Shown here: positions 1-64,000 of the stretch, piece after piece
Numbering within the stretch: position 1 is the first letter of the stretch
How the letters are laid out: each line of letters opens with the position of its first letter
From: a virus
Length of the DNA stretch: 64,000 bases
Direction: 5' to 3' (one strand)
Virus record (IMG/VR): IMGVR_UViG_3300050499_000294
Location: 98 to 64,097 of that record
Notes under the pieces: generated by a model
What the model was told of the DNA's origin: nothing
What the model saw: only the letters and a program-made list of their open reading frames with translations
The model's database searches: none
Position numbers and translations under genes: made by a program

Positions 1-779
1 GGCTCACCCCGCTGGGAGTCCCGCATGACCTGACACACTTCCTGCCCAGATAACGCCCGATTGTAGAGTTTAATGTCATCCATGGCGCCGGGAAAATAGA
101 GCGACGGCGCTGCCACGTCTAACGTGCCCACCACGGTCGGCAGCGTGGTCACCGGGTACATCGTCCCCGAGGCCCCATTAAACGTGGTGGGGAGACAGTT
201 GGTATACCCTTGCAAGCCCGTGGCACTACTGTAGGTATAGGCCAGATGCGTCCAGACCCCCACAGGAATGGCGCCAGGATTGGCATTGTCTTGTTGCAGG
301 TAACTGGACGTCGACGTGACAAACGACACGTTCATGCCTCCACTGGATCGCACGATAATATCGCGGAATCCACTATTATTCCCCCCCGTCACGAGGCCTT
401 GATAGTCGTTGCCGGTGGCGGTCCGCTTCATCCACAAGAGGATACTGACGGCGGGGGGCCACAACTGCGCAGTGACCGGATGGGTGGCATAATCATTCGT
501 TCCGTCGAAGCGCATTTCGCCCTGCCCGCCAGGCCGCGTCGTCGCCCCCGCGCCACTACTCCCCGCCGTGTCGATATTGGTCACGGCTAGCGGGAAGCGC
601 CCGGTAAGATCGTACCAGGTGCGTCCCCCGCTCACGCCTGCGACCACGCGCCACCAAGCGAGGAGCCCCTGGGCGGTCGGCGCATTCCGGTCCAGCCGGG
701 GTTGCGCGAGCGCTGGCGTACTCAGCAGCGTTAGCAGCAGGAGCAGCGCTAGGGTATTTGTAACACGTACGGGGTGCAT
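1..779 (-). CDS. Exported LamG/concanavalin-A-like domain protein, runs off the left edge
   Basis: Not in the ORF track because it has no stop in the window. Manual translation: MHPVRVTNTLALLLLLTLLSTPALAQ...MRFDGTNDY...GVWTHLAYTY...YFPGAMDDIKLYNRALSGQEV, typical LamG motifs after a signal peptide. Confidence 0.75.
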   Translation of the reverse strand, partial: MHPVRVTNTLALLLLLTLLSTPALAQPRLDRNAPTAQGLLAWWRVVAGVSGGRTWYDLTGRFPLAVTNIDTAGSSGAGATTRPGGQGEMRFDGTNDYATHPVTAQLWPPAVSILLWMKRTATGNDYQGLVTGGNNSGFRDIIVRSSGGMNVSFVTSTSSYLQQDNANPGAIPVGVWTHLAYTYSSATGLQGYTNCLPTTFNGASGTMYPVTTLPTVVGTLDVAAPSLYFPGAMDDIKLYNRALSGQEVCQVMRDSQRGE

Positions 780-1249
780 CGTAAGGTCCATGGGGCGCCC
801 TGGAGGGTCACGCCCGTGCCGTCATTTTTGAGGAGAGCCTTGAACACCCCCCGCGGGAGTTCAATGCTCGGAATCACAATGCGCTGGGCCGTGCTAACCG
901 CGCGCAGGGGAAAGATGAAATCAGGGATCCTGGCTGGATCAGCGCCAGTAGTACCGTCTTCAAAATTGGTGCCGTCTGCTTGCCGAATGAGCCACACCAC
1001 GACCGCCGTATTGGCTGCCACAGTCCCACTCCAGGCCCCAGTACTCAGCTCACAATCTGCGCGGGTGTAGTTGGCACTTGCAAGCGTAATGTTGCCAGAA
1101 AGCACGCTGGAGCCACTCGCCAATCCGGTACTCGTGGTAATCCAGGTGTCGATCGTGCCCCGGAGCCACACGAAGGGGGACGCGGCCCAGAGCGGTGACA
1201 CCCAGAGCACAAGACTCAGGAAAAGGAGGGAAGCAAGACGTGTCCTCAT
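749..1249 (-). CDS. Exported hypothetical protein, paralog of the C-terminal part of 25583..26332
   Basis: Signal peptide MRTRLASLLFLSLVLWVSPLWA; ITLAS...VWLIRQADGTNFED resembles ITLAS...VYGVQALDDTPTWPD. Confidence 0.7.
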   Translation of the reverse strand: MRTRLASLLFLSLVLWVSPLWAASPFVWLRGTIDTWITTSTGLASGSSVLSGNITLASANYTRADCELSTGAWSGTVAANTAVVVWLIRQADGTNFEDGTTGADPARIPDFIFPLRAVSTAQRIVIPSIELPRGVFKALLKNDGTGVTLQGAPWTLRCTPYVLQIP

Positions 1250-1881
1250 GGCAGTGGCCCTCCTCGGAGCGCGTACCGGATATCGTGCTGCGTCAAGAAG
1301 CCTTCCCAGACAAGAAAGCCTGGATCCGCAGTCGTGCCGGCATTGGTTCCGGTGACATAGATTTTTTCTGCGCGGGTGACGGCGCGTGACGACTGCTGTT
1401 TAATGTGGTTGCGATTATTCGTGGCATTGCCCGGGAGTTTGAAAATCGCATCGAGGGCACTGTGGACATTGGGCAAACTCGCGTCCATCACCAGGCTCGG
1501 GCCATCAAAAAAGTCATGAAAAGTCATCAACTCCTGAACAGTCAAGGTCAAGTAGCCATTGCCCTCAAAGATAAAGCTCGTATTGGCAGGAGACTTCTCA
1601 AAAAGAATCGTCTTGCGCGTCACGGCCGTTTTGTAGACCTGGAACGTGGGCGTCACTGGTTGGTTGTACCTGTCCGCAATGACCTGATCCCGCCCGGCGG
1701 CGACATCGGCTTGATTCTCGTTCACGTCCGTCACCGTAATTTGGGTCTTCAGTTGCTGATACTGCGCCTCGGTGAGGGTCGTTGCTGCGCCGCCCCAGAC
1801 TACCCAAGGCACTAAGAGGAGCAGCCCGCACACCAGCGTTATGCACCATCCTGAGCTAAAAAGAGTTCTTTGAGTCGCCAT
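1246..1881 (-). CDS. Exported hypothetical protein, paralog of 26344..26862
   Basis: Hydrophobic N-terminus; TRAEKIYVTGTNAGTTADPGFLVWEGFLT aligns with SQAEKLLIVPSSGTGTTASPAVMGFQGNLT. Confidence 0.75.
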   Translation of the reverse strand: MATQRTLFSSGWCITLVCGLLLLVPWVVWGGAATTLTEAQYQQLKTQITVTDVNENQADVAAGRDQVIADRYNQPVTPTFQVYKTAVTRKTILFEKSPANTSFIFEGNGYLTLTVQELMTFHDFFDGPSLVMDASLPNVHSALDAIFKLPGNATNNRNHIKQQSSRAVTRAEKIYVTGTNAGTTADPGFLVWEGFLTQHDIRYALRGGPLP

Positions 1882-1893
1882 GCATACACTCCA

Positions 1894-2865
1894 TCAGTTC
1901 GTAGCAATCACCTGATGTTTGCCGTCCGCTTGCGAATAGGACAAACCAATATCAAACCAGCCCATCCCGGCAGCCGTGGCAGGACAGGTCATGGCGAGAG
2001 GAATATTGGGCGACGGCAAAAAGCCTGCTGTGCTCAGCGTCAAGGTCTGCGCGTTGGTGCATTTGAGACTAATACGCGTCAGCGTGCCATCCGTCACCGT
2101 GCCACTCACGGTAATGGTGAGCGTCCCCGCCGCCCCGGTCATGGTGTGCCGGCACAGGGCGGCGATCTGCGCATTGCAGTTCAGGCTGGTGGCCGTGCCT
2201 GTACTCGTGGTAATGCCGCGCCCAATGCCCCGCGTGGTGGCCACGGCCCCATACTTGGCGGAGACCGCATTGTAGAGCACTTTCACGCGATCCGTCGTGG
2301 TGCCGTCTCCGGTGGTGGCACTCGGGAGCGGAATGCCGTTTTCGGTGGTATAGATGGCGTGCCACGTGAGCGCCCGGGGCGTGGTCGACTTAAACCGAAA
2401 CGAGACCTCTTGCTCCTCGGTGGGATTGCCGCCCGTGCCGATGGGCGCGTTGATCGTGAGGTCCCCGGTAATGCCATCGACCACCACGACATCGGTCGTA
2501 TCCAGATTGGGCGTAATGGACAACGGCGTCCCCGCCGGCGTATACGCGACCGCCTTGGGAACGATTTGCTTATTCGTGACCTTTTGCGGGGCTGTGAGCA
2601 TGACCACATTGCTAATATCGAGGGCGAATGCGGTACAAATCGTCGTGCCATCGGGGCGCCAGCCGCTCACAAAGTTGTTGCTGCCGCAATTAGTGAGCGT
2701 GCCCGCCCGCAGCTTGTTCAGGCGCAGGTTGCTACTATGCATCCGACCGCCCAGTTGCTGCGCCTCGCTGAGGGCGAACGTGCCGCTAGTGAGCAGGAAG
2801 AGCAGACAGAGCAGGCATCGTCGCATCATGAACACTCCCATAGGACAATACGGCCTAAAACTCAC
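1894..2865 (-). CDS. Exported Thr/Gly-rich tail-fibre-like protein
   Basis: Signal peptide MMRRCLLCLLFLLTSGTFALSEA; beta-rich fibre-like repeats; six Cys in the mature part; true start may be slightly downstream. Confidence 0.7.
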   Translation of the reverse strand: MSFRPYCPMGVFMMRRCLLCLLFLLTSGTFALSEAQQLGGRMHSSNLRLNKLRAGTLTNCGSNNFVSGWRPDGTTICTAFALDISNVVMLTAPQKVTNKQIVPKAVAYTPAGTPLSITPNLDTTDVVVVDGITGDLTINAPIGTGGNPTEEQEVSFRFKSTTPRALTWHAIYTTENGIPLPSATTGDGTTTDRVKVLYNAVSAKYGAVATTRGIGRGITTSTGTATSLNCNAQIAALCRHTMTGAAGTLTITVSGTVTDGTLTRISLKCTNAQTLTLSTAGFLPSPNIPLAMTCPATAAGMGWFDIGLSYSQADGKHQVIATN

Positions 2866-3382
2866 CGCAGCTTACAATAAGATTAATCCGGGTGGCCGCC
2901 GTCAGCGCGATCGTATAGGTGGCCTGGAGCGTATCGCCGCTGGCCAGTTGGATATAGGGATTCCCGTCGCTATCGAGCGGCAAGCCCGGCCAGAGCGTCG
3001 GCGCCAACAGGTTGAGGGCGGGTGTCCCACTGGCAAAGCCTTGACTCACGAGCGTCTGAGCCGCCACCCCGCCGAACCGGATGCCGCCGCTCACGATTTG
3101 CACCGTCACGAGATGCGTCGTCGTCCCGTCATCCGTGGTGAGCCACATCGCATTACAGCGCGCCCCGTTCGTGCCCGCGGCATAGAGCGTTTTATAGGTC
3201 CCTGCCGTGTCGGTGCCCTGGAGAAATTGCACCTTGCCCACCGTGGGCGTCTGCATGAAGACCGGACTATTGGGCGTGACTGCCGCCCAGCTTGACCCCG
3301 CCAGGAAGGCCCCTAGCAGGGCCAGGAAGCCCATCACTCGTCGTCCGCGCATCCTAGAGTCCTCCCGCGTTGGCATGGGCAC
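2855..3382 (-). CDS. Exported hypothetical virion-like protein
   Basis: Signal peptide MRGRRVMGFLALLGAFLAGSSWA; coupled to neighbouring genes. Confidence 0.7.
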   Translation of the reverse strand: MPMPTREDSRMRGRRVMGFLALLGAFLAGSSWAAVTPNSPVFMQTPTVGKVQFLQGTDTAGTYKTLYAAGTNGARCNAMWLTTDDGTTTHLVTVQIVSGGIRFGGVAAQTLVSQGFASGTPALNLLAPTLWPGLPLDSDGNPYIQLASGDTLQATYTIALTAATRINLIVSCGEF

Positions 3383-3827
3383 TGAGGGCCGTCGTGGCGG
3401 TCACAAAGGCCGGGACGCCGCCGCCCCCGCCCCCCCCGCCGGCGCCACCCGGCCCGCCGCCCGTCAGTTGCATGTTGGTGCCGTCATAGCAGACCGTGAT
3501 GATCTGTCCATTCGCAATGTCATTCGCGGCCAGGTCCGTCGACACCGTCGACACAAACTTCCGCAGCGCCTTCACGCCCCGGGCATTGATATTGAGCGTC
3601 GCCGCGCCCGTCACGGTATGGTTGGCCTGAAACATAAAGCATTGATTGGTCACATAGGCCCCAATCGGCGGGTTGAGCGTCAGCACATAGGCATTGCCGC
3701 TCCCCGTGGCCGTCCCGGCGTTGATCGTGCCTGCTACGGTCAAGTTCGAGTTAAAAAACTGCCCTTGTGCCCAGGCGGGCGTGCTCCACAGGGCCATCAG
3801 GAGCAGGGGGATCCCCAGGCGTCTCAC
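3354..3827 (-). CDS. Exported protein carrying a tail-fibre-type domain
   Basis: Signal peptide MRRLGIPLLLMALWSTPAWA; AYVLTLNPPIGAY...ATLNINARGVKALRK...DLAANDIANGQIITVCYDGTNMQL resembles a common phage fibre module. Confidence 0.75.
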   Translation of the reverse strand: MRRLGIPLLLMALWSTPAWAQGQFFNSNLTVAGTINAGTATGSGNAYVLTLNPPIGAYVTNQCFMFQANHTVTGAATLNINARGVKALRKFVSTVSTDLAANDIANGQIITVCYDGTNMQLTGGGPGGAGGGGGGGGVPAFVTATTALSAHANAGGL

Positions 3828-5317
3828 GCAAGACCTCCTTTCTGGGCGAGGGCTTCGAGCACCGTCACACGCTCGGCCAATTGCTCTTTCTCCTGGCGCA
3901 CCGTCTCCAGGAGCTGATACACCGTTTTGAGCGCATTGAGGAGCAGGTACGGCAGGGCCTCGGTATCGAGCGCCAGGAGGTCCGTCTCCTCGCTGTTAGG
4001 CGTCAGCACGCCCCGGCGACTCGTCACCATATAGGGCGCCACAGCCTGCACGACTTGCGCCCGCAGGCCGATGTGCCGCTGGCGCGTAATCGGGATGCCG
4101 CCCTGGCCGTTATAGCGAAACCAGATCGGATCGAGCGCCAGGAGCACCTCAAGCCCCTCCACAAACGGCTCGATATCCTTTTTGAGCCGTTCGTCTGAGG
4201 GACTGAGCCAACTGCCGCCACCCGGTTTGGTCGCTGTGCCGGTAATCATCAAATTGCCGCTATTATCGGTCCGCTGCACGACCGTCCCGGTTTTGTTCAG
4301 GGTTTCCACGGCCTCGCCGCTGCCCATCTGGAGGAGGAGTGCACCGTCGTCACTTAAGACGCGCACGGCTGAGGCATTCGTGACGCCCGCGTCCCGGATT
4401 TCAAAATCGGTCCCGGTAATGGCGGTGGCTTTGACGATGATCAGCCGCCCGCTCGTGGGGGTTACGAAGGTCATGACCACGTCATGCGAATTCGGATCTA
4501 CTGTAATGCTGTTGGGCAGCAGGCTCTGGCGCGGACTCGCGTTGTCATAGACAGCAAAGAGCAACGCGGACGTCCCGAGCCCATGCGTGGCGCCGGGCAC
4601 GCTCACCGTCGTGGCACTGGCAAAGGTGGCCACAAACCGTGGGCCGGCCGCACTGACAATGATCGTGCCACTCGCAGGCGTGACAAAAGTGACTGTTACA
4701 TCCGCCGTCGCCGGGGCAATACTGACGGGCACCTGCGTCAGGATATTCTGGCTGCCGCTCACGGTATAGACGCGTACGAGGAGGTCTGCAGTCCCCAGGG
4801 CGTGCGTACTGCCGGGAATACTCACGGTCGTCTGATTGGTAAAGGACACCGTATATTGCGGACTCGGCGCCGCGAGACTGATGATCCCCGTTTGCGGCGT
4901 GAGGAAGGTAAACGTGGCATCATAGGTGAGCGTATCAATGGCTACGGTATTGGGCTGAATCACCTGGCGCGGGGTTTCCGCATTGTACGCCTGGAAAAGC
5001 GGTGCGGGCGTGCCGAGGCGATGCGTGGTCCCCGCAATGGTGACGCTCGTGGTGGCATTGAAGGTAAAAAAGAGCGGGCTCTCGCCACCCCCAGGGAGAA
5101 ACTGCTGGAGCCGCGCGGCGAGCGAGCCAAACGTGCCTTGCGGATTGGAGCCGAGGACCGTCTGGACCGCGACCATGGCCGCCAAGGCATCGTTGATGAC
5201 TTCCGAATCCAGGCGACTGGCACTATCGGGAGCCATCGGCGGCGCATTGATAAACGTCTGCCGTGTGTCGATGACTCCTGGGTAGCCAGTCCCGATTCCC
5301 GCGCCGAGTTGAGCCAC
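3824..5317 (-). CDS. Tail fibre with C-terminal peptidase S74 intramolecular chaperone
   Basis: SDERLKKDIEP...IWFRYN...HIGLRAQVVQAVAP...C-terminal coiled coil; three internal repeats of about 70 aa. Confidence 0.85.
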   Translation of the reverse strand: MAQLGAGIGTGYPGVIDTRQTFINAPPMAPDSASRLDSEVINDALAAMVAVQTVLGSNPQGTFGSLAARLQQFLPGGGESPLFFTFNATTSVTIAGTTHRLGTPAPLFQAYNAETPRQVIQPNTVAIDTLTYDATFTFLTPQTGIISLAAPSPQYTVSFTNQTTVSIPGSTHALGTADLLVRVYTVSGSQNILTQVPVSIAPATADVTVTFVTPASGTIIVSAAGPRFVATFASATTVSVPGATHGLGTSALLFAVYDNASPRQSLLPNSITVDPNSHDVVMTFVTPTSGRLIIVKATAITGTDFEIRDAGVTNASAVRVLSDDGALLLQMGSGEAVETLNKTGTVVQRTDNSGNLMITGTATKPGGGSWLSPSDERLKKDIEPFVEGLEVLLALDPIWFRYNGQGGIPITRQRHIGLRAQVVQAVAPYMVTSRRGVLTPNSEETDLLALDTEALPYLLLNALKTVYQLLETVRQEKEQLAERVTVLEALAQKGGLA

Positions 5318-5353
5318 TTTAAACTCTCTTCTTACAAACTATGTTGTGTCATA

Positions 5354-5680
5354 TTAAGACTGTACTTTCAAGGCTTCGAGGGCCTCCACCCGCGTCGTCA
5401 GTGCCGCCACCTGCTCCGCCAGCGTCGTCAGCGTCACGCCTGTCCCAGTGAGAGAGGGACCCTGCGGCTGGAGGGTACGCGGGCGGACGTCCTGGACCAC
5501 CTGGTCCCCCAGCACGCGCCACTGCTCCTGCATGCGGGACGGCGCCGTCTCGTCGCGGATGAGATACCCATAGCCGGGCTCGTCCGCGCCGCGCTGGGCT
5601 TCCAGAAAGACCCGCGCATTACTTTCCCAGAGCCCGACAATGGTCCCGTCATCCGTGCGGTATTTGACCAGATAGGCCAT
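5354..5680 (-). CDS. Hypothetical tail-associated protein with C-terminal coiled coil
   Basis: Co-oriented between tip protein and fibre; LAEQVAALTTRVEALE. Confidence 0.65.
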   Translation of the reverse strand: MAYLVKYRTDDGTIVGLWESNARVFLEAQRGADEPGYGYLIRDETAPSRMQEQWRVLGDQVVQDVRPRTLQPQGPSLTGTGVTLTTLAEQVAALTTRVEALEALKVQS

Positions 5681-5683
5681 ACG

Positions 5684-8600
5684 CTAGCGCTGCCTCCGAA
5701 AGCCGACCATCTTGATATGATCGGCGCCGATGGAATTCCCGGCCACGCCTCCATTCTTAAACGTGCCCACAAAGGCTTTCGTCCCGCTAAAGCCACTGGG
5801 GGCGGTATAGACGCCCTGGCACACCATCGTACTGCGCCCCGGGTTATTCGTTTGGCCATACGCGAGTTCTGGCGACCCCGAAGCCGCGCTATTTTCCCGA
5901 ACGCGCAGCTCACACGCGTCGTCGAGCGTGGCCACGCTCACGGTGGCGGTGAGGGTCACCCAGACTTGATCGCCCTCGTTCAAATCAAACACAAGCGACG
6001 CCAGCGCCGTCTCACTGATCGTCACACTGAGCCCCACAATGTCCGTATACGACACGCTGTTGGTGACGGCGTTGACGTAGATCTTCTCCGTGACGACCGC
6101 GGACGGGGCAATGCCGGGCGTTTGCGCCCCGGTCTCCGGGCTCCACATGAGGGAGCCATCCGCGTGGTAAATCAGGATGCTATAGTTGGTCGGCCCTGCC
6201 GCAATCCGCCCAATCCAGACGCGAATCGTGCCGTTATCGTCCCGGAGAATGATCTGGCGATTGACGCCGTCAAGGACAATCGGGGCAATGGATCCGGCTA
6301 CCGGCCCCCCCAGGAACACCTGCGCGTTAATCGTGCCCGCAATGATTTTGTCAGCAGCCAGGTCCAGAATATGCGCATTGCGGATCAGCGCATCTTGGAT
6401 TTGAGCCACGCCCGTAATGACCGCCGTATCGGTGCGCAGATGCCCCGCATTAATGACCCCGGTTTTAATTCCGGCTGCCGTGACACCGCTCTCATTCGCG
6501 TCAAACATGAGGCCGCCGCCACTATTAAAAATCTGAATGCCGTACTGATCCGAGAGCGGCCCGAGCTTCCCCAAGAGGACGCGGTTATTGCCCAGGTACT
6601 GATCGCGGATGACCATCAGACTATTGGTGCCATCAATATAGACGCGATCCGCCACGCCAATACTGACCAGCGCCGTGAGCTTCCCGGTAAGGATTTTGGT
6701 CGCCACCAGGGAGCTAATGAAGGTGTCGTCCAGTTGCCCAGCGACGGCCGTCACCCCTGCCGTGGCCGAGACGGGGTGAAACGGCCCAATATTGCCCGAG
6801 GTATCTACTGGACGAATCCAATAATAGGCCCGCTGATTGGCGACAAACCCCGTATGTTCAAAGCTGTAGCTGCCTTGCCCAATCACCCCAGCCGTGCTGC
6901 GATCGTTGAGCCCCGACGTCCAGACCTCACAGTAGTCGTAATCCAGATCGCCCGGCGGCGTCCAGAGCAGCGCAATCTTTTGCACGGTGCCGACGGCATA
7001 GAGGTTCGCGGCGGCGCTCGGTGGCGTCCCATCGCGGCCCGTCGTAATGGACACCTCGGGATCGGTAAACGCACTGAGATTCGCCAGGCGATCAATCGCG
7101 GCAATTTTGGCAAAGACCGTCACATTGCCGGGGACAAAAATTTTGTAGGTACTATCAAACCGTCCCGGCTGCACGACGGTCGGGATGTTGGGTGATGCCA
7201 CCCGAAACACGAGTTGAAAGCCGTTGAGATCCTCTTCTCCCTGGGGGTTCCAGTGCGCCTGCACCCAGGTCATCACCGTCCCGTCCGCACTGGCATCCGT
7301 CCCCGTCGTAAGGCGGAGGCCGGTCGGCACGGCTGGTGGCGTATTGTCCAGTTTGTCGGCCGTGAGGGCCACGGGCGTAAAGGAGGCAATGGCACTCGGA
7401 ATGCCAATGCCAAACGAGTCATAGGGAATAATCTGGACATAATAGGTGATGCCCGCGAGCAGATCCGGAATGAGCAGCACCTGGAAATCAATGCCGACCG
7501 TCTGATTAGGGATCGTGGGCGGGTTCCCGGCATCGAGTAACACCAGGAAATGATCAAAATCCCGCGGGCGGATCCATTGTTTCCAATCAATCCGCACCGC
7601 CTCAAAGAGCGCCTGGGCTTCCGGTAAGATATTACTCATGTCGGGCGGCGCATTGGTCACGACGATCACCGCAGGATCGAGCGACAAGAGCCCGGTATTG
7701 GTGACTGCCCACACCATCACCTGGAGATCGCGTCGCGCCCCGGCGTAGCCGCTGCGAATCTGGTCTTCTTCGTTTTGCTGATGGGTATACGTCCACTGCA
7801 CGCTCTGGCCTGCGGGCGCCAGGGCCGCATTATAGGCCCGCAGCAAGTAGAGTTGCCCCGGCGCCCAGACTTGCACCACGTAGAAGGCCACAAAAAACGT
7901 CTCGCTAAAGAGCGGGCTATCCGCCACCGCATCCCACTCGACATGCAGGTCCCGGCCTTCCCACAGGGACACGCCCACGGCCTGGCCCTGGAGACGCAAG
8001 TTCCGCGGCGTCGCGGGGAAGTAGCCGGGCGTCGTGGGGCCGGCAATATGAATGACGACTTCCCGCGCACCGATATTATTGGGGACCCCCAGGTGCGAGA
8101 TGGGGACGACGCGGTACTGATACGTCGAGCCACTAATGGCCGTATAGTCATCCCAATCCAGCACATGCCCCCGGACCTGGGTGAGCGGCGTATAGTTATA
8201 GTTGGGGTCATTGGGGTCACTAATCGCTCCGGCGCCAATCGTCCCGGCCTCCACCTGCCCCATTTGCCCCGTCGCCAGGAGCACGCGGCGCAAGATCATG
8301 GCGCCCCCGTAGAGCGCATAGCCACTACTCAAGGGGGCGACGTCCCATGAGAGATTAATGACGCGCAGACTCGCGCCGCTCGTCTGAATCCGCGTCACTT
8401 CGGTTGCCACGAGCGAGAGGAGCGGCGGCGGCGGGCCTTCCGGGTTAAAGAGCGTCGTAATGACCCCCAGCGGCGACGCCACGGCCTCATCATAGATGCT
8501 CGGGTTGTGAATCAGCGCTTCGAGACTCACGGTCAAATCATTTTTGCGCCGCAGACTGGTCACCCGGAACGTGCGCGTATTGGCATTGGTGGCCAGCGTC

Positions 8601-10981
8601 CCAAACATGAACGTGGAGGTGCGCGGGACCGGAAAGAAACTGAGCTGCGCGGCCAGATGGAGCGTGCGCGTCGGGCCCAACGTGATGGTCAGGACCTCGC
8701 GGGCTTCGAGCGTATCGTCCTCATGACGCACGTACACGACATACGTGAGGTCCTGCTCAAAGAGGCAATCTTCATCGACGTGGAGGATGGCGGCATCGGA
8801 GCCTTGCTGGATGCGCCCGGACGTGCCCCAGCCCGGCAAGGGATGGGCAAAGCGAAAGAGATCATGCATCTGCAGCGGCAGCGCTTCCAGGGAACAGTCC
8901 ATCTCCAGGAGCACATTTTCAAAGCGCCGCCGATTGAGTTCATACTGGAGGGCGCGCATGACCCGGCTTGGCTTGGTCACGCCGCGCAAATCAAAGCTGT
9001 GCTTATGGACCTCAGGGGGCCAGTTGGCCAGCGTCGGCCAGGTAATGACGTCTTGCTCAAAGTCCTGATCTTCACTGGCAAAGCGCGCCTCCACGACGTT
9101 AATGGCGTCCACGTCCTGGATATAGGTGAGGCGCACATTCGTCACGGAGGTCCAGGAGAGGAGACACGTGGGCGTTTCGTCCCGCGTCGGGCGTGGTGTC
9201 CAGAGCCCGGCCGTTTTGAGGAGAATGCCGCGCGATCCGCCCATGGTTTCTAAGAAAAATTGCTGCGCCCGCGTTTCGCGGTCCAGCACGTAATTCAGCG
9301 TATGGCGCCGCTCACCCTGCATTTGCTGGTCACAATAGGCGGCGTAGAGGGCAAAGGCGGTGAGGTCCACCTCGCTATCTGGCACCCCCGTCCCATAGCG
9401 CCGATTGGTGAGCGCATCGAGCACACACCAGGCGGGGTTATCGGACCACGTTTCCGGGACCGCGAGGGAGCCCACGCGCACCTGACGCCCCCGCACCTCG
9501 ACCGTGATATTGGGTAAGGCCCCCCGCAAGGCATCGGTAGCCAGTGCGCGCAAGCCCAGCCAGGCCGTGTACGGATAGGCATACGTATCCGGGACGTATT
9601 CGGTCACACTTTCCAGGATACTCTTATACCGTGCCCGGAGTTCGTCCGTATTCCCCGCGCGGAGGTGCTGAATCTGAATATCGTAGGCTTGATACGGGAG
9701 CCCTTCGCGGCGGATCCCCAGGCGCACCGCCGCCGTGCGGTCGGCATTGACCTGAAAGGGCGTCCACGCGGACCAACTGCCCGTGCCGCGCGGCGCATAG
9801 CGATACTGGAGCACGGCATTATTGCTGTGCTTTTCGCCCTTGTCGTTGAGAAAATACAAGCCCTCGGGCCAGGCCAGGTTGAGGACAAAGGCATGCAACG
9901 CGGCGTTGGAGGTATAGGTGAGGGGGCTCTCGCCGATGTCGCGGCCGTCGGCAAACGTGTTGCGCGCCCCGCCAAACTCGGCAAAGGCCGGTTGATTGGC
10001 CGTGCCGAGGCCGGTATAGACCTGCACGCCCGGAAAGTTGGCCACGGGTTGGCCATTAATCTGAATCGTGTCCGTCAGGATGGCCTCAATCGGGCCTTCA
10101 CAGAGCCCGATCATGAGCGTCAGCGTGGGCGGATTGGTGATGGCCTGGTAGTTGCGCGAGCCCTGATTGTAGAGCATGGCCGTGCCGCCGCCCTGGTAAG
10201 GATGCGTGATACCCACGGCCCACGAGCTATCGAGGACAAACGTATCCGCATCGCCCACGTGAATCGCCCAGGTGGTATTTACTTCTGTTTTGCCTTGAAC
10301 GCCCTGGATCAACACAATCTGGCCCGTGACAAAGCCGTGATTGGGGGCGGTCACATACACAATGTCCGAGGGTTCCCCGTGCGTGACGTCACTAATCGTA
10401 GCGGTGTGGGCCGTGGTGCCATCGTCCACGACGACGGCGGCTTGATCGACAGTGGCCAGGAGGAGTTGCCCGCCAATGCGGTGGCGACCATACACGACCG
10501 GGACGACGGCGCCCGGCCCCACGGCGGTGCGAATCCCCTCAAAGCTAAAGGTGCGTTCGGCCTCGCCGCTCATCTGGTTTTGCTGCGGCAGCAGGAGCGG
10601 CTTCGGACGAAAGAGAAAATGGGACGCCGCCGAAACCGCGAGGCCGACCAGCAACGAGATACCAATCCCAATCAACGTCGCCGGTTCGCCCCACGTCGGC
10701 CAGAGCCAGAGTTCATCCCCGGCCTTCGGCACGTAGCGCGCGTAATGCTCAGGCAGGATCGTGGCCCCGTTCACGGTGACATGCCGCAAGTCTTCGCCCT
10801 CGGGCAGATAGGCATCGAGCGGATCGCCTGCCGGAAAGACCTCCCGCTGCACGCGCAAGTGTCCATCGGCGGCCCGCAGGGGCGACAGGACCAGGATACA
10901 GGTAACGGTGGCTACAGGAGCCGCCGCAACCGCGCAATCTGCATCAGGCGGGGCGCCCAACGCTTCGTCAACTCCATACAT
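5684..10981 (-). CDS. Tail tip/host-specificity protein (lambda gpI-gpJ-like fusion, FN3-like domains)
   Basis: 1765 aa; VPVVYGRHRIGG, GLCEGPI, WSDNPAWCVLDALTNRRYG motifs; position after the NlpC gene. Confidence 0.9.
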   Translation of the reverse strand: MYGVDEALGAPPDADCAVAAAPVATVTCILVLSPLRAADGHLRVQREVFPAGDPLDAYLPEGEDLRHVTVNGATILPEHYARYVPKAGDELWLWPTWGEPATLIGIGISLLVGLAVSAASHFLFRPKPLLLPQQNQMSGEAERTFSFEGIRTAVGPGAVVPVVYGRHRIGGQLLLATVDQAAVVVDDGTTAHTATISDVTHGEPSDIVYVTAPNHGFVTGQIVLIQGVQGKTEVNTTWAIHVGDADTFVLDSSWAVGITHPYQGGGTAMLYNQGSRNYQAITNPPTLTLMIGLCEGPIEAILTDTIQINGQPVANFPGVQVYTGLGTANQPAFAEFGGARNTFADGRDIGESPLTYTSNAALHAFVLNLAWPEGLYFLNDKGEKHSNNAVLQYRYAPRGTGSWSAWTPFQVNADRTAAVRLGIRREGLPYQAYDIQIQHLRAGNTDELRARYKSILESVTEYVPDTYAYPYTAWLGLRALATDALRGALPNITVEVRGRQVRVGSLAVPETWSDNPAWCVLDALTNRRYGTGVPDSEVDLTAFALYAAYCDQQMQGERRHTLNYVLDRETRAQQFFLETMGGSRGILLKTAGLWTPRPTRDETPTCLLSWTSVTNVRLTYIQDVDAINVVEARFASEDQDFEQDVITWPTLANWPPEVHKHSFDLRGVTKPSRVMRALQYELNRRRFENVLLEMDCSLEALPLQMHDLFRFAHPLPGWGTSGRIQQGSDAAILHVDEDCLFEQDLTYVVYVRHEDDTLEAREVLTITLGPTRTLHLAAQLSFFPVPRTSTFMFGTLATNANTRTFRVTSLRRKNDLTVSLEALIHNPSIYDEAVASPLGVITTLFNPEGPPPPLLSLVATEVTRIQTSGASLRVINLSWDVAPLSSGYALYGGAMILRRVLLATGQMGQVEAGTIGAGAISDPNDPNYNYTPLTQVRGHVLDWDDYTAISGSTYQYRVVPISHLGVPNNIGAREVVIHIAGPTTPGYFPATPRNLRLQGQAVGVSLWEGRDLHVEWDAVADSPLFSETFFVAFYVVQVWAPGQLYLLRAYNAALAPAGQSVQWTYTHQQNEEDQIRSGYAGARRDLQVMVWAVTNTGLLSLDPAVIVVTNAPPDMSNILPEAQALFEAVRIDWKQWIRPRDFDHFLVLLDAGNPPTIPNQTVGIDFQVLLIPDLLAGITYYVQIIPYDSFGIGIPSAIASFTPVALTADKLDNTPPAVPTGLRLTTGTDASADGTVMTWVQAHWNPQGEEDLNGFQLVFRVASPNIPTVVQPGRFDSTYKIFVPGNVTVFAKIAAIDRLANLSAFTDPEVSITTGRDGTPPSAAANLYAVGTVQKIALLWTPPGDLDYDYCEVWTSGLNDRSTAGVIGQGSYSFEHTGFVANQRAYYWIRPVDTSGNIGPFHPVSATAGVTAVAGQLDDTFISSLVATKILTGKLTALVSIGVADRVYIDGTNSLMVIRDQYLGNNRVLLGKLGPLSDQYGIQIFNSGGGLMFDANESGVTAAGIKTGVINAGHLRTDTAVITGVAQIQDALIRNAHILDLAADKIIAGTINAQVFLGGPVAGSIAPIVLDGVNRQIILRDDNGTIRVWIGRIAAGPTNYSILIYHADGSLMWSPETGAQTPGIAPSAVVTEKIYVNAVTNSVSYTDIVGLSVTISETALASLVFDLNEGDQVWVTLTATVSVATLDDACELRVRENSAASGSPELAYGQTNNPGRSTMVCQGVYTAPSGFSGTKAFVGTFKNGGVAGNSIGADHIKMVGFRRQR

Positions 10982-11295
10982 GTGCCCAGGTTCTTTCTCG
11001 TGTGCACAAACTGCCGACCATCACAAACAATCCCCACATGACTACTCGCCATGCCACGGGGACGGAAGATCAAAATGTCCCACACTTGCACCAGCGTGAG
11101 CGGATCACGGGGATCCTCCTGAAACCAGATCTCTTGGACTTGGGCGACCGCCGCTGCCGGGTCGGCGTCCAGATCAATGCCCCAGCCTTTGCCATACAGA
11201 TCCCGCAGGAGGTTCCAACAGTTATAGTCGTCATAACTGCGCCCGAGAATCGCATCCACGAGTGGGAAGATGTCAGGAACGACAATGCTGGTCAT
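10912..11295 (-). CDS. NlpC/P60 tail assembly protein (gpK-like)
   Basis: YNCWNLL (catalytic Cys) and HVGIV...FVH motifs. Confidence 0.8.
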   Translation of the reverse strand: MTSIVVPDIFPLVDAILGRSYDDYNCWNLLRDLYGKGWGIDLDADPAAAVAQVQEIWFQEDPRDPLTLVQVWDILIFRPRGMASSHVGIVCDGRQFVHTRKNLGTCMELTKRWAPRLMQIARLRRLL

Positions 11296-11307
11296 AATAT
11301 AACTTTT

Positions 11308-11814
11308 CTAGCTAAGCCTTCTAGGTATGTTCGGAAAGCCCCCGGACTGCGTGAACCGTCTTTTTGGTATTGTTCCTGAAAGAGTTATACCCTCGGCCTG
11401 GAGGTCGACCACCGCCGTGAGAAAGTCCGTCGCCACCTGCACGACCTGGAAGACTTCGCCTGTGCCAAAGGGCGTCGCGTCGGGCTGCTGCGTATCAATG
11501 GGCCAGATGGTCACCTCCCAGCGGCTATCCGGCCCCCAGTAGTGCTCGAGTAACGAGATAAACGCCTGATCCACATTGCCTACCGTCCCCCGCAGACGCA
11601 CCAGGGATTGACTCGTGGCGTCTTCGAGGGCGTCCACGTCCACGCTGGCACGGTTGTACCAGATGCCATGAAACGGAATATCCTGATCGTAATTGACCAA
11701 ACGATACGGGACGGGAGCGCCTGGTATAAATAGCTCGAAAAGCCAGGTAATGACATGATCCGATTGCAACTGATTTTTTTCCCGCACGAGCGCCGCTGAG
11801 AGAATACGGGGCAC
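11308..11814 (-). CDS. Minor tail protein (gpL/DUF1833-like)
   Basis: Position between Dit and NlpC; RLVNYDQDIPFHGIWY, IPKRRF motifs. Confidence 0.7.
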   Translation of the reverse strand: MPRILSAALVREKNQLQSDHVITWLFELFIPGAPVPYRLVNYDQDIPFHGIWYNRASVDVDALEDATSQSLVRLRGTVGNVDQAFISLLEHYWGPDSRWEVTIWPIDTQQPDATPFGTGEVFQVVQVATDFLTAVVDLQAEGITLSGTIPKRRFTQSGGFPNIPRRLS

Positions 11815-11848
11815 TAGACTTTCTCCGCTGCATAGAGGATACTCAGAG

Positions 11849-11907
11849 GTACGGCTATAAGCGGGGTTGCTACCGCTCGACCACCAGTCTCCACACTGGC
11901 GCCGTAC
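11849..11907 (+). promoter_or_regulatory. Three-way-junction RNA leader of HNH gene 1
   Basis: P1 GTACGGC/GCCGTAC, P2 AGCGG/CCGCT, P3 CCAGT/ACTGG; starts just after a -10-like GATACT at 11838. Confidence 0.45.
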
Positions 11908-11948
11908 GTTCTCCTTGTGGAGCCCTTCTCAACGTGGAGGTTGAGCCC

Positions 11949-12764
11949 ATGCCCGTGCTCTGTGTGTGCCTGAATCCTACCTGTCACAAGTCCTTTACTG
12001 CTTCTGCCTATCGTGTCCAACGTGGCCTGGTCAAATACTGCTCGCGCCAATGTGCTGGAGAGATAGCAAGTGCGCAGACCAGCACGCGTTTTTGGAACCG
12101 TGTCGCTGTGTGCGCGCATGGATGGGAGTGCCCCTATTGCTGCCACGTATGGACTGGCTTTCGGAATAAAGGCGGTTATGGCATCTTTCCTCTCAAAGAG
12201 GACGGACACTGGAACAACCGTCTGGCATCGCGTATGGTCTGGGCGTTGATTAACAACCGCCCGATTCCTGCTGGGCTGAATGTCCTGCATCATTGCGACA
12301 ACCCGCCGTGTACTAATTTGTACCATATCTATCTTGGGACACATAAGCAGAATACGACTGATGCGAAGAAGCGAAAACGCCTTGCCGTTGGCGAGCAACG
12401 AAGCCATCTGCGAGAACAAGACATTGCAGACATTCACCTGCTGTATCAACAAGGAGCGAAGTTGCGCGAATTGGCGGAACAATTTCAGCTTGATGGAACG
12501 TCTATTGGCGCCATTGTCCACGGCAAAACCTGGCAGCATATCGAACGGCCCTTTAGCGAAGAACAGGTGCTTACTTTTGTTTATGCACATCGACAGCGTG
12601 GAGCGAGCCACTCGCGAGCCAAGTTGACGGAAGAACAAGTACGTTCCATACGAACCATGCGAACGCAGGGCATAAGTGCTAGAGCCTTGGCGCAACAGTT
12701 TCAGGTGAGCCTGACCCAGATTAAAGATATTCTGAGAAGAAAATCGTGGAAGCATTTGCCCTAG
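11949..12764 (+). CDS. HNH homing endonuclease (antisense insertion)
   Basis: VLHHCDNPPCTNLYHIYLGTHKQN; N-terminal Zn-ribbon; two C-terminal HTH-like repeats; RBS GGAGG. Confidence 0.9.
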   Translation: MPVLCVCLNPTCHKSFTASAYRVQRGLVKYCSRQCAGEIASAQTSTRFWNRVAVCAHGWECPYCCHVWTGFRNKGGYGIFPLKEDGHWNNRLASRMVWALINNRPIPAGLNVLHHCDNPPCTNLYHIYLGTHKQNTTDAKKRKRLAVGEQRSHLREQDIADIHLLYQQGAKLRELAEQFQLDGTSIGAIVHGKTWQHIERPFSEEQVLTFVYAHRQRGASHSRAKLTEEQVRSIRTMRTQGISARALAQQFQVSLTQIKDILRRKSWKHLP

Positions 12765-12766
12765 GC

Positions 12767-13360
12767 CTAAAATTGTTCTTGGATTAGTACTACTAGATTG
12801 AATCTCCCGCGCCCTTGCGTGAAGACATCGGCGGCCTCGGGGCCAATCAACTTCACGGCGGGTTCCATCACGTCCTGAGCAAATCGGGCGGTCGCATTGG
12901 GGAGATACGGGACCGCGATCGCACTCCCCGTCCCGCCCTGAGCGGCCGAGCCATTGAGCGCAAAACTCGTGGAATCGAAGCGCGTCAGCGTCCAGAAGCC
13001 GTTGAGCCCGGCATGCGTCGCACTGTTGAGCCAGAGCCACTGATTGGTGACGTAGCTGTGCTGGAGCGTACAGACCACGGGCGTCGTGTTCGAGTAGTTG
13101 ACGCGATCCCCACCCGTGCGGTGCAGCCACTCAAACGACAGTACGCCCAGGCGTTGCTGGAGCAAGAAGTCGCGGAGCACGCGCATCTGCGGCGTCGTGA
13201 GCCCCAAATACTCCAACTGATACTGGCGCAAGGCCCGACTATGCTTGGGCCGACGCAGTTCGTACCCTTGGTCTGACTCGAACTGGTGCATTGGGTCATG
13301 TATGGCGGCAACCGAGATACTCGACGGTATGGGATCGATCGGATAGACGGCCATCCTCAA
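12767..13360 (-). CDS. Distal tail protein (gpM/Dit-like) with inserted beta-domain
   Basis: Immediately after the tape measure; ESDQGYELRR...RQYQLEY...LSFEW motifs. Confidence 0.65.
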   Translation of the reverse strand: MRMAVYPIDPIPSSISVAAIHDPMHQFESDQGYELRRPKHSRALRQYQLEYLGLTTPQMRVLRDFLLQQRLGVLSFEWLHRTGGDRVNYSNTTPVVCTLQHSYVTNQWLWLNSATHAGLNGFWTLTRFDSTSFALNGSAAQGGTGSAIAVPYLPNATARFAQDVMEPAVKLIGPEAADVFTQGRGRFNLVVLIQEQF

Positions 13361-13368
13361 CCTCGCCC

Positions 13369-16300
13369 TTAGCGCAGCGCCTGTAACGTCCGCGCAATGC
13401 GCGAACCTGACCCTTGACTGATTTCATTAAGAACTTCGTTGATAATCACCGCTTTCCCTAACGCGCGTTCCCGTGACGCCTCTTGCGCGGCCTGTTCCCG
13501 ATTGGCCACGTTGATCACGGTGACGCCCCCCATGGCTTGCCCCCCGGCCGTGGGTGCTGCGCGCATGGCGCCACTCATAAGCGCTTGCATTTGCGGCCGA
13601 TTGAGCACGTACTCGGGATTCATCGCGGGATTTTCGCCGGCGAGGATGGCCGTGGGGCGGTTGACAATCGCGCCGCCCTGGGCCTGCTGAAAAAACGTGG
13701 TCCCCGGCGCAATCCCGAGGGCAGCCTGGTTCCCGGCAGCGGTGCCAGTCGCTCCAGCCGCTCCAGGCGCGAACGCCGCGCCAATCGCCGTAATGCCCAG
13801 CCGTATGAGCATGCGGAAGCCCTCGTTCAGCGCAATCTGGGCCACCGAGTCGAGGATGCTCTTGGCCATGAGCCGGAAGGCATCGCTCACACGTTCCGTC
13901 CCGTCAATAATGCTGAGGAGCCCCTGCGTGATGGTCTGCGCGGCAGTATCGCCAATCCGCTCGGTGATCTGCATAATGTCGTTAAAGCGTTCTTGCGCGG
14001 TAATCGCGCGCAGCCGTGCTTCGTCGTCGGGGGTCAACTCCACCCCTTGCCGCCGCGCTTGTGCCCGGAGGCGGAGTTCGGCTCGCTCCTCGCGCGGTGC
14101 CCGGAGCCGTTCCAGTTGCGCCTCAATGCTCTGCGTCATCGCGTCGGAGGCCGCTTGCGCCTCGCGCTGCGCATCGGTACGGGCCTTGATCGCCGCAAAA
14201 CTGCTCTCCATCGCTTGTTTTTCTTCAATGAGCAGCCGGACATTTTCCGCCCGTGTCTGGATTTCCGCATCCTGGGGAAACTGCGCTGCCAGGCGCGCCG
14301 CCTCGCCTTCCTTGCGGGCATCCGCCGTGAGCGAATATTGCCGCTCCAAGCTCTTCAGGCTCTCCACGGCCTGAAAGCGCTTCTGCACTTCCTCCTCAAG
14401 GGCGCGAATATATTCCCGGCCCGTCGCCATGACCTGTTGGCGCCGTTCCCGCGCGTCGACGTCGCGCTGCCGCTCTTCCTCCTCAATGGCCTGGAGGTAT
14501 TCGCGGCCCGTCGCCCTGGTTTGCGCCAGCCGCTCGGTGTCAGGGGTTTGCGCTTCTTGCCCCGCGGCCAGGGCGCGTTGCTGGCGGCCAGCGGCATCGA
14601 GCATGCCCTGGATGGTCTGCGGGACACGCCGCAAAACATCCTGCGCAAAGGTCGCGTTTTCGCCGGTAGGAAGCGGGATGCCCCCGCGCGCCGGTCCCGC
14701 ATTGTAAGCAGTGAGCGCCCGCTCGACATTGCCATTGAACTTCTGGAGGAGTTCCGCAAAATAACTCATGCCCGCCCGGAGATTGGCTTCGGGCTCAAAC
14801 TCCCGGCCCCCGGCGCCATACGCGGCGGCCGTCCCCGGCATGAGTTGCATGAGGCCCTTGGCGCCCGCACGGGAGACAGCCTGCGGATTAAAGCCGGATT
14901 CCTGCTCGATTAAGGCGCGCATCAGGTTCGGATCGAGGCCTTTTTCGCCGGCAATCCGCTCAATCAGGGCATCAAGGGAGTTGGGCGCGCCACTCGGCGT
15001 AATCGTCCGGCGCAACCCTTCGCCCAGCTTGCCGATTTCTTCCTGCACGGCCTTGAGGGTCTTTTCCCAGGCTTTGAATTTCTGGTCTGCAATGTCGAGC
15101 GCGGAGAGAAAGGGCGCATTCAGCTCAATATCACGGATTTGCTGGCGCCCTTGGTCCAGGATTTTCGCTATGCGCTCTTCCGCCGCTTGCAGCGGCCGTT
15201 CGTCCGCCGCAATCTCAAACTTAAAGCCGACTTGCCCCCCCGGCCCAAAGCCTTCCGCTTGCAGCTTCTGTTGAAACTCGGCCATTGCCTTGCGCTGTTC
15301 GGCATCAACGGCTTGCAGCTTATCCCGAATGGCCCGCCGCTCCTCCGTCGTAAGCGGTCCCGCAAAGCCGGGGAGCATGCTCTCGACCAATTGCGAGGCC
15401 TGGGCGCCCGTAATCTGCGCCTGCAAGCGCTCCAACTCGGCCTGACGTTCCCGAATCGCGGGCGGGAAGCCCACACCGCCTCGCGGCAGAGCACCCACCG
15501 GGGGACCCGCTTCCCGACTACGTTCTTCCTGGACTTTACGCAAGGTAGCCAGCAGCGTCGTGGCAGCCTCGGCCAGGCTCCGGAGCGTGTCCAGGAGCCC
15601 GGAGGCCGCGATGGTTTCCCCAGCCAGCTTGATCTCGTTGCTCAGGCGCTGAAATGCGGCGGCGGCGGTATCGGTCGCGGTCGCCACGGCCCCGCCGAAC
15701 TCCATGCGAAAGCGCTCACTGAAGCGCCGGACGAACTCAATACTGTCCGTCCCCTTCTCGATCATCTTATTCAGTTCTTGCGTCGTCACCCCAAAGGCCC
15801 GCGCCGCAATCTGCGTGGCCCCAGGAATCGCTTCCGCCAGCTGTTGGCGTAATTCCTCTTGCGACACGATGCCTTTGGAGACCATCTGCTGGAGGGCGAG
15901 GAGCCCGCGCTCGGTCTGCTGCGAGCTTGCTCCCATGGCCCGCATGCCCACTACCATGTTTTCAAAGATGCGGGCGGCCTGCTCGCCCTGAATGGACGTG
16001 CCACGGGTCGCGGCGTCAAAGCGCCGGAAGTTTTCGGCGAGCGGGATGACTTCGATCCCCAACCGCTGCGCCAGGTTGATCATCTGCTGGAAGGCCGCAG
16101 CGCCGGCGCTCACGCCCTGGATGGCCGTAAATTGCTGGCGTAACTGTTGGAATTGCACGCCGACCGCGACGATACTCGTCGCCAACTCTTTCATCTGACT
16201 GATGATGGCGCCAATACTGGTGGCAATCCCGATGCCCCCGGCCACACTGAGCGCCGTACTCAGGGCCGCGCCCAGCCGTCCCGCATTCTGCGCCGCGTCT

Positions 16301-17463
16301 TGAGCGGCTTGCTGCTCCGCCGCCCGGCGTTCTTGGGCGAGTTGCCGTGCCTCCTGGGCCGCTTGGCGCGCGGCCACTTGCTGTTGTTGCACGGCGGCTT
16401 GTTGGGCCTGCGCTGCACGTTGGGCCGCTGCCGCGACTTCTTGCGCCGACTGCCGTGCCTCCTGGGCTGCTTGGCGGGACGCCACTTGCTGTTGTTGCAC
16501 CGCGGCTTGTTGGATTTGGGCCGTGCGCTGCGCCGCTGCCGCGACTTCTTGCGCGGCCTGGCGGGCTTCCTGAGCCGCGAGACGGGACGCGACTTGTTGT
16601 TGCTGCATCGCGGCCTGTTGCGCTTGCGCCGCGCGTTGGGCGGCGGCCGCGATGTCTTGGGCCGCCTGGCGGGCTTCCGTGGCCGCCGTGCGGGCCGCGA
16701 CTTGTTGTTGCTGGACGGCGGCTTGTTGGGCTTGCGCGGCCCGTTGCTGCACGGCGGCGACATCTTGCGCCGCTTGACGGGCGTCCGTCGCCTGTTGTTG
16801 ACTCGCCGCCTGCGCCAGCGCCTGCGTCTGCTGCCGGGTGCTCTGCGTCACCTGCTGCATGGCACTGGCCGTCTGGGTTGCCAATTGCGCGTACTGACTC
16901 GTCGCCTGCGAGAGCGCCGTATACGCTTGTGTCTGCGCCACTAGGGCCTGCGTGAGACTGGTCGAAGTTTGGGTCGTCTGCGGATCGACTTGCGAACGAC
17001 TCCCTGCCGCAGGAGCGGCGGGAAGGGACGCGCCAACGATCGCGGGTGCCTGCGCTTGCACGGATCTGACGGCAGCCTGGGCTTGCGTCAATTGTTGATA
17101 CGCACGCGCCTGGGCCGTGATGGCTTGCGTGAGGGCCGTCGCCGCCTGGGCCGATTGCTGCGTACTCTGCGCGATACTGGCCTGGCCCTGGCTCGCGGAC
17201 ATGAGCGCCTGGGTGAGCTGCTGAAGCGCACTGGCGGCCTGCGTAACGACTTGCACCTGTTGACTGAGCGCTTGGGCCAGCGCGAGCAAGGCTTGGGCGG
17301 TTTGCTGCGTCGTCTGCGCCGCCTGCGTCTGGCCCTGGCGGAGTTGGCCCATCGTCTGCTGGAGTTGCGAGAGCCGCTGCTGGGCCTGCGTCAGCGCCTG
17401 GTCAAAACCGCTGGCATCGATACGGAGGCGTGCCACCACATCGCCGACCACAATCTCCGCCAT
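13369..17463 (-). CDS. Tape measure protein with lytic transglycosylase (SLT) domain
   Basis: 1364 aa Ala/Gln-rich; tape-measure domain GIVSQEELRQQLAEAIPGA; SLT motifs IEQESGFNPQAVSRAGAKGLMQLMP and ALTAYNAGP. Confidence 0.95.
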   Translation of the reverse strand: MAEIVVGDVVARLRIDASGFDQALTQAQQRLSQLQQTMGQLRQGQTQAAQTTQQTAQALLALAQALSQQVQVVTQAASALQQLTQALMSASQGQASIAQSTQQSAQAATALTQAITAQARAYQQLTQAQAAVRSVQAQAPAIVGASLPAAPAAGSRSQVDPQTTQTSTSLTQALVAQTQAYTALSQATSQYAQLATQTASAMQQVTQSTRQQTQALAQAASQQQATDARQAAQDVAAVQQRAAQAQQAAVQQQQVAARTAATEARQAAQDIAAAAQRAAQAQQAAMQQQQVASRLAAQEARQAAQEVAAAAQRTAQIQQAAVQQQQVASRQAAQEARQSAQEVAAAAQRAAQAQQAAVQQQQVAARQAAQEARQLAQERRAAEQQAAQDAAQNAGRLGAALSTALSVAGGIGIATSIGAIISQMKELATSIVAVGVQFQQLRQQFTAIQGVSAGAAAFQQMINLAQRLGIEVIPLAENFRRFDAATRGTSIQGEQAARIFENMVVGMRAMGASSQQTERGLLALQQMVSKGIVSQEELRQQLAEAIPGATQIAARAFGVTTQELNKMIEKGTDSIEFVRRFSERFRMEFGGAVATATDTAAAAFQRLSNEIKLAGETIAASGLLDTLRSLAEAATTLLATLRKVQEERSREAGPPVGALPRGGVGFPPAIRERQAELERLQAQITGAQASQLVESMLPGFAGPLTTEERRAIRDKLQAVDAEQRKAMAEFQQKLQAEGFGPGGQVGFKFEIAADERPLQAAEERIAKILDQGRQQIRDIELNAPFLSALDIADQKFKAWEKTLKAVQEEIGKLGEGLRRTITPSGAPNSLDALIERIAGEKGLDPNLMRALIEQESGFNPQAVSRAGAKGLMQLMPGTAAAYGAGGREFEPEANLRAGMSYFAELLQKFNGNVERALTAYNAGPARGGIPLPTGENATFAQDVLRRVPQTIQGMLDAAGRQQRALAAGQEAQTPDTERLAQTRATGREYLQAIEEEERQRDVDARERRQQVMATGREYIRALEEEVQKRFQAVESLKSLERQYSLTADARKEGEAARLAAQFPQDAEIQTRAENVRLLIEEKQAMESSFAAIKARTDAQREAQAASDAMTQSIEAQLERLRAPREERAELRLRAQARRQGVELTPDDEARLRAITAQERFNDIMQITERIGDTAAQTITQGLLSIIDGTERVSDAFRLMAKSILDSVAQIALNEGFRMLIRLGITAIGAAFAPGAAGATGTAAGNQAALGIAPGTTFFQQAQGGAIVNRPTAILAGENPAMNPEYVLNRPQMQALMSGAMRAAPTAGGQAMGGVTVINVANREQAAQEASRERALGKAVIINEVLNEISQGSGSRIARTLQALR
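16300..16830 (-). repeat. About five tandem 108-nt (36-aa) repeats in the tape measure
   Basis: Repeated QQQQVAARQAAQEARQxAQEVAAAAQRAAQAQQAAV; boundaries approximate. Confidence 0.75.
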
Positions 17464-17820
17464 TTAAGCCTTCCTCTCCCCATTGGCCGTATACAAGCTA
17501 TGCAGTATCCCGATCCGCGCCTCCATCTCCTCCAGGCGTGGAGGCGGTGGCGGAGGCGGGGGCGGCTCGGGATACCCCAGCACGGCTAACATCTCGTCCA
17601 GCGTAAACGGGTCGCGGCGCTGATCCGTATCCCGGTGCACGTTCCAATACGCTTGCAGCAACATCGCCATCGGTCGTACCTGCCGGGTCTGCTGCTGCCA
17701 GTACGCCTCAGCCAGCAGGTGCCCTTCGAGAAACGTCATGCCCCAGAATTCGCCGTCGCTGACACCAAGACAGGTCCGTTCAAAGGCCCAGAGCTTGCCC
17801 CAGTCGATCCGGCCAAAGGG
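17464..17820 (-). CDS. Tail assembly chaperone T segment (GT fusion via -1 frameshift)
   Basis: The -1 frame is open from the slippery site: FGRIDWGKLWAFERTCLGVSDGEFWGMTFLE..., a typical T-segment motif. Confidence 0.75.
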   Translation of the reverse strand, partial: PFGRIDWGKLWAFERTCLGVSDGEFWGMTFLEGHLLAEAYWQQQTRQVRPMAMLLQAYWNVHRDTDQRRDPFTLDEMLAVLGYPEPPPPPPPPPRLEEMEARIGILHSLYTANGERKA

Positions 17821-18206
17821 TCGGTGTCGACGGCCTCCGCTGTGACGGCATCCACGGCGGCCTGCGGGCTCGCATGGCTCCAGGCCTGAAGGATCAGACC
17901 CACATAGGGAATAAGCCCCGTGGGATCCGCGTAGGGCAGGGCTTCTTCGACCTGGGCGAGCGTCAACGTCGGGTCTTCATGGAGGCAGCCTTGGTGCAGC
18001 ATCACGGAAATGTTAATATAGCTTAGTTTACTTAAGTCATTATCCAAGAGCATTTCACTGAGGCGCCGCACCCCTTCAAAGAACGTGTAGTCCCGCCCCC
18101 AGATCCGCGTGAGGGCCAACTCAATGTTCTTGACCGCCGCCCGTGTAAAGAGCAGCTGACGCGGCTTGTCGAGCTCAATGGGCACGAGGGCGACAATAGA
18201 GGGCAT
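17736..18206 (-). CDS. Tail assembly chaperone G
   Basis: Upstream of the tape measure; PIELDKPRQLLFT motif; slippery heptamer near its 3' end. Confidence 0.8.
   Translation of the reverse strand: MPSIVALVPIELDKPRQLLFTRAAVKNIELALTRIWGRDYTFFEGVRRLSEMLLDNDLSKLSYINISVMLHQGCLHEDPTLTLAQVEEALPYADPTGLIPYVGLILQAWSHASPQAAVDAVTAEAVDTDPLAGSTGASSGPLNGPVLVSATANSGA
17814..17820 (-). promoter_or_regulatory. Programmed -1 frameshift slippery site CCCTTTG
   Basis: G frame GAC CCT TTG shifts to CCC TTT, joining the open T frame. Confidence 0.75.
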
Positions 18207-18214
18207 AGCAACTC

Positions 18215-18667
18215 CTAGGCTGACGGCTTCAGTTCGGGCTCCCCTGCCGAGAGTCCCAGGTTGGCCGCCATGGGCGAGGCCACGTGCACGGTGGCCGTAT
18301 CCATAATGGTCACGGTCCCGTCGCCCATATCGGCATCGGCACTGACGGTCACGACGCTATCCCCGACGGTACTGCCCGCATTGACCCAGACAGAGGTCGC
18401 ATCAATCGTGTCGAGGGTGCATGTCCCCTCGACGCTCCACTGCGCCTCGCCATCAATCGGGGCGGGTTGGTCGCCGGGCGTCATCGGCTCAATCGCTAAC
18501 CGGATGCGCTCTTCCGTACTGATATGCAGATCCAGCGGCATGCTGCCTCCTGTTGTCGCCTGCACCGGCCCGACATGCCAGCGGAGACTGGGCGCGGCCG
18601 GCGTCGTCATGACCACCTGGTCAATGTGAATGGTGTCAATCGTAATGGTCGTGCCCATGCATGGCAC
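18215..18667 (-). CDS. Hypothetical Ig-like tail decoration protein
   Basis: Beta-rich acidic protein next to the tail tube gene; start uncertain. Confidence 0.5.
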   Translation of the reverse strand: MPCMGTTITIDTIHIDQVVMTTPAAPSLRWHVGPVQATTGGSMPLDLHISTEERIRLAIEPMTPGDQPAPIDGEAQWSVEGTCTLDTIDATSVWVNAGSTVGDSVVTVSADADMGDGTVTIMDTATVHVASPMAANLGLSAGEPELKPSA

Positions 18668-18685
18668 TTCCTGCGAGAGGATAGT

Positions 18686-19087
18686 TTAAAAAGTCACTGC
18701 CCCATCAACCGTCAGCTCGAATTCCAGGGGCAGCGCGCCATTGACCGGTGCGGACGGCACGCGGTAGCGCGTCACAAACGCGTTAAAAGTCCAGGTCGTG
18801 GCGCCGGTATTGGGAAAAACCACGGTAAAGACCGTCGAGGCGCGGTTAATCATCGCGGTCCGCAGGGCCACATGCTGCGCATTGGCGGGGACAAAGTTCG
18901 CGGACACGCGGATGGTGCCACCGTCGAGCAAGGTGGGGATTTTGCTAGCCCAATCACCGCCGTCGTGCGCGCTCACATCGACCACATTGAACTGTGCCCC
19001 GATTTCCGACACGTTAGTTATTTCTGGGATAGGCGTTCCCGCCATAGTAACAACTAAGCCAGTGGCCGCTATAGCCTGAGTCGGCAT
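18686..19087 (-). CDS. Major tail tube protein
   Basis: VVDVSAHD...IPTLLDGGTIRVSANFVP...WTFNAFVT...FELTVDG (lambda gpV-like). Confidence 0.85.
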   Translation of the reverse strand: MPTQAIAATGLVVTMAGTPIPEITNVSEIGAQFNVVDVSAHDGGDWASKIPTLLDGGTIRVSANFVPANAQHVALRTAMINRASTVFTVVFPNTGATTWTFNAFVTRYRVPSAPVNGALPLEFELTVDGAVTF

Positions 19088-19173
19088 AGTATAATCTTTC
19101 CTATAATAAGATAGTCTACATATATGATGCTTTTCCCTGTTTTTTCAGCCCCTCCTCGGCTATACTGAGAGGG

Positions 19174-19240
19174 TACTTGGTGAACGCCTTGCTAGCGTTC
19201 GTCAAAAGTCTCGTGTACTCACTTGCATGGGAGCCAAGTA
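19174..19240 (+). promoter_or_regulatory. Three-way-junction RNA leader of HNH gene 2
   Basis: P1 TACTTGG/CCAAGTA, P2 GAACGC/GCGTTC, linker GTCAAAAGT, P3 CTCGTGTA/TGCATGGG; TATACT at 19161. Confidence 0.5.
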
Positions 19241-19269
19241 CTCACCTTTACCTCAGTGAGGAGGCCCCT

Positions 19270-19950
19270 ATGGAAACCCCTGTGCACAAAGTCTGTCGTG
19301 GATGCGATCTGCTGAAATCCCTCGATGAGTTTGGTATTGACAAGTACACCAGCGATGGCAAAGCTACGCGCTGTATCCTGTGTAAGCGCCAAGGAAGTCT
19401 GAGATATCGTACCCAGCATCCTGAGAAGGTGCGTGCAGCTGTCGCACGCTGGCAACGCGAGAATCCTGAGAAACGACATGCCTATGAACAGGCGCATAAA
19501 GCGGAAAAACAGGCGCGAGGCAAAGCTCACTACCGGCAAAACAAAGCTTTGATGAATGCCCAAAGTGCGGCGTATTATGCAGCGCACCGGATGGCCCTGC
19601 GCCAAAAGCATGCCGACTGGTACGCGGAGCATCCTGACTGGATACAGGCCAAAGCCGATCGCCGGCGTACCGCAATGACTACGAGCTCTACCAACGACTT
19701 GACCGCCGCACAGTGGGAAGAAATCAAAAGTGCCTACGGTCATCGGTGTGTCTATTGCCGTCGCAAGATGAAACGCCTGACCCAAGACCACCTTACCCCC
19801 ATCAGTAAGGGCGGCGCGCACACACTGGCGAATGTGGTTCCTGCCTGCCAATCCTGCAACTCCAAGAAACATGCGAAGGCGCCTCTCATTCCTGTCCAAC
19901 CCTTACTGCTGACACTCGCTCCAGCCAAACCCTACAACAAGAGGGCCTAG
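19270..19950 (+). CDS. HNH endonuclease (antisense insertion)
   Basis: CVYC...TQDHLTPISKGGAHTLANVVPACQSCNSKK; RBS GGAGG before ATG 19270. Confidence 0.9.
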   Translation: METPVHKVCRGCDLLKSLDEFGIDKYTSDGKATRCILCKRQGSLRYRTQHPEKVRAAVARWQRENPEKRHAYEQAHKAEKQARGKAHYRQNKALMNAQSAAYYAAHRMALRQKHADWYAEHPDWIQAKADRRRTAMTTSSTNDLTAAQWEEIKSAYGHRCVYCRRKMKRLTQDHLTPISKGGAHTLANVVPACQSCNSKKHAKAPLIPVQPLLLTLAPAKPYNKRA

Positions 19951-20603
19951 GCTAAGATAGGCGCTCCATCAAATTCAAACGTGACTTGCCCCGTCAGTGC
20001 CCCTGCGACCGGCGCCTGATCGCGCCAACCCGTGACCCAACCAGACATCCACCATGTAGTCTTCGTCGCATTAGGCAGTACGAGGAGGTACGGACGACGA
20101 ATGCGATTTTCCATGAGATAGAGGAGGCCGGTGACTTCATTGTGCGTGCCATGTTCAGGGACGTGGTTGAGGACTAACCGCATGCTGTTATTGGAAAGCA
20201 TCGTCGGGATTTGCGAGCCCCATCCACCGATCCCGTCGTGAGCACTTACGTTAATCACCGACGCCATGATGCCCGCGTCCTGGATGTCCGTCACTTCCGC
20301 AATCGTGGCATACGTACTATCGAGGGTGAATACCCCACCCGACGTGTAGGCCCCGGTCCCCACTGAGCCCCGGAGCCGGGCGGTCGTGGGCGTCACGGCC
20401 TCAGCAATCCAGGTTCCATTCGCCCCGGTATTCCCGGCAACGCTGGTGACGGTCACCTTGGAGACATCGACAATCCCATGGACGGCTGCGGTGGTCACGA
20501 CAATCGGCGTGGCGTTGGTGGCAGCGGTAATGTTCAAAACAGCTGGAATACCGTCCCCGAGGCGCAGGGCTATTCCAAATGCGCTTATGGCAAGGGTTGG
20601 CAT
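19947..20603 (-). CDS. Second tail tube paralog with inserted FCCH-like beta-domain
   Basis: INVSAHDGIGGWGSQIPTML...WMSGWVTGWRDQAPVAGALTGQVTFEFDG is homologous to 18686..19087, plus an insert of about 70 aa. Confidence 0.8.
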   Translation of the reverse strand: MPTLAISAFGIALRLGDGIPAVLNITAATNATPIVVTTAAVHGIVDVSKVTVTSVAGNTGANGTWIAEAVTPTTARLRGSVGTGAYTSGGVFTLDSTYATIAEVTDIQDAGIMASVINVSAHDGIGGWGSQIPTMLSNNSMRLVLNHVPEHGTHNEVTGLLYLMENRIRRPYLLVLPNATKTTWWMSGWVTGWRDQAPVAGALTGQVTFEFDGAPILA

Positions 20604-20606
20604 GTG

Positions 20607-20855
20607 CTAGGCCCCCGCAGGCGTCGGCTGGGCCGGTTCGGGCTCGTCATCGGGGGCGGGTTCGTCGTCCGGAGCGGGCTCAGGAGGCGGAAACGGCGAT
20701 GGGGGTTCTCCCGCCGCGATGGCTGCCTGCAAGCGGACACAGTGCGCAATGTGGGCATCCATCCGCGCTTGTAGCAGCGTATCGTAGCCACAGGCGGGAC
20801 AGCGGAATTGGATGAGACCGGACCAGGATTCGGAGCGGTAGGGGGCATCGTCCAT
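20607..20855 (-). CDS. Small CxxC protein with acidic Pro-rich tail
   Basis: FRCPACGYDT...HIAHC; RBS GGAGG. Confidence 0.55.
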   Translation of the reverse strand: MDDAPYRSESWSGLIQFRCPACGYDTLLQARMDAHIAHCVRLQAAIAAGEPPSPFPPPEPAPDDEPAPDDEPEPAQPTPAGA

Positions 20856-20874
20856 GACGTGACCTCCAGCAACG

Positions 20875-20929
20875 ACAAAACCGCCGACAGCGACGAAGCA
20901 AACCGGTTGCTTCGAAACTCTGCGGCGGT
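20875..20929 (-). terminator. Long hairpin followed by TTTTGT, downstream of the CRISPR mini-array
   Basis: ACCGCCG...CGGCGGT outer stem with GAAGC/GCTTC inner stem; short U-run on the minus strand. Confidence 0.4.
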
Positions 20930-20974
20930 ATGTGTTACCTGGAGGATGCCAGGCGACCAGTGACTACCGTAGGA

Positions 20975-21064
20975 TTCACTCCCCCCACCATCGTGGGGAA
21001 CAGCACACGTACAGACACAGCGTCAAGCCATGTATCGGGTCATCCCCACACACGTGGGGAAGGC
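20975..21064 (-). CRISPR. Type I-E-like mini-array: repeat - 32-nt spacer - degenerate repeat, no cas genes
   Basis: Minus-strand repeat GCCTTCCCCACGTGTGTGGGGATGACCCG (21064-21036, 29 nt), spacer 21035-21004, second repeat CTGTTCCCCACGATGGTGGGGGGAGTGAA; 61-nt period. Confidence 0.7.
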
Positions 21065-21150
21065 CACCCTCTCAGCACTGCCTCTCAAAAGATATCGTGA
21101 GCCTAGCATACCCCCATACAAATCACACGACTTTTTTAGTAGTGCTCATC

Positions 21151-21543
21151 TCAGACAACAAAGGCCATATTTTCCACCGCAAACTGGACCTGAAAGGCGT
21201 CATGGCGCGTCCCGCTATCCCAGGTCCAGCGAAATTGCGCGACGCGGTACTCCAGCGCCAACTCGGGATCCACCATCGCCGTATCAGCAGGTTGAATCTG
21301 CCATTCGATGGTCGTGACGGCAGGAGAGCCAGCCGTCGTCACACTCACATCATTGGCATTCAGGACATTCTGGGCATTACGGCTATTGACGATCGTGCCG
21401 CTAATCACATCATAGTACGTGAGCGTCAGGGTCGTGAGCATGGACACCGGCACGCCTTCGCCCACACTATCGACGAGCAGAAACGTAAGGAGGCCAGTCG
21501 TCGCTTCGAGCAAGGTCGTGGACAACAAGGGAATCGTCGGCAT
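21151..21543 (-). CDS. Hypothetical structural protein
   Basis: Co-oriented in the tail module, beta-rich. Confidence 0.6.
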   Translation of the reverse strand: MPTIPLLSTTLLEATTGLLTFLLVDSVGEGVPVSMLTTLTLTYYDVISGTIVNSRNAQNVLNANDVSVTTAGSPAVTTIEWQIQPADTAMVDPELALEYRVAQFRWTWDSGTRHDAFQVQFAVENMAFVV

Positions 21544-21546
21544 AGA

Positions 21547-24500
21547 TCACCTCAAATCAGGATCGCGCGGGGACGCGGTACGCCGGAGAGTGCCGGCCTG
21601 CCCGTCCCCGCGCCGCAATGTTGGGCTGGTACCGGGGCTGGTACGCATGAGCGTGCCTGCCGTCTGGCTGCGCGTCAACGTGGCGGTCGTCGCTTGCCCC
21701 GTCCGTTGCAGCAGGGCGCCTGTGCCCATGAGGAGCAGGGGCATGTCGAGCATCGTGGCCCGCGCATTCGGCGTCGCACTACTCCCGCTGAGCGCACTGA
21801 GGAGCGCCCGCAGGCTCGTCTGAGTACTCAGCGGCGTGAGACTCACGGCGAGGAAAGCTGCGGCCAGATCGCGTAGTAGAGAGGCGGACGCGAGCGGCGT
21901 CTGACTGGCGAGGGCGAGCGTTGCCTGGAGGAAGCGGACGTAGGCCGCACTCGTCGGCGGCGTGAGACTCGCCGCGGCGAGGAAGGCCGTCAAACGCCGG
22001 AGGCTCACGGCCTGGGCAAGGGGCGTCTGGCTCGGGCCACTGAGGAACGCCTGGAGCCGTCGCACCAGTTGCCGGGCACTCACCGGCGTCGTACTGGTCC
22101 CGAGGAGACCCGCCTGGAAGGTCACACGCTTGGCCAGGATCGCGGCCGGGGTGGTACTGGTCCCCACGGCGATCACCCGCAACGCCCGGATCTGCCGGAG
22201 CACCGTGGCAGGCGTGGCACTACTCGGGGCAACTTGTGCCGTGAGGCGACGCCCCATCTGCCGCGCACTGGCGGGCGTCGTACTCGCCCCAAGGAGACTC
22301 GCCGTGAGGGAACGCACCCCGGCCTGTGCCGCCGTGGCGGGGGGCGTGACGCTCGCGGCAATGAGCACTGTACTGAGGCGTCTGGTCAGCGTGCGCGCAA
22401 CCGCAGGCGTCGTACTGGCGAGAGCGAGGTTCGTACTCAGGCGCCGTGCCAGGGAGCGGGCACTGGCCGGGGTCGTACTCGTTGCCGCCAGCGTCGCCGT
22501 GAGGGAGCGCACGGCACCCATGCTGGCGGTGGCCGTGGGCGTCTGGCTCGCCCCCAGGACCGCTGCCGTCAGCCGTCGCGCGAGTGTCCGGGCGCTGGCT
22601 AGCGTGAGACTGCTGGGCGCGAGCTGTGCCACGAGATGCCGGAGCGTGCCCATGGTCGCGGTCGCGGCGGGAGTCGTACTGGCCCCGCTGAGCGTTGCCT
22701 GGAGGCGGCGCGTGAACGTTGTCTGGCTGGCGGACGTGGTACTAGCGCCCAGCACTGCAGTCGTCAGCCGTCGCATCACCGTCCGCGCTGTCGTGGGCGT
22801 GGTACTCGTGCCACTGAGCGCGGCGCTGAGAGAGCGTACGGCGGTCACGGAGGCTTGGGCGGGTGGGGTGGTACTGGCTCCGGGCAGGGCAGCCGCAAAG
22901 CGATGCAGGACCGTCACCGCGCTCGTGGACGTCGTACTGGTCACAGGAAGCCCCGCGGCGAGGCGCCGTGTCACCGTGCGCGCACTCGCCGGGGTCGTGC
23001 TCTGGCCGCTGAGAACCGCCGTCAGACGCCGCAGGGTGAGCACAAGAGCCGTGGCACTGGGCGTCGTACTGGCCGCAGGCAGCGCGGCCTGGAGACGGCG
23101 TACGCTCGTCTGCGCACTGGTAGGTGTGGCGCTACTGCCAGGAAGGACACCCGTGAGGCGCCGGACCGTGGTGGGCCGGGCAGCGGCGGGGGTGGTACTC
23201 GCCCCGGCGAGCGTCGTCGTCAGGCGTCGCGTGAGCGTCCGGGCGGCAACGGGGGTGGTGCTGGCCCCGGCGAGTTGGCCGGTCAGGCGCCGCGTCAGCG
23301 TGCGCGCACTGACGGGCGTGGTACTGGTTCCAGCCAGCGCCGCCGTGAGCCGCCGCGTAGTCAGCAGCGTGGCCGTCGCTGCAGGGGTGGTACTACTGCC
23401 GAGCGCCGCCGCACTGAGGCGCCGCGTCACGGTCCGGGCACTTGTCGGGGTCGTACTCGTCCCCACCAGGTTCGCGGCAAAATGGGCGCCGGGGGGCGCC
23501 GGCGGCTGATACTGGAGAAACAGCACCGTGACATAGGGCGGCAGCATATCCGCCACGCTGTCCAGCGTCGGCGTGGTGGCGCCCGAGGTGGGAGCGGTCG
23601 AACCTGTATTGGGCCAGGTATGGGTATGCGTATCAGGCGGCGCGTTGGTGGCGCCAACGGTCCGCGCTTCCGAGGCACCCACCCCACCCGTCACCGTATG
23701 CACATGCGCGGCAATCGCGTGCGTATGCCCCGTCGCCGTGTGTCCATGGCTCGCGGTCGAGCCGCCACTACCGCCAATGGCGGCGACGGTAGAGGCACCT
23801 TTGACAAAGAGGCTGCGCAGGTCGGGAGTGCTGTTCGTGCCGTCACACAATACCCAATCTGTAGGAATCGTGGCGACTGTGCCGAGCCAGAGAGCGATAA
23901 TGCCGCTGGTCTTTTGCAGCGCGCCACTGACGTTTTGGAGATAGGCGAGGAGCCAGTACGGCGGCTCCGGGATACTGGCGCTGGTGGTACTATCCGTTTG
24001 CGCCGTCACGACTGGCGCAGGCGTACTGAAGGTAAGGGCGTGTGTGTGCGTGGCCGTCGCCACATTGGCCGTGGCCCCGCCGATGCTGCCGGTAGTGAGG
24101 GCTTCCGTGCGCTGACTACTGGTCACGCCGGGATGCGTATGGCTATACGTGCCGCCGTGACTGTGACTGGCAATGGTATGCGCATGGGTCGTGGCGCCGC
24201 CGCCCGTCCCGCCCGGTGCCCCGGCCGCCGGTGCCCCTTTGAGAAACGTTCCCCGGTAGTCCGGTCGTCCCCCGGCGCCATCACACAGGGACCAGTTAGC
24301 GGGCGCTCCGGCACTATCCGCCCACAGGCCAATGGTGGAGGCCGGAAAGCCATGAGTCACACCCTGGGACATGAGAAAGAGGGTTTCGACATACGCCGGC
24401 TCATGGTTCACCGTATCCGTACTGGGCGCCTCGGTCGTGAGCGTCGTCACGGGGTTGGGCGCGGCGGGATTCGAGCCGTGCGTATGCACCATAGGCGGGT

Positions 24501-25563
24501 TCGTGGTGCCCGTATCGCGCGTTGAGGGTGTCCCTCCCGTCCCCGTCGTATTGGGCGTCGTATGGGTATGCGCCGTGGTGTGGTCATGGGTCGTCGTGGG
24601 ATGCGTATGCGTGGCGCTCCCGCCCGTGGCACCCCCATTGGCACTCGCCGCGGCGCCCCGTGGATAGCGGCCATCAAGGGCGGTGGCGCGTGTCCACCCG
24701 GCAGGAATACTGGCGACGCTGCCGCTCCAGAGGACCGTAATCCCGGTAGCGATGGCGTCAGGATCGACGGGGACGGATATCCCGACAGGGACGACATGCA
24801 GCGGCGCGCGCCAGCGCAACTCCTGCGGATAGCGGAGGCAGGAGTCGCGGTAGAGGCGCCGCACCTCACTCGCACTCAAGGCCCGATTGTAGAGGCGGCA
24901 ATCGTCGAGTTGCCCTGGCAGATAAATATTGTTATAGCCACGCCCGAGCCACACGGTCCCGCTCACGGAGCCGGTCGCGGTACTGGCGATGCTCCCCCCC
25001 AGGACGCCATTCTTATAGATACTCAGCGTGCTACTGTCATGCGTCAGGGTGAGATAGGTCCAGGCCCCGACCGTATAGGGCACGCCAATGTGGGTATCTG
25101 AGCCCGTCCAGTTAAACGCCCACAGGCGGTCGTCCCCGGTCAGACTGGTGCGGTAGAGGCCAAAATACCCGGCATTCTCGGCGACAATGCCTTGCCCAAA
25201 ATAGACAGAGCTAATGGAGGGCGCCGTTCCCAGCGGCAAGACCCAGAGACTGACCGTGGCGGCCGTGGGGGTAATGTAGGTGGCCAGCGTTCCGGGGACG
25301 GCCAGGTGATCGTCCGTCCCATCAAAGCGCAGCGCGGCCCACCCGCCCGGACGTGTCGAGGCACCCCACCCGCTCGTGGCGGTCGAGGCACTCATGCCCG
25401 TCAAAGTGGCCGGAAGACGCTTCGCCAGATCGACCAGGCGCCGGCCCCCCACGCGCTTGGGGAGGAGCAACCACCAGGCCGTGAGCCCACGGTTCAGCGG
25501 TGCCTCCCAGGCGATGGGCTGGCCATAGTCCAGGCTGCGGGGACCCAGCAGATGCAGCGGCAT
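21547..25563 (-). CDS. Large tail appendage protein: LamG domain + three tail-collar-like modules + long repeat region
   Basis: LRFDGTDD...LDDCRLYNRALS; IPAGW, NWSLCDG...PDYRGTFLKGA, DWVLCDG...PDLRSLFVKGA; many RRLxAxLxGxSTTP repeats. Confidence 0.8.
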   Translation of the reverse strand: MPLHLLGPRSLDYGQPIAWEAPLNRGLTAWWLLLPKRVGGRRLVDLAKRLPATLTGMSASTATSGWGASTRPGGWAALRFDGTDDHLAVPGTLATYITPTAATVSLWVLPLGTAPSISSVYFGQGIVAENAGYFGLYRTSLTGDDRLWAFNWTGSDTHIGVPYTVGAWTYLTLTHDSSTLSIYKNGVLGGSIASTATGSVSGTVWLGRGYNNIYLPGQLDDCRLYNRALSASEVRRLYRDSCLRYPQELRWRAPLHVVPVGISVPVDPDAIATGITVLWSGSVASIPAGWTRATALDGRYPRGAAASANGGATGGSATHTHPTTTHDHTTAHTHTTPNTTGTGGTPSTRDTGTTNPPMVHTHGSNPAAPNPVTTLTTEAPSTDTVNHEPAYVETLFLMSQGVTHGFPASTIGLWADSAGAPANWSLCDGAGGRPDYRGTFLKGAPAAGAPGGTGGGATTHAHTIASHSHGGTYSHTHPGVTSSQRTEALTTGSIGGATANVATATHTHALTFSTPAPVVTAQTDSTTSASIPEPPYWLLAYLQNVSGALQKTSGIIALWLGTVATIPTDWVLCDGTNSTPDLRSLFVKGASTVAAIGGSGGSTASHGHTATGHTHAIAAHVHTVTGGVGASEARTVGATNAPPDTHTHTWPNTGSTAPTSGATTPTLDSVADMLPPYVTVLFLQYQPPAPPGAHFAANLVGTSTTPTSARTVTRRLSAAALGSSTTPAATATLLTTRRLTAALAGTSTTPVSARTLTRRLTGQLAGASTTPVAARTLTRRLTTTLAGASTTPAAARPTTVRRLTGVLPGSSATPTSAQTSVRRLQAALPAASTTPSATALVLTLRRLTAVLSGQSTTPASARTVTRRLAAGLPVTSTTSTSAVTVLHRFAAALPGASTTPPAQASVTAVRSLSAALSGTSTTPTTARTVMRRLTTAVLGASTTSASQTTFTRRLQATLSGASTTPAATATMGTLRHLVAQLAPSSLTLASARTLARRLTAAVLGASQTPTATASMGAVRSLTATLAATSTTPASARSLARRLSTNLALASTTPAVARTLTRRLSTVLIAASVTPPATAAQAGVRSLTASLLGASTTPASARQMGRRLTAQVAPSSATPATVLRQIRALRVIAVGTSTTPAAILAKRVTFQAGLLGTSTTPVSARQLVRRLQAFLSGPSQTPLAQAVSLRRLTAFLAAASLTPPTSAAYVRFLQATLALASQTPLASASLLRDLAAAFLAVSLTPLSTQTSLRALLSALSGSSATPNARATMLDMPLLLMGTGALLQRTGQATTATLTRSQTAGTLMRTSPGTSPTLRRGDGQAGTLRRTASPRDPDLR
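21760..23480 (-). repeat. More than 20 tandem repeats of about 21-23 aa (RRLTAALAGTSTTPASARTLT)
   Basis: Visible in the translation and as recurring gtcgtactg/gtggtactg in the DNA; boundaries approximate. Confidence 0.8.
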
Positions 25564-25582
25564 GGCACGGCCCCCTTCGGAC

Positions 25583-26332
25583 TCAGATGGCGGTCAGATA
25601 GGCCCCGATATAGGCGAGACTATGCAGCGAGCCAGTGGCGTGCAGGTTCTGGCCGGTATTATGCGACACGAAAACACTGAAGCGTTTGGGGACAAAGCCA
25701 AAGGCTTCCGCGAGGGTCAAAGTCCGGATGGGATAGTCCACGGCCGTGGACGCGCTCACGGCAGTGACCCCGAGGAGGATGAAGGCACTATCGAGGATGT
25801 AGGCATTGGTGACGGTGCACCCGGCATCGCTGCCCGTCATGGTGTCGGGCCAGGTCGGGGTATCGTCCAGGGCCTGCACGCCATAGACGCGGATTTCGGT
25901 ATCCACCGTCGGGGCGGAGGTGCCGGTAGTAATGGCCACAGTGATACGCCCGTCAATATAGAGATCCGAGGTATTGACGATGGCCGCCGATTCCCGTCCG
26001 ATCAGAAAGGTGGCGGAGGTAGCGAGCGAGGCGAGCGTAATCGTCAGCGGGGTCGAGGCCGCGTAGGCAATTTTGACGTTGGCGTTCTCTTTCAAGGCCA
26101 ACCACCAGGGGGCCTCGCCGGTCTGCTGGTAGGGCCGGTCATCGAAGTGTGGTGGTAGGCGCCGAGCAGGGGAAAGAAATTCAAAGTCGTGCCCCCGGTG
26201 CTTGACCTCCCACTCCCAGAGTTCCGCCGTAAAGTCCTGGAGCGTACGCCCGAGACGATGCCGGTGCTGGCAGGTCCAGCAGTACGCATCGAGGTCGAGC
26301 CGCACGCGGGCGTCTGGGGCACTAGGCGTCAT
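25583..26332 (-). CDS. Tail-associated protein with N-terminal CxxC..H motif; signal-less paralog of 749..1249
   Basis: YCWTCQHRH...KHRGH, then ITLASLA... domain. Confidence 0.65.
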   Translation of the reverse strand: MTPSAPDARVRLDLDAYCWTCQHRHRLGRTLQDFTAELWEWEVKHRGHDFEFLSPARRLPPHFDDRPYQQTGEAPWWLALKENANVKIAYAASTPLTITLASLATSATFLIGRESAAIVNTSDLYIDGRITVAITTGTSAPTVDTEIRVYGVQALDDTPTWPDTMTGSDAGCTVTNAYILDSAFILLGVTAVSASTAVDYPIRTLTLAEAFGFVPKRFSVFVSHNTGQNLHATGSLHSLAYIGAYLTAI

Positions 26333-26343
26333 GACGGTCTCCT

Positions 26344-26862
26344 CTAGGGAATGGCCCAGGCTTGTTCCACATCACTCCCGGTGAGGTTGCCCTGAAAGCC
26401 CATGACGGCAGGACTGGCCGTGGTGCCCGTACCACTGCTGGGGACGATGAGGAGCTTTTCGGCCTGCGAGGCTTTCTCGCGGCCCAGGGCGAGAAGAAAA
26501 TTGACCTGGGTCTGCGAGGCGCCCTGCCCGCCAAAAATGGCCTGCCAGCCGGCACGGGTTTGCGCCAGCGACGGATTGACGACCCCTGGATTAAACATGC
26601 GCGCCCAGGCATCCCGGTCTTGCACCGTTTGCGCCTTGTAGGTGGCCCAGTTCCACAGGGTATCGTCAGGGGAGGTCGCTTCGTACACCTCTTGTTCCGC
26701 CAGTGCCGTGCGCCAGACCCAGAAATCGGGCGATGCCACCTGGTTATAGCCAGCCGCAATCGTATAGGCGTTTTCGCCCGTGTGCGCCAGGGATCCATAC
26801 ACCGGATGCGCGGCAATGTCGGCTTTGAGGAGCGTCAACTGCTGGGTGGTCAGTGGCACCAA
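26344..26862 (-). CDS. Tail-associated protein; signal-less paralog of 1246..1881
   Basis: Shared LTxxQxxxLK...I, AEK..V..GTGTTASP...G.LT..D motifs. Confidence 0.75.
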   Translation of the reverse strand: MVPLTTQQLTLLKADIAAHPVYGSLAHTGENAYTIAAGYNQVASPDFWVWRTALAEQEVYEATSPDDTLWNWATYKAQTVQDRDAWARMFNPGVVNPSLAQTRAGWQAIFGGQGASQTQVNFLLALGREKASQAEKLLIVPSSGTGTTASPAVMGFQGNLTGSDVEQAWAIP

Positions 26863-27022
26863 TCTATCCTTCTCATGGCGGCGTGTGCTACACTACGCCC
26901 GCCCTCGCGCCAGAGTGGGAGCCAGGCGCGTCCTCGCGGGGCCCCCGGATACGATGACGTCCGCGCAAGCCCTCCAACGGTGCGACCAGGACGACCGCAG
27001 CGACAACCACAGCCCGAGGGTC

Positions 27023-27862
27023 CTACGTCATTGACACGTCAAAAGCCCCTATATCAAACTGAACTGTGTCAGATGCGTTTACAGTTTGATCGACAATCGA
27101 GGCATTATCATACCCAATAATATTCCCGGCTCCACTCGCGCTATCGATAATAAAGCAGCTCGTAATGGTGCCCCACGTCGCCGTCGGCGTCGTAAACGTG
27201 ATGGCGGCGACATTATCGAGCGCGCCGCCGCTGGCGTTGGTCCAGGTCGGCGCCGCCCCGCCGTTGATATTGACAAGTTTGCGGCTGTACCCGGTGGCCG
27301 CGGTGCTCACCTCCGTCACGTTCGCCTCGGTCGCCGCAGTATCGGCAATCGTCGCCGTCGCTAGGCCGATGTACGTGGCCGGCTTCGTATACGCCTGGTT
27401 ACGAAACATGCGATTCAGGAGCAGGTGCACACAGACATCGACAAAGCCCGCGCCTGATGAGGCGTTGAATTGGACCTGGAGTTCACCGCTGGGAATCGTG
27501 GGCGTATTCCCCGTGACCGGCGCAAAGGAGGCCGTAAACGAGCCATACGCCAGGACATTGCCCGCGCCATGCGTGTTGGTATCGACAATGGCCCAGTCCG
27601 TCACGGTGCCCCAGGCGCCCGAGGCCTGCGGAAAGGTCACGGCGCCGCTCTGAATGACGCGGCGGGTGGCGGCGGCGCCAAAGGTCACGGCCGTGCGCGC
27701 ATACCCGTTGGCATTGGTGACTTCGCTCATGCTCGCACCCGTGGACGTGTCGGTCAGCGTGCCGGTCGAGAGCGCCACATACACGGTCGCAACACTAGTA
27801 TAAGCAGTATTAAATATATGGTTCAATAAGGCATTTTCGGCATAGTCTGATAAGGACCCCAT
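27023..27862 (-). CDS. Tail protein made of two tandem copies of one domain
   Basis: LLNHIF...YVAL...EVT..GYAR...ITFP...WGTVT...D...GN.L occurs twice. Confidence 0.75.
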   Translation of the reverse strand: MGSLSDYAENALLNHIFNTAYTSVATVYVALSTGTLTDTSTGASMSEVTNANGYARTAVTFGAAATRRVIQSGAVTFPQASGAWGTVTDWAIVDTNTHGAGNVLAYGSFTASFAPVTGNTPTIPSGELQVQFNASSGAGFVDVCVHLLLNRMFRNQAYTKPATYIGLATATIADTAATEANVTEVSTAATGYSRKLVNINGGAAPTWTNASGGALDNVAAITFTTPTATWGTITSCFIIDSASGAGNIIGYDNASIVDQTVNASDTVQFDIGAFDVSMT

Positions 27863-27873
27863 CGCTTTGTCCT

Positions 27874-28281
27874 TTACAACGCCCGTGCACAGCGCACGTT
27901 AAAGAGCAGCACGGGCCGCTGAAAATCATCGGTGCGCAGCCAGTAGGGACTCTGGAGCGCCTGGAGCCAGAGATAAAACGTGCCACTGAGCGACGCATTC
28001 TGCACGCCGTCGAGCACGTCCCAGGCCGCCTGTGCTGCCGCCCGTGCCGCCGGATAGCCGTAGGGTGCCCCACGCGTGGCGACTTGCACCACGGGCTGCT
28101 CGTAGCGCGCCACCGGCACGTCATGGCTGCGCATGGGCGGCAACCCCGGCACTTCGATCAAGGCCAGAATGGGCGCCGTGTTCTCGATCGTATCGAGTGG
28201 GAACCCCCCCTTAAACAGCGTATTCCCCACGGCGCCCACGCCTTGACTCTGGAGATATGCGCCTAACTCGTCCAGCAGCAT
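27874..28281 (-). CDS. Tail terminator / minor capsid-type protein
   Basis: YEQPVVQVATRG...FNVRC; position after HK97 gp10-like gene. Confidence 0.7.
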   Translation of the reverse strand: MLLDELGAYLQSQGVGAVGNTLFKGGFPLDTIENTAPILALIEVPGLPPMRSHDVPVARYEQPVVQVATRGAPYGYPAARAAAQAAWDVLDGVQNASLSGTFYLWLQALQSPYWLRTDDFQRPVLLFNVRCARAL

Positions 28282-28284
28282 ACG

Positions 28285-28554
28285 CTACTCATCCTTCACA
28301 CTGCGGTAGACATGCGTTTCGGTCAGCGCCACGTCGGGCTGAATGAGCCCGTCCCGCACGTAAAAGGTGAGCGTCACGTCGCCGTGCATGCCCTTGCGCA
28401 GCAGCTCGCGCCATTGTTCCTCGAGTAACTGGAGGATGGTCCGCCGTTGCTGGACATTAAAGGGTCGCTCATACAGCACAGCTTTACGGGCGTCGGCCAG
28501 CTCAGGGAGCGGGTTGCCATAGCCGTCGTGGCGCATAAACTGGGGCATGCTCAC
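28285..28554 (-). CDS. Hypothetical protein
   Basis: Overlap-coupled to neighbours. Confidence 0.5.
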   Translation of the reverse strand: MSMPQFMRHDGYGNPLPELADARKAVLYERPFNVQQRRTILQLLEEQWRELLRKGMHGDVTLTFYVRDGLIQPDVALTETHVYRSVKDE

Positions 28555-28985
28555 CCTCGCAGGGCCGGGCCAATGATGGCGCCAAAGCGTTCGGCCATGC
28601 CGCCGGTCGCGGCGAAAAACGGCGATGAGAGATAATGCGCCTGTCCGCCGTTGGGATGGTTGAGCGTGGTATCTTCATGAATACGGATCGCATAGGGCGC
28701 GAGCCCATGGCCTCCCGACCGAATGATCATCTCCAAGACGGCCCCGCGCTCGACCGGCCCTTCCGTCATGCCGCTCGACACCAGCAACCCGGTATCAATA
28801 GGAGTAAGAAACCGACTCTCTTCCAGAATGCGATCGGCTTCCGTCATGAGGGCACGCGCCGCCCCATCCCGCGCCTGTGGCAGGAGCCGCTGCCAGGCTT
28901 GGCGCAGGGCCTCGATCCCTTCAAGCTCAATGGTGATCACACTATTGCCTCCCAATGGTCCTTCGCCCCTTGCGGCGTCTTCCAC
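28551..28985 (-). CDS. HK97 gp10-like head-tail joining protein
   Basis: TPIDTGLLVSS...YAIRIHE...GQAHYL motif. Confidence 0.8.
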   Translation of the reverse strand: MEDAARGEGPLGGNSVITIELEGIEALRQAWQRLLPQARDGAARALMTEADRILEESRFLTPIDTGLLVSSGMTEGPVERGAVLEMIIRSGGHGLAPYAIRIHEDTTLNHPNGGQAHYLSSPFFAATGGMAERFGAIIGPALRG

Positions 28986-29251
28986 AGATCAAGCCGCTCG
29001 ATGGCCGGGCTCGTGCCGTCTTCGAGCGTCAGTTTGTGGCGAATATCCAGCGCCACCGTGCCGTCAAAGAAGAGCAGCGCCCGGCTGACCCGCTCTTGCC
29101 CTTGCGCATTGGTAAAGACCTGTGTGCGGTATTCGACCCGGCAGGGCGTCGCCACAGGCGTGCCATACGTGGGCGCGCCATAGCCGTCCTGGCCCGTGTA
29201 GGGGGCTACCAGGACCGTATCCGTTAAGAAAGCGACGAGGGCGCTATGCAT
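28937..29251 (-). CDS. Head closure protein (SPP1 gp16-like)
   Basis: DGYGAPTYGTPVATPCRVE motif and position. Confidence 0.75.
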   Translation of the reverse strand: MHSALVAFLTDTVLVAPYTGQDGYGAPTYGTPVATPCRVEYRTQVFTNAQGQERVSRALLFFDGTVALDIRHKLTLEDGTSPAIERLDLWKTPQGAKDHWEAIV

Positions 29252-29258
29252 CGGCCCC

Positions 29259-29789
29259 TCATGTGCGCAGAATGGGAATAGCGATCATGCCCGCCATGAC
29301 GCCATAGCCTTTGAGCAACGCGCGGACCTCACTGGGGACGCTCGTTACCGGTGAGGCCCCCACGACGGGATTCGGGTTATCCTGGTACGTGATCGTCGTC
29401 CCGCCAATCTTCGTGGACTTAATCCCTGCCGTCTGCCCGCCGTTGGGCTGACTCAGCGTCGTATCGCCCAAGAGCGCCAGCGCATAGACCGCCGTTGCCT
29501 GCTCCAGCCGAACGGGAATGAGCAGCGGATCAATCGGCTGCCCGTAGCGATCCACCTGCCCCGTTTGCGGCCAGGCGAGGGCCTGCGTCGGTGTCGTGGG
29601 CGTGCCGTACCAGTGGACCAGGCTATCGAGCAGGCTCGTGGCCCACATCAGCGCCGGGGCCGCATCCCCACTCACCAGCGCAGCGTCCCACGCGTCGTGA
29701 TACGGGCGCTGCTGGAGGTACAGGGTCGCATCGGCTACAGTCACGTAACTGTTACTAGAAATACCACCTGGCGTCGCATCCAGCGCCAT
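29259..29789 (-). CDS. Head-tail adaptor (DnaT-like/gp15-like)
   Basis: NSYVTVADA...QALAWPQ...IP..LEQAT...KSTKIG; start trimmed to ATG 29789. Confidence 0.75.
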   Translation of the reverse strand: MALDATPGGISSNSYVTVADATLYLQQRPYHDAWDAALVSGDAAPALMWATSLLDSLVHWYGTPTTPTQALAWPQTGQVDRYGQPIDPLLIPVRLEQATAVYALALLGDTTLSQPNGGQTAGIKSTKIGGTTITYQDNPNPVVGASPVTSVPSEVRALLKGYGVMAGMIAIPILRT

Positions 29790-29985
29790 GACTAAGAGCC
29801 TCCCACTGTGGCCGAGCGCTTCCAGCGTATCCGCACACAGAAATGACCCAACTCCAGACTCCACACCACATACGGCGCCTCTTCCACGTCGAGACAATAC
29901 CACCAGCGCCAGTCTGACAGCTCAGGATACCAACCCCAGGACAGCCAGGGCGTGACGTGATGCGCCACGGCGTCTGCATCCTTCC

Positions 29986-30393
29986 CTATTCACTACGCCG
30001 CGAGGCAGGCGGCGTCGCCGGGGGCGTACTACTACTCGCGGTCGCCTGGTGGCTCCGCGTGGTACTGCGGGCGCTCGGACTCGCGGCCGGTGTCGGCGCC
30101 ATCACGACCACCTGCGCGCCTTCGGGCACGCCCGCGAGCAGCTCCGCCTGCTCATTCGCCTTGGCACGGGCCTCCTCGCGCTCCTCCTCGGTCTGGAGCT
30201 CAGGATGCGTGGCGCCCTGGCCGGTCCGGAAGCGGCTCATCGCCGAGGCGCGGGCCTCGGGCTCCACCTCCTTGCCGCCTGGCGGGACGGGCGTATAATC
30301 GCCCAGGCGCACGGCTTCGGCGGCATCGACGGTGTGCATGTAGGTGGGGGAGCCACCTTCTTTCTCGTACACAATAACTGGATTTTGCGGCAT
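29986..30393 (-). CDS. Hypothetical head-associated protein
   Basis: Co-oriented after the capsid decoration gene; low-complexity C-terminus. Confidence 0.55.
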   Translation of the reverse strand: MPQNPVIVYEKEGGSPTYMHTVDAAEAVRLGDYTPVPPGGKEVEPEARASAMSRFRTGQGATHPELQTEEEREEARAKANEQAELLAGVPEGAQVVVMAPTPAASPSARSTTRSHQATASSSTPPATPPASRRSE

Positions 30394-30423
30394 TTTATAC
30401 TACTCCTCTCAAATATATACCAG

Positions 30424-30852
30424 TTAGATAAATGTAAAAATATCCCCAACGTCCACCGCAAGGCCGTTATTATTACTTGTCTTAGTAATAAAAGATCCAG
30501 CGACTATGCCAGGCGTGGTCCCGCCGATGGCATAGTTGACGCGGATGAATTTACTATCATTGTCGAGCCCCTGCGCCACATTGCCCTGCATCGGAATATG
30601 CACTCGCCCTGCAGCCGTCGTCGGCGTAACGGTATAGGACGCTATGGTTGTATACGTTCCACCCACAAGGTCACTCACTTGCAAATTGAACGTATAGGTC
30701 CCAGTGGCAACGGTGCCGGACCAATGGAGCACCCAATCACACGTTGGGAGGGTACGGGGGTAGGCGAGAATGCCTGTTCCAGAGCCGTTGGCGGCAAGGG
30801 CAGCGCCAGGTGTCAGGAGCGAAAGCGCGGCGTCATAAACCGCAGTCGTCAT
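30424..30852 (-). CDS. Probable capsid cement/decoration protein (Bbp16-like)
   Basis: Follows the MCP; beta-rich; LQVSD...KFIRVNY motif. Confidence 0.6.
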   Translation of the reverse strand: MTTAVYDAALSLLTPGAALAANGSGTGILAYPRTLPTCDWVLHWSGTVATGTYTFNLQVSDLVGGTYTTIASYTVTPTTAAGRVHIPMQGNVAQGLDNDSKFIRVNYAIGGTTPGIVAGSFITKTSNNNGLAVDVGDIFTFI

Positions 30853-30911
30853 AGTACTATCTCCTTTAGAACCTTCTCGTGTGAGAGCATATGTTGTATA
30901 CTCTAGCGTTG

Positions 30912-30976
30912 GTTAGGTTGGAGGTCGCTCCTCCCGATAAAGTCCTGCGTGGTCCTTGTCCATGTGGGAGCCTAAC
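30912..30976 (+). promoter_or_regulatory. Three-way-junction RNA leader of HNH gene 3
   Basis: P1 GTTAGGTT/AGCCTAAC, P2 GGAGG/CCTCC, linker CGATAAAGT, P3 CCTGCGTGG/CCATGTGGG; TATACT at 30897. Confidence 0.5.
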
Positions 30977-31009
30977 TACCCCACTCTGACCATACAAGGA
31001 GGTCATTCC

Positions 31010-31894
31010 ATGCCTGCTCATCGTGTGCCCCGTGTCCAACTCCTCTGTGCCTACGAGCCATGTGCGAAGCCCTTTGAGGCCATGCCTGGCGAAGCCAAGC
31101 GTGGAGGAGTCCGGTATTGTTCGCCCACATGCCGAAGCTTGGCGAGACAGCAACCTCGCGTCTTTCCTCAAATGCTGGCCTGTGCCTATGCCCCATGCGG
31201 TCAAACCTTTGCCGTGATGCCGTGGCAAACCACCATCTGGAAATACTGCTCGACGGCGTGTTACCACGCAGCCCGGCTGACACAGAGCCACGAGGCCTTT
31301 GCGGCACGCTTCTGGAGTAAGGTCGACAAGACCCCTGGCTATGGCCCTCAAGGTCTCTGTTGGCTGTGGAGAGGCGCAACCCATGCGAACGGCTACGGGA
31401 ATTTTCGCGCCACACCCTACAAGGAAGGGAATGTGAGCGCGCACATCGTCAGCTGGTTCCTCAAAACAGGAGAATGGCCCCCAGAAGGCCTGTTTGTGCT
31501 CCATGCATGCGATGTCAAGGCATGCGTCAACAACGAAGCGTGCCTCTTTCTTGGTACGCACATAGAGAATGTGCAGGACATGATGAGCAAGGGGCGGGGA
31601 ATCATGCAGACAAACCCTGAGCGTGTCCATGCAGGGGTACGCCGATGGAATCTTGAGAATCCTACGCGCCCGCAGACAAGTGGCGATAGGAACGGTATGC
31701 GCTTGCATCCTGAGTCTATCCTGCGTGGCGACAACAGCCCCGTACACAAGATTACTGAGGCACAAGTCGAAGAGGCACGCAGGTTGTATGCAACTGGAGA
31801 GTGGACCCTGAGCCAATTGGGTTTGCGCTATGGGGTTACAGCTCCAGCTATTCGCTACCGCATACGTCTTCATAAGCAGCCTTCTAATGACTAG
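31010..31894 (+). CDS. HNH homing endonuclease (antisense insertion)
   Basis: VLHACDVKACVNNEACLFLGTHIEN; two N-terminal Zn-ribbons; C-terminal HTH. Confidence 0.9.
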   Translation: MPAHRVPRVQLLCAYEPCAKPFEAMPGEAKRGGVRYCSPTCRSLARQQPRVFPQMLACAYAPCGQTFAVMPWQTTIWKYCSTACYHAARLTQSHEAFAARFWSKVDKTPGYGPQGLCWLWRGATHANGYGNFRATPYKEGNVSAHIVSWFLKTGEWPPEGLFVLHACDVKACVNNEACLFLGTHIENVQDMMSKGRGIMQTNPERVHAGVRRWNLENPTRPQTSGDRNGMRLHPESILRGDNSPVHKITEAQVEEARRLYATGEWTLSQLGLRYGVTAPAIRYRIRLHKQPSND

Positions 31895-31899
31895 ATATA

Positions 31900-32835
31900 C
31901 TATACCACAACGGCTGCATCTTTTATGCCTCGTAGTCTTGCAACTGATCTACCATGGAATACTGCAATGGAGGCGAACCACTCGACCCTGGTCCTAAAGA
32001 CCGGTTTTGCTTCTAATTCTCCTAGGTCTCTTACGTCTAAAGGCCCATTTTGTATCCCTACTACGCCGCCGTCGCCAAACTGGACCGCATAAACGCTGGT
32101 ACTGGCGGCGGCGCCCCCGCCCGGATTCGCCTCGGTAAACGGCAGGATGTCGTTCCCAACATTATCTTCGCGGGCAATGAGGATCGGAATGCCGTTGTAG
32201 GCCATGACGCGCTGCCCGAACTGATTGGGGTCCCATGTAATGAACCCGCCCACCGCCGTATTGCGCGCTGCCTGCGCCAACCTGAGTGCCATCGTGTTGT
32301 TCATAATGAGGTAGTTAGGGTCATCGACCTTGCTGATCAGCGTATCGAGCTTGAACAAGGAGAGCGCATCCCCGCCCGACGTGGCCCCGGCATCGAGGAG
32401 TTGTGAACTCCCTGGCGGGATACGCCGTTGCAGCCCATCAAATTCTCGAGGGTCGGCTGAACTGTCACCTTTTATAAAAGCGAGGGTCCAGCGGTGGGCA
32501 AGGGCCTTGACCTTCAGACCCTCCTGCACGCTGCGTTGGTTGGCTCCCATCGTTCGCGTGATAAACCGGTCAACATCGAGGTCTCCGCCAGCAATGACAA
32601 GGGATTCCGTGATGGGGTTCAGCACTCCAACCGACTCCGTAAAACCTTCGTTCACTCCGCGAAATCCCACGCCGGGCAAAATATCCTCACGATTATACTT
32701 CAGCGCATTGCCAGCGATTCCTTCAAAAGGTAACACTCTGAGGATGTCAGAATTCCTCGCGTACATTTCCACAATTGCCGTGCGGGCGACATCGCCCGAA
32801 TTGAGCTTGGACGCTTCCACGATGGTCAGGGCCAT
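31900..32835 (-). CDS. Major capsid protein (BPP-1 Bbp17-like HK97 fold)
   Basis: ILRVLPFEGIAGNALKYNRE..LPGVGFRGVNEG; EFDGLQRR; RTRVEWF. Confidence 0.9.
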   Translation of the reverse strand: MALTIVEASKLNSGDVARTAIVEMYARNSDILRVLPFEGIAGNALKYNREDILPGVGFRGVNEGFTESVGVLNPITESLVIAGGDLDVDRFITRTMGANQRSVQEGLKVKALAHRWTLAFIKGDSSADPREFDGLQRRIPPGSSQLLDAGATSGGDALSLFKLDTLISKVDDPNYLIMNNTMALRLAQAARNTAVGGFITWDPNQFGQRVMAYNGIPILIAREDNVGNDILPFTEANPGGGAAASTSVYAVQFGDGGVVGIQNGPLDVRDLGELEAKPVFRTRVEWFASIAVFHGRSVARLRGIKDAAVVV

Positions 32836-32907
32836 AGGGATGTTTCCTCCACGGATGTGCCCTCGCCCTGCCTCAGCGCCCTGCCAGGAGGCTCGTCAGG
32901 GGAGGAG

Positions 32908-33687
32908 TTAGCGGGTTTGCGTCGCCTGCCACTCACGGAAGCGGGTCAGGCGTTCTGCCGGATTCGTGATACTGTTCCAGTCGATGCCCGCGCCATTGCC
33001 GCTATGACTTGCCGGGGCACCACCGCCGGACGACGGCGGCCACAGGTGCGGCGCCTGGCCACTGGCTTTGAGCGTGGTAATCCACTCGCTCGGATTCAGG
33101 GCATTGACGCCATCTTTGCCGTAAATCGTATCATCACCGTTTTTGGCGATCACATTCCCTTTATCGTCCAGGTCGGTGAACACGGACAGCCCGCGTTGTA
33201 CCGCATCGTCAACTGCTTTCTCATACACACCGTTTTTTGTGACCGCGTCAAGGAGTGCCGTTTTGATGCGGTCCTGGCGCCAGCGGCGATCCAGATCGGC
33301 GGCGGTCGTTTTCAGCTGATCATTCTCGCGTTTCAGGGTGCCTACCTGGCGTTCATGATCGGCCCGCATGCTGTCGGTACGTTTAGCGATGAGCACCTCG
33401 ATGCCTTGACGGTCGTAAATATCGGCATCGTCCAAGCCCTTGACGCGCTCTTGCATCTTCCGGTGTTCATCAGGATCGATGCCTTCATAGCGCGTCTTCA
33501 TATCTACGAGCTGCTTCTCGACTTCCCGACGTACCGTGCGCTCGGTCGTCAGGGCTTCTTGCAGCTTGGGAATGCCATCGAGTGAGGGTTCGGTCTGGAG
33601 AATCCATTTCCCCTCATGCTCGGCATAGAGTTCGCGGAAGCTGTCAGGAATCTCTCCCGCAGCCGTATACCATTGTTTCAGCGCCAT
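32908..33687 (-). CDS. Capsid scaffolding protein
   Basis: Coiled-coil protein upstream of the MCP; LYAEHEGKWIL, APHLWPPSSGGGA; start trimmed to MALKQWY. Confidence 0.8.
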   Translation of the reverse strand: MALKQWYTAAGEIPDSFRELYAEHEGKWILQTEPSLDGIPKLQEALTTERTVRREVEKQLVDMKTRYEGIDPDEHRKMQERVKGLDDADIYDRQGIEVLIAKRTDSMRADHERQVGTLKRENDQLKTTAADLDRRWRQDRIKTALLDAVTKNGVYEKAVDDAVQRGLSVFTDLDDKGNVIAKNGDDTIYGKDGVNALNPSEWITTLKASGQAPHLWPPSSGGGAPASHSGNGAGIDWNSITNPAERLTRFREWQATQTR

Positions 33688-33904
33688 ACAGCACCCTCTC
33701 GGTGTGTGTGGTTGGGCCGGCATCTCGCCAGCCATGGACCAAAGACCGCTGCATCTCACAGCGGGAGCGGGGCACCAAAAAAAGCGGCCTCCAGGAATCG
33801 TGTTCCCGAAGGCCGCTTGCGAGACAGAGGCGGATCTCACCCGAGGGCAAGAGCGAATTATGCGCTAAGGTTGTGGATAACTTGGGGAAAAGTCAAGAAA
33901 TATT

Positions 33905-34132
33905 TCACGGCTGGCGTTGTTCCAACGCACGCACCCGCTGCTCCAAGCTATTGAGCTGGTGCTGCAGTGGAAAAGGCTCGGGCACCGTAGCGGCACGGCG
34001 CAGGTCGTGGAGGGTGAGCCCCAGGATGGCCCCACACATGAAGATCGTGAAGAGCAAGATGCCCACCCAGATCCGATCCGCCAGGGGAGGGATCGCGTGG
34101 AGGACGCGGCGAGACCAGGGATCGGGGGGCAT
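33905..34132 (-). CDS. Small single-pass membrane protein
   Basis: IWVGILLFTIFMCGAILGLTL segment plus coiled coil. Confidence 0.55.
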   Translation of the reverse strand: MPPDPWSRRVLHAIPPLADRIWVGILLFTIFMCGAILGLTLHDLRRAATVPEPFPLQHQLNSLEQRVRALEQRQP

Positions 34133-34140
34133 AGGGGCTC

Positions 34141-34500
34141 CTAGTGCGATGTCTTGCGGAATTGGACGGTAGACCCATCCTCATAGGCTTGCATGATCGC
34201 CGGGATTTCCTCCGCCATCGCGCGGAGTTTCTTGTCGTCCCACTTCGGCCTGTGCACGTACGTGACCGTCACGTAGGGCACCTTCTGCGTCTGCTTCAAC
34301 GTCAGAATGGCGGGCTTAATGAGGGCTTGCAGGGTCTCCATCTGGAAGGTCAAGGCTGCGGTATGCTGGGCAAGCTCCCCTTCAAGACGGGTAATCTGTG
34401 TTTGGTATGGGGCGGCTATCTCCTGATACGTCTTGGAGAGGTGAGAAAGCTCCGCTAACCAGCCGCGTAGGTCTTCGAGGGTAGGGTCGGCCATACGCAT
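34141..34500 (-). CDS. Coiled-coil protein, Gam/Gp157-like
   Basis: Helical N-terminus then VTYVHRPKWDDKKL...STVQFR; family call tentative. Confidence 0.4.
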   Translation of the reverse strand: MRMADPTLEDLRGWLAELSHLSKTYQEIAAPYQTQITRLEGELAQHTAALTFQMETLQALIKPAILTLKQTQKVPYVTVTYVHRPKWDDKKLRAMAEEIPAIMQAYEDGSTVQFRKTSH

Positions 34501-34506
34501 TGCTCC

Positions 34507-35703
34507 TTAGACGGTAGGCCGTACGGCTACCTGAATAGATTTGACGGCATTCACCGCAAACCGTGCATGTTTGGCACCCGCCATAGCGACAGGGCTCATA
34601 CTGAGAAAATTGCGATTGAAGTTATAGAGCGTCGTCATGAGTTGCCAGCCTTCCTCTTCGAGCAAGCTCACGACTTTATAGCCAAGAGGTATATGCTGTT
34701 GCTTACGCAAGAGATCATCGGTCATGATGACCAAAATACCCTCAGGGGTGAGGCAGCGAGCAACTTGGTTGATAGCCGCTTTGAGGCCCTCCCGCCACTC
34801 TGCAAAGACATGCCCTAGCTCAGTATATTTGCCTTTCGCTATTGTCAGATAGGGGGGGTCGCAGATAGCGAGGTGGGCACATTGATCAGGAAACGGGAGA
34901 CTTATACGGGCATCGGCCTGTACAATCGCTGGATGCTGCGGGGCAATGTCCGCCATGAGGGCATAGCGTGGTCCGCTAAATTCTGCCTGCGTCACGTGCT
35001 GAAAATGGGTGTACCGCTTGAGAGTGGCTGCGAGGAGACCACCACCTGCGAAGGGATCAAGCACGGTATCGCCGGGATTGGAGAAGTAATGGATGAGGTT
35101 CGCATACAGGGCGGGATTGACCCCGCCTTCAAAGCCATCGAGGCGCTTATCGTCAGCGGCAAAGACCCAATGATTTGACACCTTGAGATCAAAGTCAGGG
35201 CGATACACGCCCTGTGCGGCATCGACACGGGCACGAATGGCACGCCGCAGTTCTGTCCGAAGAGGGCGAGTCTCTTCCGCCCAAGCGCGGACTTCTTCTT
35301 TTTCTGTACGTGGCAAATTACAGTTTGCCATGTGTCGATAGGCTTCATAGGGCAAGATATTATTGCCGGCAATAATATCTGGCCACGTTGCAAAGAGTTT
35401 GCGTGCATTAGCAAGAAACGAGGGCCGCACGGCAGGTTGCCGTTGCGTCTCCAGCCATGCTCGCAGGTCCATATTGGCCTTCTTGCTGATCTCATGCCGC
35501 GGTTTTCCATGCATCGCCGGATGGCGAAGTACTTCTTCGTCAAAGTCTCTCACTAATTGCGCTTTGTCCCAGCTCGTCGTCGCCTCGCGTGCTTCAATCG
35601 CAATGAAGGCTTGCCCATAGCGAGCAATAAGAGCTTCCCATGTTTCCTGGCTGGGGTCCTTTAGAGAAACGTCGACAAGATGTAATGCTGGAGCAGTGGC
35701 CAT
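34507..35703 (-). CDS. Amino-DNA methyltransferase (m6A/m4C) with helical N-terminal domain
   Basis: PGDTVLDPFAGGG (motif I) and ICDPPY (motif IV); TAATG-coupled to the ATPase. Confidence 0.85.
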   Translation of the reverse strand: MATAPALHLVDVSLKDPSQETWEALIARYGQAFIAIEAREATTSWDKAQLVRDFDEEVLRHPAMHGKPRHEISKKANMDLRAWLETQRQPAVRPSFLANARKLFATWPDIIAGNNILPYEAYRHMANCNLPRTEKEEVRAWAEETRPLRTELRRAIRARVDAAQGVYRPDFDLKVSNHWVFAADDKRLDGFEGGVNPALYANLIHYFSNPGDTVLDPFAGGGLLAATLKRYTHFQHVTQAEFSGPRYALMADIAPQHPAIVQADARISLPFPDQCAHLAICDPPYLTIAKGKYTELGHVFAEWREGLKAAINQVARCLTPEGILVIMTDDLLRKQQHIPLGYKVVSLLEEEGWQLMTTLYNFNRNFLSMSPVAMAGAKHARFAVNAVKSIQVAVRPTV

Positions 35704-37340
35704 TAGTGCCGTCTCCTAAAGATTGCAGGATTCGCGGCAATTAACGCCGCTGTTGCATCCCCACCGAAGGGATGGACCGTCGTAAAGTTGCCTTCCGTAC
35801 CGAGATTGTTCTCCTGGCCCTTGCCCACCCAGAAAAAGCCGCCCTGGAGTTCGAGGCGGTCATAGGTTTCCAGCCCTTCTTTGAGCAACACCTCTTCTAA
35901 ATGGCGCCGGTCTGTTCCGCTGCCCAACCCGCGACCAAACCACACCATCTGCGACTGGGTTAAGACCGTTTTCGCCACTTCGGCAATGCGTTGGGCAATA
36001 ACCATCCAGCCGACGCCATATTTACGCGTTTCACGGTAGGCCCGATTCACGACCGACCGTGTTTCATTGGTATCATCGACTCGCGCTTCGGGGACCCACC
36101 GCGTCCCCTCATCCAAAACCACGAGGGCATTGTTTTGTTGCCCCTGGGTATAGCGCCTTTGAGCATGCTGCGTCAGATGCTCCATGAGTTCCCTCATGAC
36201 GTAGACTTGTTCTTTTTCCCGGAGATACCGCGAATCCATCCGTATAACCACCTTGCGCCCATGCTCTAAAATACTCTGGACAAGATCACCCATGCGTTCG
36301 CGGCCATCAAAGAACTGCCTGACGCGCTCAAAGTCACGCTCAAAAGCCCGACGCCGAGCAGGCTGTGTCTGCAATTGAGCGACTTCTTGCAGCTTGGCTT
36401 TCTGGGTATTGCCGCCCCCGGCATAACAGGAGCCAATATGGACGCCAACGGCGTCAAGCACGCGCTCACTCGTCAGTTCCGCAATGGTGACATCCTTCTC
36501 ACCAAAAATCTCTTCGCTCACAAGCTCCCCCAACCTATAGGCAATGTCGTCGCGCATATTCCCTATATGCCGATGGAACGGAAACACCAGGAGATCAGCC
36601 AACGTGGCTCGATCGGTCATGCAAATGTCCTGGACATTGAGCACCTCAACCTTGATCCCCGCAGCCTGACAGACCTCCAGATAATTCCAATGGAAGTCGC
36701 CTCGATCATGGCGCGTGGCATCCGAGAGATCGCCCGCCGTATCGGGCATAAGTAAGCCCATCTGTGGATGTGCGCAGAGCTTCCCAGCGATCAACATCAG
36801 CGCAAAAACCGTTTTGCCTGATCCCGTTTGGCCATAAACCGCATACAAGCGGGCCTCCCCATACCCACCGTCTTCAACTCGGCCAAAATTGCGATTGATA
36901 ATCGTTGCGAGAATCTCTGGGGTATTGGGAATATGGCCCAGTGCGAGCCGATACCGCTCATCTTTCTCATTGTAGAGTCGTGTGAGATGGTCACTATCTG
37001 CGAGGGCAATGAGCGTCCCAGTCGATGGCCAGGCTTGTTGCGGGATTTTGACGTTTTTGGCATCGACCGTCCCAATAATCTGAATGGTCGATTGCTCAAT
37101 ATCGACTTCGCGGGACCATTGCTCCACGCGACCATGAACCATGAGATAGGGCTTGAAGGCAGGATCGTCATGAATCGGATTGCTCAGATTAATAGGCCCC
37201 ATGCGTCCCACAATGAGATTTAACTCGACCGGCAAGGCGACATATTGTCCTGTCAGCGGGGTTCCACGAGCCTCGTGGAGAATCGTACAGTAAATAAGGC
37301 CATCTTTGACACCATCGAGCGTCGCAATCCATCGTTCCAT
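35703..37340 (-). CDS. herA: HerA/FtsK-family ATPase
   Basis: N-terminal HAS-barrel-like region; Walker A GQTGSGKT; Walker B LVVLDEG; RETRKYGVGWMVIAQR; RBS AAGGAG before ATG 37340. Confidence 0.85.
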   Translation of the reverse strand: MERWIATLDGVKDGLIYCTILHEARGTPLTGQYVALPVELNLIVGRMGPINLSNPIHDDPAFKPYLMVHGRVEQWSREVDIEQSTIQIIGTVDAKNVKIPQQAWPSTGTLIALADSDHLTRLYNEKDERYRLALGHIPNTPEILATIINRNFGRVEDGGYGEARLYAVYGQTGSGKTVFALMLIAGKLCAHPQMGLLMPDTAGDLSDATRHDRGDFHWNYLEVCQAAGIKVEVLNVQDICMTDRATLADLLVFPFHRHIGNMRDDIAYRLGELVSEEIFGEKDVTIAELTSERVLDAVGVHIGSCYAGGGNTQKAKLQEVAQLQTQPARRRAFERDFERVRQFFDGRERMGDLVQSILEHGRKVVIRMDSRYLREKEQVYVMRELMEHLTQHAQRRYTQGQQNNALVVLDEGTRWVPEARVDDTNETRSVVNRAYRETRKYGVGWMVIAQRIAEVAKTVLTQSQMVWFGRGLGSGTDRRHLEEVLLKEGLETYDRLELQGGFFWVGKGQENNLGTEGNFTTVHPFGGDATAALIAANPAIFRRRH

Positions 37341-37359
37341 CAGACTCCTTTCGTCCGGG

Positions 37360-38394
37360 TTAGATGAGTGTTCTAGCCGGATCGAAAAAGGGCGTACGTG
37401 GAAAATTGAACATGCCGTAGAGCGTCGCAATGGCTGATAACCGCTTCGTCGTCCAATCCGCCAGAAACTGGGGCCAGGGCTCCACGCTTCGATCTGCCGT
37501 ATGGTACGTGAGGGCGGAAAGTAACGGCATCAGCCATGTATCATCACAGAGCCTCTCTAGCCGTGCTTCAATACGTAAGGCCCGTGAAAACGGATGGGGT
37601 TTAAAATAGGTCATGCCTAAGCGCCGCTCATAGAAATCACGCAGGGCCTGCCGCTCGTCATGCTTGAATCCACGCTTTTCCACGCCAAACCGGCCTTTAG
37701 TCCCTGTGACAAGCGGCTCTGGCGCGAGAAATTCTCCTGGCTGGAGTATCTGTCCAAGGAGTTCACGATCGGAGACAAGCGCACGATCAAACTGGTGTGT
37801 TCTGGCCTGAAGAGCCGCAAGCGTAATACGCTCACTACTCTTGCTCATCGCAATCACTTCAGGATTCTCAAGCAGGGCGAGAAAGCCGCCATCAACGACC
37901 AACCTTTCATACGCTCGATTAATACCAGCATTCCTCGTCCCACCGTTTATACGCCGCGTAATCGTTTGATTCACTTCCATGAGCATCGACCAGAATGACG
38001 TATCGGCAATCGTGGGCGTACAGCTGTCGACCAACAAGATATTTTCCGCGAGCATACGTAAAGGCGTACGGGCCAAGCTCAATTCTTCACCATTAATACC
38101 AGTTTCACGGATAGGGTCGCCGAACGACGTTTGGCCATCGGCATCGACACGGACTGCTTGAATCAAAATAGAACAGATATCGCCGAGCGGGACATCAATG
38201 ACCGCCGCATCCACTGCACCTAATGACGTGGGAGGCGCTGCTTCCACCGTGCGGATATGGAGCAAATCGCGCAACTCAGTGGCATCTTCCAGGAGGTTCA
38301 GTCTTTCGCCAATTTGACGAAGGAAGTCCTGATTGTCGGCAATCCATGGCGCGATTAGCCGTTCAGGAATAGGCCGTGACTCCTCCGCCATCAC
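37360..38394 (-). CDS. nurA: NurA-like nuclease (RNase H/PIWI-related fold)
   Basis: GAVDAA, RMLAE, IADTS, AMSKSS, LRIE and PWPQFLAD correspond to NurA motifs; directly upstream of HerA. Confidence 0.7.
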   Translation of the reverse strand: MMAEESRPIPERLIAPWIADNQDFLRQIGERLNLLEDATELRDLLHIRTVEAAPPTSLGAVDAAVIDVPLGDICSILIQAVRVDADGQTSFGDPIRETGINGEELSLARTPLRMLAENILLVDSCTPTIADTSFWSMLMEVNQTITRRINGGTRNAGINRAYERLVVDGGFLALLENPEVIAMSKSSERITLAALQARTHQFDRALVSDRELLGQILQPGEFLAPEPLVTGTKGRFGVEKRGFKHDERQALRDFYERRLGMTYFKPHPFSRALRIEARLERLCDDTWLMPLLSALTYHTADRSVEPWPQFLADWTTKRLSAIATLYGMFNFPRTPFFDPARTLI

Positions 38395-38573
38395 TCCTCC
38401 TCTCTATGCATAGAGGAATGCCGTGCCTGCTGCTGGCGTTCCTGTTCAGCCTGGACAAGCCCCTCCTCAAGAAAGCGGCGCAACAATTCTGCTTGTTTCA
38501 TTCCAAGCACGTCAGCCAGCGCCTTGAGCCGTACATATTGTTGTGCCGCAATATGGACAGTAATTTTTTTCAT
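38391..38573 (-). CDS. Ribbon-helix-helix (CopG-like) regulator heading the NurA-HerA operon
   Basis: MKKITVHIAAQQYVRLKALADVLGMKQAELLRRFLEEGL. Confidence 0.75.
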   Translation of the reverse strand: MKKITVHIAAQQYVRLKALADVLGMKQAELLRRFLEEGLVQAEQERQQQARHSSMHREEE

Positions 38574-38622
38574 GATATCATTGTATGGCGAAAAGACTGA
38601 TGAAAGCAAGAGGAAAACCGTG

Positions 38623-38820
38623 ATGTGTGACGACGCCGACCTGCCCGACCATGACTTCGAATCCATCTACGGCCATGCCGCCCTGCACGCACGGACCCTG
38701 GCCCGCCTCGATGCGATTGCCCGCAAGATGGAGGCGCAGGCGCATGACTTCCACGCCTGGCTCGCCACGCGGGAGGTCCCACGACACTCGGCCCCGCCCA
38801 CGGGCGTGCAGGACCGGTGA
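38623..38820 (+). CDS. Small hypothetical protein
   Basis: RBS GAGG; divergent from the RHH gene. Confidence 0.4.
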   Translation: MCDDADLPDHDFESIYGHAALHARTLARLDAIARKMEAQAHDFHAWLATREVPRHSAPPTGVQDR

Positions 38821-38995
38821 GGATCTGCTACACTCCTGGCTACTCGTGAATGCTTGTGTAGTCACTGGGGCGGGCCGGAACCCGCCCTGGTCGCTTCTCT
38901 CGCCTCCCTCCGCTTGCCTAGCACAATCTCTTCGTGTAGGGTAGCCCCGCATCGCCGTTTACACGACATACCTGTCTAGCACAAGGAGACACGTC

Positions 38996-39520
38996 ATGAT
39001 CCGTCACCCTCGCTCCCGGCTCGTCGCCAGCTTCCTGGCCCTGTGCCTGAGCGCCACCGGCGCCCTGGCCGCCATCACGAGCAGCCTCGATCCGTCGCAA
39101 GCCCCCTCGGGGACCCATCTGCAAACGGGCACCATTGGCTGTAGCGTCAATGCCGACCAGTCCGTCACCTGTAGCACGTTTGAACTGGCGGGCGTCGGTC
39201 ATACTGACGCGAACGTCAGCCTGAACGCCAGCTACAGCGCCACCGTGGATTGTTTCAACCACGGCGCGAATCGAAATAATCCGATTGAGTCACACACGAC
39301 GAGTTTTAGTGCAAGTACGCAGATTACCGTCACGTCGGGAAAGAATGGCCGGTTGAGCGTGCCAGCACAGAGCGTCAATCCTACCATTGTCGCGCAGGGC
39401 TGCCCTAATCCGAACTGGACGCCGGTTATTCGTGCAGGGACGCTGGCGTTGGTGAGTTTTAGCTATGAGCTGACGTTTGAGGACTTTAACGACCCGTATA
39501 TTCTGATCACAGGCCCATAG
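38996..39520 (+). CDS. Exported moron protein with four Cys
   Basis: Signal peptide ...LVASFLALCLSATGALA; strong RBS AAGGAG; opposite strand to flanking genes. Confidence 0.8.
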   Translation: MIRHPRSRLVASFLALCLSATGALAAITSSLDPSQAPSGTHLQTGTIGCSVNADQSVTCSTFELAGVGHTDANVSLNASYSATVDCFNHGANRNNPIESHTTSFSASTQITVTSGKNGRLSVPAQSVNPTIVAQGCPNPNWTPVIRAGTLALVSFSYELTFEDFNDPYILITGP

Positions 39521-39645
39521 TTCGTATAAAACTATGGGATATAGACATGGCAAGGCATCGCCGTCTAGGCACGGCGCGACGTGACGTGTCGAGGCTGGCC
39601 AAGGCAAGGCCCCGCTGGCCTGTCCCATGCGAGCTGCCCGCCGCC

Positions 39646-39978
39646 CTAGCCCAAGTCCGGGGGACATGCGGAGGGCGGCTGCTTCTCTAAGCCAATCAAC
39701 CGATTATCGGCCGCATCAATCGCTTTAATCAACTCGTCAACCTTGGTCTGAAGCGCCGTCTCTTGATGCGTTTGGGTATGTTGAATCAAAATGACGAGAA
39801 TCCAGGTTGTCCACGTGAGCAAACTGGTGGGGATGAGATTCCAGAGGTCGCCCCAGTGGAAGACGGGGCCTAATGCTAGCCAGAGCCCAAAGGCCAACAC
39901 GGACCCGAGAAACATCCAGGCCGACCCGGCAACCAGGCTCGCCGTCGTGGCTAGGCGATAAAACCAGTCCGCCTGCAC
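39646..39978 (-). CDS. Low-affinity iron permease (Fet4-like) family membrane protein
   Basis: Two TM segments, then LIQHTQTHQETALQTKVDELIKAIDAADNRLIGLE, matching the family LIQNTQNRD..A.Q.KLDELI motif. Confidence 0.75.
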   Translation of the reverse strand: MQADWFYRLATTASLVAGSAWMFLGSVLAFGLWLALGPVFHWGDLWNLIPTSLLTWTTWILVILIQHTQTHQETALQTKVDELIKAIDAADNRLIGLEKQPPSACPPDLG

Positions 39979-39993
39979 GCAGTCTCCTCCACG

Positions 39994-40221
39994 CTAGCGG
40001 ACCACGCTTGCGCCGTCCAGCACCGCGTCGCTGATCCGTGACAACTCATAGCTTTTTGAGGGCATCACGAGCCGCAGATCACATTGCGAGAGATACCCGT
40101 GCGCGAAGTGCCAGGCGAGGGAGCCATTCTTTTGCAGCTCCAGCGCACACGCCAGCATGCGCAGGTGCTCTTCGGTCACGCCATGCAGTTCAAGTCGTTC
40201 CCACACGAGCGCATCAAGCAT
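39994..40221 (-). CDS. Hypothetical protein
   Basis: MLDALVWERLELHG...; coupled in the small-gene cluster. Confidence 0.5.
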   Translation of the reverse strand: MLDALVWERLELHGVTEEHLRMLACALELQKNGSLAWHFAHGYLSQCDLRLVMPSKSYELSRISDAVLDGASVVR

Positions 40222-40423
40222 CGGGCACCTCCCGGCGCGGGTTGAGGCATTCCCAGCCCGCAAAGTGTTCGGGCTGCATCGACTCCTGGGTATACGTCGC
40301 CACCCAGCAGGTTTCGCCCACCCACAGCCAGCCGGGGGCCGCAGGGAGGCGCGGCAGATGCGCCCGCACGAAGGCCTCCAGCGTCGCACTAATGGGCGGC
40401 AGGAGCCGACCCTCGAATAGCAT
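40214..40423 (-). CDS. Hypothetical protein
   Basis: RBS GGGAGG; MLFEGRLLPP... Confidence 0.45.
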   Translation of the reverse strand: MLFEGRLLPPISATLEAFVRAHLPRLPAAPGWLWVGETCWVATYTQESMQPEHFAGWECLNPRREVPDA

Positions 40424-40500
40424 AGTGTCCCTCCCGCTCACGCCGCCTGGCCGCAGACGTGGGCGCCGCCTCAAAGCCCTAATCCGTCCACAACAGGCAC

Positions 40501-40719
40501 TCATGCCGACGTCTCCGGGAGTTCCTCGGGCAATGTGAAGGTATACGTCAGCCGGTAACTCCCCGGCGTTTCCGCATCGAGGCGCCAGCGCAGACTCTGC
40601 GCCTGCTGCGGGAGGGCGCCATGCGCATGCAGGAGGGCCTCAATGGCCACCATCGTGCGCCCGGCCATGAGCCGCGCGGGGAGCCACACCTCGCCCGTGA
40701 GCGTCAGGGTTCCAGGCAT
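40501..40719 (-). CDS. Hypothetical protein
   Basis: RBS AGGAGG; MPGTLTLTG... Confidence 0.5.
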   Translation of the reverse strand: MPGTLTLTGEVWLPARLMAGRTMVAIEALLHAHGALPQQAQSLRWRLDAETPGSYRLTYTFTLPEELPETSA

Positions 40720-40901
40720 GGATCCTCCTGCGCCTCTCGGAGACAATGCGCGGCGTGCAGCTGCCGTTCTAAGCGCTCCAGGACTGTTTGTGGATCTGGA
40801 GGCGCCTCCTCGCGTGCGTAGAAGCCGGGCTCGGGCTCATAGTCCAACTCGTCGTCCGGCTGTTGCTGCCAATGCGTGTACCGGGCATCGCGCGGGGTCA
40901 T
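40704..40901 (-). CDS. Hypothetical acidic protein
   Basis: RBS AAGGA; MTPRDARYTHW... Confidence 0.45.
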   Translation of the reverse strand: MTPRDARYTHWQQQPDDELDYEPEPGFYAREEAPPDPQTVLERLERQLHAAHCLREAQEDPCLEP

Positions 40902-40938
40902 GAGTGGAGATCCTTCGCCGGGAGCCGCATGACACTCA

Positions 40939-41223
40939 TCATGGTCGCTCCTTGTGCTGCAACACGTCCTGCGCCCAGGTCGGGGCCGGGAACACCGTGG
41001 CAATCCCGCTCAAATTCCCATGGCGCCCATAATAGGCCCGCAAGGCGTGGAGGGAGACCTGGCTCAGCATGGAGACCCCCGCACGCTGAGCCAGGGTCCA
41101 CACAATCTGGCGCACGCGGGTCGCGGACAGGCCATAGTCGTGGGCCACACGCCCATACGAAGCGCCCTGGCGCACGCGGGTCGCAATGGCCAGATCGCGT
41201 AGCGCACGGGTGGGGTCGCTCAT
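40939..41223 (-). CDS. Small HTH-like protein
   Basis: GASYGRVAHDYGLSATRVRQIV (sigma-70 region 4-like). Confidence 0.6.
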   Translation of the reverse strand: MSDPTRALRDLAIATRVRQGASYGRVAHDYGLSATRVRQIVWTLAQRAGVSMLSQVSLHALRAYYGRHGNLSGIATVFPAPTWAQDVLQHKERP

Positions 41224-41420
41224 GGCGCTTCCTTCGCGGTCTGCCCGTAGGGACCTTGGGCGGGATCATACGTCCTGGGGACCCGCTCCAGGTAAACGTG
41301 GCAGACGACACAGTAGGCAAAATCAATATCCTGGACATGGAAACTGATACTATTGCACAGGAGACAGAGGAGCGCGGGTTTTTCCGCAAGCGTGAGGATG
41401 CGGTACGCGTCGGTGATCAT
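41220..41420 (-). CDS. Small Zn-ribbon protein
   Basis: CLLCNSISFH..D...YCVVCH. Confidence 0.6.
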   Translation of the reverse strand: MITDAYRILTLAEKPALLCLLCNSISFHVQDIDFAYCVVCHVYLERVPRTYDPAQGPYGQTAKEAP

Positions 41421-41653
41421 GCGCCGAACTCCTCGAGCGTCAACGGCTGGCCCGTGGCCGCCTCCAAGGGTTGAAGCCAGGCCAGGAGGTCTGGGGTATC
41501 CACCGGATAGGGGCGCTCATAGTCGTAGACCACATACCGATCGTTGATGTCACGTCCCCACAAATAGGGGACGAGCATGGCACACTCGTCGGTCGTAAAA
41601 ACGGGGACGCCCCGACGCAGAATGACATAGCGATGTCGGGCATTCAAGCTCAT
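41417..41653 (-). CDS. Hypothetical protein ending in a copy of the minor-head C-terminus
   Basis: Ends TGQPLTLEEFGA; ATGA-coupled on both sides. Confidence 0.55.
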   Translation of the reverse strand: MSLNARHRYVILRRGVPVFTTDECAMLVPYLWGRDINDRYVVYDYERPYPVDTPDLLAWLQPLEAATGQPLTLEEFGA

Positions 41654-42693
41654 GCCCCGAGCTCCTCCAGCGTCAATGGCTTGCCCGTAGCCGCCTCGAT
41701 TAATTGTTTCACCGTGAGCGATCCAGCACGAAACATGCGTGCCCGCGTTGGCCCTAAGACCGCATCCTGATAGGCCGTATCGCGGCGTGCCAGCCAGCTA
41801 CTCACGCTGTCGTTTGGCACGCGACCTCCTCCCGGTACCACCGGGATAAAGCTCGAACGTCAGGCGATATGGTACGGCACACCGGAGAGATAGGGAATGC
41901 TATGCCCCACCGGCGTATGATCGGCATCGGCGGTATACCGGAGGCCATTACGCGCCAGGCAGACGTGTGACGTGCGCGAATCGAGAATCGAATGATGTTC
42001 AATTTGAACTGCATCACTATTCACCATTGCCGTTGCAACGCGCGCCTCACTCACCGCATTGGTCGTCTGCGTGCGTAAGAGGCGTGCGGCATCCTCTTTC
42101 GCCTTCGCCATAATCCCATCTTGAAAGCCGTTCGCCGCCGTCCCTTGCACCCGTGCCGCGAGAGTCGGGAGGGGCTCCTCCAGGCTGACCCCCACCATGA
42201 GCGAATCGCCCACGCGGGTCACGAGCCCAGCGGCGGCGCGGCTCCACCAGTCGTCCCCGGTCGTGCTCAAGTCCGTGGGTGTGGCCGGGCTGGGGATGAG
42301 CGTCTGACGCACGGCCCGGCGCAAGGTCGTCTCGCTGGGCATCTCGTCAATGGTGCGGATCTCCGTCTCGGTATTCACAATGCGCCGCGTGACACGGGCC
42401 TCTTGCTCGGCCAGGGCCACGAGAAACGCGTCCACGTCGCGGGCAATCTGGGCGTACCGGGTCGTTACAAGGGGATCAATCTCATCCCGCACCAGGAATT
42501 GCACCGCCCGGCGCCGCGCCACGAGAAAGCTAAACTGCGCGGGATCGGCCTCCCGGAGTGCATGCAACAGATCCTGCTCCAGCAAGAGCAAGACCGCCCA
42601 GACCTCCTGGCGCTGGTGCGTCTCGGCCCGGCCCACCTGGAGCAAGCGCGCGGTGAAAGCGTCGGCAATCTGCGCATTGACGGGCTCGGTCAT
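41650..42693 (-). CDS. Minor head morphogenesis protein (SPP1 gp7/Mu gpF family) with one in-frame TGA at 41862-41860
   Basis: SILDSRTSHVCLARNG...VPYHIA*RSSFIP...YQDAVLGPTRARMFRAG; both track ORFs share one frame (1044 nt total). Confidence 0.85.
41830..41859 (-). promoter_or_regulatory. Candidate bacterial SECIS hairpin
   Basis: After TGA: 13 nt, then TCCCGGT-GGT-ACCGGGA perfect stem with G at the start of the loop. Confidence 0.5.
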
Positions 42694-42965
42694 GCGACGC
42701 CGTCGTCTGCGGCACGCCTAGCGTCTTCGGCATCAAGCCAGGCTTCCAGAGCCCGCATCCGCGTCGCCGGGGAAACGAGTGAGAGGTCCGCATCGCCGCC
42801 TCGGCGGTCTGCGGCGATAAACGCCGCCCGGAGGGCCTCCAGAGAGGCCATCGCGCCCTCTAGCGTCCCATCAGCGCCCGGATACACCGTGGGCTTCCCG
42901 TCTCCTAACGTACTCATATGTTGCACTCTCCCACCCCGTCGTGGGGCATTTACGGACTCGGCCAT
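42690..42965 (-). CDS. Hypothetical protein
   Basis: Coupled to the minor head gene. Confidence 0.45.
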   Translation of the reverse strand: MAESVNAPRRGGRVQHMSTLGDGKPTVYPGADGTLEGAMASLEALRAAFIAADRRGGDADLSLVSPATRMRALEAWLDAEDARRAADDGVA

Positions 42966-43204
42966 AATACCTCATCGAGCACTTCGAAACATTCGACCCG
43001 CCCATCGGTGTGTAGCTTGTACCGGGCCACCACGATCGACTCTCCCGCCTCGTCAAGGGCCTTGGCCTCCACCAGGACATCCTCGGCAGGGGCGTACGCG
43101 GCCATCACGTGGGCAATCGTTTCTTCGAAGACGCGACGGGCATGGGCACGGTCATCACGCATTAGCCACCTCTGGCGCGATACGGCCGTGGCATACTCCG
43201 CCAT
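42950..43204 (-). CDS. Hypothetical protein
   Basis: Co-oriented small ORF. Confidence 0.5.
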   Translation of the reverse strand: MAEYATAVSRQRWLMRDDRAHARRVFEETIAHVMAAYAPAEDVLVEAKALDEAGESIVVARYKLHTDGRVECFEVLDEVLWPSP

Positions 43205-43270
43205 GACCGTGGCGATAGTCTCTTCAAAGTTTCAATCCCTTCCAGGGAAGTGACGACCATACCCATGCCG

Positions 43271-43690
43271 CTACACCGTGAGCCGCAGCCGACTCGTCTC
43301 GGGCAGCGCTTCGTCATGCCGCTCCCACTCACCACCCCCGACAGGTATCTGGATTTCTCCGCTAAAACCCGCCGGCTGAACAATCGATGAGGCCCAGCGA
43401 AATAATTCGCGCTCGACACTTGCTTGGAGCCGCTGCAAGACCTGGAGATACTCCAACTCGGCATCGCCCGCCTTGGGGTCGAGATGCCCCAACGCCTGGC
43501 GCATGACCTGCTCTTCTTCCGGCGTGGTCTTGGGATCAGGCGGGGTCTCGCCAATGAGCCCATGCCCCTCGGGATCGGCCAGCATATGCTGGAGCGTCAC
43601 CACGAGTTGGCGGAGCTTATCCACGTAGCCTTGCGTCATGTCGGCGTCGTGATCAAGGGCCTGAATCATCGCATCGACTAAGGCTTCCAT
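43271..43690 (-). CDS. Hypothetical protein
   Basis: MEALVDAMIQ..., helical. Confidence 0.5.
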   Translation of the reverse strand: MEALVDAMIQALDHDADMTQGYVDKLRQLVVTLQHMLADPEGHGLIGETPPDPKTTPEEEQVMRQALGHLDPKAGDAELEYLQVLQRLQASVERELFRWASSIVQPAGFSGEIQIPVGGGEWERHDEALPETSRLRLTV

Positions 43691-43710
43691 CGTTGGATCG
43701 TAAGGTTCCA

Positions 43711-43914
43711 CTAGGGCTCTCCTAACGTTTGCAATTCTTCGGTAACACACGTCTGCACGTCCACCAGGAGTTGACGATAAGAACGGGGTGATTCCGCCCG
43801 GGGGCGAAAGGTCATGAGGAGCCGCTGCAACGCATAGGCCCGGTCTTCCTGGAGCATGCGCAGACGGATTTCCTCCTGGAGGATCTCAAAGTTCGCCGTG
43901 GTGTGCTCAGCCAT
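43711..43914 (-). CDS. Hypothetical protein
   Basis: Co-oriented small ORF. Confidence 0.5.
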   Translation of the reverse strand: MAEHTTANFEILQEEIRLRMLQEDRAYALQRLLMTFRPRAESPRSYRQLLVDVQTCVTEELQTLGEP

Positions 43915-43917
43915 CGA

Positions 43918-44109
43918 CTATCCTCGCTTGCGCAAGCCCCGACGGGCAAGGCGTTTGCGGCCGGCCGCACCGGCACGCTTGGCAATATACGTCGCCAGGG
44001 CAAAGGCATTCCCTTTCCGCAACCCCCGACGCTTCAGTTGTTCGGCGACTTTACCCCGAGCGGCTCGGGCCTTGGTCCCCGTCTTAAAGGATACCTTCTT
44101 CTTGGCCAT
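43918..44109 (-). CDS. Small very basic protein
   Basis: 23 of 63 residues Lys/Arg; RBS GGAGG directly after the portal stop. Confidence 0.6.
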   Translation of the reverse strand: MAKKKVSFKTGTKARAARGKVAEQLKRRGLRKGNAFALATYIAKRAGAAGRKRLARRGLRKRG

Positions 44110-44118
44110 CGCACCCTC

Positions 44119-45669
44119 CTAAGCCACCTGCCGCGTCGTCCCATTGCGTCCCGGTGGTGGGGTTCCTGGTCCTGGAGGCAGCATGGCGAGCGGCCGTTGG
44201 GCTTGCTCGTCTTCAATCAGCGCCTGTTCTTCCTCTACAGGCACAAGTGGCCTTGCAATCTCCCCACGTTGTAAACAGAAATAGAACGTTTCGTACGAAA
44301 TAGTACCGTTGAGCAACGCTTGCATCAAGGCCAGGAGCATCTGCGGTTGCATCACATTCGATACGAGGTCCTTGTTGAGGACCACATGCACGGACGGATC
44401 ATCCACATTTTCAGTGAGGCCCTGCCACCACGCGTGCACTTGCAGTGCCCACGTGAGCCCTTGACTGACGCTGCTCACGAGGCTCTGCACGGGGCTATCG
44501 CTGCCCGCCATGCGCCACTGCACACCCGTGGCCGTTTCCTGGGTCTCCGGTGGACCTTCGAGGAGCCGCGCGCCCATCGCGGCCATCATTTGCAGATCGG
44601 CTTTGAGGGCGTTCTCGTGCGGCTGGAGGCCCTGCCCGTGAAACTCGACGATCCCCACCTTGGCTTGATTATCGGGCAGGAAGAGGGCCGAGCTGGCCCC
44701 CACGTACAGCTCCGGGGGCGCTTCCATGTTGGCGGCAATGTAGAACTGCGGCATGGCGGTCAAGTGTAAGGCATGCTCGTAGTCCGCGCTGTGGCGCCAG
44801 TTCAAAAAGTTCCTTTGGACTAAGCCTTCGAGGAGCGACTTCTCGGGCGTCGGCTCGAGCGAAAACGGCGCCATGAAGCAGAACGGGAGGAAGTCGAGCG
44901 GTTGCCCCTGGCGGGTCGGCATCCACACCCGCTGGAGCGTTGCGGCCTGGGCATTGGTACGCTGGCCAATCGGATCTTCCAGCCACAAGCTCACCTCGTA
45001 GAGCCCCCGTTCATTCAAGCGCAGCACGCGGTACTGAATCTGGTCTTTGACCACAAAGAAGTCGGGCGTCCCCCACGGGCCTTGTGGGACCTGCACACAT
45101 TCCCGCAGCACCACGAGCGACAGGATCGTATCGCCCCCCCGCTGCATCGTGCGCCAGTTAATAATCTCCTCGGCCTGGTACGCCACCCAGTACGGGCGAC
45201 TCTGCGGCGGCGGCGGGAGCAACTGACCATCGGGCGTGAGGTCACCGGTCGGGAAGTCGACCAGGATGCCGAAGCGCCCCATGAGTAAGGTCTCACGCAC
45301 CGCCTCTTCACAGAACATGCGCAGCGAAATGCCGGTCTGCGTAATGTCGGCCAGTTGCGGCTCTAAGGCAGCAGGCCCTACGAGTTGCGGCTCGTGGCGG
45401 AATACCGAGCCGGTAATCCCATGCACGGCGTGTTCTGTGGCACTCGTCCACGCGGGGCGATCCCGATACGCGGCGTACTGTTCATCGCGGCGCATCCCCG
45501 CTGGGCGTGGCAGATACGCCGTCCCATTGCGCGCTGTGGACGTACTGCGGCGGACGGCATCGAGGGGCTGTGCCGACTTGACGGCGGCTTCGCCCAGGTA
45601 GCCGTCGCGCAGCATCGCCCAGAGCGGCAGCATGGCACGATACGCCGGATGCGGAAGCGTGACACTCAT
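44119..45669 (-). CDS. Portal protein (DUF4055 type)
   Basis: After the terminase; RPYWVAYQAEEIINW, NWRHSADYEHALHLTAMP motifs. Confidence 0.9.
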   Translation of the reverse strand: MSVTLPHPAYRAMLPLWAMLRDGYLGEAAVKSAQPLDAVRRSTSTARNGTAYLPRPAGMRRDEQYAAYRDRPAWTSATEHAVHGITGSVFRHEPQLVGPAALEPQLADITQTGISLRMFCEEAVRETLLMGRFGILVDFPTGDLTPDGQLLPPPPQSRPYWVAYQAEEIINWRTMQRGGDTILSLVVLRECVQVPQGPWGTPDFFVVKDQIQYRVLRLNERGLYEVSLWLEDPIGQRTNAQAATLQRVWMPTRQGQPLDFLPFCFMAPFSLEPTPEKSLLEGLVQRNFLNWRHSADYEHALHLTAMPQFYIAANMEAPPELYVGASSALFLPDNQAKVGIVEFHGQGLQPHENALKADLQMMAAMGARLLEGPPETQETATGVQWRMAGSDSPVQSLVSSVSQGLTWALQVHAWWQGLTENVDDPSVHVVLNKDLVSNVMQPQMLLALMQALLNGTISYETFYFCLQRGEIARPLVPVEEEQALIEDEQAQRPLAMLPPGPGTPPPGRNGTTRQVA

Positions 45670-47123
45670 ATATGCAACTCCATCGCCAAACTCCTACGCG
45701 GCGGCGGCGCAAACGTACAGCCGAGTGCATCGGCAAGATCACACGAATGCCCGAGACGCTTGCGGATATGGTCTTTATCTTCAACCACGAGTTGTCCCTG
45801 GCTATCAAACCCATACCCCACACTCGCCAATTCCCCCGCGAGGTCCTCGCACGCGTTCGCAGCCGGTGCACAAAACACCGGCTGGGCCGTCCGCAGCCAC
45901 TCCGCCACTTCCAGCCAGAGATAATCGCGGAGGAGACGTGGCTTCGCCTCCGCAGGATGACGCACGACGGGAGCCTTCTCCGCCACATTCACCGCCGTAA
46001 TGCCGACACGGATCACGCCCTGACGTTTTAACTCCGCAAGGCGATCATAGACACCTGCACCCAACCCAATGACATCAATGGCGACTTCTTCCACCTGCCA
46101 GGGCTCCAAGACCGCGAGAATACAGCCGACCGTGGCCATGGTGTCCTGACGTGCATAGACCTTGATCTGGTCAATGAGACTCCCATGCCGCAAGACAAGC
46201 GCTGTACGATCTGAACCCAGTCGCGCCACATCTACGCCAAGCCGCCGCACCCCACCAGGCTCGCGTCGTTCACGAGTCAGACAGGGCTCGGTGAGCTCCA
46301 GGGAGATCAGCACGTCGTCGGCTTGGCGCGGGAATTCGCCGTCCGCGCGCACGCGCACCACATTGGAGCCTTCGCCCCACTTCGCCACGAGGCGGGGGCG
46401 GTAGGAGGCATCCACCAACGGCGAATCCTGCGAGCGAAAGTGCAGCGTGGTATAACTGCCCCGGTCCTTGTGATGGGAGGCGTAGAACGTGCCATTGGTG
46501 CGGGTGGGATTCCCCAACATGAGGACGCGGGCCTCGGGCGTCGAGAGCGCCCCTTCCGCCGCCTCAAACACTTCTTCGGGCATGCCGCTGGCTTCATCAA
46601 GGACGAAGAGCAGATGCGTCGCATGAAAGCCCTGGAGGGCTTCGGGGTTTTCCTTGCGAGCGGTGCGGGCGAACGCGCCCCATTCTTTCGCGCTGGGGTC
46701 CACGAGACTATCCGTGAGGAGCTTAAAAAGCCGCGAGAGCCAGAAGCGCGGCGGGTCGCCACGGGCGGCGCTGAGGGCATCCGCATGCCGACGCCACTTA
46801 CTGAGCTCGCCCCACAAAATGTCGCGGAGCTGATGCGAGGAAGGAGCCGAACAGGGGACTTTGGCATAGTCGTGGGTTTCGAGCATCCAACTCACCGCCC
46901 AGGCGGCACTCGAACTTTTGCCAATGCCGTGCCCAGAGCGCACCGAGACTTTCGCGCCGGGAGGGAGGATGGCCTCCAGAATCTGGGACTGCTGCAGCGT
47001 GGGCTCCATACCAAAGCGTTGGCGGACATAGAGGACGGGGTTCTCGCGCCAGCGGTCGCGCAGTTCGAGATACTGCTCGAAGGCCGACGCGGGCTCCGCG
47101 AGGTCAGTGAGGAGTGTCGCCAT
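45666..47123 (-). CDS. terL: Terminase large subunit
   Basis: VRSGHGIGKS (Walker A), LDEASG (Walker B), GVDVARLGSD and DLADAL nuclease motifs. Confidence 0.95.
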   Translation of the reverse strand: MATLLTDLAEPASAFEQYLELRDRWRENPVLYVRQRFGMEPTLQQSQILEAILPPGAKVSVRSGHGIGKSSSAAWAVSWMLETHDYAKVPCSAPSSHQLRDILWGELSKWRRHADALSAARGDPPRFWLSRLFKLLTDSLVDPSAKEWGAFARTARKENPEALQGFHATHLLFVLDEASGMPEEVFEAAEGALSTPEARVLMLGNPTRTNGTFYASHHKDRGSYTTLHFRSQDSPLVDASYRPRLVAKWGEGSNVVRVRADGEFPRQADDVLISLELTEPCLTRERREPGGVRRLGVDVARLGSDRTALVLRHGSLIDQIKVYARQDTMATVGCILAVLEPWQVEEVAIDVIGLGAGVYDRLAELKRQGVIRVGITAVNVAEKAPVVRHPAEAKPRLLRDYLWLEVAEWLRTAQPVFCAPAANACEDLAGELASVGYGFDSQGQLVVEDKDHIRKRLGHSCDLADALGCTFAPPPRRSLAMELHI

Positions 47124-47535
47124 TGGGAGCCTTTCGCGCTTGAGCCAGGAGGCTGGCCAGCCCGTCACTCAGTTCCACATCGAGACGTTGCTTCGCGGGA
47201 GCCAACTCGGGGTCGATCCGTTCGAGGACTTGGAGCGCGAGCAGCCCATTGCCGTCTTTAATAGTCCGCAGGAGTGCCGCACGGGAGGCATGTTCGAGAT
47301 CGACCAGCCAGCGCTTGCGGGCTTCGGCAAGCGCCAAGGCCCAGTGGTCTTTGCGAGATTCCCACGTGGCAATAGTGCGGATCGACCGCCCCACTGCACG
47401 CGCTGCATCCAACTGGGTAGCGCCCATCATCCGAAGATACGCGGCAAGGATACATTTTTCCCAATAGGGGATAGGCGGCGGGTTGGCACGCTGCGCATAG
47501 GCAACTTTTGGGGGAGGCCGGTGAGCAAACGCCAT
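47104..47535 (-). CDS. terS: Terminase small subunit
   Basis: N-terminal HTH (GATQLDAARAVGRSIRTIATWE) upstream of terL. Confidence 0.7.
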   Translation of the reverse strand: MAFAHRPPPKVAYAQRANPPPIPYWEKCILAAYLRMMGATQLDAARAVGRSIRTIATWESRKDHWALALAEARKRWLVDLEHASRAALLRTIKDGNGLLALQVLERIDPELAPAKQRLDVELSDGLASLLAQARKAPNGDTPH

Positions 47536-47539
47536 CGCA

Positions 47540-47878
47540 CTACACCGGCGCCGGAACCGGCAGCGGGGTCGTGGGCGCGGGCGTGGCGTCCTGCGGGAGC
47601 ACCGTCACCGCCAGCCAGGGGCCGACGTCTGCAGTCGGCACGACCGTCTTCAGCGTCGCACCGAGGCGCGCTTCATAGGCATCGCTGCTCATCGTGGCGG
47701 CATGCATCGTATCGCCCACAAAGCCCGGCGGCAGTTCGAACGTCAGCGGGATGGTACACGCGGCACAGCGCAGGCGCACGAGGACCTGATAGCGCTGACC
47801 CTGGGGGAGCATAGCCGTGGGCCGGGCCTGGACCTGGGCTTCAATGTTGGTGTGCGGACACGCGGGCTTTTCCGCCAT
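47540..47878 (-). CDS. Hypothetical CxxC protein
   Basis: RBS GGAGG; LRCAACTIP. Confidence 0.5.
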   Translation of the reverse strand: MAEKPACPHTNIEAQVQARPTAMLPQGQRYQVLVRLRCAACTIPLTFELPPGFVGDTMHAATMSSDAYEARLGATLKTVVPTADVGPWLAVTVLPQDATPAPTTPLPVPAPV

Positions 47879-48147
47879 CGACCGCCTCCTCGGGGAATAG
47901 ACGCACCAAGAGCAAGTCTCTTCTCTCTAGGAGAGAGAGTAGGGATGGGGTGAGATGGGCGTGCTCGACGTGCGCGAGCCAAGAGGGCGGTTGAGGCCCC
48001 CTCGCCACTGTGGCGCCCAAGCCAAACGCAAGACCAACGGTCAAAGCGGATACCACAGAACAGAATCAAATACGCCCTACTAGTGTGCGAGAGACGGAGG
48101 GGGGATGTCAAGCGAAAAAGGAAGGCGGAAGAGGCGGGAAGCCGCAG

Positions 48148-48363
48148 TTACGCCTCCGTCAAACCAAGCAGATAATCGGTACTCACCTTGAGTGCCGACG
48201 CCAAGCGCACAAAGCGCGGCAGATTCGGCATCGCTGTCCCACGCTCATACTTACTAATATCCGTCTTAAAGACCTGCGCCTTTCCAGCAAGGGCTTCCTG
48301 GCTCAGATCGGCCCGCCGCCGCGCCAGTAACAGGCGCTCCTGAAAGATATGCAATCGCTCCAT
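48148..48363 (-). CDS. XRE-family HTH repressor/Cro-like protein
   Basis: LSQEALAGKAQVFKTDISKYERG...LASALKVSTDYLLG. Confidence 0.9.
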   Translation of the reverse strand: MERLHIFQERLLLARRRADLSQEALAGKAQVFKTDISKYERGTAMPNLPRFVRLASALKVSTDYLLGLTEA

Positions 48364-48381
48364 GTCGTACCTCCTGTATCA

Positions 48382-48410
48382 AGAATACCAAAAAGTGAAA
48401 TTATTTTCAA
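48382..48410 (-). promoter_or_regulatory. Sigma70-type promoter for the XRE gene
   Basis: TTGAAA-17 nt-TATTCT on the minus strand. Confidence 0.65.
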
Positions 48411-48438
48411 GTTTTAATTCTTTGTTGCTCTTTTCTGC

Positions 48439-48467
48439 TTGCCAATGTAAGCGAAGTCAGCTATACT
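48439..48467 (+). promoter_or_regulatory. Sigma70-type promoter of the early operon
   Basis: TTGCCA-17 nt-TATACT, back-to-back with the repressor promoter. Confidence 0.7.
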
Positions 48468-48665
48468 AGTAATCAGTTGGTTGGTTGATTGACAAGGCGA
48501 TGGGCGCTACAGAGTTGAGTACCTCATGTGTGCCGGCACTTAAGAAACCGGGGAGGGAAAGACAGAGCCAGGGCGAGAACGGGAACAGACCCCCGGAAGG
48601 CTACTGAAGACAAACGCCCCACCAGGAGAGCATTGAACGCGACGATCCTGGCGACGAGAGACAAC

Positions 48666-48715
48666 GGTGTCTGAGGCTGTGGGCCTCACTGACGAGTTGG
48701 AAACAACGAAACACC
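48666..48715 (+). ncRNA. Hammerhead ribozyme (type III)
   Basis: GGTG-TC^, stem I TGAGGC/GCCTCA, core CTGACGA, stem II GTTG-GAAA-CAAC, GAAA, stem III CACC; predicted cleavage after C48671. Confidence 0.9.
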
Positions 48716-48730
48716 AAGGAGAATGAGACG

Positions 48731-48940
48731 ATGACCACCACAACCCTCGACACCACCATTGCCCGCATCCTGACGGCCCTCGACAACGATTCAACGACCT
48801 GTATGGCCGTGCTGGAGGAGGTCCAGGCCTACCGCTGGGCGCATCCGTCTGATGGTGTGGCGGACGCGATCACCGACGCCGTGCGCACCTGGCATGCCGC
48901 GTATGCACGCCGGATGCAGGAATGGTGGAGGCAGGTGTGA
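48731..48940 (+). CDS. Small hypothetical early protein between the two ribozymes
   Basis: RBS AAGGAG; 69 aa. Confidence 0.7.
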   Translation: MTTTTLDTTIARILTALDNDSTTCMAVLEEVQAYRWAHPSDGVADAITDAVRTWHAAYARRMQEWWRQV

Positions 48941-49000
48941 GACGACCCCGGAAAACGACCAGACGACCCACGGTAACGCCTGTGTATGTCCCTGAATAAC

Positions 49001-49066
49001 GCAGAGTGCGCCAGCCCCACGCTGGCGGAATGCGGCCCCGCACGGTGCGGGACGGTCACAAGCCCG
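49001..49066 (+). ncRNA. Twister ribozyme (P5-type permutation)
   Basis: GCA-GAGTG-P1(CGCCAGC/GCTGGCG)-G^AA-TGC-GGCC-P3-CGG-TCACAAGC-CCG; CAC/GTG pseudoknot complementary; predicted cleavage 49028/49029. Confidence 0.85.
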
Positions 49067-49088
49067 AACAACCAAGGAGACACGAACC

Positions 49089-49283
49089 ATGATTCACGTA
49101 AACACGCGCCAGTACGAAGTCTGCCACGGCCACACGCCCCGGCAACCCCGCGGCGCACCGACGGCTTTGTGGGCCATCCAGATCGATGACGATCCGGCCC
49201 CGCGCTATCTCCGCATGCACCTCCGGGACGCGATCGCCCAAGCCAAAGCCTGGGCGACGACCTCCATCACCATTCTCCCCTAA
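49089..49283 (+). CDS. Small hypothetical early protein
   Basis: RBS AAGGAG directly after the twister. Confidence 0.65.
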   Translation: MIHVNTRQYEVCHGHTPRQPRGAPTALWAIQIDDDPAPRYLRMHLRDAIAQAKAWATTSITILP

Positions 49284-49307
49284 CCGCACCACCAAGGAGA
49301 CACGACC

Positions 49308-49841
49308 ATGACGATCACCCAGTTTGACACCGACCTCCGCGCCCTGGCTGAGCGGGCCAGCACCAAGTACCCTGCCGATACGAAGCGCATCGCCAAAGCG
49401 CTCCTCCTCGCCCTGAACGGCCATGTCCACGTCAACCCCGATAGCACCTGTGTCGTCACCTCGCAGGCAGACCCGGAGGTGGTCTACCGGGTCGCGCACG
49501 GCACGTGCGACTGTCCCGATGCCGTGCAGCATCCAGAGACGGCCTGCAAACATCGCTATGCCGCCGCGATGGTCAAACGCGCGCAGCGCCCCCGCATCAC
49601 CTATCGGGCGACGTACAAGGGCGACCAGGGCCAGGCGATCCGCGACGAGCAGATGCGCGTGTGGTTTCAGAGCGATGCCACGGATGAGGTCACGCGCCTG
49701 TATGACCACGACCGAGCCAATCTGCAACTTCATGGGCACCTGGGGTTAGTGGCCGAAGCCAAGCTGGCAGATCTTCAGCAAGGCGCGGACCTTGCTCGCC
49801 TTGAGGCCCACAAGACCGAGGCAACTATCCTCAACGCCTAG
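49308..49841 (+). CDS. SWIM zinc-finger-like protein
   Basis: GTCDCPD...ACKHRYAA. Confidence 0.7.
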   Translation: MTITQFDTDLRALAERASTKYPADTKRIAKALLLALNGHVHVNPDSTCVVTSQADPEVVYRVAHGTCDCPDAVQHPETACKHRYAAAMVKRAQRPRITYRATYKGDQGQAIRDEQMRVWFQSDATDEVTRLYDHDRANLQLHGHLGLVAEAKLADLQQGADLARLEAHKTEATILNA

Positions 49842-49857
49842 GAGGGGCAGACAGCCA

Positions 49858-50805
49858 ATGGAGGTAGCGTGCGATATCTGTGGGCAGCGGTTTCCCACCA
49901 ACCGGCCCCGACAACTACGCTGCTCACCAGCTTGTAGCAAAGCGGCGAAGGAGCGCTGGGGACGTACCAAGAGAGGCGTCATCCCAGCGCGTATGCGCGG
50001 GGCCATCATGCAATGCCTCATCTGTGGCAACGACTTGATGCGAAAAGGCGCGACACAGCAATACTGTGCGGTATGCAAAAAGATCCACGAAAAAGCCTAT
50101 GCGCGACGCTATAAAGGCAGTGCAGAAGAGAGATGCATTGGCGCGATCTTCTCCTGTGTCGTCTGCGGAACAAGCACCGCGCGCACAGGAGCGCATCAGA
50201 AGTATTGCTCAGATACCTGTTATGCCATAGCCAACGTGCGCCGAGACAGGATGCGACATGCTCGTGTACTAATCGTCGGCTCACTTTTCTCGTGTCATAC
50301 CTGTGGCAAGACGAGCAGGCGCGGGCGCAATTGGCGACAAAAATACTGCTCAGACGTCTGCCGAAGAGCAGGAGAGCGCACAGCAAAACGTGAGCGATTA
50401 GGGCGAACACAATTTGTTGGTGCCCTCTTTGCCTGTGCTATCTGCGGCACGGAAGCCCTGCGGACGACTGGATCACAAATTTATTGCTCAGAGGAGTGCT
50501 ATCAGACCGCCGCCTATCGTCATCGGGCAGCACGCATCAAGACAAGCATAGGCACGCGCTATACGCGACGACACATCTTTACCAGAGATGGCTGGCGCTG
50601 CCAATCGTGCTGGAAAAAGGTGCGAGATAACGTGCCGCTTCGCCATAGCGCACGTGCCACCATTGACCATATTCTCCCCCTCACGAAAGGCGGACTTGAA
50701 TGTGAAAGTAACGTCCACACGCTCTGCTGGCCCTGTAATCACGCCAAAGGAAACCGCGTAGGATCGAATGATCAATTACGGCTGGCACTGGGCGAGATCA
50801 TATAA
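49858..50805 (+). CDS. HNH endonuclease with five tandem Zn-ribbon modules
   Basis: Repeated CxxCG...Q.YCSxxC; C-terminal TIDHILPLTKGG...NVHTLCWPCNHAKG. Confidence 0.85.
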   Translation: MEVACDICGQRFPTNRPRQLRCSPACSKAAKERWGRTKRGVIPARMRGAIMQCLICGNDLMRKGATQQYCAVCKKIHEKAYARRYKGSAEERCIGAIFSCVVCGTSTARTGAHQKYCSDTCYAIANVRRDRMRHARVLIVGSLFSCHTCGKTSRRGRNWRQKYCSDVCRRAGERTAKRERLGRTQFVGALFACAICGTEALRTTGSQIYCSEECYQTAAYRHRAARIKTSIGTRYTRRHIFTRDGWRCQSCWKKVRDNVPLRHSARATIDHILPLTKGGLECESNVHTLCWPCNHAKGNRVGSNDQLRLALGEII

Positions 50806-50821
50806 CAAAGGAGACGACCCC

Positions 50822-51061
50822 ATGACCACGATTCCCGCTTTCTGGCAGGACCTCGATACCTGGACAATCAGCGCTGACGTGCGCCCGTCCCTCACGACCC
50901 GCGCCCTGGTACGCCCCGAGACGTATTACCAGAGCCTCTATGACGCTGACCTGCTGTGCTATGTGTGCACAGACCGCCCCTGGACGCGGCAGGCCCGCTG
51001 GTGTACCGCGCTCATATGTGCGGACTGTGCCGAGGGCGAACCGAACCCCGAAGAAGACTAG
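50822..51061 (+). CDS. Small Cys-containing protein
   Basis: RBS AAGGAG; CYVC...ICADC. Confidence 0.55.
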   Translation: MTTIPAFWQDLDTWTISADVRPSLTTRALVRPETYYQSLYDADLLCYVCTDRPWTRQARWCTALICADCAEGEPNPEED

Positions 51062-51169
51062 GCAGAGGCACGCAGAGGCAGAGGGCGAGGTGGTCGCAGT
51101 CACCCCGCCCTCTCACATGGAAAGACATGCAACATTCACCCAAGCAGTATACCACGAAAGGATGACCCA

Positions 51170-51565
51170 ATGACCCGCAAAAGTATTGCCCTCTGGACAC
51201 TCGCCTGGACGCTCGCAGCCCTGCTCCTCATCGCGTGGGTTGCCCTGGCTGAGGCGGGCGGCGCGCCCAAAAAACGACCATCGACCGCAACGGACGCGCT
51301 GCCTGTGAACCTGACACGGATGTGTCCCCTCCTCGGGGAATATGCGGCCACGGTCGCCGCGTCCCGCGATGCGGGGACCACGCTCAGTGGCAGTCTCCAC
51401 CTCATTCGGCAGGAGACAAGGATGCAGGGCATGGATAGCAATTTACAGGCGATCCTCCAAGAGATTGTCTACCAGGTCTACCGCTATCCGTCCATCACCC
51501 CGCGCCAGGTGCAACAGGTAGCCGAGCGCGCTTGTTGGGAAACCCAGGCAGGCGCAACGCACTAG
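51170..51565 (+). CDS. Exported two-Cys protein
   Basis: Signal peptide; paralog of 51813..52229. Confidence 0.7.
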   Translation: MTRKSIALWTLAWTLAALLLIAWVALAEAGGAPKKRPSTATDALPVNLTRMCPLLGEYAATVAASRDAGTTLSGSLHLIRQETRMQGMDSNLQAILQEIVYQVYRYPSITPRQVQQVAERACWETQAGATH

Positions 51566-51578
51566 GAGAAAGAAGAGA

Positions 51579-51791
51579 ATGGCTATGACCCTGCGTCTGC
51601 ACGTCCTCACGACCACGGCCGCGCCCGATGGCAGCCGCCTGTGCCTGCTCCAAGTCGACGGCCTCTACCGGGTGGTCCACGTCGCCCCGGACGGCCTCCT
51701 GACGCGCCTGCCCCCGCCGCCCACGGCGGACTTAGAAGAGGCGTATACGCACCTGATTGCCGCTGTGCGCGCCCGCGCAAGGCGGTCCTAA
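51579..51791 (+). CDS. Hypothetical protein
   Basis: Co-oriented small ORF. Confidence 0.5.
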   Translation: MAMTLRLHVLTTTAAPDGSRLCLLQVDGLYRVVHVAPDGLLTRLPPPPTADLEEAYTHLIAAVRARARRS

Positions 51792-51812
51792 CACCACCAC
51801 GAAGGAGATCCC

Positions 51813-52229
51813 ATGTCCCGCACCACCACGACCCTGGCTCTGGCTCTGAGCACGCTGCTCCTCGCCGGGACGACCACCCTGGCCGGGCCGAAACGCCCGC
51901 CTGCTGCCGCCACCACGGCGCTGCTCACGACGTATCTGACGCCGATGGAGCAACTCTGCCAGGCGCGTGGCCACGCCACGCGCACCCTCGCGCAGAACCG
52001 TGATCGCGGGATCAGCCGCTTTACGGCCCTGGCCCTCGTACGCCGCGAACAGGCGACCAGCGGCATTCCGCCGGTCATTCTGGCCACCTATGAGGCACTC
52101 ATCCGCCTCGTCTACGACTTCCCGGACCTCCCCCCCACCCTGCTGCAACACGCGATTGAACGCGAGTGCCTCAAGGTCGCAGCTGCCCTGCCAGCCACCG
52201 AGGCCGACGCCGCACGGCTGCGCTACTAA
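51813..52229 (+). CDS. Exported two-Cys protein
   Basis: Signal peptide; C...A..RD.G......VY.YP...ER.C shared with 51170..51565. Confidence 0.7.
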   Translation: MSRTTTTLALALSTLLLAGTTTLAGPKRPPAAATTALLTTYLTPMEQLCQARGHATRTLAQNRDRGISRFTALALVRREQATSGIPPVILATYEALIRLVYDFPDLPPTLLQHAIERECLKVAAALPATEADAARLRY

Positions 52230-52347
52230 CGTGACCCCGACTGGGATTGACGCCCGCATTTGGGCTTGTCTCTCGGATCCCCACGGACTAGGATGCCCCC
52301 GTGCCTCGCCCGCCCTGAGCATGCCCCATGCGGTGAGAAGGAAACGT

Positions 52348-52770
52348 ATGCGACCGCAGCATCGATGGACCGAAGCTGACGCGATTGCCCACGCGCAACG
52401 CCACGGGTTGACGCTTGACCCGGCGCTGACGGTGCGCCCGCCTGACCTCCCCGATGACACCCCAGAAGGCAGCCTGCTGGCACGAGTGAGACGGCTGGCG
52501 ACCGATAATGGCTGGCTCACTTTTCATACGCACGACTCCAGGCGCAGCGAATACGGTTTTCCGGATCTGGTGTGCACGGATGGCACGGCTGTACTGATGT
52601 ATGAGCTCAAGACGAACAGCGGGAAACTGACGCCCGAGCAACAGCGCTGGCTGTCCCTGCTCGAGCACACAGGCAAGGTCGAGGCAGGAATCTGGAGACC
52701 ACGAGACTTTGCCCAGATAAGCGCACGCTTAACCCGCAAGGAGACCCAGCATGAAACAGACACCGTATAG
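52348..52770 (+). CDS. VRR-NUC domain nuclease
   Basis: GFPDLVC...YELKTNSGKLTPEQQRW. Confidence 0.85.
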   Translation: MRPQHRWTEADAIAHAQRHGLTLDPALTVRPPDLPDDTPEGSLLARVRRLATDNGWLTFHTHDSRRSEYGFPDLVCTDGTAVLMYELKTNSGKLTPEQQRWLSLLEHTGKVEAGIWRPRDFAQISARLTRKETQHETDTV

Positions 52771-52803
52771 CCCCGAGGAGATCTCCATGACCACCGACGA
52801 CTG

Positions 52804-53298
52804 TTGGCAGGTGATGGCCAGCCTGGGCGACTGGATGGAGGGCAGGCATTGACCATAGCACGGAATATCAATGAACGATTCTTTGAAAAGGTCCGTCACG
52901 ATGCAAGTGGGTGTTGGCTCTGGGAAGCTGGCCTAACAGACCACGGCTATGGAACATTTCGTCTAGGCGGACGCAGCGATGGCAAAATCTATGCCCATAT
53001 TTATACGTATGAACTCTTGATTGGTCGTGTACCAGATGGGCTTGAATTAGATCATCTCTGCCGCACTCCCTCTTGTTGTAATCCATGGCATCTTGAGCCA
53101 GTAACGCACCGCATCAATAGTCTTCGTGGCATCTCGCCTACTATCCTGATGCATCGAGCCAATCTCTGTAAACGCGGCCATTCTCTGCTTGGTGACAATG
53201 CCTATGTCAGACCTAGTGGCGAGCGCAACTGCCGTATCTGTCTGCGTATGCGCAAAAGTATTGTCTGGAAAACCCGCACACGCGAGGAGCTTGTATGA
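52804..53298 (+). CDS. HNH endonuclease
   Basis: GCWLWEAG...YAHIYTYEL...ELDHLCRTPSCCNPWHLEPVTHRIN; real start probably TTG 52849. Confidence 0.9.
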   Translation: MAGDGQPGRLDGGQALTIARNINERFFEKVRHDASGCWLWEAGLTDHGYGTFRLGGRSDGKIYAHIYTYELLIGRVPDGLELDHLCRTPSCCNPWHLEPVTHRINSLRGISPTILMHRANLCKRGHSLLGDNAYVRPSGERNCRICLRMRKSIVWKTRTREELV

Positions 53299-53507
53299 TG
53301 CAGGATGAAACGTGTTGGTTATGTTCCACGCCTCCGGGCACGATGACGCGCAAGCTGCACGAGACGTGCTGTACCTGTGGCTTTGCCCTGACCGCCCACC
53401 GCTACGGCCATCCCCATGCGCTGGCCGTAGTAGGCTGTGCGGCCTTTCTGGCGGCGCTGCCACTGCCACCGCAACCCGAGACAAACGCGCAACCGGCGCT
53501 CTTTTGA
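53295..53507 (+). CDS. Small Cys/His protein ending AQPALF
   Basis: Coupled to the HNH gene; CCTCG..HRYGH. Confidence 0.5.
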   Translation: MMQDETCWLCSTPPGTMTRKLHETCCTCGFALTAHRYGHPHALAVVGCAAFLAALPLPPQPETNAQPALF

Positions 53508-53521
53508 AAGGAGGCCCTCCC

Positions 53522-53839
53522 ATGCGACGTCCGCCCGTCCTCGGTCCTATCAACGGCGGTCTGCTCGTGCTGCTCGTGGCAGCGTATCTCCTCGCCACCG
53601 TTGTGCGCGACACGACCGTACCTCTCTCCGCGCCCCCCGTCCAGACGCGCGCCCTGACCGATGGCGATGTGCTCCACTTGCTCGATCGCGGCGACCCGTA
53701 CACGACGCAAGTGCTGCGCGATATTTACCACATCTACCGCCGACGCGGTCAGGACGTGCCGACGGCGTATCAGGGGACCATGGAGGCATGGCGGCAGGCG
53801 CTCAATGCTGCACCACCGCCGCGCCTGCGCTCCCTCTAA
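53522..53839 (+). CDS. Membrane-anchored hypothetical protein
   Basis: RBS AGGAGG; GLLVLLVAAYLLATVV. Confidence 0.55.
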   Translation: MRRPPVLGPINGGLLVLLVAAYLLATVVRDTTVPLSAPPVQTRALTDGDVLHLLDRGDPYTTQVLRDIYHIYRRRGQDVPTAYQGTMEAWRQALNAAPPPRLRSL

Positions 53840-53887
53840 AGACGGCAACGACTGGAAACCGCTGGCGCCGCCACCACCACCTGAACT

Positions 53888-54200
53888 GGACGCGCAACCG
53901 GCGCTGTTCTGAGGAGAAACGTGATGTCTGAACTCATGCCATTCGCTGTTCGGCAATTAGGCAGTGATACCGTGAATACCGTGAATGCGCGTGATCTCTA
54001 TAGCTACCTGGAACTGACTAAACCGTACGCCGATTGGATCAAGATGCAGCTTCGGCGTGCCCATCTCCTTGAAAATAGGGATTATGTAGTTTATCACCAA
54101 GAAGTGAAAAACCCCCAAGGAGGCCGCCCGGCACGCGAACACCATCTCACCCTGAAACGGACGCGCAAGTCGCGTTGTTCTGAGGAGAAACGTGATGTCT
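53888..54200 (+). repeat. 42-nt direct repeats (53888-53929, 54159-54200) flanking the AntA fragment
   Basis: GGACGCGCAAnnnGCGyTGTTCTGAGGAGAAACGTGATGTCT, 38/42 identical; partial third copy at 53485-53507. Confidence 0.85.
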
Positions 54201-54202
54201 AA
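53921..54202 (+). pseudogene. Truncated AntA/AntB antirepressor N-terminal domain
   Basis: TVNARDLYSYLE...YADWIK...ENRDY...GGRPAREHHLTL, then runs into the repeat. Confidence 0.7.
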
Positions 54203-54899
54203 TCTGATTCCATTTCACTTTGGCACGCGTGAAGTCCGCATACAACTTGATGAGAACGGTAAACCATGGTGGGTAGCAAAAGATGTCTGTGAAGTTTTAG
54301 ACTTGCGCAATGTTTCAGATGCCGTCGGGAGGCTAGAGACAGGCGAGAAGGGTATCGCTCTGGTCGATAAACTGTTGATTATTAATGAATCAGGACTCTA
54401 CCGTTTGATTTTCAGGAGTGATAAGCCTGAAGCCAAACGGTTTCAATCGTGGGTTTTTGAAGAGGTCCTACCCCAAATCCGTAAGACCGGCACATATGCC
54501 CCCCCCCAGGTGAAAAACCCGGCCCACCAGTTGCTCATTGATACCGTGGTCCGTCTCGATGCCGTCGAGCAACGGGCGCTGGAAGCGGAGCACCGTGCCG
54601 AGGAAGCGAACGCGAACGCCCGCCGCGCCTTAGAAACGCAACTCTTTTTCACTATTGCGGAGTATGTCTATATCAACCATCTACAGAAGCAGATCCCGGA
54701 ATCGGCCTACAAAGCCTGTAGCGATCATCTGCGCGCGTACTGTCTCGACCACGGCATCCCGTTCCGTAAGGCGGCGGTGGGCGGGAAACGCTGGGAGGAC
54801 GAGTATAGCTTTCACACGAACGTCTACACCGAAGCGTTGCCCGGCTGGCTCAAACGCCGCTTCTCGCAGGCCACGTTGCATATCATGCCTACGAGTTAG
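54192..54899 (+). CDS. Bro-N family antirepressor
   Basis: PWWVAKDVCEVLDL...INESGLYRLIFRSDKPEAKRFQSWVFEEVLPQIRKTG. Confidence 0.9.
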   Translation: MMSNLIPFHFGTREVRIQLDENGKPWWVAKDVCEVLDLRNVSDAVGRLETGEKGIALVDKLLIINESGLYRLIFRSDKPEAKRFQSWVFEEVLPQIRKTGTYAPPQVKNPAHQLLIDTVVRLDAVEQRALEAEHRAEEANANARRALETQLFFTIAEYVYINHLQKQIPESAYKACSDHLRAYCLDHGIPFRKAAVGGKRWEDEYSFHTNVYTEALPGWLKRRFSQATLHIMPTS

Positions 54900-54968
54900 C
54901 AGCGTCCCGCTCAGTCCGACGCCGTACCCCAACCTAGGCGCGCCGCTGGCGCTATCTGAAGGAGCAAC

Positions 54969-57033
54969 ATGCATCAGCCACGAAAGGATCTGGGCGAAGT
55001 GCTTCAGGACACCTGGTCGGCCTGTTATGACACAGGCTGGCAAGGCTTGATCTGTCCTGAAGCCTTCGCCCACTGAGGACCCCGCCAAATTTTCCCGCAG
55101 CTTGATCCAGCGTATCTATCAGCACTGCGCCGCCGAGGGATGGCTGGCACCAGGATCAACAGTACTAGATTGCTTCGCGGGTACCGGACTCGGGGGGTTG
55201 GATGCCGCCCTCGCCGGCTATCGTTTTATCGGTGTAGAGTTGGAGGCGCGTTTTTGCGCCCTGGCCCACGGCTTTGACTGTGGCGGCTCGGACGCCAAGC
55301 ACGAGGCCTGTAGCCAGCAAGAATCCCACGAGCCGCACCACGTCACGGGAAACCTGGAGTTGTGGCAACGGCGCTACGGGCACCTCCCGCAGTGGGTGGC
55401 GCCGACGCTGCTCCAAGGCGATTCGCGGGCACTGGGGACCGTACTGCGGGACCAGATCACGGCATGCGTGGCCTCGCCACCATTCGGTGCAGAACAATCA
55501 GGCGGGGGCATTGCGATAACCGGCACTCCTAGCCAACGCAAGTCCCCTGGCTCTACGTCACCTGTAGGCTATCAGCATCAGGGCACGGCCCCCGGTCAGC
55601 TCGGCGCGCTCCCCCCCGGCTCGCTCGATGCGGCGATCGCCTCCCCGCCCCATGTCCACGGCCTGGGCAAAGAGCATACCTACTCCGACCACGCCAAGCG
55701 CGAGCGGGACAGCCACAGCGGCATCTACCGCGACAAGGGCATTGCCGACCCGTACTATGGCAGTGACCCGGCGCAACTGGGGAACCTGCCAGCGGGGTCG
55801 CTCGATGCGTGCCTGAGTAGCCCGCCGTACGCAGACGGTTGTCACCGCACAGGCGGGACAAATACCCCCCCCGCAGTACGCGGCGATGGGACGGCCTTCA
55901 GAGAAGGGCAAAGCATGGCGTTTACTCACTACGGCAGCGCCCCGGCGCAGCTGGGGAACCTGCCAGCGGGGTCGGTGGAGGCGGCGATCTCGTCGCCCCC
56001 GTATGAGGCCAGTGTCACGGTAGGCCATGCACCAGAGAAGGACATTGCCAGGGCTGTCGCCGCAGGGCATACGCTTGCCTCCATGGGGAATCCCGGCGGG
56101 CAACTCCGCTATGCCTTTGAATATGGCACCGACCCGGCTCAGCTTGGCAACGAGCACGGCACCACGTTTTGGGAAGCCAGTAAGCAGATACTCGAGCAAG
56201 TAGTGGCCCTATTAAAACCAAATGGCATTGCCGTATGGGTGGTCAAATCATACGTGCGCGAAGGGCAAATTGTTGATTTTCCAGGACAATGGAGAACTTT
56301 ATGCGAATCCCTGGGCCTGGTCACGCTACACGAGCACCACGCGCTCCTGGTCGAGGACCACGGCACGCAGGGTTCGCTGTTTGGCGCCGACACCACACAC
56401 CGCACCGAGCGCAAGAGCTTCTTCCGCCGCCTGCATGAGAAGAAGCGCCCCGACCTGGCGATTGATTATGAGGTGGTCCTGTGTATGCAGAAGCGCGAGG
56501 GGACGACAGCAGGGAATGTTGAGGTGTGCGTAAGTTCCCCACCGTATGCGGCCCACACCGTCCACGGCAACGATGGTATTGACTGGGCACGCGCCAGCAA
56601 TGACGGCCAAACACGGGGCCAGTCGGCGGCAGCCGACTATGGTCACACTGAGGGCCAACTGGGGGCGATGCCCGCCGGCAGCCTCGACGCGTGTGTGAGT
56701 AGCCCCCCGTATAACCTCCCCATGTCCCAGGACCATAACGGCAGTCGGGGCGGCGCTCGGGGCACAACCCCGAGCGAGCAGGGCGCATTCGTGAAGTATG
56801 GCAGCACGCCGGGACAACTCGAAGGCATGCCCCCCGGCAGCCTGGACGCCGTGGTGAGTAGCCCGCCCTATGCCGCGTCCTTCCGTGGACAGACGGAGAC
56901 GGCGACGCGCATAGAACTGGAGAAACGGTTTCCACACTGGCACACCGGTGGACGCTCGCAACTTGATACGCCACGTGGCTACGGCACCACGCCGGGCAAC
57001 CTGGGCAACCTCCCCGAGGGCCTGACGCCCTAG
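54969..57033 (+). CDS. Modular amino-DNA methyltransferase with seven SPP(Y/F/H) modules; frame interrupted at 55074-55080
   Basis: RBS and ATG 54969 give ...EAFAH then TGA; the +1 frame resumes PAKFSRSLIQRIY...VLDCFAGTG (motif I); seven SPPx blocks. Confidence 0.8.
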
Positions 57034-57046
57034 CAAGGAGTCCTCC

Positions 57047-57295
57047 ATGCGCCGCACCTCCACCGCCCGGCGCCGTGCCTATCGGCAGTTGCTGCGCGAT
57101 CCGCGCTGGCAGCAGACGCGCCTGCGCATCTTCGCCCGCGATCACTGGACCTGCCAAGCGTGCGGGGCCACGACGCGGGAGTTGCAGGTGCACCACAAGT
57201 GGTACGTGGCGGGGGTGTTGCCCTGGGAGGTCCCGCCCCAGGCGCTGGTGACCCTCTGTGTGGACTGCCACAGGAAGCAGAAGAAGCGGCACTAA
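57047..57295 (+). CDS. Small HNH nuclease
   Basis: CQACG...LQVHHKWY...LVTLCVDCH. Confidence 0.85.
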   Translation: MRRTSTARRRAYRQLLRDPRWQQTRLRIFARDHWTCQACGATTRELQVHHKWYVAGVLPWEVPPQALVTLCVDCHRKQKKRH

Positions 57296-57569
57296 CGGTC
57301 AGGGACCTCCTGCTGCCAGGGCCAGGCATCGGTCGGGACGCCCAGACAGAATAGCAAGCGTTTGTGGGGATAGAGCCGTACCGCCGTGGCTTCGGCGAGG
57401 GCTTGCATGGCCAAGTCGTGGACCACGATGGTGTCCCCGTCCAGGGCGCCGTCGAGGGCGTCGGCCAACGCAGTGGGCCAGTTCCCCGAGGGCAGGAGAT
57501 GGACGAGGCTATGGGCCTCCAGGCGCGGGTACTCAGGCATTGGGACCTCCATCGGAGAAAGGATACGTG

Positions 57570-57806
57570 ATGAGCCCGACCCAGCACCAGGCGCTGCCCG
57601 CCGCGCATCGCCGCCACCTCTGGCTGCCCGCCAGCACTACCACGCTCACGCTGATGATGCCGTCGGGCGAGAGCTACGCCTTCCAGACGTGGCGTGATCC
57701 CATCCGGCGCCTGGTCGCCGATCATGTCATGTGTACGGAAGCGCCGGAGCCGCACTGGTTGCACAAACAGGTGCAGGCGGAGCCGCTGCTGCCGCTGTCG
57801 CGCTAA
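57570..57806 (+). CDS. Hypothetical protein
   Basis: RBS AAAGGA; the overlapping minus ORF 57292..57552 is an alternative or additional gene. Confidence 0.4.
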   Translation: MSPTQHQALPAAHRRHLWLPASTTTLTLMMPSGESYAFQTWRDPIRRLVADHVMCTEAPEPHWLHKQVQAEPLLPLSR

Positions 57807-57818
57807 GAAGAAACGGGG

Positions 57819-58022
57819 CTAGAGCGCCCCGTCGCGGTCGCCGGGCGCGACGAGTTGGTGGAACAAGACACGCTCGGGCATGACCTTGTCCCGCTTCGCT
57901 TTCTCCCGCAAGGCAATTTCCATGATGGCCGAATGACTCAAACAGTGCAGCTCGCTTAAGAGTTCCAGGAGTTCCTTGGCACTCGCCGAGAGCCGCACCG
58001 TCGTGGTGACTCTCTTGAGCAT
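57819..58022 (-). CDS. Ribbon-helix-helix protein
   Basis: TTTVRLSASAKELLELLSELHCLSHSAIMEIALRE. Confidence 0.75.
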   Translation of the reverse strand: MLKRVTTTVRLSASAKELLELLSELHCLSHSAIMEIALREKAKRDKVMPERVLFHQLVAPGDRDGAL

Positions 58023-58094
58023 ATTTTCTCCTTGCTAATCGACTTCATTGTGCCTTAATATTGCTATAAGTATGACACAAAATCGTCTGCCATG

Positions 58095-58298
58095 CTAGGA
58101 GGTTTGTGTTTTGCGGCGCTCCTCGGTGAGCAAGCGCCGGATCATAGGAGAAAGCCGCTCGGGTTGATGCTTCGCCCACTCCAGTAACTCTGCTGGCAGG
58201 TGGATATGGGTATCCACCATACCCGCCTGCTTCACCGGCCCGCGCTTTTTATGCACACGCTCAGAAGGAGGTGTATCCGTGGGATATAGATTAGCCAA
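58095..58298 (-). CDS. RHH/BrnA-like DNA-binding protein
   Basis: KKRGP...THIHLPAELLEWAK...LSPMIRRLL. Confidence 0.65.
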   Translation of the reverse strand: MANLYPTDTPPSERVHKKRGPVKQAGMVDTHIHLPAELLEWAKHQPERLSPMIRRLLTEERRKTQTS

Positions 58299-58358
58299 TT
58301 ATTTACCCTCTCGCAAGCTAGGGGTGGTAGCCACGCATGCCGCCAAGAGGATACACCT

Positions 58359-58937
58359 ATGACGCCACTCTCAGAACACCGTTGGTACACCCCCGCCGAG
58401 TGTAGTGCCCTCGTGCTGGGGGTGCAGCATGGCAGCCGCTACTGTGCCCCTTGCCCCGCCTGCCAGTCCTCGCGCACGGACGCCTTAAGTATCACCGAAG
58501 GCAAAGATCGCGACGGCCACCCGATGACGCTGCTCTACTGCTTTGCGCACCAGTGCCCCATTGAAGATATCTGTGCCGCCATGGGGATCGAGGTCCGCAA
58601 CCTATTTTGTATCCATCCTGACTACGCCAGGGCCACCCGCTACGCCCCCAGAGCCAGGAGCCCACGCATCGACCGGCTCAAGAGCCTGGAGGAGCCGACG
58701 CCTGACGAGATTGCCCAGATATTGCTGGAAGAGATGATCGTCTCAGACCCCCAGTGGATACAGGTATGCGCACCCGCCAGGACAAAGCTATGGGAGTTGG
58801 CCCAAGCGAGTCCGAAGACGAAGGAGGCGATCACGAAAGCGCTCTACGATGCCCACCTTTCACCCGTCTATTTCTGGGAGACCCTGGCTGCTGACGTGGA
58901 AAGGGGGGGCGATGGCCATAACGTTACACCAAGCTGA
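58359..58937 (+). CDS. Primase-type zinc-binding domain protein
   Basis: CPAC...DALSITEG...LLYCFAHQCPIEDICAAMGI. Confidence 0.7.
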   Translation: MTPLSEHRWYTPAECSALVLGVQHGSRYCAPCPACQSSRTDALSITEGKDRDGHPMTLLYCFAHQCPIEDICAAMGIEVRNLFCIHPDYARATRYAPRARSPRIDRLKSLEEPTPDEIAQILLEEMIVSDPQWIQVCAPARTKLWELAQASPKTKEAITKALYDAHLSPVYFWETLAADVERGGDGHNVTPS

Positions 58938-60123
58938 GTTGCTCGAACTGTTAGAGAAGAAAGGCACGAGTCCTGAGACCTGGGTTGATCCGCACAACCT
59001 GATGGAGTTGGGACGGATGCTTGAGGAGAAGAGTCTCAATGCGCGCATCTTCCGCGCCGCCAGGCTAGCGAGCTACAGCCGGCAAGACATTCTTGAGGCG
59101 ATTGCCGATGCGCAACGGCGCAACAATGGGCACTCTCCCACACGCCTCGCCCATGAAACGCTGACCGAACTCCTTGCGGCTGACATCCCGGCACCGCTCC
59201 AACTGTTTGAAGGGCTGATGCACGAAGGCATGTTGCTGTTTGGTGGCAAGAGCAAGCGCGGGAAGTCCTGGCTCATGTTCGACCTTGCCCTGAGCCTGGC
59301 CGTGGGGCGGGCGGGTTTTCGGCATTTCCCCTGCCCAGAGCCCCGCCCCATTTTGTACCTCGCCCTTGAAGACGGACGTGCCAGGCTCCAGGGACGGGCG
59401 CGGACGATCCAGCCAAACCTGACGACCGCCAACGCCTTTCATCTCATGTACAACTTTCCCGCCCTCGCCGATGGTGGCCTAGAACTCTTAGCCGAGGCGA
59501 TTGCGCAGGAGCACTACGGCCTGGTCGTTATTGACGTGCTCGGGAAACTGGAGTCCCCCAAGAACGGCAGAACCGAGAAGAATTACCATGATATTTACGA
59601 GATGTTTACCCCTCTCCAGGACTTGCGCAAGCAACATCCCTTCTGCTTAGCCATGCTGACCCACTTACGCAAACAGGATGCCGATGACATCTTTGATAGC
59701 CTGCTCGGCTCGGTGGCCTATCAGGGCGCGCAAGATGTCTTGTGGGTCTTGGAGCGCAAACCCAAAGATGATTATGCGTTCCTGCATATTCGGGACAAGG
59801 ACGCCGACGATACGACCATTGCCTTGCGCTTCTTAGAGGGGCATTGGGAATACATTGGTGAGGGGGATGAATATCAGATGACCCGTGATCAACGCAAAAT
59901 CATCAAAATTCTGGCGGAAGAACATCGAGAGATGGGGATCGAAGAGATACGCAAAGCCTGTGAATGGCCTGACGCAAAATATGGCTACACTCGCAAACTG
60001 CTCGTCACTATGGTCAAAGATGATCTCATTCATCATTCAAGCTATGGAAAATACAGTGCGACGGTCCGTGCAACCAAAGAGATGATCTTAGAGGATGAAG
60101 CCGATGATTCGGTCCCATTTTAG
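58912..60123 (+). CDS. AAA_25/RepA-like replicative helicase
   Basis: GGKSKRGKSW (Walker A), LYLALED, LVVIDVL (Walker B), THLRK; C-terminal winged-helix-like region. Confidence 0.85.
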   Translation: MAITLHQAELLELLEKKGTSPETWVDPHNLMELGRMLEEKSLNARIFRAARLASYSRQDILEAIADAQRRNNGHSPTRLAHETLTELLAADIPAPLQLFEGLMHEGMLLFGGKSKRGKSWLMFDLALSLAVGRAGFRHFPCPEPRPILYLALEDGRARLQGRARTIQPNLTTANAFHLMYNFPALADGGLELLAEAIAQEHYGLVVIDVLGKLESPKNGRTEKNYHDIYEMFTPLQDLRKQHPFCLAMLTHLRKQDADDIFDSLLGSVAYQGAQDVLWVLERKPKDDYAFLHIRDKDADDTTIALRFLEGHWEYIGEGDEYQMTRDQRKIIKILAEEHREMGIEEIRKACEWPDAKYGYTRKLLVTMVKDDLIHHSSYGKYSATVRATKEMILEDEADDSVPF

Positions 60124-60139
60124 CGTGTTGCGTTCAAAA

Positions 60140-60375
60140 GTAACACTTCACAACTTGGGCAACTTGGACAACTTTGGCAACTCTACAAGAGGACATTTAT
60201 GCCTAGGAATATGTTAACTATGATATCTATAAGTTGTACTAATGCTGTATTAGTGCAACTTATACACCTTTATATTCATAGGGTTATGGGGAAGTTGTCT
60301 TTTTTGTCCAAGTGGCCCAACTGTTACTTTTGACTCGAAGACGCGCGCGCGCGTGAAGATACCTCGCGCGTGAAG
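60140..60375. repeat. Candidate replication origin (iteron-like repeats plus AT-rich stretch)
   Basis: CAACTTGGG/CAACTTGGA/CAACTTTGG/CAACTC run, AT-rich core and (C)GCGCGTGAAGA repeats, directly after the helicase. Confidence 0.5.
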
Positions 60376-60396
60376 ACGTCTTAGGAGGAAATCACT

Positions 60397-60858
60397 ATGG
60401 CACAAACAATGCGACAGCGGATCGCTTCAGATTGGCGGGAGTGGTGGGACGAACGAGTAGCCATTATGGAAATTGATGGCGGTCTGTCACACGAGAAAGC
60501 TGAGGAAAAGGCAACCGTCTGTCTGTTGGATTGGGCAAAGACCCATAAGCCCCTTGATTATTCACATGAGGGAAAAGTGTATGTGATCCATGAAGAGGGT
60601 ACCGCGCTCTACAAGATTGGGCGGAGCTGGTCTCCCTGGAATCGTCGGAAGCAACTCCAAGAAGGCGCCGCCAGGCCCTTGCATCTCCTGCGTGAAATCT
60701 ATCATTACGATTGCTTTACCTTAGAGCGGGAACTGCACAAACGCTACAAGAAGTACCGTGTTCGTGGCGAATGGTTTGCCTTGCCTCAACAGCTACTTAC
60801 CGCATTGCTCGAAGAAGACTTTACCTGTAACCGTGGCAAAGGAGTGCAAGACCTATGA
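60397..60858 (+). CDS. GIY-YIG (T5orf172/MUG113-like) domain protein
   Basis: VYVI...YKIGRS...RRKQLQ...LERELHKRY...RGEWF. Confidence 0.8.
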   Translation: MAQTMRQRIASDWREWWDERVAIMEIDGGLSHEKAEEKATVCLLDWAKTHKPLDYSHEGKVYVIHEEGTALYKIGRSWSPWNRRKQLQEGAARPLHLLREIYHYDCFTLERELHKRYKKYRVRGEWFALPQQLLTALLEEDFTCNRGKGVQDL

Positions 60859-61124
60859 CACCTCCTCTTCCCACCTGGCTCACACCAGCACAGCGCGCCG
60901 TCTATATCGCCTGTGCCCACATCTCGAACCGCACCATGGCGGACGCCACCATCGCCGAGTGCCAGGCCGTCAGTGCCGATGCCCACGTTGGTGCGACCTA
61001 CGCGCGGCTCAGCGACGTCGCCCTGAGCGGGGATGTGCTGGGCACCCAGGCAGCCGCCCAGGCCTACAACGCCGCGCTGCGCGAGGCCCTGACGCGCGTA
61101 CGAGCGAGGGAGGCCCATGGATAG
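60855..61124 (+). CDS. Hypothetical protein
   Basis: ATGA-coupled. Confidence 0.55.
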   Translation: MTPPLPTWLTPAQRAVYIACAHISNRTMADATIAECQAVSADAHVGATYARLSDVALSGDVLGTQAAAQAYNAALREALTRVRAREAHG

Positions 61125-61395
61125 AGTCTACAAAGAGCTGCGGCAGGGCGAGGCCCCCGACGTCCCCGACCCTGCCGTGCGGGACTGCGTGCTACGCCTG
61201 GCGCTCGTGTGTATGGCCCTCGACCCTACGAGCGCCCTGACGCCCGACCAGCGCGCCTGGGTGAGAGCCCTCCAGCAGCGCACGACGCCGTTTACTGAGG
61301 GCGAACGTACCCGGCTCAAGGCACCCATCCTCACCTGGGTCGGAGCGCGGATGCCGCGGTGCCTGGATGTCGTGAAAAAACAGTTTGACGGGTAG
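61117..61395 (+). CDS. Hypothetical protein
   Basis: RBS GGAGG. Confidence 0.55.
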   Translation: MDRVYKELRQGEAPDVPDPAVRDCVLRLALVCMALDPTSALTPDQRAWVRALQQRTTPFTEGERTRLKAPILTWVGARMPRCLDVVKKQFDG

Positions 61396-61455
61396 CGCAG
61401 CATGGAATACACTCTATTCACTTTATTCATGCGTGCCACATAGAAAGGATGCGCC

Positions 61456-61641
61456 ATGGCCCCGAGCCCAACGAGTCAAATTACGATAGTGTTTGACCGC
61501 GAACGGATGCGCGAGTTTCGTGCGGAATGTATCCGCCGCGATACGACGCCGACTGAGGAGTTACGCCGCTTCATGGATCAACGCTTAGACGAGTGGCTGC
61601 ACGCCACCCAAGGAGCCCCCGATGGCCGAGACCGCCGTTAG
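61456..61641 (+). CDS. Small RHH/ParG-like protein
   Basis: ITIVFDRERMREFRAECIRRDTTPTEELRRFM. Confidence 0.65.
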   Translation: MAPSPTSQITIVFDRERMREFRAECIRRDTTPTEELRRFMDQRLDEWLHATQGAPDGRDRR

Positions 61642-62719
61642 TCGCAAGTCGGCGCTACTGCCTGCACCCGTGGTGAGCACCATGCGCGACCTCATGCCCG
61701 ATGTCTACAAGCTGCTCCCCCCCGACATCACCAGCGAGCAATTCCGCGCCGCCTGCTGGCTCGAACTCACCGGCAACAAAGACGTGTCCGAGTGCGTCGT
61801 TGAAAGCATTCGGGACGCGATCATTTACGCCGCCAATTATGGCCTCATGCCGGGCAGAGATGCCCACTTTATCGCCTACAAACAGAAGAAATACCGGAAC
61901 CAGAAGGGCCTACAGTGCATCCCGACCTACTTTGGCGTTATCCGCACGCTGGACCGCACCGGCAAAGTGCGCCGGGCCTTCGCCCATCCCGTCCACGAGG
62001 GGGACGAATGGTCCTTTGATATGTTCCAGGATCGTCCCGTGCATCGCCCTGCCGTCACGCTGGGCAAGAAGCCCGGTGCCGAGTTGTTTTATTACGGCGC
62101 GGTCATGTTCAAGTCGGGCGACTGCGCCTTTGAGGTCCTGACGCTGGAGGACCTGGACGCGATTCGCCGCCGCGCGCCTGGGCATGAAAGCGGTCCCTGG
62201 GTGAGCGATACGGTCATGATGAAGCGCAAAACTGCCATTAAGCGCGTCGCCAAGTACGTGCAGCTGACGCCAGACCTGCGCCAGTTCTTTGAGGGAGACG
62301 ACGAGCGCGAGAAAGAAGACATCCCCCAGGCACGCCACCAGCAAAATGTGATTGATCTCTTTGGTGAGGGGGCCGACCCCACCGCCCACGGTGCTCCGGC
62401 GGCCGTCCCGCAGCCCGTCCCGCAGCCCGTAGAACCCGACAACCCGCTCATCGTGCGCATTGAGGAGGTGCTGACGCAGCGCGGCCTGGAGTATGACGCC
62501 CGTGCGGACTGGTGGGAACGGATGGCGGCGACGTACCCCGACCTGGGGGAACCGACCACTCTGGCGATGCTCTATGATGCGCTTGTGAGCGAGAATGCCC
62601 CTAGAAACCCCCAGGATGGCCCAGGAGCCACGAAGTCCCCCAGGGAAGGGGGTACGGACGTCAGGACGCCAGAAGCTGCCAAGCAGCCTGACGAGGACAT
62701 CGACTTCTTTTCTGAGTAG
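61622..62719 (+). CDS. recT: RecT-family single-strand annealing recombinase
   Basis: AANYGLMPG...AHFIAY...PTYFGVI...GPWVSDTVMMKRKTAIKRVAKY; acidic C-terminal DIDFFSE. Confidence 0.9.
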   Translation: MAETAVSRKSALLPAPVVSTMRDLMPDVYKLLPPDITSEQFRAACWLELTGNKDVSECVVESIRDAIIYAANYGLMPGRDAHFIAYKQKKYRNQKGLQCIPTYFGVIRTLDRTGKVRRAFAHPVHEGDEWSFDMFQDRPVHRPAVTLGKKPGAELFYYGAVMFKSGDCAFEVLTLEDLDAIRRRAPGHESGPWVSDTVMMKRKTAIKRVAKYVQLTPDLRQFFEGDDEREKEDIPQARHQQNVIDLFGEGADPTAHGAPAAVPQPVPQPVEPDNPLIVRIEEVLTQRGLEYDARADWWERMAATYPDLGEPTTLAMLYDALVSENAPRNPQDGPGATKSPREGGTDVRTPEAAKQPDEDIDFFSE

Positions 62720-62794
62720 ACGGATAACACGCGGTTGTTCGACCTACTAATGTGACAGATTTTAGTATGAAATTAGTAGAGAGAAAGGAGCCCC

Positions 62795-62994
62795 ATGCTG
62801 ACGCCCTGCCATGAGCGACACCCCCACAGGAGCATACCTATACGCCACAGATTCGTGATGATGGTGAGGCCAATATCTGGAAATGTGGCCGCTGTGGATA
62901 CAGGACGCCGTGGACAGTCGGCGACTATGCGGAAGCCTATGTCGAGGGCGACAGGATATCCCGTGCGCAATCAAAGCACAGACACCACCTGTAA
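62795..62994 (+). pseudogene. Small CxxC protein with apparent frameshift near 62820
   Basis: Plausible frame PQEHTY...WKCGRCGYRTPW...* has no in-frame start; the ATGs at 62795 and 62811 are in other frames around a C5 run. Confidence 0.35.
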
Positions 62995-63006
62995 AGGAGA
63001 CTACCC

Positions 63007-63228
63007 ATGCATCCCAATGACGAAAGCGTGCGCTATGTGCGCGGGGAGCAGCACCACCACGCGACCATTACCAATGCGGTCGCGCAGGACATTCTGCGCC
63101 TTTGGCAGGCACGTCGCAAGGAGTACGGCATCCAAACGGCACTGGCCCGGCAGTTCCAGGTGTCCCACGGCGTCGTGCACAATATTATTCACGGCAAAAG
63201 CTGGCGCGTCGCCACACGCCAGCCCTGA
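63007..63228 (+). CDS. Stand-alone HNH-associated HTH domain
   Basis: RGEQHHHATIT...LARQFQVS...NIIHGKSW resembles the C-termini of the HNH genes at 11949 and 31010. Confidence 0.65.
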   Translation: MHPNDESVRYVRGEQHHHATITNAVAQDILRLWQARRKEYGIQTALARQFQVSHGVVHNIIHGKSWRVATRQP

Positions 63229-63254
63229 GAGGATCCACGCTAAGGAGGGAACCG

Positions 63255-63493
63255 ATGCCCCTGCCCACCCCCTATCGTCGCCTCGAGTTTCGCGCCCACG
63301 AGTTGGCCCGCGTCGAGCACTCCCTGGCGGATTGTATTGCCGCCGCACTCGCCCTGGTCCACGACACCTTGCGCCCCTGGAAGGTGTGGTGTTTGCCTAC
63401 GATGGGGTGGATGTCTTTCTCGACAGCACGTCCCGGAGCGTTGACCAACTGGTAGCAGAGTATACGTGCCTCGTCCAGGAACGCGGGCACTAG
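63255..63493 (+). pseudogene. Small protein with apparent frameshift near 63378
   Basis: MPLPTPYRRLEF...HDTLRP continues plausibly only in another frame (EGVVFAYDGVDVFLD...). Confidence 0.35.
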
Positions 63494-63503
63494 GACGGAC
63501 CTC

Positions 63504-63743
63504 ATGGCTACATCATACTGTCCCGCCCTGCACCCCGAGCAGCACGCCCACGACCTTGCCCATGCCCGCTACGCCACCCCGAGCCAGGACGGTTGGTGGA
63601 TCTATCTGTGCTGCGGCAACTGTGGCACGTGCTACCGCGAGGCGGTGAGTGTCTGGGAGACCGAGCTCCGACGCCGCGAGCAGCACGCCGCCATCGTCGC
63701 CGCCGCCGTGCCACACGATCGCTTTTATCGGCACGGCATCTAG
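63504..63743 (+). CDS. Small CxxC protein
   Basis: YLCCGNCGTC. Confidence 0.55.
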   Translation: MATSYCPALHPEQHAHDLAHARYATPSQDGWWIYLCCGNCGTCYREAVSVWETELRRREQHAAIVAAAVPHDRFYRHGI

Positions 63744-63767
63744 GCAGCCACTACGCGAGGAGTCTCT

Positions 63768-63986
63768 ATGAGCAGTCCGCTCTGGGGATGGTGGCCCTGG
63801 ACCACGCCCCTCATGGGCCTGATCGTGGTCCTTCTGGCCTGTCTCTGCGCCGCCGGCTGTGTCAGGAGCCTGCACCGGGGAGCGTCTCGGCCTCTGCGCA
63901 GTCTCACGATGGCCCTGGGCTCCTTCGCGCTGATGCTTGGGTGTCTGCATGATGCGTTGCTCTTGCTGGAGCCCCTCTTGCCGTGA
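63768..63986 (+). CDS. Small two-TM membrane protein
   Basis: RBS GAGGAG; two hydrophobic segments. Confidence 0.55.
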   Translation: MSSPLWGWWPWTTPLMGLIVVLLACLCAAGCVRSLHRGASRPLRSLTMALGSFALMLGCLHDALLLLEPLLP

Positions 63987-64000
63987 TAGGAGGATTCCTG

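Follow-up and report, generated by a model that had tools for sequence, protein, structure and literature searches.

A four-gene operon in the head-gene region of a soil phage encodes a nuclease of NurA fold, a HerA-family ATPase and a DNA amino-methyltransferase, a triad that recurs as a conserved unit on unrelated backbones. On balance, we favour the reading of this cassette as a methylation-guarded module in which HerA-NurA degrades DNA; it would correspond to TdpABC, with methyl groups where that system uses sulfur. We favour it, first of all, because the NurA fold, HerA ATPase and PF01555 methyltransferase stand together and the invariant acidic residues are putatively of catalytic type; second, because the triad is conserved as a unit, with the methylase swapped in one phage (L006), and occupies a cargo slot here; and finally, because a Chloroflexota triad lies in a defence context and TdpABC provides a precedent. 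By the window we mean the whole 64,000-nucleotide stretch of viral DNA that was analysed.

Organization and boundaries of the operon

The minus strand carries, at 34507-38573, four translationally coupled genes in the order ribbon-helix-helix (RHH) protein, NurA-like nuclease, HerA-like ATPase and amino-methyltransferase. The RHH stop TGA overlaps the NurA ATG, the NurA/HerA junction consists of 17 nt with an AAGGAG site ahead of the HerA ATG at 37340, and the HerA stop overlaps the methyltransferase ATG (TAATG). The NurA start is most likely ATG 38391; that of HerA is most likely 37340 rather than a TTG at 37430, because the homologue alignment begins there. On either side lie head genes on the same strand: upstream, beyond ~3.2 kb of small backbone genes, a MuF-like head-morphogenesis gene (41860..42693; phrog_241, E 3.1e-32) and, downstream, the head scaffolding gene (32908..33840, real start at ~33735; phrog_206, E 1.2e-31), with the major head protein at 31900-32835 (phrog_212, E 1e-79). 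GC content is 0.538 over 34145-38628 versus 0.614 in the remaining window, and GC3 is 0.51-0.59 in the four operon genes versus 0.71-0.80 in backbone genes. The scaffold, capsid and antisense HNH genes (30250-33800) are somewhat GC-poor too, so the dip extends beyond the operon. Contigs from other runs (X6 records 3 and 7, X7 record 15, X8 records 19 and 23) bridge both operon junctions without a mismatch, and the operon is thus not an assembly chimera.

The first cargo gene (38391..38573, minus strand) encodes a small RHH protein of 60 aa, matching Pfam RHH_10 at E 0.0035, below the cut-off, which is likely a transcriptional regulator of the cargo. The sibling phages L011-L014 carry a different cargo, whose opening gene shares 41% identity with this one (E 2e-6) and itself passes Pfam RHH_1 (22.5 bits, cut-off 20.5). 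No RHH homologue was found adjoining the triad in L001 or L003-L007, and the gene is outside the conserved module. Between the RHH start and a divergent small gene on the plus strand lies a short control region (38574..38628), where, judging by the letters, candidate divergent promoters may overlap. A promoter-like site on the plus strand, TGGACA-16-TATCAT, lies at 38554-38581; a minus-strand candidate, TTGCTT-18-TACAAT, was read by eye and is under the promoter scanner's threshold. The palindrome ATGATATCAT spans the RHH ATG, an inverted repeat lies at 38531-38558, and no Shine-Dalgarno sequence was found by reading the sequence ahead of this ATG. The divergent gene, a 65-aa ORF (38623..38820) at the upstream slot edge, recurs in L008/L009 at 62% aa and 74.7% nt identity, its relative orientation unchanged, and gave no match in family searches.

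Downstream of the operon, two more co-oriented, coupled genes precede a strong terminator. The first (34141..34500, minus strand; GC3 0.75, backbone-like) is translationally coupled to the methyltransferase stop and encodes a coiled-coil protein of 119 aa with a weak match to Mu Gam (E 9.6e-4, below cut-off). Its homologues, at 51-84% identity, come after other methylase-containing cargos in L020 and L021, and none stands next to the triad in the other triad contigs examined; the gene thus belongs, semi-conserved, to the cargo slot and not to the triad. The second (33905..34132, minus strand), whose ribosome-binding site overlaps the preceding stop, is a slot backbone gene for a single-pass membrane protein of 75 aa; L008, L009 and L017 encode homologues that are 72-75% identical. 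The slot is closed just before the scaffold start by an intrinsic-terminator-like hairpin with a 16-bp stem and a T run (33782..33818, minus strand), the sequence of which is kept in sibling phages.

Sibling phages whose capsid proteins are 91-96% identical keep the flanks of this slot and differ in its content. It is empty in L016 and holds RHH plus DUF5131/PDC-M41B in L011-L014, ParB_N plus a GHKL ATPase in L018, DndB-like, T5orf172 and Dam genes in L008/L009, and DndB, methyltransferase and HNH genes in L020. Alternative junctions at 38805 and 33905 are present in the same metagenomes. The operon is foreign cargo, and the slot that receives it, among the head genes of this phage lineage, is hypervariable and takes swap-in content. 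The first-pass annotation had described four tightly coupled genes in less GC-rich DNA, inserted in the head module between minor head and scaffold genes, and on these points the gene junctions, the composition, the phrog landmarks and the siblings, where the site is empty or filled with other genes for DNA modification or conflict, agree with it. Among the slot cargos are also unannotated ones, including MT-A70 with 367-aa and 548-aa genes, and an RHH gene with a 270-aa gene and DUF5131.

A nuclease of NurA fold, a HerA-family motor and a methyltransferase

The NurA-like nuclease (37360..38391, minus strand; 343 aa from ATG 38391) has an RNase-H-like NurA fold in its predicted structure, an AlphaFold model built from 22 homologues with pLDDT 88.4. 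In VIA-align, the model matches Sulfolobus solfataricus NurA (2ygk) with Z 20.2 and rmsd 4.3 over 291 aa, 9x1m_G with Z 19.7 and TdpB (8wfd_G) with Z 12.9 over 261 aa; archaeal NurAs take ranks 1-7, and the next unrelated tier is at Z 8.9. Foldseek gives E 2.6e-9, and its top AFDB clusters carry the name NurA. The window protein scores 18.1 bits against Pfam NurA (PF09376), under the cut-off of 21, and the Chloroflexota orthologue of the family 22.9 bits, over it. Six residues, D62, E117, D131, H267, E276 and D313, are invariant across the 22 homologues, the first three being putative counterparts of the acidic residues of NurA motifs I-III. The consensus of NurA motif IV is LxxAHxxx(A/V)(R/H/K) (PMC13748450). 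The corresponding region here reads QFLADW, in the family form QF(L/M)AD, with Asp313 in place of the usual His.

The second triad gene (35703..37340, minus strand; 545 aa from ATG 37340) encodes a HerA-family P-loop ATPase with readable Walker A (GQTGSGKT) and Walker B (VVLDEG) motifs, presumed to act as a hexameric dsDNA translocase. PADLOC HerA models match it down to E 9.5e-16 (mad8 at 1.7e-8), and a profile of seven orthologues matches solved HerAs at 2.4e-11 to 1.1e-5, including 8wiv (2.4e-11), 4d2i (2.6e-10) and TdpA 8wet (2.5e-6); against Pfam DUF87 the protein scores 22.8 bits, slightly under the cut-off of 23.2.

The third (34507..35703, minus strand; 398 aa) is a DNA amino-methyltransferase, matching Pfam N6_N4_Mtase (PF01555) at E 1.8e-11 with 44.9 bits, over the cut-off of 26.7. 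A family-specific N-terminal domain (residues ~1-170) is followed by motif I, DPFAGGG (216-222), and motif IV, DPPY (282-285), both invariant among six orthologues; since motif I precedes motif IV, the enzyme is permuted relative to the Pfam model, which it matches in permuted order. PADLOC returns mad2 (1.2e-12) and MTase_II (1.9e-12), the profile matches the beta-class methyltransferases 2zie, M.RsrI and CcrM, and the enzyme is predicted to modify N6-adenine.

The first-pass annotation had staked its proposal beforehand on 37360..38394 encoding a NurA fold, and the structure comparisons show that fold. Its further assignments, of Asp (FLAD) where NurA usually has His, of a HerA-family ATPase as partner of the nuclease and of a methyltransferase as the fourth gene, are upheld by the family alignment and the profile matches above. 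Its inference of a methylation-gated, restriction-like defence or anti-competitor system is partly supported, by these identities, by the cargo status of the operon, and by the conserved triad with its one defence-flanked cellular orthologue described below. The check in PADLOC for a named defence system, on the other hand, turned out negative: none of the PADLOC models covers or matches the NurA-like protein, and no system was called on the cassette.

The triad on other genomes

The NurA-HerA-methyltransferase order is the same in eight of the nine other contexts examined, on unrelated backbones and with overlapping stop and start codons, and the nuclease, motor and methylase are thus a conserved unit. 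The most divergent member of the NurA-like family is solitary, with no HerA-sized or methylase gene adjoining. In L006, the gene downstream of HerA is a Zn-ribbon methyltransferase with no detectable similarity to that of the window, so what is needed seems to be a methylase, whichever protein provides it.

In most other phages, the triad lies in an early, replication or recombination module and not in a lysogen-expressed moron position, its neighbours being ERF, Gp157, DnaB, SSB or DUF1376 genes (L001, L003 and one further contig) or AAA_24/PD-(D/E)XK genes. An early-operon position suits phage DNA metabolism and would be repressed in the lysogen, which would count against a defence reading. 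The pair could then resect ends so as to supply a recombinase of the single-strand annealing type, which is RecT in this phage and ERF elsewhere, in recombination-dependent replication or concatemer processing, with the methylase as an anti-restriction passenger. Canonically, HerA-NurA works in end resection (PMC3326311, PMC9960219), and the window phage has a RecT without a recognised exonuclease partner. We nevertheless consider this explanation unlikely. The cassette is dispensable in its lineage, where the site of close siblings holds either no insert or unrelated cargo; in L006 the triad adjoins an AAA_24 and PD-(D/E)XK exonuclease module that this phage already possesses; and the methylase stays with the NurA-HerA pair even as a different family, and also on a bacterial chromosome, where two defence systems flank the triad.

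That chromosome, of a Chloroflexota genome, holds one cellular triad, situated between Wadjet JetC/JetD and PsyrA/PsyrT (PsyrTA) and not on a recognisable phage; the defence-island context is a single observation from this one neighbourhood. Its proteins are related to those of the window by hhalign at 2.3e-48 (NurA) and 6.3e-76 (methyltransferase, the match taking in most of the N-terminal domain, from ~residue 40), and its HerA is 33% identical.

The early position also bears on lytic offence or counter-defence, where early expression would let the methylase shield new phage DNA against restriction by the host as well as against the nuclease that the phage itself encodes, while NurA-HerA, starting at ends or breaks, shreds DNA of host or co-infecting origin. 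Chloroviruses use their own restriction-modification enzymes in such offence against host DNA. In several temperate phages, the triad directly follows a cI/Cro-type switch, and the biochemical logic is shared with the methylation-guarded module that we favour. We give this possibility still less weight than a role in DNA metabolism, in that a free methylase would mark host DNA too, the window cassette, which lies in a late and not an early region, comes with a candidate promoter and a likely regulator of its own, and the cellular orthologue stands apart from any recognisable phage.

Comparison with known systems

TdpABC, as cited in PMC12914056, is a phosphorothioate-based, modification-dependent restriction system of thermophiles (An et al. 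2025, Nat Chem Biol 21:1160). Like it, the cassette combines, in three genes, a DNA-modifying enzyme with an ATPase of HerA type and a nuclease of NurA type, and the TdpA and TdpB matches given above are distant but significant. The two differ in that the self mark of the cassette would be base methylation, whereas that of TdpC is backbone sulfur; the operon contains no Dnd/Ssp/Tdp-type modification gene, its third triad gene being the methyltransferase. Furthermore, the cassette nuclease is structurally closer to archaeal NurA (Z ~20) than to TdpB, the order is NurA-HerA-methyltransferase, and the carriers examined are mostly phages, whereas TdpABC is found in thermophile chromosomes.

Against the HerA-NurA resection complexes of S. 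solfataricus (2ygk/4d2i), P. furiosus (3tai), T. kodakarensis (9x1m) and D. radiodurans (7f6d), the nuclease fold matches over nearly its full length (Z 16.4-20.2 for archaeal NurA, 12.8 for D. radiodurans), the HerA-family ATPase gene is adjacent, and the conserved acidic residues may correspond to those of motifs I-III. In that family, NurA works as a dimer docked on a HerA hexamer. The cassette, on the other hand, has no Mre11/Rad50 neighbours, carries Asp and not His in motif IV, falls under the Pfam NurA cut-off, and is methylase-linked and mobile.

Of the operons that share this gene order, the one studied in most depth is tdtA of ICETh1 in Thermus thermophilus HB27, which comprises Tth111II, the NurA-like TTC1878, TdtA and the methylase TTC1880 and is needed for DNA donation (PMC5365140). 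Its role is a complication that counts against a defence reading: by analogy, the NurA-like nuclease and HerA-like ATPase could push DNA out of a donor. Compared by order and size, the two are alike (NurA-like of 377 aa, TdtA, PF01555 methylase of 410 aa; PMC5365140), and both are on mobile elements. A donation machine is nonetheless very improbable here, as the cassette is without the type IIG restriction enzyme that ICETh1 adds, its carrier is not an ICE, and tailed phages come with a terminase of their own.

MADS (mad1-8) of Pseudomonas aeruginosa was considered and rejected as an identity for the cassette. Of its eight genes, MAD6, MAD7 and MAD8 are mandatory in the authors' model; PADLOC gave weak matches to mad2 and mad8 and none to mad6 or mad7, and for mad2 the score does not exceed what generic type II methylases obtain. 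No name for the module was found in PADLOC, Pfam or the literature searched.

Proposed mechanism and implications

In the methylation-guarded reading, the cassette would be a self-contained, horizontally mobile module resembling restriction-modification. The HerA-type hexameric motor and the NurA-type nuclease would assemble into a machine that loads on free dsDNA ends, such as those of an injected or replicating linear phage genome or of broken DNA, and then degrades the DNA processively. The co-inherited amino-methyltransferase would mark the DNA of the carrier, at which the machine would stall or fail to engage; no methylation-reading domain was identified in the cassette. The RHH protein may tune the expression level, as controller proteins of restriction-modification systems do, and, as slot cargo, the module would serve prophage and host against competing phages or plasmids.

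A wider proposal, which we regard as speculative and improbable, is that the cassette is a phage-adapted branch of an unnamed class of immune or conflict systems, in which a HerA-NurA end-loading shredder is restrained by site-specific base methylation, the methylated sites serving a RecBCD-like machine as its epigenetic 'Chi'. Temperate phages would deploy it both as early lytic weaponry and as lysogen-protecting cargo, and the Asp-for-His site and the private N-terminal domain of the methyltransferase would couple marking to shredding.

If the methylation-guarded reading is true, modification-gated HerA-NurA restriction reaches past the sulfur of TdpABC to ordinary base methylation, and a recurrent unnamed gene triad would be explained. 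Phages would then turn out to be carriers that trade such modules, in early operons as well as in the cargo slot of the head cluster, which would be a place to mine for more conflict systems. Furthermore, the cassette would offer a tractable test of self-safety in a processive end-loading nuclease.

Operon and head-module layout

The window makes up nearly all of a 64.4-kb IMG/VR provirus record from rhizosphere metagenomes; the stretch is absent from runs recorded as RNA, and 17 kb of head-region sequence had no megablast match among public phage records. Its late genes lie on the minus strand and include those for the large terminase (45666-47168), portal (44119-45669), MuF-like head-morphogenesis protein (41860-42693), scaffold (longest ORF 32908-33840) and major head protein (31900-32835). 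Between the MuF and scaffold genes, small backbone genes are followed by four further minus-strand genes, encoding in order a 60-aa RHH-like protein (38391-38573), a NurA-like protein (37360-38391), a HerA-like ATPase (from an ATG at 37340, set by homologue alignment, to 35703) and a DNA methyltransferase (34507-35703), the last three of which we term the triad. The junctions are stop/start overlaps or a 17-nt gap, with a ribosome-binding site at each start. GC content is 0.538 in the operon versus 0.614 in the remaining window, and GC3 is 0.51-0.59 in its genes versus 0.71-0.80 in backbone genes. The first-pass annotation had described a tightly coupled four-gene operon of lower GC, and this description is confirmed with small corrections to where the genes start and how far the lower GC extends.

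Several other genes of this phage are worth recording. Upstream of the operon's site lies a gene, kept among sibling phages (IMG/VR contigs sharing the head module), for a small membrane protein that belongs to the low-affinity iron permease family (39646-39978; Pfam, E 4.3e-21; moron category in PHROG). Directly after the major head gene comes an HNH endonuclease gene in antisense orientation (Pfam HNH_3; 30956-31894, plus strand); siblings L010, L011, L013-L015 and L018 have related genes there or at a shifted position, which suggests a mobile homing-type insertion. The plus-strand early region encodes a second, 643-aa PF01555 methylase (55102-57033) and a RecT recombinase (61622-62719), for which no exonuclease partner was recognised in the phage.

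Proteins of the triad

The methylase scores above the Pfam PF01555 threshold and has a permuted order, with motif I (DPFAGGG) ahead of motif IV (DPPY); the latter predicts m6A as its product. Its N-terminal domain, of roughly 170 residues, is conserved inside its own family and has no known match, a protein-atlas search returning noise-level scores only (0.82 or less). The HerA-like ATPase carries Walker A and B motifs and is matched by PADLOC HerA models with E down to 9.5e-16; its profile matches solved HerAs, including that of S. solfataricus and TdpA of the TdpABC phosphorothioate-based restriction system, and finds two relatives in our genome collection.

The NurA-like protein scores 18.1 bits against Pfam NurA, under the cut-off of 21, and matches no PADLOC model; its profile finds nothing among PDB sequences, so that the relationship is visible by fold comparison only. 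A model built from an alignment of 22 homologues (pLDDT 88.4, replacing a single-sequence model of pLDDT 33) superposes on S. solfataricus NurA with Z 20.2 over 291 residues, on T. kodakarensis NurA with Z 19.7, on TdpB with Z 12.9 and on D. radiodurans NurA with Z 12.8, the next matches being Endonuclease V and PIWI domains at Z about 8.7. Residues D62, E117, D131, H267, E276 and D313 are invariant in the 22 homologues. Its C-terminal motif, QF(L/M)AD, stands where NurA has LxxAH (PMC13748450), and the earlier remark that Asp replaces the usual His is therefore right. Prediction of HerA and the NurA-like protein as a 1:1 pair scored 0.01, which speaks neither for nor against a complex.

The family is rare, with 24 clusters at 90% identity in a word-based search, all metagenomic, and a pattern scan of the genome collection with its profile found no relative. 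When 1.84 billion representative proteins were searched with the profile, 314 clusters proved related at E 0.001 or better, 40 of them at 1e-30 or better. Among 401 Chloroflexota genomes, 33 contain generic bacterial NurA-like proteins within reach of this profile, and a related HerA adjoins some of these.

The triad as a conserved unit

The NurA-like family was examined in nine further contexts, and in eight of them NurA-like, HerA-sized and methylase genes follow one another in the same order, HerA homology being confirmed where the DNA was examined and otherwise judged by size. In the contexts whose DNA was examined, HerA is 44-64% and the methylase, over nearly its full length, 40-71% identical to those of the window. 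The most divergent NurA-like member is solitary, with neither a HerA-sized nor a methylase gene adjoining. The small gene upstream varies (HTH_17 in carrier L004, GcrA-like in carrier L003, elsewhere without family match or without homology to RHH); the triad is thus the unit and RHH stands outside it. GcrA reads adenine methylation in alphaproteobacteria, and GcrA-like genes adjoin the triad on two contigs, L003 (5293-5769) and one other, a hint of alphaproteobacterial hosts for these two carriers.

In carrier L006, an orthologous NurA-HerA pair is followed by a 298-aa methylase of a different kind (L006:5671-6567), which overlaps the HerA stop, has a Zn-ribbon N-terminus with several CxxC pairs and is not detectably similar to the window's methylase; it looks like a non-orthologous replacement. 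The same triad is also found in a Chloroflexota MAG (L023), on a contig of 176 kb. Its NurA-like protein (hhalign E 2.3e-48) scores 22.9 bits against Pfam NurA, over the cut-off, its HerA is 33% identical to the window's, and its methylase (hhalign E 6.3e-76) aligns from about residue 40 and therefore shares most of the N-terminal domain. The triad is directly flanked there by Wadjet JetC/JetD (PADLOC E 0 and 2.5e-138) and PsyrA/PsyrT (2.6e-56 and 1.4e-264), and the series Wadjet, triad, PsyrA/PsyrT and a Cas4-like nuclease (Cas4/RNase-H-like protein), at 709-15526, is a textbook defence island, albeit a single neighbourhood.

Most triad contigs are phage early regions, where the neighbours include cI/Cro-type switches, ERF, Gp157, DnaB, SSB, DUF1376 and AAA_24 with a PD-(D/E)XK nuclease. 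This early-operon position in most phage carriers counts against a restriction-like role, for which the methylase replacement and the defence island speak. Two other roles have to be weighed here: the triad might resect DNA ends for phage recombination, which we consider unlikely, or might be used offensively early in the lytic cycle, to which we give slightly less credence still.

A cargo slot in sibling phages

The same head module is found on 12 IMG/VR contigs, most of which encode capsid proteins of 91-96% identity. Their DNA ceases to be homologous to that of the window at 38805 (at 38629 in L008 and L009), and homology restarts at 34144, 34132 or 33905, according to the sibling. In this phage lineage, positions 33850-38805, directly upstream of the scaffold gene, form a hypervariable cargo slot whose breakpoints are fixed near 38805 and 33905. 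Its content runs from an empty site of only about 360 nt (L016) to sets of modification or conflict genes, of which there are at least five different ones. In the filled slots lie RHH, a 270-aa protein without family match and a 513-aa DUF5131 protein (PADLOC candidates PDC-M41B/M30B) in L011-L014 (L013:7481-9934); a ParB_N protein and a GHKL ATPase (HATPase_c_3, MORC-like) in L018 (4971-7200); DndB-like, T5orf172 and Dam methylase genes in L008 and L009; an AntA antirepressor and unknowns in L015 and L019; and DndB, a methylase and an HNH-like protein in L020. Both operon junctions are bridged by independent contigs from other runs with zero mismatches. The same metagenomes also yield loose ends at 38805 and 33905 that fit the L011-L014 type of cargo, and siblings with alternative cargos therefore coexist.

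Two genes downstream are coupled to the operon, encoding a 119-aa coiled-coil protein (34141-34500) and a 75-aa membrane ORF (33905-34132). In GC3 both resemble the backbone; homologues of the former (51-84% identity) lie behind other methylase-containing cargos in L020 and in a different phage, L021, and those of the latter at the slot's downstream edge in L008, L009 and L017. These look like semi-conserved slot genes, which leaves RHH and the triad as the foreign cargo, at almost the coordinates first given. Membership of the 119-aa gene in the system was rejected on its GC3 and its occurrence with other cargos, as was a Mu Gam-like end-binder controlling the nuclease, the match being sub-threshold and to a coiled coil only. 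Just ahead of the L021 homologue lie genes for an MT-A70 methylase and for 367-aa and 548-aa proteins without Pfam match (L021:1287-4823); hhalign ruled out divergent NurA/HerA, and the set may be another unnamed methylase-linked system. A strong terminator (33818-33782) closes the slot. The longest scaffold ORF opens upstream of this hairpin, and, because its PHROG match begins at residue 54, the true start is probably near 33735.

RHH gene and control region

The RHH assignment rests on a weak direct family match; the protein is 41% identical to the first gene product of another sibling cargo, which passes Pfam RHH_1. Its ATG is preceded by no Shine-Dalgarno, and a consensus scanner called no minus-strand promoter for it. 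A candidate read by hand, TTGCTT-18-TACAAT (38580-38610), would start transcription at or near this ATG. A better promoter-like site on the plus strand, TGGACA-16-TATCAT (38554-38581), overlaps the RHH start and faces a divergent, GC-rich 65-aa ORF (38623-38820, plus strand) with a good RBS, conserved in L008 and L009 and without family match. The palindrome ATGATATCAT spans the RHH start and an inverted repeat lies at 38531-38558, all these elements being candidates read from the sequence. The L013 cargo repeats the layout, a promoter-like site followed by a leaderless-looking RHH gene, and L011, L012 and L014 share its RHH-first arrangement.

Mechanism and comparison with known systems

We lean slightly towards the triad being a restriction-modification-like machine. 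HerA and NurA would assemble, with an expected stoichiometry of 6:2, as in archaeal complexes and TdpAB, engage free DNA ends and digest the DNA processively; the methylase would supply the self mark and RHH would tune expression. What favours this reading is contextual, namely the conserved unit, the replaced methylase, the modification and conflict genes of the slot, the defence island and the precedent of TdpABC, the nearest named system, in which modification of self DNA blocks TdpAB translocation. Counting against it, no methyl-reading element was identified in the cassette, and a Thermus operon of the same order serves DNA donation. By gene order the latter, ICETh1 tdtA, is the nearest operon, with NurA-like, TdtA and PF01555 methylase genes in succession (PMC5365140); a DNA export role for the triad is nevertheless very improbable in our estimate. 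Membership in MADS (mad1-8 of Pseudomonas aeruginosa) was rejected by a membership test, and our literature search found no paper that joins NurA and HerA to a methylase in a defence system.

The cassette is thus an unnamed methylation-linked HerA-NurA module of a mainly phage-borne lineage, distinguished here by its permuted methylase, its Asp-type NurA and its place in a phage head module, within a cargo slot delineated here for the first time.

Follow-up and report, generated by a model that had tools for sequence, protein, structure and literature searches.

A probable selenocysteine codon in the minor head protein gene of a rhizosphere phage

The 64,000-nt stretch of phage DNA analysed here (the window; positions 98 to 64,097 of IMG/VR record IMGVR_UViG_3300050499_000294) contains a gene for a predicted minor head protein whose reading frame is interrupted by a UGA (Table 1). 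Is this UGA a lesion or a sequencing error, a genuine end of translation, or a codon that is read as an amino acid, and in the last case, as which one?

Table 1 Coordinates of the minor head gene, its candidate recoding signals and the neighbouring genes in the window
Feature	Position	Strand	Basis
Probably recoded SPP1 gp7 / Mu F-type minor head (head morphogenesis) gene	41650..42693	-	Pfam and PHROG profiles, 95 close homologues
In-frame UGA, candidate selenocysteine codon (residue 278), at the invariant Cys of PYHxxCRS	41860..41862	-	Homologue alignment
69 codons after the UGA, corresponding to the family's normal C-terminus with the tail GKPLTLEELGA	41653..41859	-	Conserved continuation, dN/dS
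Candidate bacterial SECIS, 17-nt hairpin, 13 nt past the UGA	41830..41846	-	Folding, pair conservation
True stop, TGA, overlapping the ATG of the next gene (ATGA)	41650..41652	-	ORF reading
Next gene, 78 aa	41417..41653	-	C-terminal tail repeats the tail of the head protein (AATGQPLTLEEFGA)
Portal protein	44119..45669	-	DUF4055, E = 5.4e-25; phrog_145, E = 5.3e-107
Terminase large subunit	45666..47168	-	phrog_2, E = 1.9e-36

The minor head gene and its in-frame UGA

The predicted product is identified as an SPP1 gp7 / Mu F-type minor head protein of a tailed phage by its profile matches and by the adjoining portal and large terminase genes, which lie just upstream on the same strand in a gene order shared by the relatives. 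Translation from the start codon (ATG at 42693, minus strand) would yield 347 residues with the internal UGA decoded and a 277-residue stump otherwise. The 347-residue read-through product has a single match to phrog_241 (head morphogenesis; residues 1-345, E = 5.9e-54). Its score with Pfam Phage_Mu_F (PF04233) is 30.0 bits (cut-off 29.6), compared with 26.5 bits, below the cut-off, for the stump. MuF proteins constitute head components in phages with portal-terminase packaging (PMC5512222), and the MuF domain is often fused to injected effectors; the papers that describe it are silent on the cysteine (PMC5512222, PMC5576092). With SPP1 gp7 and phage Mu F (gp30), the protein shares the family (PF04233/PHROG 241), the portal/terminase neighbourhood and the His/Cys motif that ends the Pfam domain. 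Unlike the known members, which have Cys at the site, this phage and about one third of its close relatives have UGA. The clade also differs in its long N-terminal helical bundle, a C-terminal extension of approximately 70 residues with a conserved tail, and the lack of a fused effector domain. Besides the head genes, the phage carries a conjugative type IV secretion module, and the genomes in the clade are approximately 66-88 kb in size.

Around the site, CAT ATC GCC (41871-41863, minus strand) is followed by TGA (41862-41860) and CGT TCG, and the frame continues as R-S-S-F-I-P-V-V-P-G-G-G... to the stop. An earlier note on this DNA had placed the UGA at a conserved Cys of the minor head protein, and all full-length homologues indeed have Cys there; it had also described the frame as open for 70 codons into the family C-terminus, of which the continuation holds and the count is 69. 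The raw reads, to which the same note had referred the question of a genuine TGA, answer it in the affirmative. Four independent metagenome runs of the rhizosphere, from different samples and studies, yielded Logan contigs over 41837-41866 (word depths of approximately 6-69), all of which agree with the window at 41860-41862. Two of these runs also contain a second strain, which retains the TGA despite 18 other differences nearby. Gene calls on separate assemblies (JGI and Logan) likewise gave the identical 277-aa product; a run search did not find the stretch in any RNA run.

Recurrent exchange of cysteine and UGA codons

A search of 5.8 billion proteins yielded 95 close homologues. All full-length members (344-479 aa) contain PYHxxC, nearly always followed by R-S, and about 30 cluster representatives of 275-278 aa (48-100% identity) end precisely at PYHxx, one residue before the Cys. 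Eight further representatives, found in a 50% clustering of 15 billion proteins, end at the same spot, down to 38% identity. The DNA of the relatives was drawn from viral, metagenome and assembly collections and amounts to 48 non-redundant loci, in which the codon at the Cys position is TGA in 21 cases, TGT or TGC in the remainder, and TAA or TAG in none. As TGA alone is one mutation away from a Cys codon, its exclusive use is uninformative beyond the position itself. The TGA/TGC alternation that the earlier note had proposed to look for is thus present at one codon of many divergent relatives. In a maximum-likelihood tree of 112 homologues (36 TGA forms), reconstructed with the Cys/TGA column left out, 21 changes between the Cys and TGA states are needed, and at least 10 of them are forced by branches with SH-aLRT >= 95. 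No premature stops occur elsewhere in the gene among the homologues, and the other invariant cysteine, C245, is never affected. Repeated stops confined to one invariant codon do not resemble decay; they correspond to the classic signature of a selenocysteine (Sec)/Cys family.

The frame past the TGA extends in every complete TGA locus for 68-70 codons, to the conserved end G(K/R)PLTLEELGA. Downstream dN/dS values between TGA loci range from 0.06 to 0.5, and in the closest informative pair (the window's sequence and L001) the value is 0.09 downstream of the UGA and 0.08 upstream. The Arg codon directly after the UGA varies among loci (CGT, CGC, CGG or AGA), and Arg-Ser itself is invariant. These substitution patterns indicate that translation proceeds past the UGA and that the downstream codons evolve under purifying selection, and together the dN/dS values and the synonymous Arg-codon variation exclude a pseudogene. 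An inactivating nonsense mutation, or a sequencing or assembly error, would require a single substitution from TGC or TGT, and the earlier note had kept both as alternatives. The recurrence of the TGA across the tree and the identical base in four independent runs and several assemblies effectively exclude them; the strong downstream selection and the lack of stops elsewhere in the gene point the same way, leaving this explanation exceedingly improbable.

The conserved continuation also bears on a split gene, in which the UGA would end a 277-aa part and the C-terminal part would be translated from an in-frame GTG at 41841, the two pieces acting together. A Shine-Dalgarno-like run (GGAGGAGG) is located 4 nt upstream of this GTG, and gene callers place small ORFs in the region. 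Between the UGA and the GTG, however, conservation is seen at the protein level, with an invariant Arg-Ser and, after it, residues in keeping with the family pattern. The Val/GTG itself varies (e.g., Ile in L020 and L136), the same Val and GG-rich run are present in the unsplit Cys forms, and a split need not fall on the Cys codon every time. A split is therefore very unlikely.

The exchanged residue lies in a small mixed C-terminal domain, which follows an N-terminal helical bundle (residues 1-226) in an AlphaFold model built from 27 homologues (pLDDT 89; a further model reached pLDDT 81.5). The invariant residues of this domain are H233, C245, H264, H275 and C278. Residue 278 and the other four are predicted to form a metal-binding (probably zinc) or redox site. 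The metal-site idea derives from the invariant His/Cys pattern, since Foldseek, VIA-align and a profile search found no solved relative of the Cys-bearing domain; their other matches were generic helical bundles.

The hairpin downstream of the UGA

The earlier note had described a hairpin 13 nt past the UGA, with a GGU loop and a perfect stem of 7 bp that can be extended outwards. It is found as such at 41846-41830 (5' arm 41846-41840, loop 41839-41837, 3' arm 41836-41830), and RNAfold adds outer pairs that lengthen it to about 41819-41860. A 45-nt segment beginning at the UGA has a folding energy of -20.5 kcal/mol (z = -2.62 relative to dinucleotide shuffles, 3 of 200 of which do equally well). 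The consensus bacterial SECIS (bSECIS) model (Zhang and Gladyshev, summarised in PMC13188914) comprises an apical loop of 3-9 nt and a stem of 4-16 bp, a G among the first two loop nucleotides, a UGA-to-loop distance of 16-37 nt, and an MFE <= -7.5 kcal/mol (PMC13188914). The hairpin of the window lies within all of these limits, with a 3-nt GGU loop, 7 bp, a spacing of 20 nt and -10.5 kcal/mol when folded bare. In the second strain, U-A pairs become U-G through the two changes in the 3' arm, at 41836 and 41830.

A hairpin that agrees with the bSECIS model in loop, G and spacing is present in each of the 19 TGA loci of sufficient length for the comparison. The loop lies 20-28 nt after the UGA and takes the form of GGU, UGGA, UGGU, UGGG, CGGUGU, GUG, UGUGC or similar. 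The simple-stem energy is <= -7.5 kcal/mol in 10 of the 16 TGA loci placed on the tree. RNAalifold found no consensus pairs in 18 TGA or in 18 Cys sequences; for the TGA loci this is explained by hairpins that sit in several registers of the codon-locked alignment, and pairs were therefore counted per hairpin type. With structures derived from those same sequences, 95.2% of cells are paired in the GGU-loop type (six loci; two compensatory pairs; 43-57% in slid controls) and 97.6% in the UGGN-loop type (six loci; three compensatory pairs); slid controls over both types gave 36-74%. In the GGU-loop type, three loci have G-C and three U-A at pair 21/29, and both U-A and G-C occur at pair 17/33. 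The same columns are paired to 42.9% in six Cys relatives, and the UGGN-type columns to 66.7% in Cys relatives. In L002, a Cys form with the same IPVVPGG peptide as the window, the synonymous codons CCC for CCG and GTC for GTA break the stem.

As the peptide itself might favour a hairpin, synonymous codons were resampled with the peptide of each locus held fixed, and a SECIS-type hairpin statistic was scored. The statistic is below expectation in 17 of the 19 TGA loci (mean z = -0.73) and above it in the Cys loci (mean z = +0.42; TGA vs Cys, Mann-Whitney p = 7e-5). Locus by locus, no single hairpin is significant, and the value for the window's sequence is p = 0.14, because the peptide PVVPGG inherently favours a palindrome. 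No qualifying hairpin is present in 9 of 22 Cys loci; some Cys loci (e.g., L016, L005, and L113) retain one. Whole-segment MFE compared with synonymous resampling separates TGA from Cys loci poorly, and a test of the hairpin against TGA on independent pairs yielded four usable pairs, too few to reach significance. A Rfam scan of 41600-42000 (E up to 10) returned no family; bacterial SECIS elements are poorly covered there. Overall, a SECIS-type hairpin accompanies the UGA rather than Cys. The hairpin conservation that the earlier note had proposed to check is thus found in the TGA loci, with compensatory changes and with loss in Cys forms.

Decoding of the UGA and its setting

The window does not use TGA as a general sense codon. 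Its 68 large ORFs end in TAG (28), TGA (24) and TAA (16), and the minor head gene itself is among those that end in TGA, so a whole-genome reassignment to Trp or Gly (codes 4/25) was rejected. A suppressor tRNA of phage origin was rejected as well, since searches of the window and its flanks, of a 98.9-kb TGA relative (88% complete) and of a complete 66.4-kb relative recovered no tRNA at all. When the window was scanned for other read-through candidates, none was convincing; the greedy ORF set used for the scan missed even the minor head gene.

Codon 278 is very probably decoded as Sec in place of the family's invariant Cys, giving the 347-residue protein. Sec insertion, already suggested in the earlier note, gains support from the Cys/TGA alternation, the downstream purifying selection, the hairpin and the reads. 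In the proposed mechanism, the ribosome would meet the UGA, and the hairpin with its G-G-U apical loop would act as a bacterial SECIS and recruit host SelB with Sec-tRNA(Sec). Sec, and not another amino acid, would be inserted, and translation would resume over the 69 remaining codons to the normal end, while ribosomes that terminate would release the 277-residue stump. A capsid requires no more than a few copies of SPP1 gp7. A low yield of Sec decoding may thus be tolerable for a protein of this type.

Programmed UGA readthrough without selenium would also account for the translated downstream frame. A near-cognate tRNA (Trp or Cys), perhaps aided by the hairpin, would then set a fixed ratio of the 277- and 347-aa products, as happens in readthrough genes of other viruses. 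In all loci the UGA is followed by C or A, which constitutes a leaky context; moreover, the Sec reading presupposes host Sec machinery, and no individual hairpin reaches significance when synonymous codons are resampled. A stop that sets a ratio could, however, fall on any Arg, Gly, Ser, Leu or Trp codon, whereas the switches, at least 10 of them independent, all hit one invariant Cys and never C245. Trp within the invariant His/Cys cluster would probably be non-functional, and, at the expected distance from the UGA, the hairpins have a G at loop position 1 or 2, as is specific to SECIS elements. Readthrough of this kind is accordingly an improbable explanation.

For Sec, the host would have to provide SelA, SelB, SelC and SelD. 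No sel genes, selB or tRNA-Sec were found on the phage record or on five related records, so decoding must use host factors. No close cultured phage relative was found, and 185,579 species genomes contain no close relative, only Cys forms at 25-34% identity. In five bacterial genomes with distant Cys-type relatives (Thermoanaerobaculia, Gemmatimonadetes, Myxococcus eversor, Planctomycetota, and Desulfobacterales), selB scores above the curated cut-off in all; this circumstantial evidence indicates that Sec decoding is common in such lineages. As for the host itself, TraG and TrbI of the type IV secretion module show no more than 30-49% identity to entries of PLSDB or of 600 Acidobacteriota and Gemmatimonadota genomes, a divergence too great for a placement, and an ESM Atlas look-up of an iron-permease-like gene pointed to mixed phyla.

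The mechanism, UGA recoding with a bacterial SECIS, is known; its setting in a structural protein of a bacteriophage would be new, as would the selenoprotein family. Bacterial selenoprotein genes with the SECIS in the ORF (prototype E. coli fdhF) likewise have the UGA at the Cys position of homologues and the hairpin in the coding sequence directly past it, and their Cys and Sec forms often interchange. In contrast to these genes, which encode cellular oxidoreductases, the present one belongs to a tailed phage, codes for a protein of the virion or of its assembly and would borrow its decoding machinery from the host. Known selenoproteins are nearly all cellular redox enzymes. A review of the prokaryotic selenoproteome (2026) does not list the MuF family and does not mention phages or viruses (PMC13188914), and a recoding review (2021) describes as viral selenoproteins only the poxvirus glutathione peroxidases of molluscum contagiosum and fowlpox (PMC8310308). 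Like the phage gene, the poxvirus genes have a virus-encoded UGA and rely on host machinery for Sec, and the fowlpox SECIS is also in the coding region (PMC8310308). They belong to eukaryotic viruses, encode captured cellular antioxidant enzymes and use a eukaryotic-type SECIS, in contrast to a phage structural protein with a bacterial-type hairpin. Full-text searches of the literature found no phage selenoprotein.

Taken together, the sequence evidence makes it likely that a clade of soil phages uses host SelB to place Sec in a protein of the virion or of its assembly, with ten or more Cys/Sec switches. Head assembly or DNA ejection would then be under recurrent selection from selenium availability or host Sec competence, residue 278 might serve as a selenium-based metal ligand or redox switch of the MuF domain, and the protein would be the first structural selenoprotein of a bacteriophage. 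It may be speculated that head assembly is tied to selenium status. If Sec is indeed inserted, MuF / gp7 would be added to the selenoprotein families, phages would be known to use SelB-dependent recoding for a particle component, and the switches would provide a natural Cys/Sec series of one protein in which the benefit of selenium at the site can be asked about. The UGA would further serve as a host-range marker, since a Sec-form phage would complete its minor head protein only in Sec-competent hosts. Such genes are also subject to a systematic annotation error, as gene callers split them into a 277-aa 'hypothetical protein' and a gap or mini-ORF.

Genome extent and a putative type IV secretion module

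The right end of the window, marked by RecT, is linked to its left end, with the tail-fibre genes, by a single 52-kb contig, and approximately 23.8 kb of the genome is absent from the window; the whole element is thus about 88 kb in size and either circular or permuted. The contigs of relatives measure 87.5 kb. The joining contig encodes a MobA/MobL relaxase, TrbI/VirB10, CagX/VirB9, VirB8, TrbL/VirB6, and TraG/VirD4, as well as an S26 peptidase, KilA-N, a GH9 glycosidase, and beta-helix proteins. The element looks like a tailed phage with a conjugative type IV secretion module, which was probably cut off as host DNA by the IMG/VR 'provirus' trimming.

Annotation and reliability of TGA-form relatives

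In relatives whose minor head gene contains the in-frame TGA (L131 and L133-L136), gene callers consistently end the protein at 277 aa and, after it, either leave a 210-nt gap or call a 56-aa mini-ORF, which means that the head-protein family is systematically mis-annotated in public data. In the 117-kb long-read contig L129, the portal gene is split into three calls, probably due to indel errors, and the head-gene TGA of this contig is less trustworthy than that in short-read assemblies. A 117-kb TGA-form relative (L128) encodes a 595-aa protein with a weak Cas12f1-like (TnpB-type) match.

Cys-form relatives and a shared C-terminal tail

The selB gene scored above the curated cut-off in all five bacterial genomes checked (G008-G012, the source of L075, L067, L071, L068, and L062), which carry distant Cys-type relatives of the head protein (25-34% identity). 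In the Cys-form relative L113, a 14-bp hairpin of unusual strength (-18.4 kcal/mol) begins 5 nt 3' of the Cys codon; it is far stronger than every TGA-adjacent hairpin.

The head protein and the product of the small gene directly downstream (78 aa) end in near-identical tails (AATGKPLTLEELGA and AATGQPLTLEEFGA), and this common peptide may serve in docking or targeting.

Coordinates of the features in the window and in related contigs
Feature	Location	Remark
Matching C-terminal tails	41417-41653 (-) and 41653-41700 (-)	~17 residues each
Genes beyond both window ends	L137:13671-21098 and L124/L125, e.g. L125:3327-13369	
Gap or mini-ORF after the 277-aa call	L131:3834-4044; L133-L136:2334-2544	
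Split portal gene	L129:6208-7596	
Gene with Cas12f1-like match	L128:12998-14785	few kb downstream of head gene
Hairpin in Cys form	L113:1063-1110

Follow-up and report, generated by a model that had tools for sequence, protein, structure and literature searches.

A complete type III hammerhead ribozyme lies directly upstream of the ribosome binding site (RBS) of the first gene in a presumed early operon of an uncultivated rhizosphere phage or prophage. We judge it probable, at roughly 60%, that the ribozyme is catalytically competent and, from its position in the 5' UTR, cuts off the leader and stabilises or insulates the mRNA. The window analysed here, a stretch of 64,000 nt, belongs to an IMG/VR provirus record of 64.4 kb that occurs in several rhizosphere metagenomes; every sequence listed as carrying the stretch is a rhizosphere DNA contig, and none is from RNA. 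Its phage context is given by terminase, portal-like and helix-turn-helix (HTH) regulator genes together with the provirus record itself.

Sequence and structure of the hammerhead

The 50-nt motif is found on the coding strand some 200 nt 3' of a sigma-70-like promoter, and reads GGUGUC / UGAGGC-UGUGG-GCCUCA / CUGACGA / GUUG-GAAA-CAAC / GAA / ACACC. Stem III is formed by five base pairs between GGUGU (48666-48670) and ACACC (48711-48715), and contains the A15.1-U16.1 pair in which A48711 is matched with U48670. The GUC triplet is made up of G48669, U48670 and C48671; the last of these is C17, which puts the predicted cut between 48671 and 48672. Stem I (48672-48688, UGAGGC(U)/(G)GCCUCA) has six Watson-Crick pairs and a U.G pair, with UGUGG as loop 1. 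The core strand C3-U4-G5-A6-C7-G8-A9 follows as CUGACGA at 48689-48695. Stem II (48696-48707) consists of the four pairs of GUUG/CAAC closed by GAAA as loop 2, and G12-A13-A14 occupy 48708-48710. The AAGGAG of the RBS begins at the next base after the motif, and the ATG of the first gene follows the motif after a spacing of 15 nt.

The initial annotation had described a complete hammerhead abutting the first early RBS, with all core nucleotides, three stems, a GUC triplet, UGUGG and GAAA loops and an AAGGAG starting at the adjoining base. Each of these elements is present where it had been placed, and sequence, covariance models and comparative evidence agree on the identification as a whole; the word "early" is a presumption drawn from the layout of the locus, described below. 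The invariant core of RF00008 is complete, including the A15.1-U16.1 pair and C48671 at H17, and both RF00008 and our own covariance model (R1, below) align all positions to the consensus. Stems I and II are capped by loops while the 5' and 3' ends meet in an open stem III, which is type III connectivity, and the covariance model alignments concur. When folded in isolation, the 50-mer has exactly this three-way junction as its minimum free energy (MFE) structure, at -16.6 kcal/mol, with a z score of only -1.76.

Natural type III hammerheads owe their speed at cellular Mg2+ to contacts between loops 1 and 2 (PMC6155905). A loop 1 of the form U-GUGU-G and a GAAA loop 2 are class features of an alignment of 32 phage hammerheads, and are also found in L041 (a 366-nt record) and L081 (a 322-nt record), which we take to be plant-virus satellite RNAs. 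Loop 2 of the window matches the class, while loop 1 is one nucleotide short of the class consensus (GUG vs GUGU, one U missing). In one rhizosphere metagenome contig a T is inserted after 48681, so that the loop there is the consensus UGUGUG.

Covariance models and chance expectation

An Rfam scan had been proposed in the initial annotation as a check on the motif. RF00008 (Hammerhead_3) does match, from end to end at 48664-48717, with a score of 43.1 bits and E values of 6.9e-8 in 1 kb and 4.4e-6 for the whole window (both strands, 4227 families). This score lies under the 48.5-bit gathering cut-off, which is a curated annotation threshold and not a structural feature, and default Rfam annotation therefore misses the hammerhead. 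With gathering thresholds applied to the window, a type-P5 twister ribozyme is the sole report, and the hammerhead appears when matches are reported by E-value. The departures from the RF00008 alignment are a four-position gap in loop 2 and two unpaired positions at the outermost end of stem III. The hammerhead and the twister are the only two Rfam matches at E<=0.05 in the 64 kb, and they lie on the same strand with 285 nt between them.

We also gathered phage hammerheads with a pattern that fixed the core and the stem II/GAAA part and left stem I, stem III and the GUH site free. This search returned 65 distinct matches, about 40 of which are full type III hammerheads. Covariance model R1 was built from 32 unrelated phage type III hammerheads, with the window sequence excluded. 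These 32 sequences align in 52 columns. Pairing in the three helices reaches 98.8%, and 162 cells are double changes; none of 500 shuffles reached the observed pairing, and slid controls were 31-41% paired. Model R1 gives 48666-48715 a score of 61.8 bits (E about 1e-16), with exact boundaries and as its sole match in the window. Chance alone is far too weak to yield a motif this complete.

Position-equivalent hammerheads in related phages

Related phages carry hammerheads at the equivalent position. In L108, the leader is followed by a canonical type III hammerhead and then by an RBS and an ATG 16 nt after the motif. This copy is composed of GGUGUC, stem I CGUGAC/GUCACG, loop UGUGUG, CUGAUGA, stem II GUCC/GGAC with a 10-nt loop, and GAAACACC; its scores are 42.3 bits (Rfam) and 59.7 bits (R1). 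A more distant relative, the complete 53.8-kb phage L110 (terminase 69% identical to that of the window), shows the succession of promoter, leader of about 200 nt, type III hammerhead, AGGGAGG and GTG start; its hammerhead has a long stem II insertion and scores 31.6 bits. L101 and L107 share the same frame with a decayed core, in which an A stands at G8 and the 10.1-11.1 pair is broken (38.7 bits).

Across the four position-equivalent hammerheads (window, L108, L110 and L101), 95.3% of the helix cells are paired and 8 of the 16 pairs have changed on both sides. None of 500 shuffles reached this observation, and slid controls were 31-49% paired; the helices thus carry compensatory changes among copies that occupy the same position. 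On every structural criterion that could be tested here (core, connectivity and compensatory change in the helices), the assignment of 48666-48715 to the type III hammerhead family is supported.

Layout of the locus

The features around the hammerhead are collected in Table 1.

Table 1. Features of the switch region and the start of the rightward operon (window coordinates).
Feature	Position	Strand	Basis
HTH regulator gene (Cro/CI-type), 71 aa	48148..48363	-	Pfam HTH_19/HTH_3, E about 1e-11; PHROG transcriptional regulator/repressor families
Sigma-70-like promoter, TTGCCA-17-TATACT	48439..48467	+	Promoter scan, 10/12 matches; predicted start near 48474
Non-coding leader, ~190 nt	48474..48665	+	No GC3 periodicity; conserved in related phages; no Rfam family
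Type III hammerhead ribozyme	48666..48715	+	Core, covariance models, position-equivalent copies with compensatory changes
Shine-Dalgarno AAGGAG	48716..48721	+	Part of ACCAAGGAGA
First rightward ORF, 69 aa	48731..48940	+	GC3 ~0.8 in frame; between the two ribozymes
Type-P5 twister ribozyme	49000..49067	+	RF02684, 44.9 bits vs gathering score 37.6

The divergent HTH gene marks a switch region, to the left of which the minus strand carries the large terminase, a small-terminase-like gene and others. The rightward operon is presumed to be early from its position opposite this regulator gene. An AT-rich gap separates the HTH gene from the rightward genes and holds divergent promoter-like sites; the promoter scan found three sites where 0.5 were expected. 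As read from the sequences, a similar -35/-10 pair stands equally far 5' of the conserved leader in every related locus, which is consistent with the predicted promoter and transcript start.

The 10-mer ACCAAGGAGA occurs three times in the window (48713, 49071 and 49291), each time ahead of one of the first three rightward genes. The hammerhead and the twister, both on the plus strand, bracket the 69-codon ORF together with its RBS, and the twister ends 3 nt 5' of the second ACCAAGGAGA and gene 2 (49089-49283); the third copy precedes gene 3. The protein encoded by the 69-codon ORF had no match in Pfam or PHROG and no relative among the viral contigs. A megablast search of 48300-49300 against GenBank phages gave no match.

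Proposed cleavage and its consequence

By established chemistry, hammerheads cut 3' of C17, so that the upstream fragment ends in a 2',3'-cyclic phosphate and the downstream one begins with a 5'-OH. We propose that transcription would begin near 48474 at the sigma-70-like promoter, and that the 50-nt motif, once made, would fold and cut co-transcriptionally between C48671 and U48672. The 5' product would be the conserved leader of about 198 nt, ending in GGUGUC with its cyclic phosphate. With type III connectivity, six nucleotides of the motif stay on the leader and the remainder stays on the mRNA, so the message would gain a structured 5'-OH end: the hairpins of stems I and II, followed by ACACC-AAGGAG and the start codon. 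An end of this kind would be a poor entry point for RNases that depend on the 5' end, and translation and decay of the first cistron would be uncoupled from the long leader. A second cut by the twister would then free the 69-codon ORF on an RNA of its own, about 357 nt long. How far a 5'-OH end stabilises a message depends on the RNases of the host.

The position of phage hammerheads as a class is consistent with a role at the start of messages. In 24 of the 32 phage type III hammerheads, the motif is followed at 8-35 nt by an ATG that opens an ORF of 60 codons or more, vs 10.7% of random same-strand positions. The 15-nt spacing in the window is at the short end for the class and unexceptional.

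Folding in context is less clear-cut. By nearest-neighbour energies, the MFE structure of the full-length leader transcript is 5.3 kcal/mol more stable than the hammerhead fold, which does not come out as the MFE in 100-nt contexts either; a local hairpin, AGACA/UGUCU (48659-48672), is predicted to compete with stem III. We do not count these weak context thermodynamics against the ribozyme, since the energy model omits tertiary contacts and co-transcriptional folding. Such energies would be uninformative for a ribozyme that is stabilised by tertiary contacts, and are kept as a caveat.

Two further ideas were considered and rejected. The first was an unmasking of the RBS. The predicted probability that AAGGAG is unpaired is 0.59 in the full-length leader transcript vs 0.40 in the 3' product, and 0.61 vs 0.67 in the corresponding RNAs of L108, so that there is no consistent gain. 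An anti-Shine-Dalgarno-like UCCUGG (48646-48651) can pair with the RBS in a 100-nt fold; in the fold of the full leader it pairs instead with CCAGGA at 48622-48627. The second was a 13-codon mini-ORF that runs from a TTG at 48633 to a UGA at 48672-48674, with the stop beginning at the cut site. Its Shine-Dalgarno spacing is poor, and it is not conserved in L087 and L088.

The conserved leader

Metagenome contigs aligned over 48400-49200 show that the leader (about 48478-48664) is common to several co-occurring phage variants, and its contig depth in the rhizosphere metagenomes is 4-10x that of the flanks. Using the variant sequences and a search with a conserved word of the leader, we found six distinct leader-bearing loci. 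Homology extends from the predicted transcript start to a few bases before the hammerhead, where the variants diverge. It includes an invariant core (about 55 nt) and, at 48580-48583/48592-48595, a covarying hairpin (alignments A2 and A6; six contigs) whose population variants at 48580/81 and at 48594/95 compensate for each other. Lineages differ in the 3' half of the leader, and the genes downstream of it are unrelated among the six contigs. None of the relatives has the RBS directly behind the leader; a hammerhead or another structured element always comes between. Exact words of the leader and of the 68-nt element described below were absent from 185,579 species genomes.

These features bear on an alternative in which the main role of the hammerhead is to make the 3' end of the leader. 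The leader, of about 198 nt, would be released as an independent non-coding RNA with a cyclic-phosphate end, and might act as a regulator, a decoy or an RNA that binds RNA polymerase or another protein; processing of the mRNA would be a by-product. We regard this as an unlikely account of the locus. The leader is the best-conserved piece of the region, with its invariant core and covarying hairpin set before unrelated genes; its compensatory variants, the extent of its homology and the structured element that always follows it all fit an RNA with a purpose of its own. On the other hand, the Rfam search with the leader was empty and offers no family or target to point to, its 3' halves are lineage-specific, and L101 and L107 retain the leader behind a hammerhead with a decayed core. 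Across the phage class, moreover, the hammerhead tracks gene starts and not conserved upstream RNAs. Release of the leader is also compatible with stabilisation or insulation of the mRNA, and the two readings are not exclusive.

States of the hammerhead slot

The slot between leader and RBS is occupied differently in the other relatives. L005 is the closest (terminase 96% identical) and is without the hammerhead; it keeps the twister almost base for base in an early region that is otherwise unrelated to that of the window. A twister is also present in L087. In L086, L087 and L088, and in metagenome duplicates of these, a different structured element of 68 nt stands in the hammerhead slot. The hammerhead is to some degree dispensable in evolution, being absent from L005, decayed in L101 and L107 and replaced in L086-L088.

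Such turnover raises the question of whether the hammerhead is a mobile ribozyme module, active now or until recently, that is passed between phages in mosaic intergenic cassettes as neutral or selfish cargo, decaying as it goes and with little or no selected function. The patchy distribution among close relatives would agree with this, as would a twister that is near-identical in the window and L005 between unrelated flanks. We nevertheless regard it as improbable. Cargo of this kind would not be expected to stay in place in three lineages, with terminases down to 69% identity and stems that have been fully re-paired, nor to show a perfect core in the window. Moreover, across four metagenomes there are more than 25 variable sites in the leader and 0 substitutions inside the hammerhead, and the class-wide positional rule with respect to start codons is strong. 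Within this small phage lineage the slot can thus be seen with an active-looking hammerhead, with a core-decayed one, with an unrelated structured element or empty, behind one leader and before one RBS element, which amounts to a natural experiment on the use of cleavage to the downstream message.

L088 and L108 also share a conserved segment ahead of a later gene, which matched no ribozyme family.

The hammerhead-twister pair

As both ribozymes are on the same strand and bracket a single ORF with its RBS, we considered whether they could excise the 357-nt ORF RNA and whether an RtcB-type ligase, or reversal of the ribozyme reaction, would then close it into a circle. The end chemistry of these ribozymes would fit. 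For clustered prophage hammerheads, circular or spliced products have been raised as a possibility, but were sought in the same study and none were found (PMC3088659). In the window nothing draws the two ends together, and in L108 and L110 no ribozyme was detected 3' of the first-gene hammerhead within the sequence searched. A circular product is accordingly very improbable. That the motif is a chance look-alike whose RNA does not cleave could appeal to the score under the Rfam gathering threshold and to the weak local thermodynamics (z = -1.76), but is effectively excluded by the statistics (E 4e-6 with Rfam and about 1e-16 with the independent model) and by covariation, given a canonical nucleotide at every core position, orthologous copies with compensatory changes and a second ribozyme next door.

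Relation to known systems

The initial annotation had stated that hammerheads are known from phages, mostly with unknown function, and the literature agrees (PMC3088659, PMC6765202). In sequence and structure the window hammerhead resembles the type III hammerheads of phages and of sobemovirus satellites of the sLTSV type (RF00008, clan CL00010), with which it has CUGANGA, GAAA, the A15.1-U16.1 pair and GUC in common. It also follows this class in its stem I of 6 bp plus U.G with a GUGU-type loop, its 4-bp stem II with GAAA and its open stem III. Unlike the satellite hammerheads, it belongs to the transcript of a dsDNA phage and not to a rolling-circle RNA replicon.

Perreault et al. (2011) described clustered hammerheads that flank single genes or short blocks in prophages, such as the ardA triple of Agrobacterium tumefaciens; these cleave in vitro and in E. 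coli, and were proposed to divide a long transcript into gene-length mRNAs (PMC3088659). The window shares with that arrangement the coding-strand ribozymes of a phage operon that bracket a small gene of variable identity. It differs in that the pair is mixed, a hammerhead and a twister, and in that the hammerhead comes first behind a long conserved leader and adjoins the RBS. Twister and hammerhead ribozymes are known to share gene neighbourhoods in bacteria and phages (Roth et al. 2014, summarised in PMC6765202), and according to the review it is cleavage that counts, whichever motif performs it (PMC6765202). The locus agrees with this co-occurrence in having two structurally unrelated self-cleaving classes in equivalent intergenic slots, and differs from it in no essential way; what it contributes is a single lineage whose slot may hold a hammerhead, a decayed hammerhead, the 68-nt element or nothing.

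A parallel of another kind comes from synthetic biology. RiboJ and related synthetic ribozyme insulators were reportedly described by Lou et al. in 2012. RiboJ is a hammerhead placed before the RBS that normalises the 5' UTR, and uncleaved mRNA decays faster (PMC7536230). As in RiboJ, a type III hammerhead stands between promoter and RBS in the window, and the upstream 5' UTR is predicted to be removed and the body of the ribozyme to become the new 5' end of the mRNA. RiboJ differs in being engineered and in having a 23-nt hairpin between ribozyme and RBS, whereas here the RBS abuts stem III. The likeness is one of working principle and not of family membership.

The arrangement has been known in phages since 2011, and the window is a further clean example of it, not a new kind of element. 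It adds a well-supported case to the functionally unexplained occurrence of self-cleaving ribozymes 5' of phage genes. The only unusual leads at the locus are the leader and the 68-nt element.

The 68-nt element in the hammerhead slot

The 68-nt element begins with GGUGUA and ends with ACACC-AAGGAGA, and has the outer stem GGUGU/ACACC and the UGAG/CUCA pairs in common with the hammerhead. Its interior is made up of two hairpins and an AUAAAC junction, and lacks CUGANGA, stem II and GAAA alike. Apart from its first hairpin, the element has the same sequence in L086, L087 and L088, phages whose leaders differ at about one site in seven (alignment A2, 72% identical overall) and whose downstream genes are unrelated. 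There was no Rfam match at E<=10. A covariance model of the element (R2) recovered only the known copies in 0.9 Mb of phage loci, and a further word search of viral contigs yielded a single match, put down to chance.

The element could be a rebuilt relic of a hammerhead, a processing site that depends on a protein, or an undescribed ribozyme; we hold the last of these to be improbable. A bolder proposal would treat the interval from the leader to ACACC-AAGGAGA as a site of RNA cleavage whose elements can be swapped, with the 68-nt element as an undescribed self-cleaving ribozyme or a dedicated processing signal that has replaced the hammerhead. We put this forward as a long shot. In connection with this, the leader of about 190 nt might be a new phage non-coding RNA, with the elements in the slot creating its 3' end. 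Pistol, hatchet and twister-sister were found through ribozyme slots of this kind, which makes the element a cheap candidate to test for self-cleavage.

The copies also vary in form and place. The first hairpin of the L087 element is approximately the reverse complement of the L086 version. In L087 the element and a twister flank the first ORF, as the hammerhead and twister do in the window, and in L086 the element lies directly 5' of a homologue of window gene 2, the place held by the twister in the window.

Conserved leader upstream of the hammerhead

The hammerhead ribozyme of the window is preceded by a leader that is kept in six phage contigs (the window and the loci L086, L087, L088, L101 and L108), and the genes lying 3' of it differ among these contigs. 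Comparison of the six defined a core of ~55 nt that is invariant (around GCCGGCACUU..GAAACCGGGGAGGGAA) and, at window 48580-83/48592-95, a hairpin that covaries; all copies also have UGACAA in common near the 5' end. In rhizosphere metagenomes, the depth over the leader is 4-10 times that of its flanks. A search of Rfam with the leader gave no family match.

Features of the early region and of the loci compared with it
Feature	Location	Remark
Leader, non-coding, ~190 nt	window 48474-48665	begins at predicted transcript start
Leader copies	L086:5905-6096, L087:13440-13633, L088:2413-2606, L101:501-686, L108:9403-9588(-)	
Slot element, 68 nt, structured	L088:2606-2675, L087:13633-13702, L086:6096-6165	also L102-L106
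Hammerhead with decayed core	L101:687-738	orthologous position; L107 same
Type III hammerhead	L110:1501-1574(-)	record G005, complete 53.8-kb phage with terminal repeats
Twister-P5	window 49000-49067, L005:2862-2928(-)	near-identical
Twister	L087:13920-13989	
RBS element ACCAAGGAG(A)	window 48713, 49071, 49291	
13-codon frame	window 48633-48674	TTG to UGA
~90-nt segment around GCCCGGCCAGCUGCCACGCUCAAGCCGGACGCC	L088:3160-3260, L108:8960-9060(-)	
Marine-type phage hammerheads with upstream partners	L036:4246-4296	also L051, L076 and others

Occupants of the hammerhead slot

In three related phages (L086, L087 and L088), the slot between leader and RBS element is held by the 68-nt structured element, which has the outer stem GGUGU/ACACC and also the UGAG/CUCA pairs in common with the hammerhead and encloses two hairpins and an AUAAAC junction. 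The hammerhead core is absent from this element, and Rfam returned no match to it. The three copies are identical except in hairpin 1, where the L087 version approximates the L086 one in reverse complement. In L087, the slot element and a twister ribozyme bracket the first ORF.

Hammerheads were also found at the equivalent position in relatives. The L101 and L107 copies retain intact stems I and III and a UGUGUG loop; their core is decayed (CUGAAUAAC, with G8 changed to A and the 10.1-11.1 pair broken), and they are probably inactive relics. In the more distant relative L110 (terminase 69% identical), the layout is that of the window, with a promoter, a ~200-nt leader, a type III hammerhead, AGGGAGG and a GTG start. 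Its hammerhead carries a long branched insertion in stem II and a different loop 1.

Within the hammerhead of the window, one contig from metagenome run X3 has a T inserted after 48681. With this insertion loop 1 reads UGUGUG, as in the consensus for the type III hammerheads of phages, in place of UGUGG; in four metagenomes, no other variant lies within this ribozyme.

A 13-codon frame has a stop codon beginning exactly at the hammerhead cut site. The frame is not kept in relatives, and the position of its stop is probably a coincidence.

RBS element and twister

The RBS element occurs exactly three times in the 64 kb, with one copy in front of each of rightward genes 1 to 3. The hammerhead is followed directly by the first copy, 3 nt separate the twister from the second, and the third is not preceded by a ribozyme of its own. 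Its ACACCAAGGAGA also forms the end of the slot element in L086-L088.

The early-region DNA around the twister is unrelated between the window and L005, its closest relative. The near-identity of the two twisters within such unrelated surroundings suggests that this ribozyme moves in the form of a small mosaic module.

Partners of other hammerheads and a downstream segment

Among hammerheads of the same class, several from marine-type phages have a putative tRNA 3' end (GGTTCAAACCC...) directly 5' of them, and many others are preceded by a conserved hairpin, gtgtcttcaaagacac. Both recurrent partners differ from the leader of the window.

The ~90-nt segment kept in L088 and L108, for which Rfam gave no family at E<=10, stands 5' of a later operon gene and bears some likeness to the twister CAAGCC loop.

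Follow-up and report, generated by a model that had tools for sequence, protein, structure and literature searches.

The early operon of this provirus opens with two predicted self-cleaving ribozymes of different classes, a type III hammerhead and a type-P5 twister, and both are probably processing elements that define new 5′ ends on the early mRNA. Each ribozyme abuts a Shine-Dalgarno sequence downstream of a strong candidate promoter, and this arrangement, together with the published precedent in prophages (PMC3088659, PMC6765202), favours self-segmentation of the early mRNA. An earlier note on this DNA had suggested such segmentation; the suggestion would stand as the best reading of the locus, but not as a new one, since the proposal is of long standing.

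The DNA analysed (the window, 64,000 nt in all) belongs to a provirus record in IMG/VR that is 64,380 nt long. Assignment to Pfam and PHROG families identifies portal, terminase, HTH regulator, and HNH genes, which together provide the phage context. The portal gene (44119–45669), the large terminase gene (45666–47168), and the gene for a 71-residue Xre-type HTH regulator (48148–48363) all lie on the − strand, to the left of the ribozyme locus. The ribozyme locus itself is the start of a rightward (+) early operon, past an AT-rich divergent region. A candidate sigma-70-type early promoter (TTGCCA-17 nt-TATACT, 48439–48467, + strand), with 10 of 12 consensus matches, is located in this divergent region. 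Gene order on the + strand is a leader of ~200 nt, ORF69, ORF64, ORF177, an HNH endonuclease gene, and a VRR-NUC nuclease gene. The leader RNA (48475–48671), its start placed by the −10 box, would be removable by hammerhead cleavage; ORF64 (49089–49283) is the first cistron past the twister cut. No terminator-like site is present on the + strand downstream of the promoter, up to position 51200. In BLASTN comparisons with deposited phage genomes, the locus and the portal-terminase region give no match, and the portal protein has no relative in the species genomes.

A search of the whole 64 kb with Rfam at E < 0.5 returns exactly two matches, Hammerhead_3 and twister-P5, both on the + strand. 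The hammerhead (RF00008) spans 48664–48717 and scores 43.1 bits, which is ~5 bits under the Rfam gathering score of 48.5, yet a chance match remains far from likely, the E value over the entire window being 4e-6. The core elements that we looked for (C3-U4-G5-A6-N7-G8-A9, G12-A13-A14, an A15.1–U16.1 pair, and H17 at the cleavage site) are all present: read from the sequence and the Rfam alignment, the core is complete, with CUGACGA, GAAA, the A15.1–U16.1 pair, and a GUC triplet. The GUC triplet and the placement of the core predict a cut after C48671 (48671/48672). Stem III is an open helix of 5 bp (GGUGU/ACACC), stem II has 4 bp and is closed by GAAA, and stem I has 6–7 bp and a UGUG loop; our own descriptor finds the motif as well, with stems of 7, 4, and 5 bp. 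When the 54-nt hammerhead is folded alone, the canonical three-stem shape is both the minimum-energy and the centroid structure and accounts for 40% of the ensemble. Within a 106-nt context, the minimum-energy fold is a competitor structure. Fast cleavage at cellular Mg2+ requires loops I and II to touch in a tertiary contact, and both loops are short here. Taken as a whole, the hammerhead motif looks genuine, and cleavage is predicted. The hammerhead pattern including the junction of stem III with the binding site, as it stands in the window, is found in no other place among the viral contigs searched (0 matches).

In the same 106-nt fold, UCCUGG (48646–48651) can pair over the first Shine-Dalgarno sequence (48714–48720), as would be expected of a binding site gated by cleavage. 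We dropped this candidate, because the fold is no better than those of shuffled sequences and the UCCUGG segment is not conserved in L002, the closest different phage.

The type-P5 twister (RF02684; 49000–49067, + strand) has a P3 hairpin and reaches 44.9 bits, more than the 37.6 bits required for gathering; its E value for the window is 4e-6, and the match covers all model positions (1–58 of 58). By inspection, P2 is CGCA/UGCG, P1 is a 7-bp hairpin, P3 is a hairpin, and P4 is CGG/CCG. Two pseudoknots are formed, T1 as GUG:CAC, with the CAC in the P4 loop, and T2 as GC:GC. The catalytic features are in place: AA and GAG are both there, with the A at +1 as general acid and the G of GAG as general base. 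The predicted cut, between G49028 and A49029, follows from the sequence G|AAUGC. The sole unusual feature is the G at position −1, where a comparison set of phage twisters has U in 60 of 61 cases and C in the remaining one. Imperfections at −1 were broadly tolerated in a large assay of natural twisters (PMC11662667). The window motif thus resembles known type-P5 twisters in fold, permutation, and above-cut-off score, and differs from them in having G rather than U at −1 and in the presence of the P3 hairpin. Like the hammerhead, it looks genuine and is predicted to cleave.

Short contigs from two wastewater runs (X1 and X2) match only the hammerhead core (48682–48721) and the 3′ half of the twister (49035–49066), at 85–95% identity and with other flanks. 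Related ribozyme modules are, to judge from these matches, present in other organisms of that wastewater. That the runs are RNA is a guess, and the matches are uninformative on ends or expression at the present locus.

The predicted cuts at 48671/48672 and 49028/49029 are separated by 357 nt. As the earlier note had it, the two ribozymes, on the + strand at these sites, bracket one ribosome-binding site and one 69-residue ORF, and we find the same arrangement. The Shine-Dalgarno sequence of ORF69 (AAGGAGA, 48716–48722) begins 3 nt past C48713, where stem III has its final pair, and its first two bases are also the final two of the Rfam hammerhead match, leaving a gap of 0 nt. ORF69 (48731–48940) is the sole ORF with a binding site inside the piece. 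It is an orphan early gene: it belongs to no Pfam or PHROG family, a set of 5.8 billion proteins contains no homologue apart from the protein itself, viral contigs and the ESM Atlas yield no relative, and the gene is present only in identical copies of this phage. The Shine-Dalgarno sequence of ORF64 (AAGGAGA, 49074–49080) is positioned 6 nt past the twister end. An initiation element shared by the first three early genes had also been noted, and its existence is confirmed. The window contains exactly three copies of ACCAAGGAGA (48713, 49071, and 49291), one ahead of each of these genes, against 0.06 matches expected by chance. The third copy precedes ORF177 (49308–49841; 49291–49841 with the element), a gene without a ribozyme in front.

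Twisters are placed in the same way in other viruses. We scanned viral contigs for the 3′ half of a twister followed within 2–14 nt by AAGGAG and obtained 61 sites in 60 contigs, where our own estimate of chance gives fewer than one. Each of the 61 is a complete P5 twister with a start codon downstream, the P1 hairpin differing among them, and the window twister has the same architecture, the same GUG:CAC variant of T1, and the same position close to the Shine-Dalgarno sequence. When 20 representative contigs are searched with Rfam, 5 contain two or three tandem twisters on one strand. The pieces between tandem twisters are 283, 302, 452, 589, and 1027 nt long, with one ORF each (62–289 residues) starting 33–57 nt from the cut. 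Hammerhead and twister are combined in two contigs, one with a type II hammerhead detected by Rfam and the other (L052) with a type III hammerhead, detected by our own descriptor, ahead of two twisters. Bracketing of a single gene by putative ribozymes recurs among phages, and the window would be a mixed-class version of this layout.

Tandem P5 twisters around single small genes are seen in L031, L032, L052, L074, and L075. Such a same-class piece begins with the 3′ half of one twister and ends with the 5′ half of the next, with matching P2 sequences (CGCA/UGCG). The ends of a same-class piece could in principle rebuild a twister, whereas those of the mixed pair in the window could not.

We propose the following course of events. 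Transcription from the promoter near 48439–48467 would produce the ~200-nt leader and then the early genes. During RNA synthesis, the hammerhead would cut after C48671 and the leader would be discarded; the twister would cut after G49028 and part ORF69 from ORF64 and the later genes. Each downstream product would then carry a 5′-OH and the leftover compact hairpins of its ribozyme, with the Shine-Dalgarno sequence 44–45 nt from the new 5′ end and the start codon at nucleotide 60–61, which corresponds to predicted processed 5′ UTRs of 59 and 60 nt. In this way, the translation start and the decay of each cistron may be uncoupled from the upstream RNA. The 357-nt single-gene RNA would be a by-product of two successive junctions, each made of a ribozyme and a binding site, and not a purpose-built excision unit.

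The consequence of the 5′-OH for RNA stability may go either way. A 5′-OH protects against RNase E-type decay, which depends on a 5′-monophosphate, and the 5′-OH product of the glmS ribozyme is degraded by RNase J1. The suggestion in the earlier note that 5′-OH ends resist decay is therefore sound for RNase E-type decay but not for RNase J1, and whether the new ends are stabilising or destabilising depends on the RNases of the host.

Elsewhere, in several metagenome samples, every recurrence of the locus is an identical copy. Among phages that differ from it, L002 is the nearest, and ten further loci are identical to L002. The window phage and L002 share ORF112 (89% nucleotide identity), ORF64 (93% nucleotide and 94% amino-acid identity), and the promoter architecture, the −35 hexamer and the spacing being identical. 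A search of metagenome contigs with ORF64 yields a single locus, identical to L002. The HTH genes of the two phages (window 48148–48363; L002:2216–2431) are unrelated, with 51% nucleotide identity, indicating that L002 is heteroimmune. The change of HTH gene between the conserved ORF112 and ORF64 is, by its conserved flanks, an immunity-region swap. Variation is also seen further down the operon. The HNH endonuclease gene that follows ORF177 (window 49792–50805) is uncalled in the otherwise identical contig L006 (2886–3813), and its place in an L002-type phage (L012:2306–2503) is occupied by a small gene of the Imm_superinfect family; this appears to be a variable slot of the early operon.

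L002 is without ORF69, the hammerhead, and the P5 twister. At the hammerhead position, between the same GGUGU...ACACC helix and the same AAGGAGA, it carries a 57-nt element (L002:2706–2768), which is also present in L008–L010 and L012–L017. By our own descriptor, this element can be read as a twister of type P1 that includes a P3 hairpin. It comprises U|AA at 2710/2711, P2 as UGAG/CUCA, T2 as CC with GG, P4 as GCUG/CAGC, and AUAAA followed by GA and then by T1 as UGA with UCA, so that both pseudoknots are kept via compensatory changes. It deviates at one position only, where C replaces the first of two loop adenines; this is probably the loop position that a large twister assay found most often imperfect in nature. 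With the Rfam twister-P1 model, nothing is found in the L002 record at E ≤ 10, and cmscan reports only a partial match to twister-P3 of 14 bits. A descriptor of the canonical architecture matches once in the L002 element and not at all in 1.17 Mb of other loci or in 20 Mb of random sequence; it was written after the element had been seen, so the support that it gives is strong but not independent. If the twister reading is right, two sister phages would cut the same leader within 1 nt of each other with ribozymes of different classes. The retention in L002 of a ribozyme-like element ahead of the first binding site, with a predicted cut 1 nt from that of the hammerhead, suggests that what is conserved is leader removal.

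In the comparison of the window with L002, ORF69 and the P5 twister make up an insertion/deletion of 358 nt that is bounded by ACCAAGGAGA at 48713 and 49071. A module of this kind is what would be expected if the ribozymes were cassette baggage, carried along with small accessory genes as junctions of modules that are shuffled among phages and of little effect on expression, or if one of them were inactive in vivo. We regard this explanation as doubtful, although several observations point in its direction. ORF69 is an orphan, and the genes beside phage ribozymes vary in identity (PMC3088659); the score of the hammerhead is under the gathering cut-off, and G is a rare base at −1 of a twister. 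In addition, the distant relatives L003, L004, and L011 carry homologous genes behind short leaders in which no ribozyme is found, indicating that ribozymes are dispensable for these early genes. However, both cores are intact, with all catalytic nucleotides there, and twisters tolerate changes at −1. The tight spacing to the Shine-Dalgarno sequence recurs in many unrelated phages, which argues that the junction is under selection.

Over its whole length, the leader has 68% identity between the window and L002, and a 54-nt block in it (48511–48565) is identical at 51 of 54 positions. Among viral contigs, the conserved leader pattern is found only in L002's own contig. The block contains the palindrome GUGCCGGCAC and is conserved though the regulators and operators are unrelated. 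By our own reading it holds no conserved ORF, and it matches no Rfam family; possible readings are an RNA element of the leader and a binding site for a protein. Conservation of a noncoding block in two heteroimmune phages with unrelated neighbouring HTH genes, and the presence in both of a ribozyme-like element at the same leader boundary, would fit with a hammerhead cut that mainly frees the leader as a functional RNA (a regulatory, antitermination-type, or small RNA) with a cyclic-phosphate end, the effect on ORF69 being secondary. Such a role is unlikely. Public data for the region contain two haplotypes only, too few for covariation. Moreover, release of the leader would leave unexplained both the second ribozyme and the module of twister plus binding site that is present in 60 contigs.

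The ends produced by hammerheads and twisters, a 5′-OH and a 2′,3′-cyclic phosphate, are suited to RtcB. It is nevertheless very improbable that a host RtcB-type ligase joins the cyclic phosphate of G49028 to the 5′-OH of U48672 to give a 357-nt exonuclease-resistant circle with the binding site and ORF69. RtcB is common in bacteria (present in 10 of 14 control genomes), but none is encoded in the 64-kb phage record. In the Tornado system, as outlined in PMC12628768, a coding RNA between two self-cleaving ribozymes is circularised by native E. coli RtcB. The ends of Tornado RNAs are designed to pair, whereas those of the 357-nt piece are not complementary above chance. The duplex energy of its first and last 20–40 nt is no better than that of shuffles (fraction at least as good, 0.37–0.78), the summed end-to-end pair probability is 0.000, and each end is folded into its own hairpin; the fold of the whole piece is likewise no better than shuffles (z = −0.08). 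Viroid-like and retrozyme circular RNAs have the same ribozyme at both ends, unlike the present piece, in which the 5′ end comes from the 3′ product of the hammerhead and the 3′ end from the 5′ product of the twister, so that no ribozyme would be rebuilt and no self-ligation is expected. In comparable arrangements, Perreault et al. considered circular and spliced products and detected none (PMC3088659). L002, for its part, is without the whole cassette. The circular mRNA put forward in the earlier note thus gains no specific support from the locus; if it were true, it would be a natural bacterial counterpart of Tornado and an unusually long-lived template for one early phage protein.

Segmentation of the early mRNA by the two ribozymes agrees with what has been published. 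Hammerheads in prophages flank single genes or short blocks and cleave in vitro and in E. coli, and Perreault et al. (2011) proposed that they process transcripts into single-gene mRNAs (PMC3088659). In their layout, as in the window, at least two ribozymes share the coding strand of a phage operon and enclose small genes, which differ in identity from case to case. The published ribozymes are all hammerheads for which cleavage was shown, whereas the window pair is mixed, a type III hammerhead and a type-P5 twister, and is known from sequence. The twister class was introduced by Roth et al. (2014), and a review describes it as having gene neighbourhoods in common with hammerheads (PMC6765202). 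The same review mentions proposals that polycistronic RNAs are processed and remarks that it seems to matter little exactly which RNA motif is used (PMC6765202). A publication of 2011 and a review of 2019 already cover the layout as well as the ideas of segmentation and of a circular RNA (PMC3088659, PMC6765202).

Two further systems illustrate what a hammerhead ahead of an early gene may do. In the haloviruses HF1 and HF2, as they are described in PMC3088659, a hammerhead precedes the first ORF of an early polycistronic transcript and the mature mRNA starts at the cut; the 5′ end of the HF2 early transcript lies within 3 nt of the cut. By that description, HF1 and HF2 differ from the present phage in being archaeal viruses with a variant hammerhead and an experimentally mapped 5′ end, whereas the end in the window is predicted from sequence. 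RiboJ insulators resemble the locus in having a ribozyme directly upstream of the binding site, where it strips a variable leader and leaves a 5′-OH and a hairpin. When placed ahead of a binding site in E. coli, RiboJ raises transcript and protein levels (PMC6206723). RiboJ is engineered and derived from a satellite RNA hammerhead, and its resemblance to the window is functional, not familial.

The one addition made here, and the detail worth testing, is the apparent class swap in L002. A possible exchange of ribozyme class between the window and L002 is in line with the published opinion that it matters little exactly which motif is used (PMC6765202). To the question of what the many self-cleaving ribozymes of phage operons are for, the locus contributes one clean example but no answer. 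It is of practical use as a test case, in which heteroimmune sister phages carry a hammerhead or an apparent twister at the same junction and within the same outer helix. One of the sisters has an extra module of gene plus twister, and the pair bears on whether only the cut matters for early expression.
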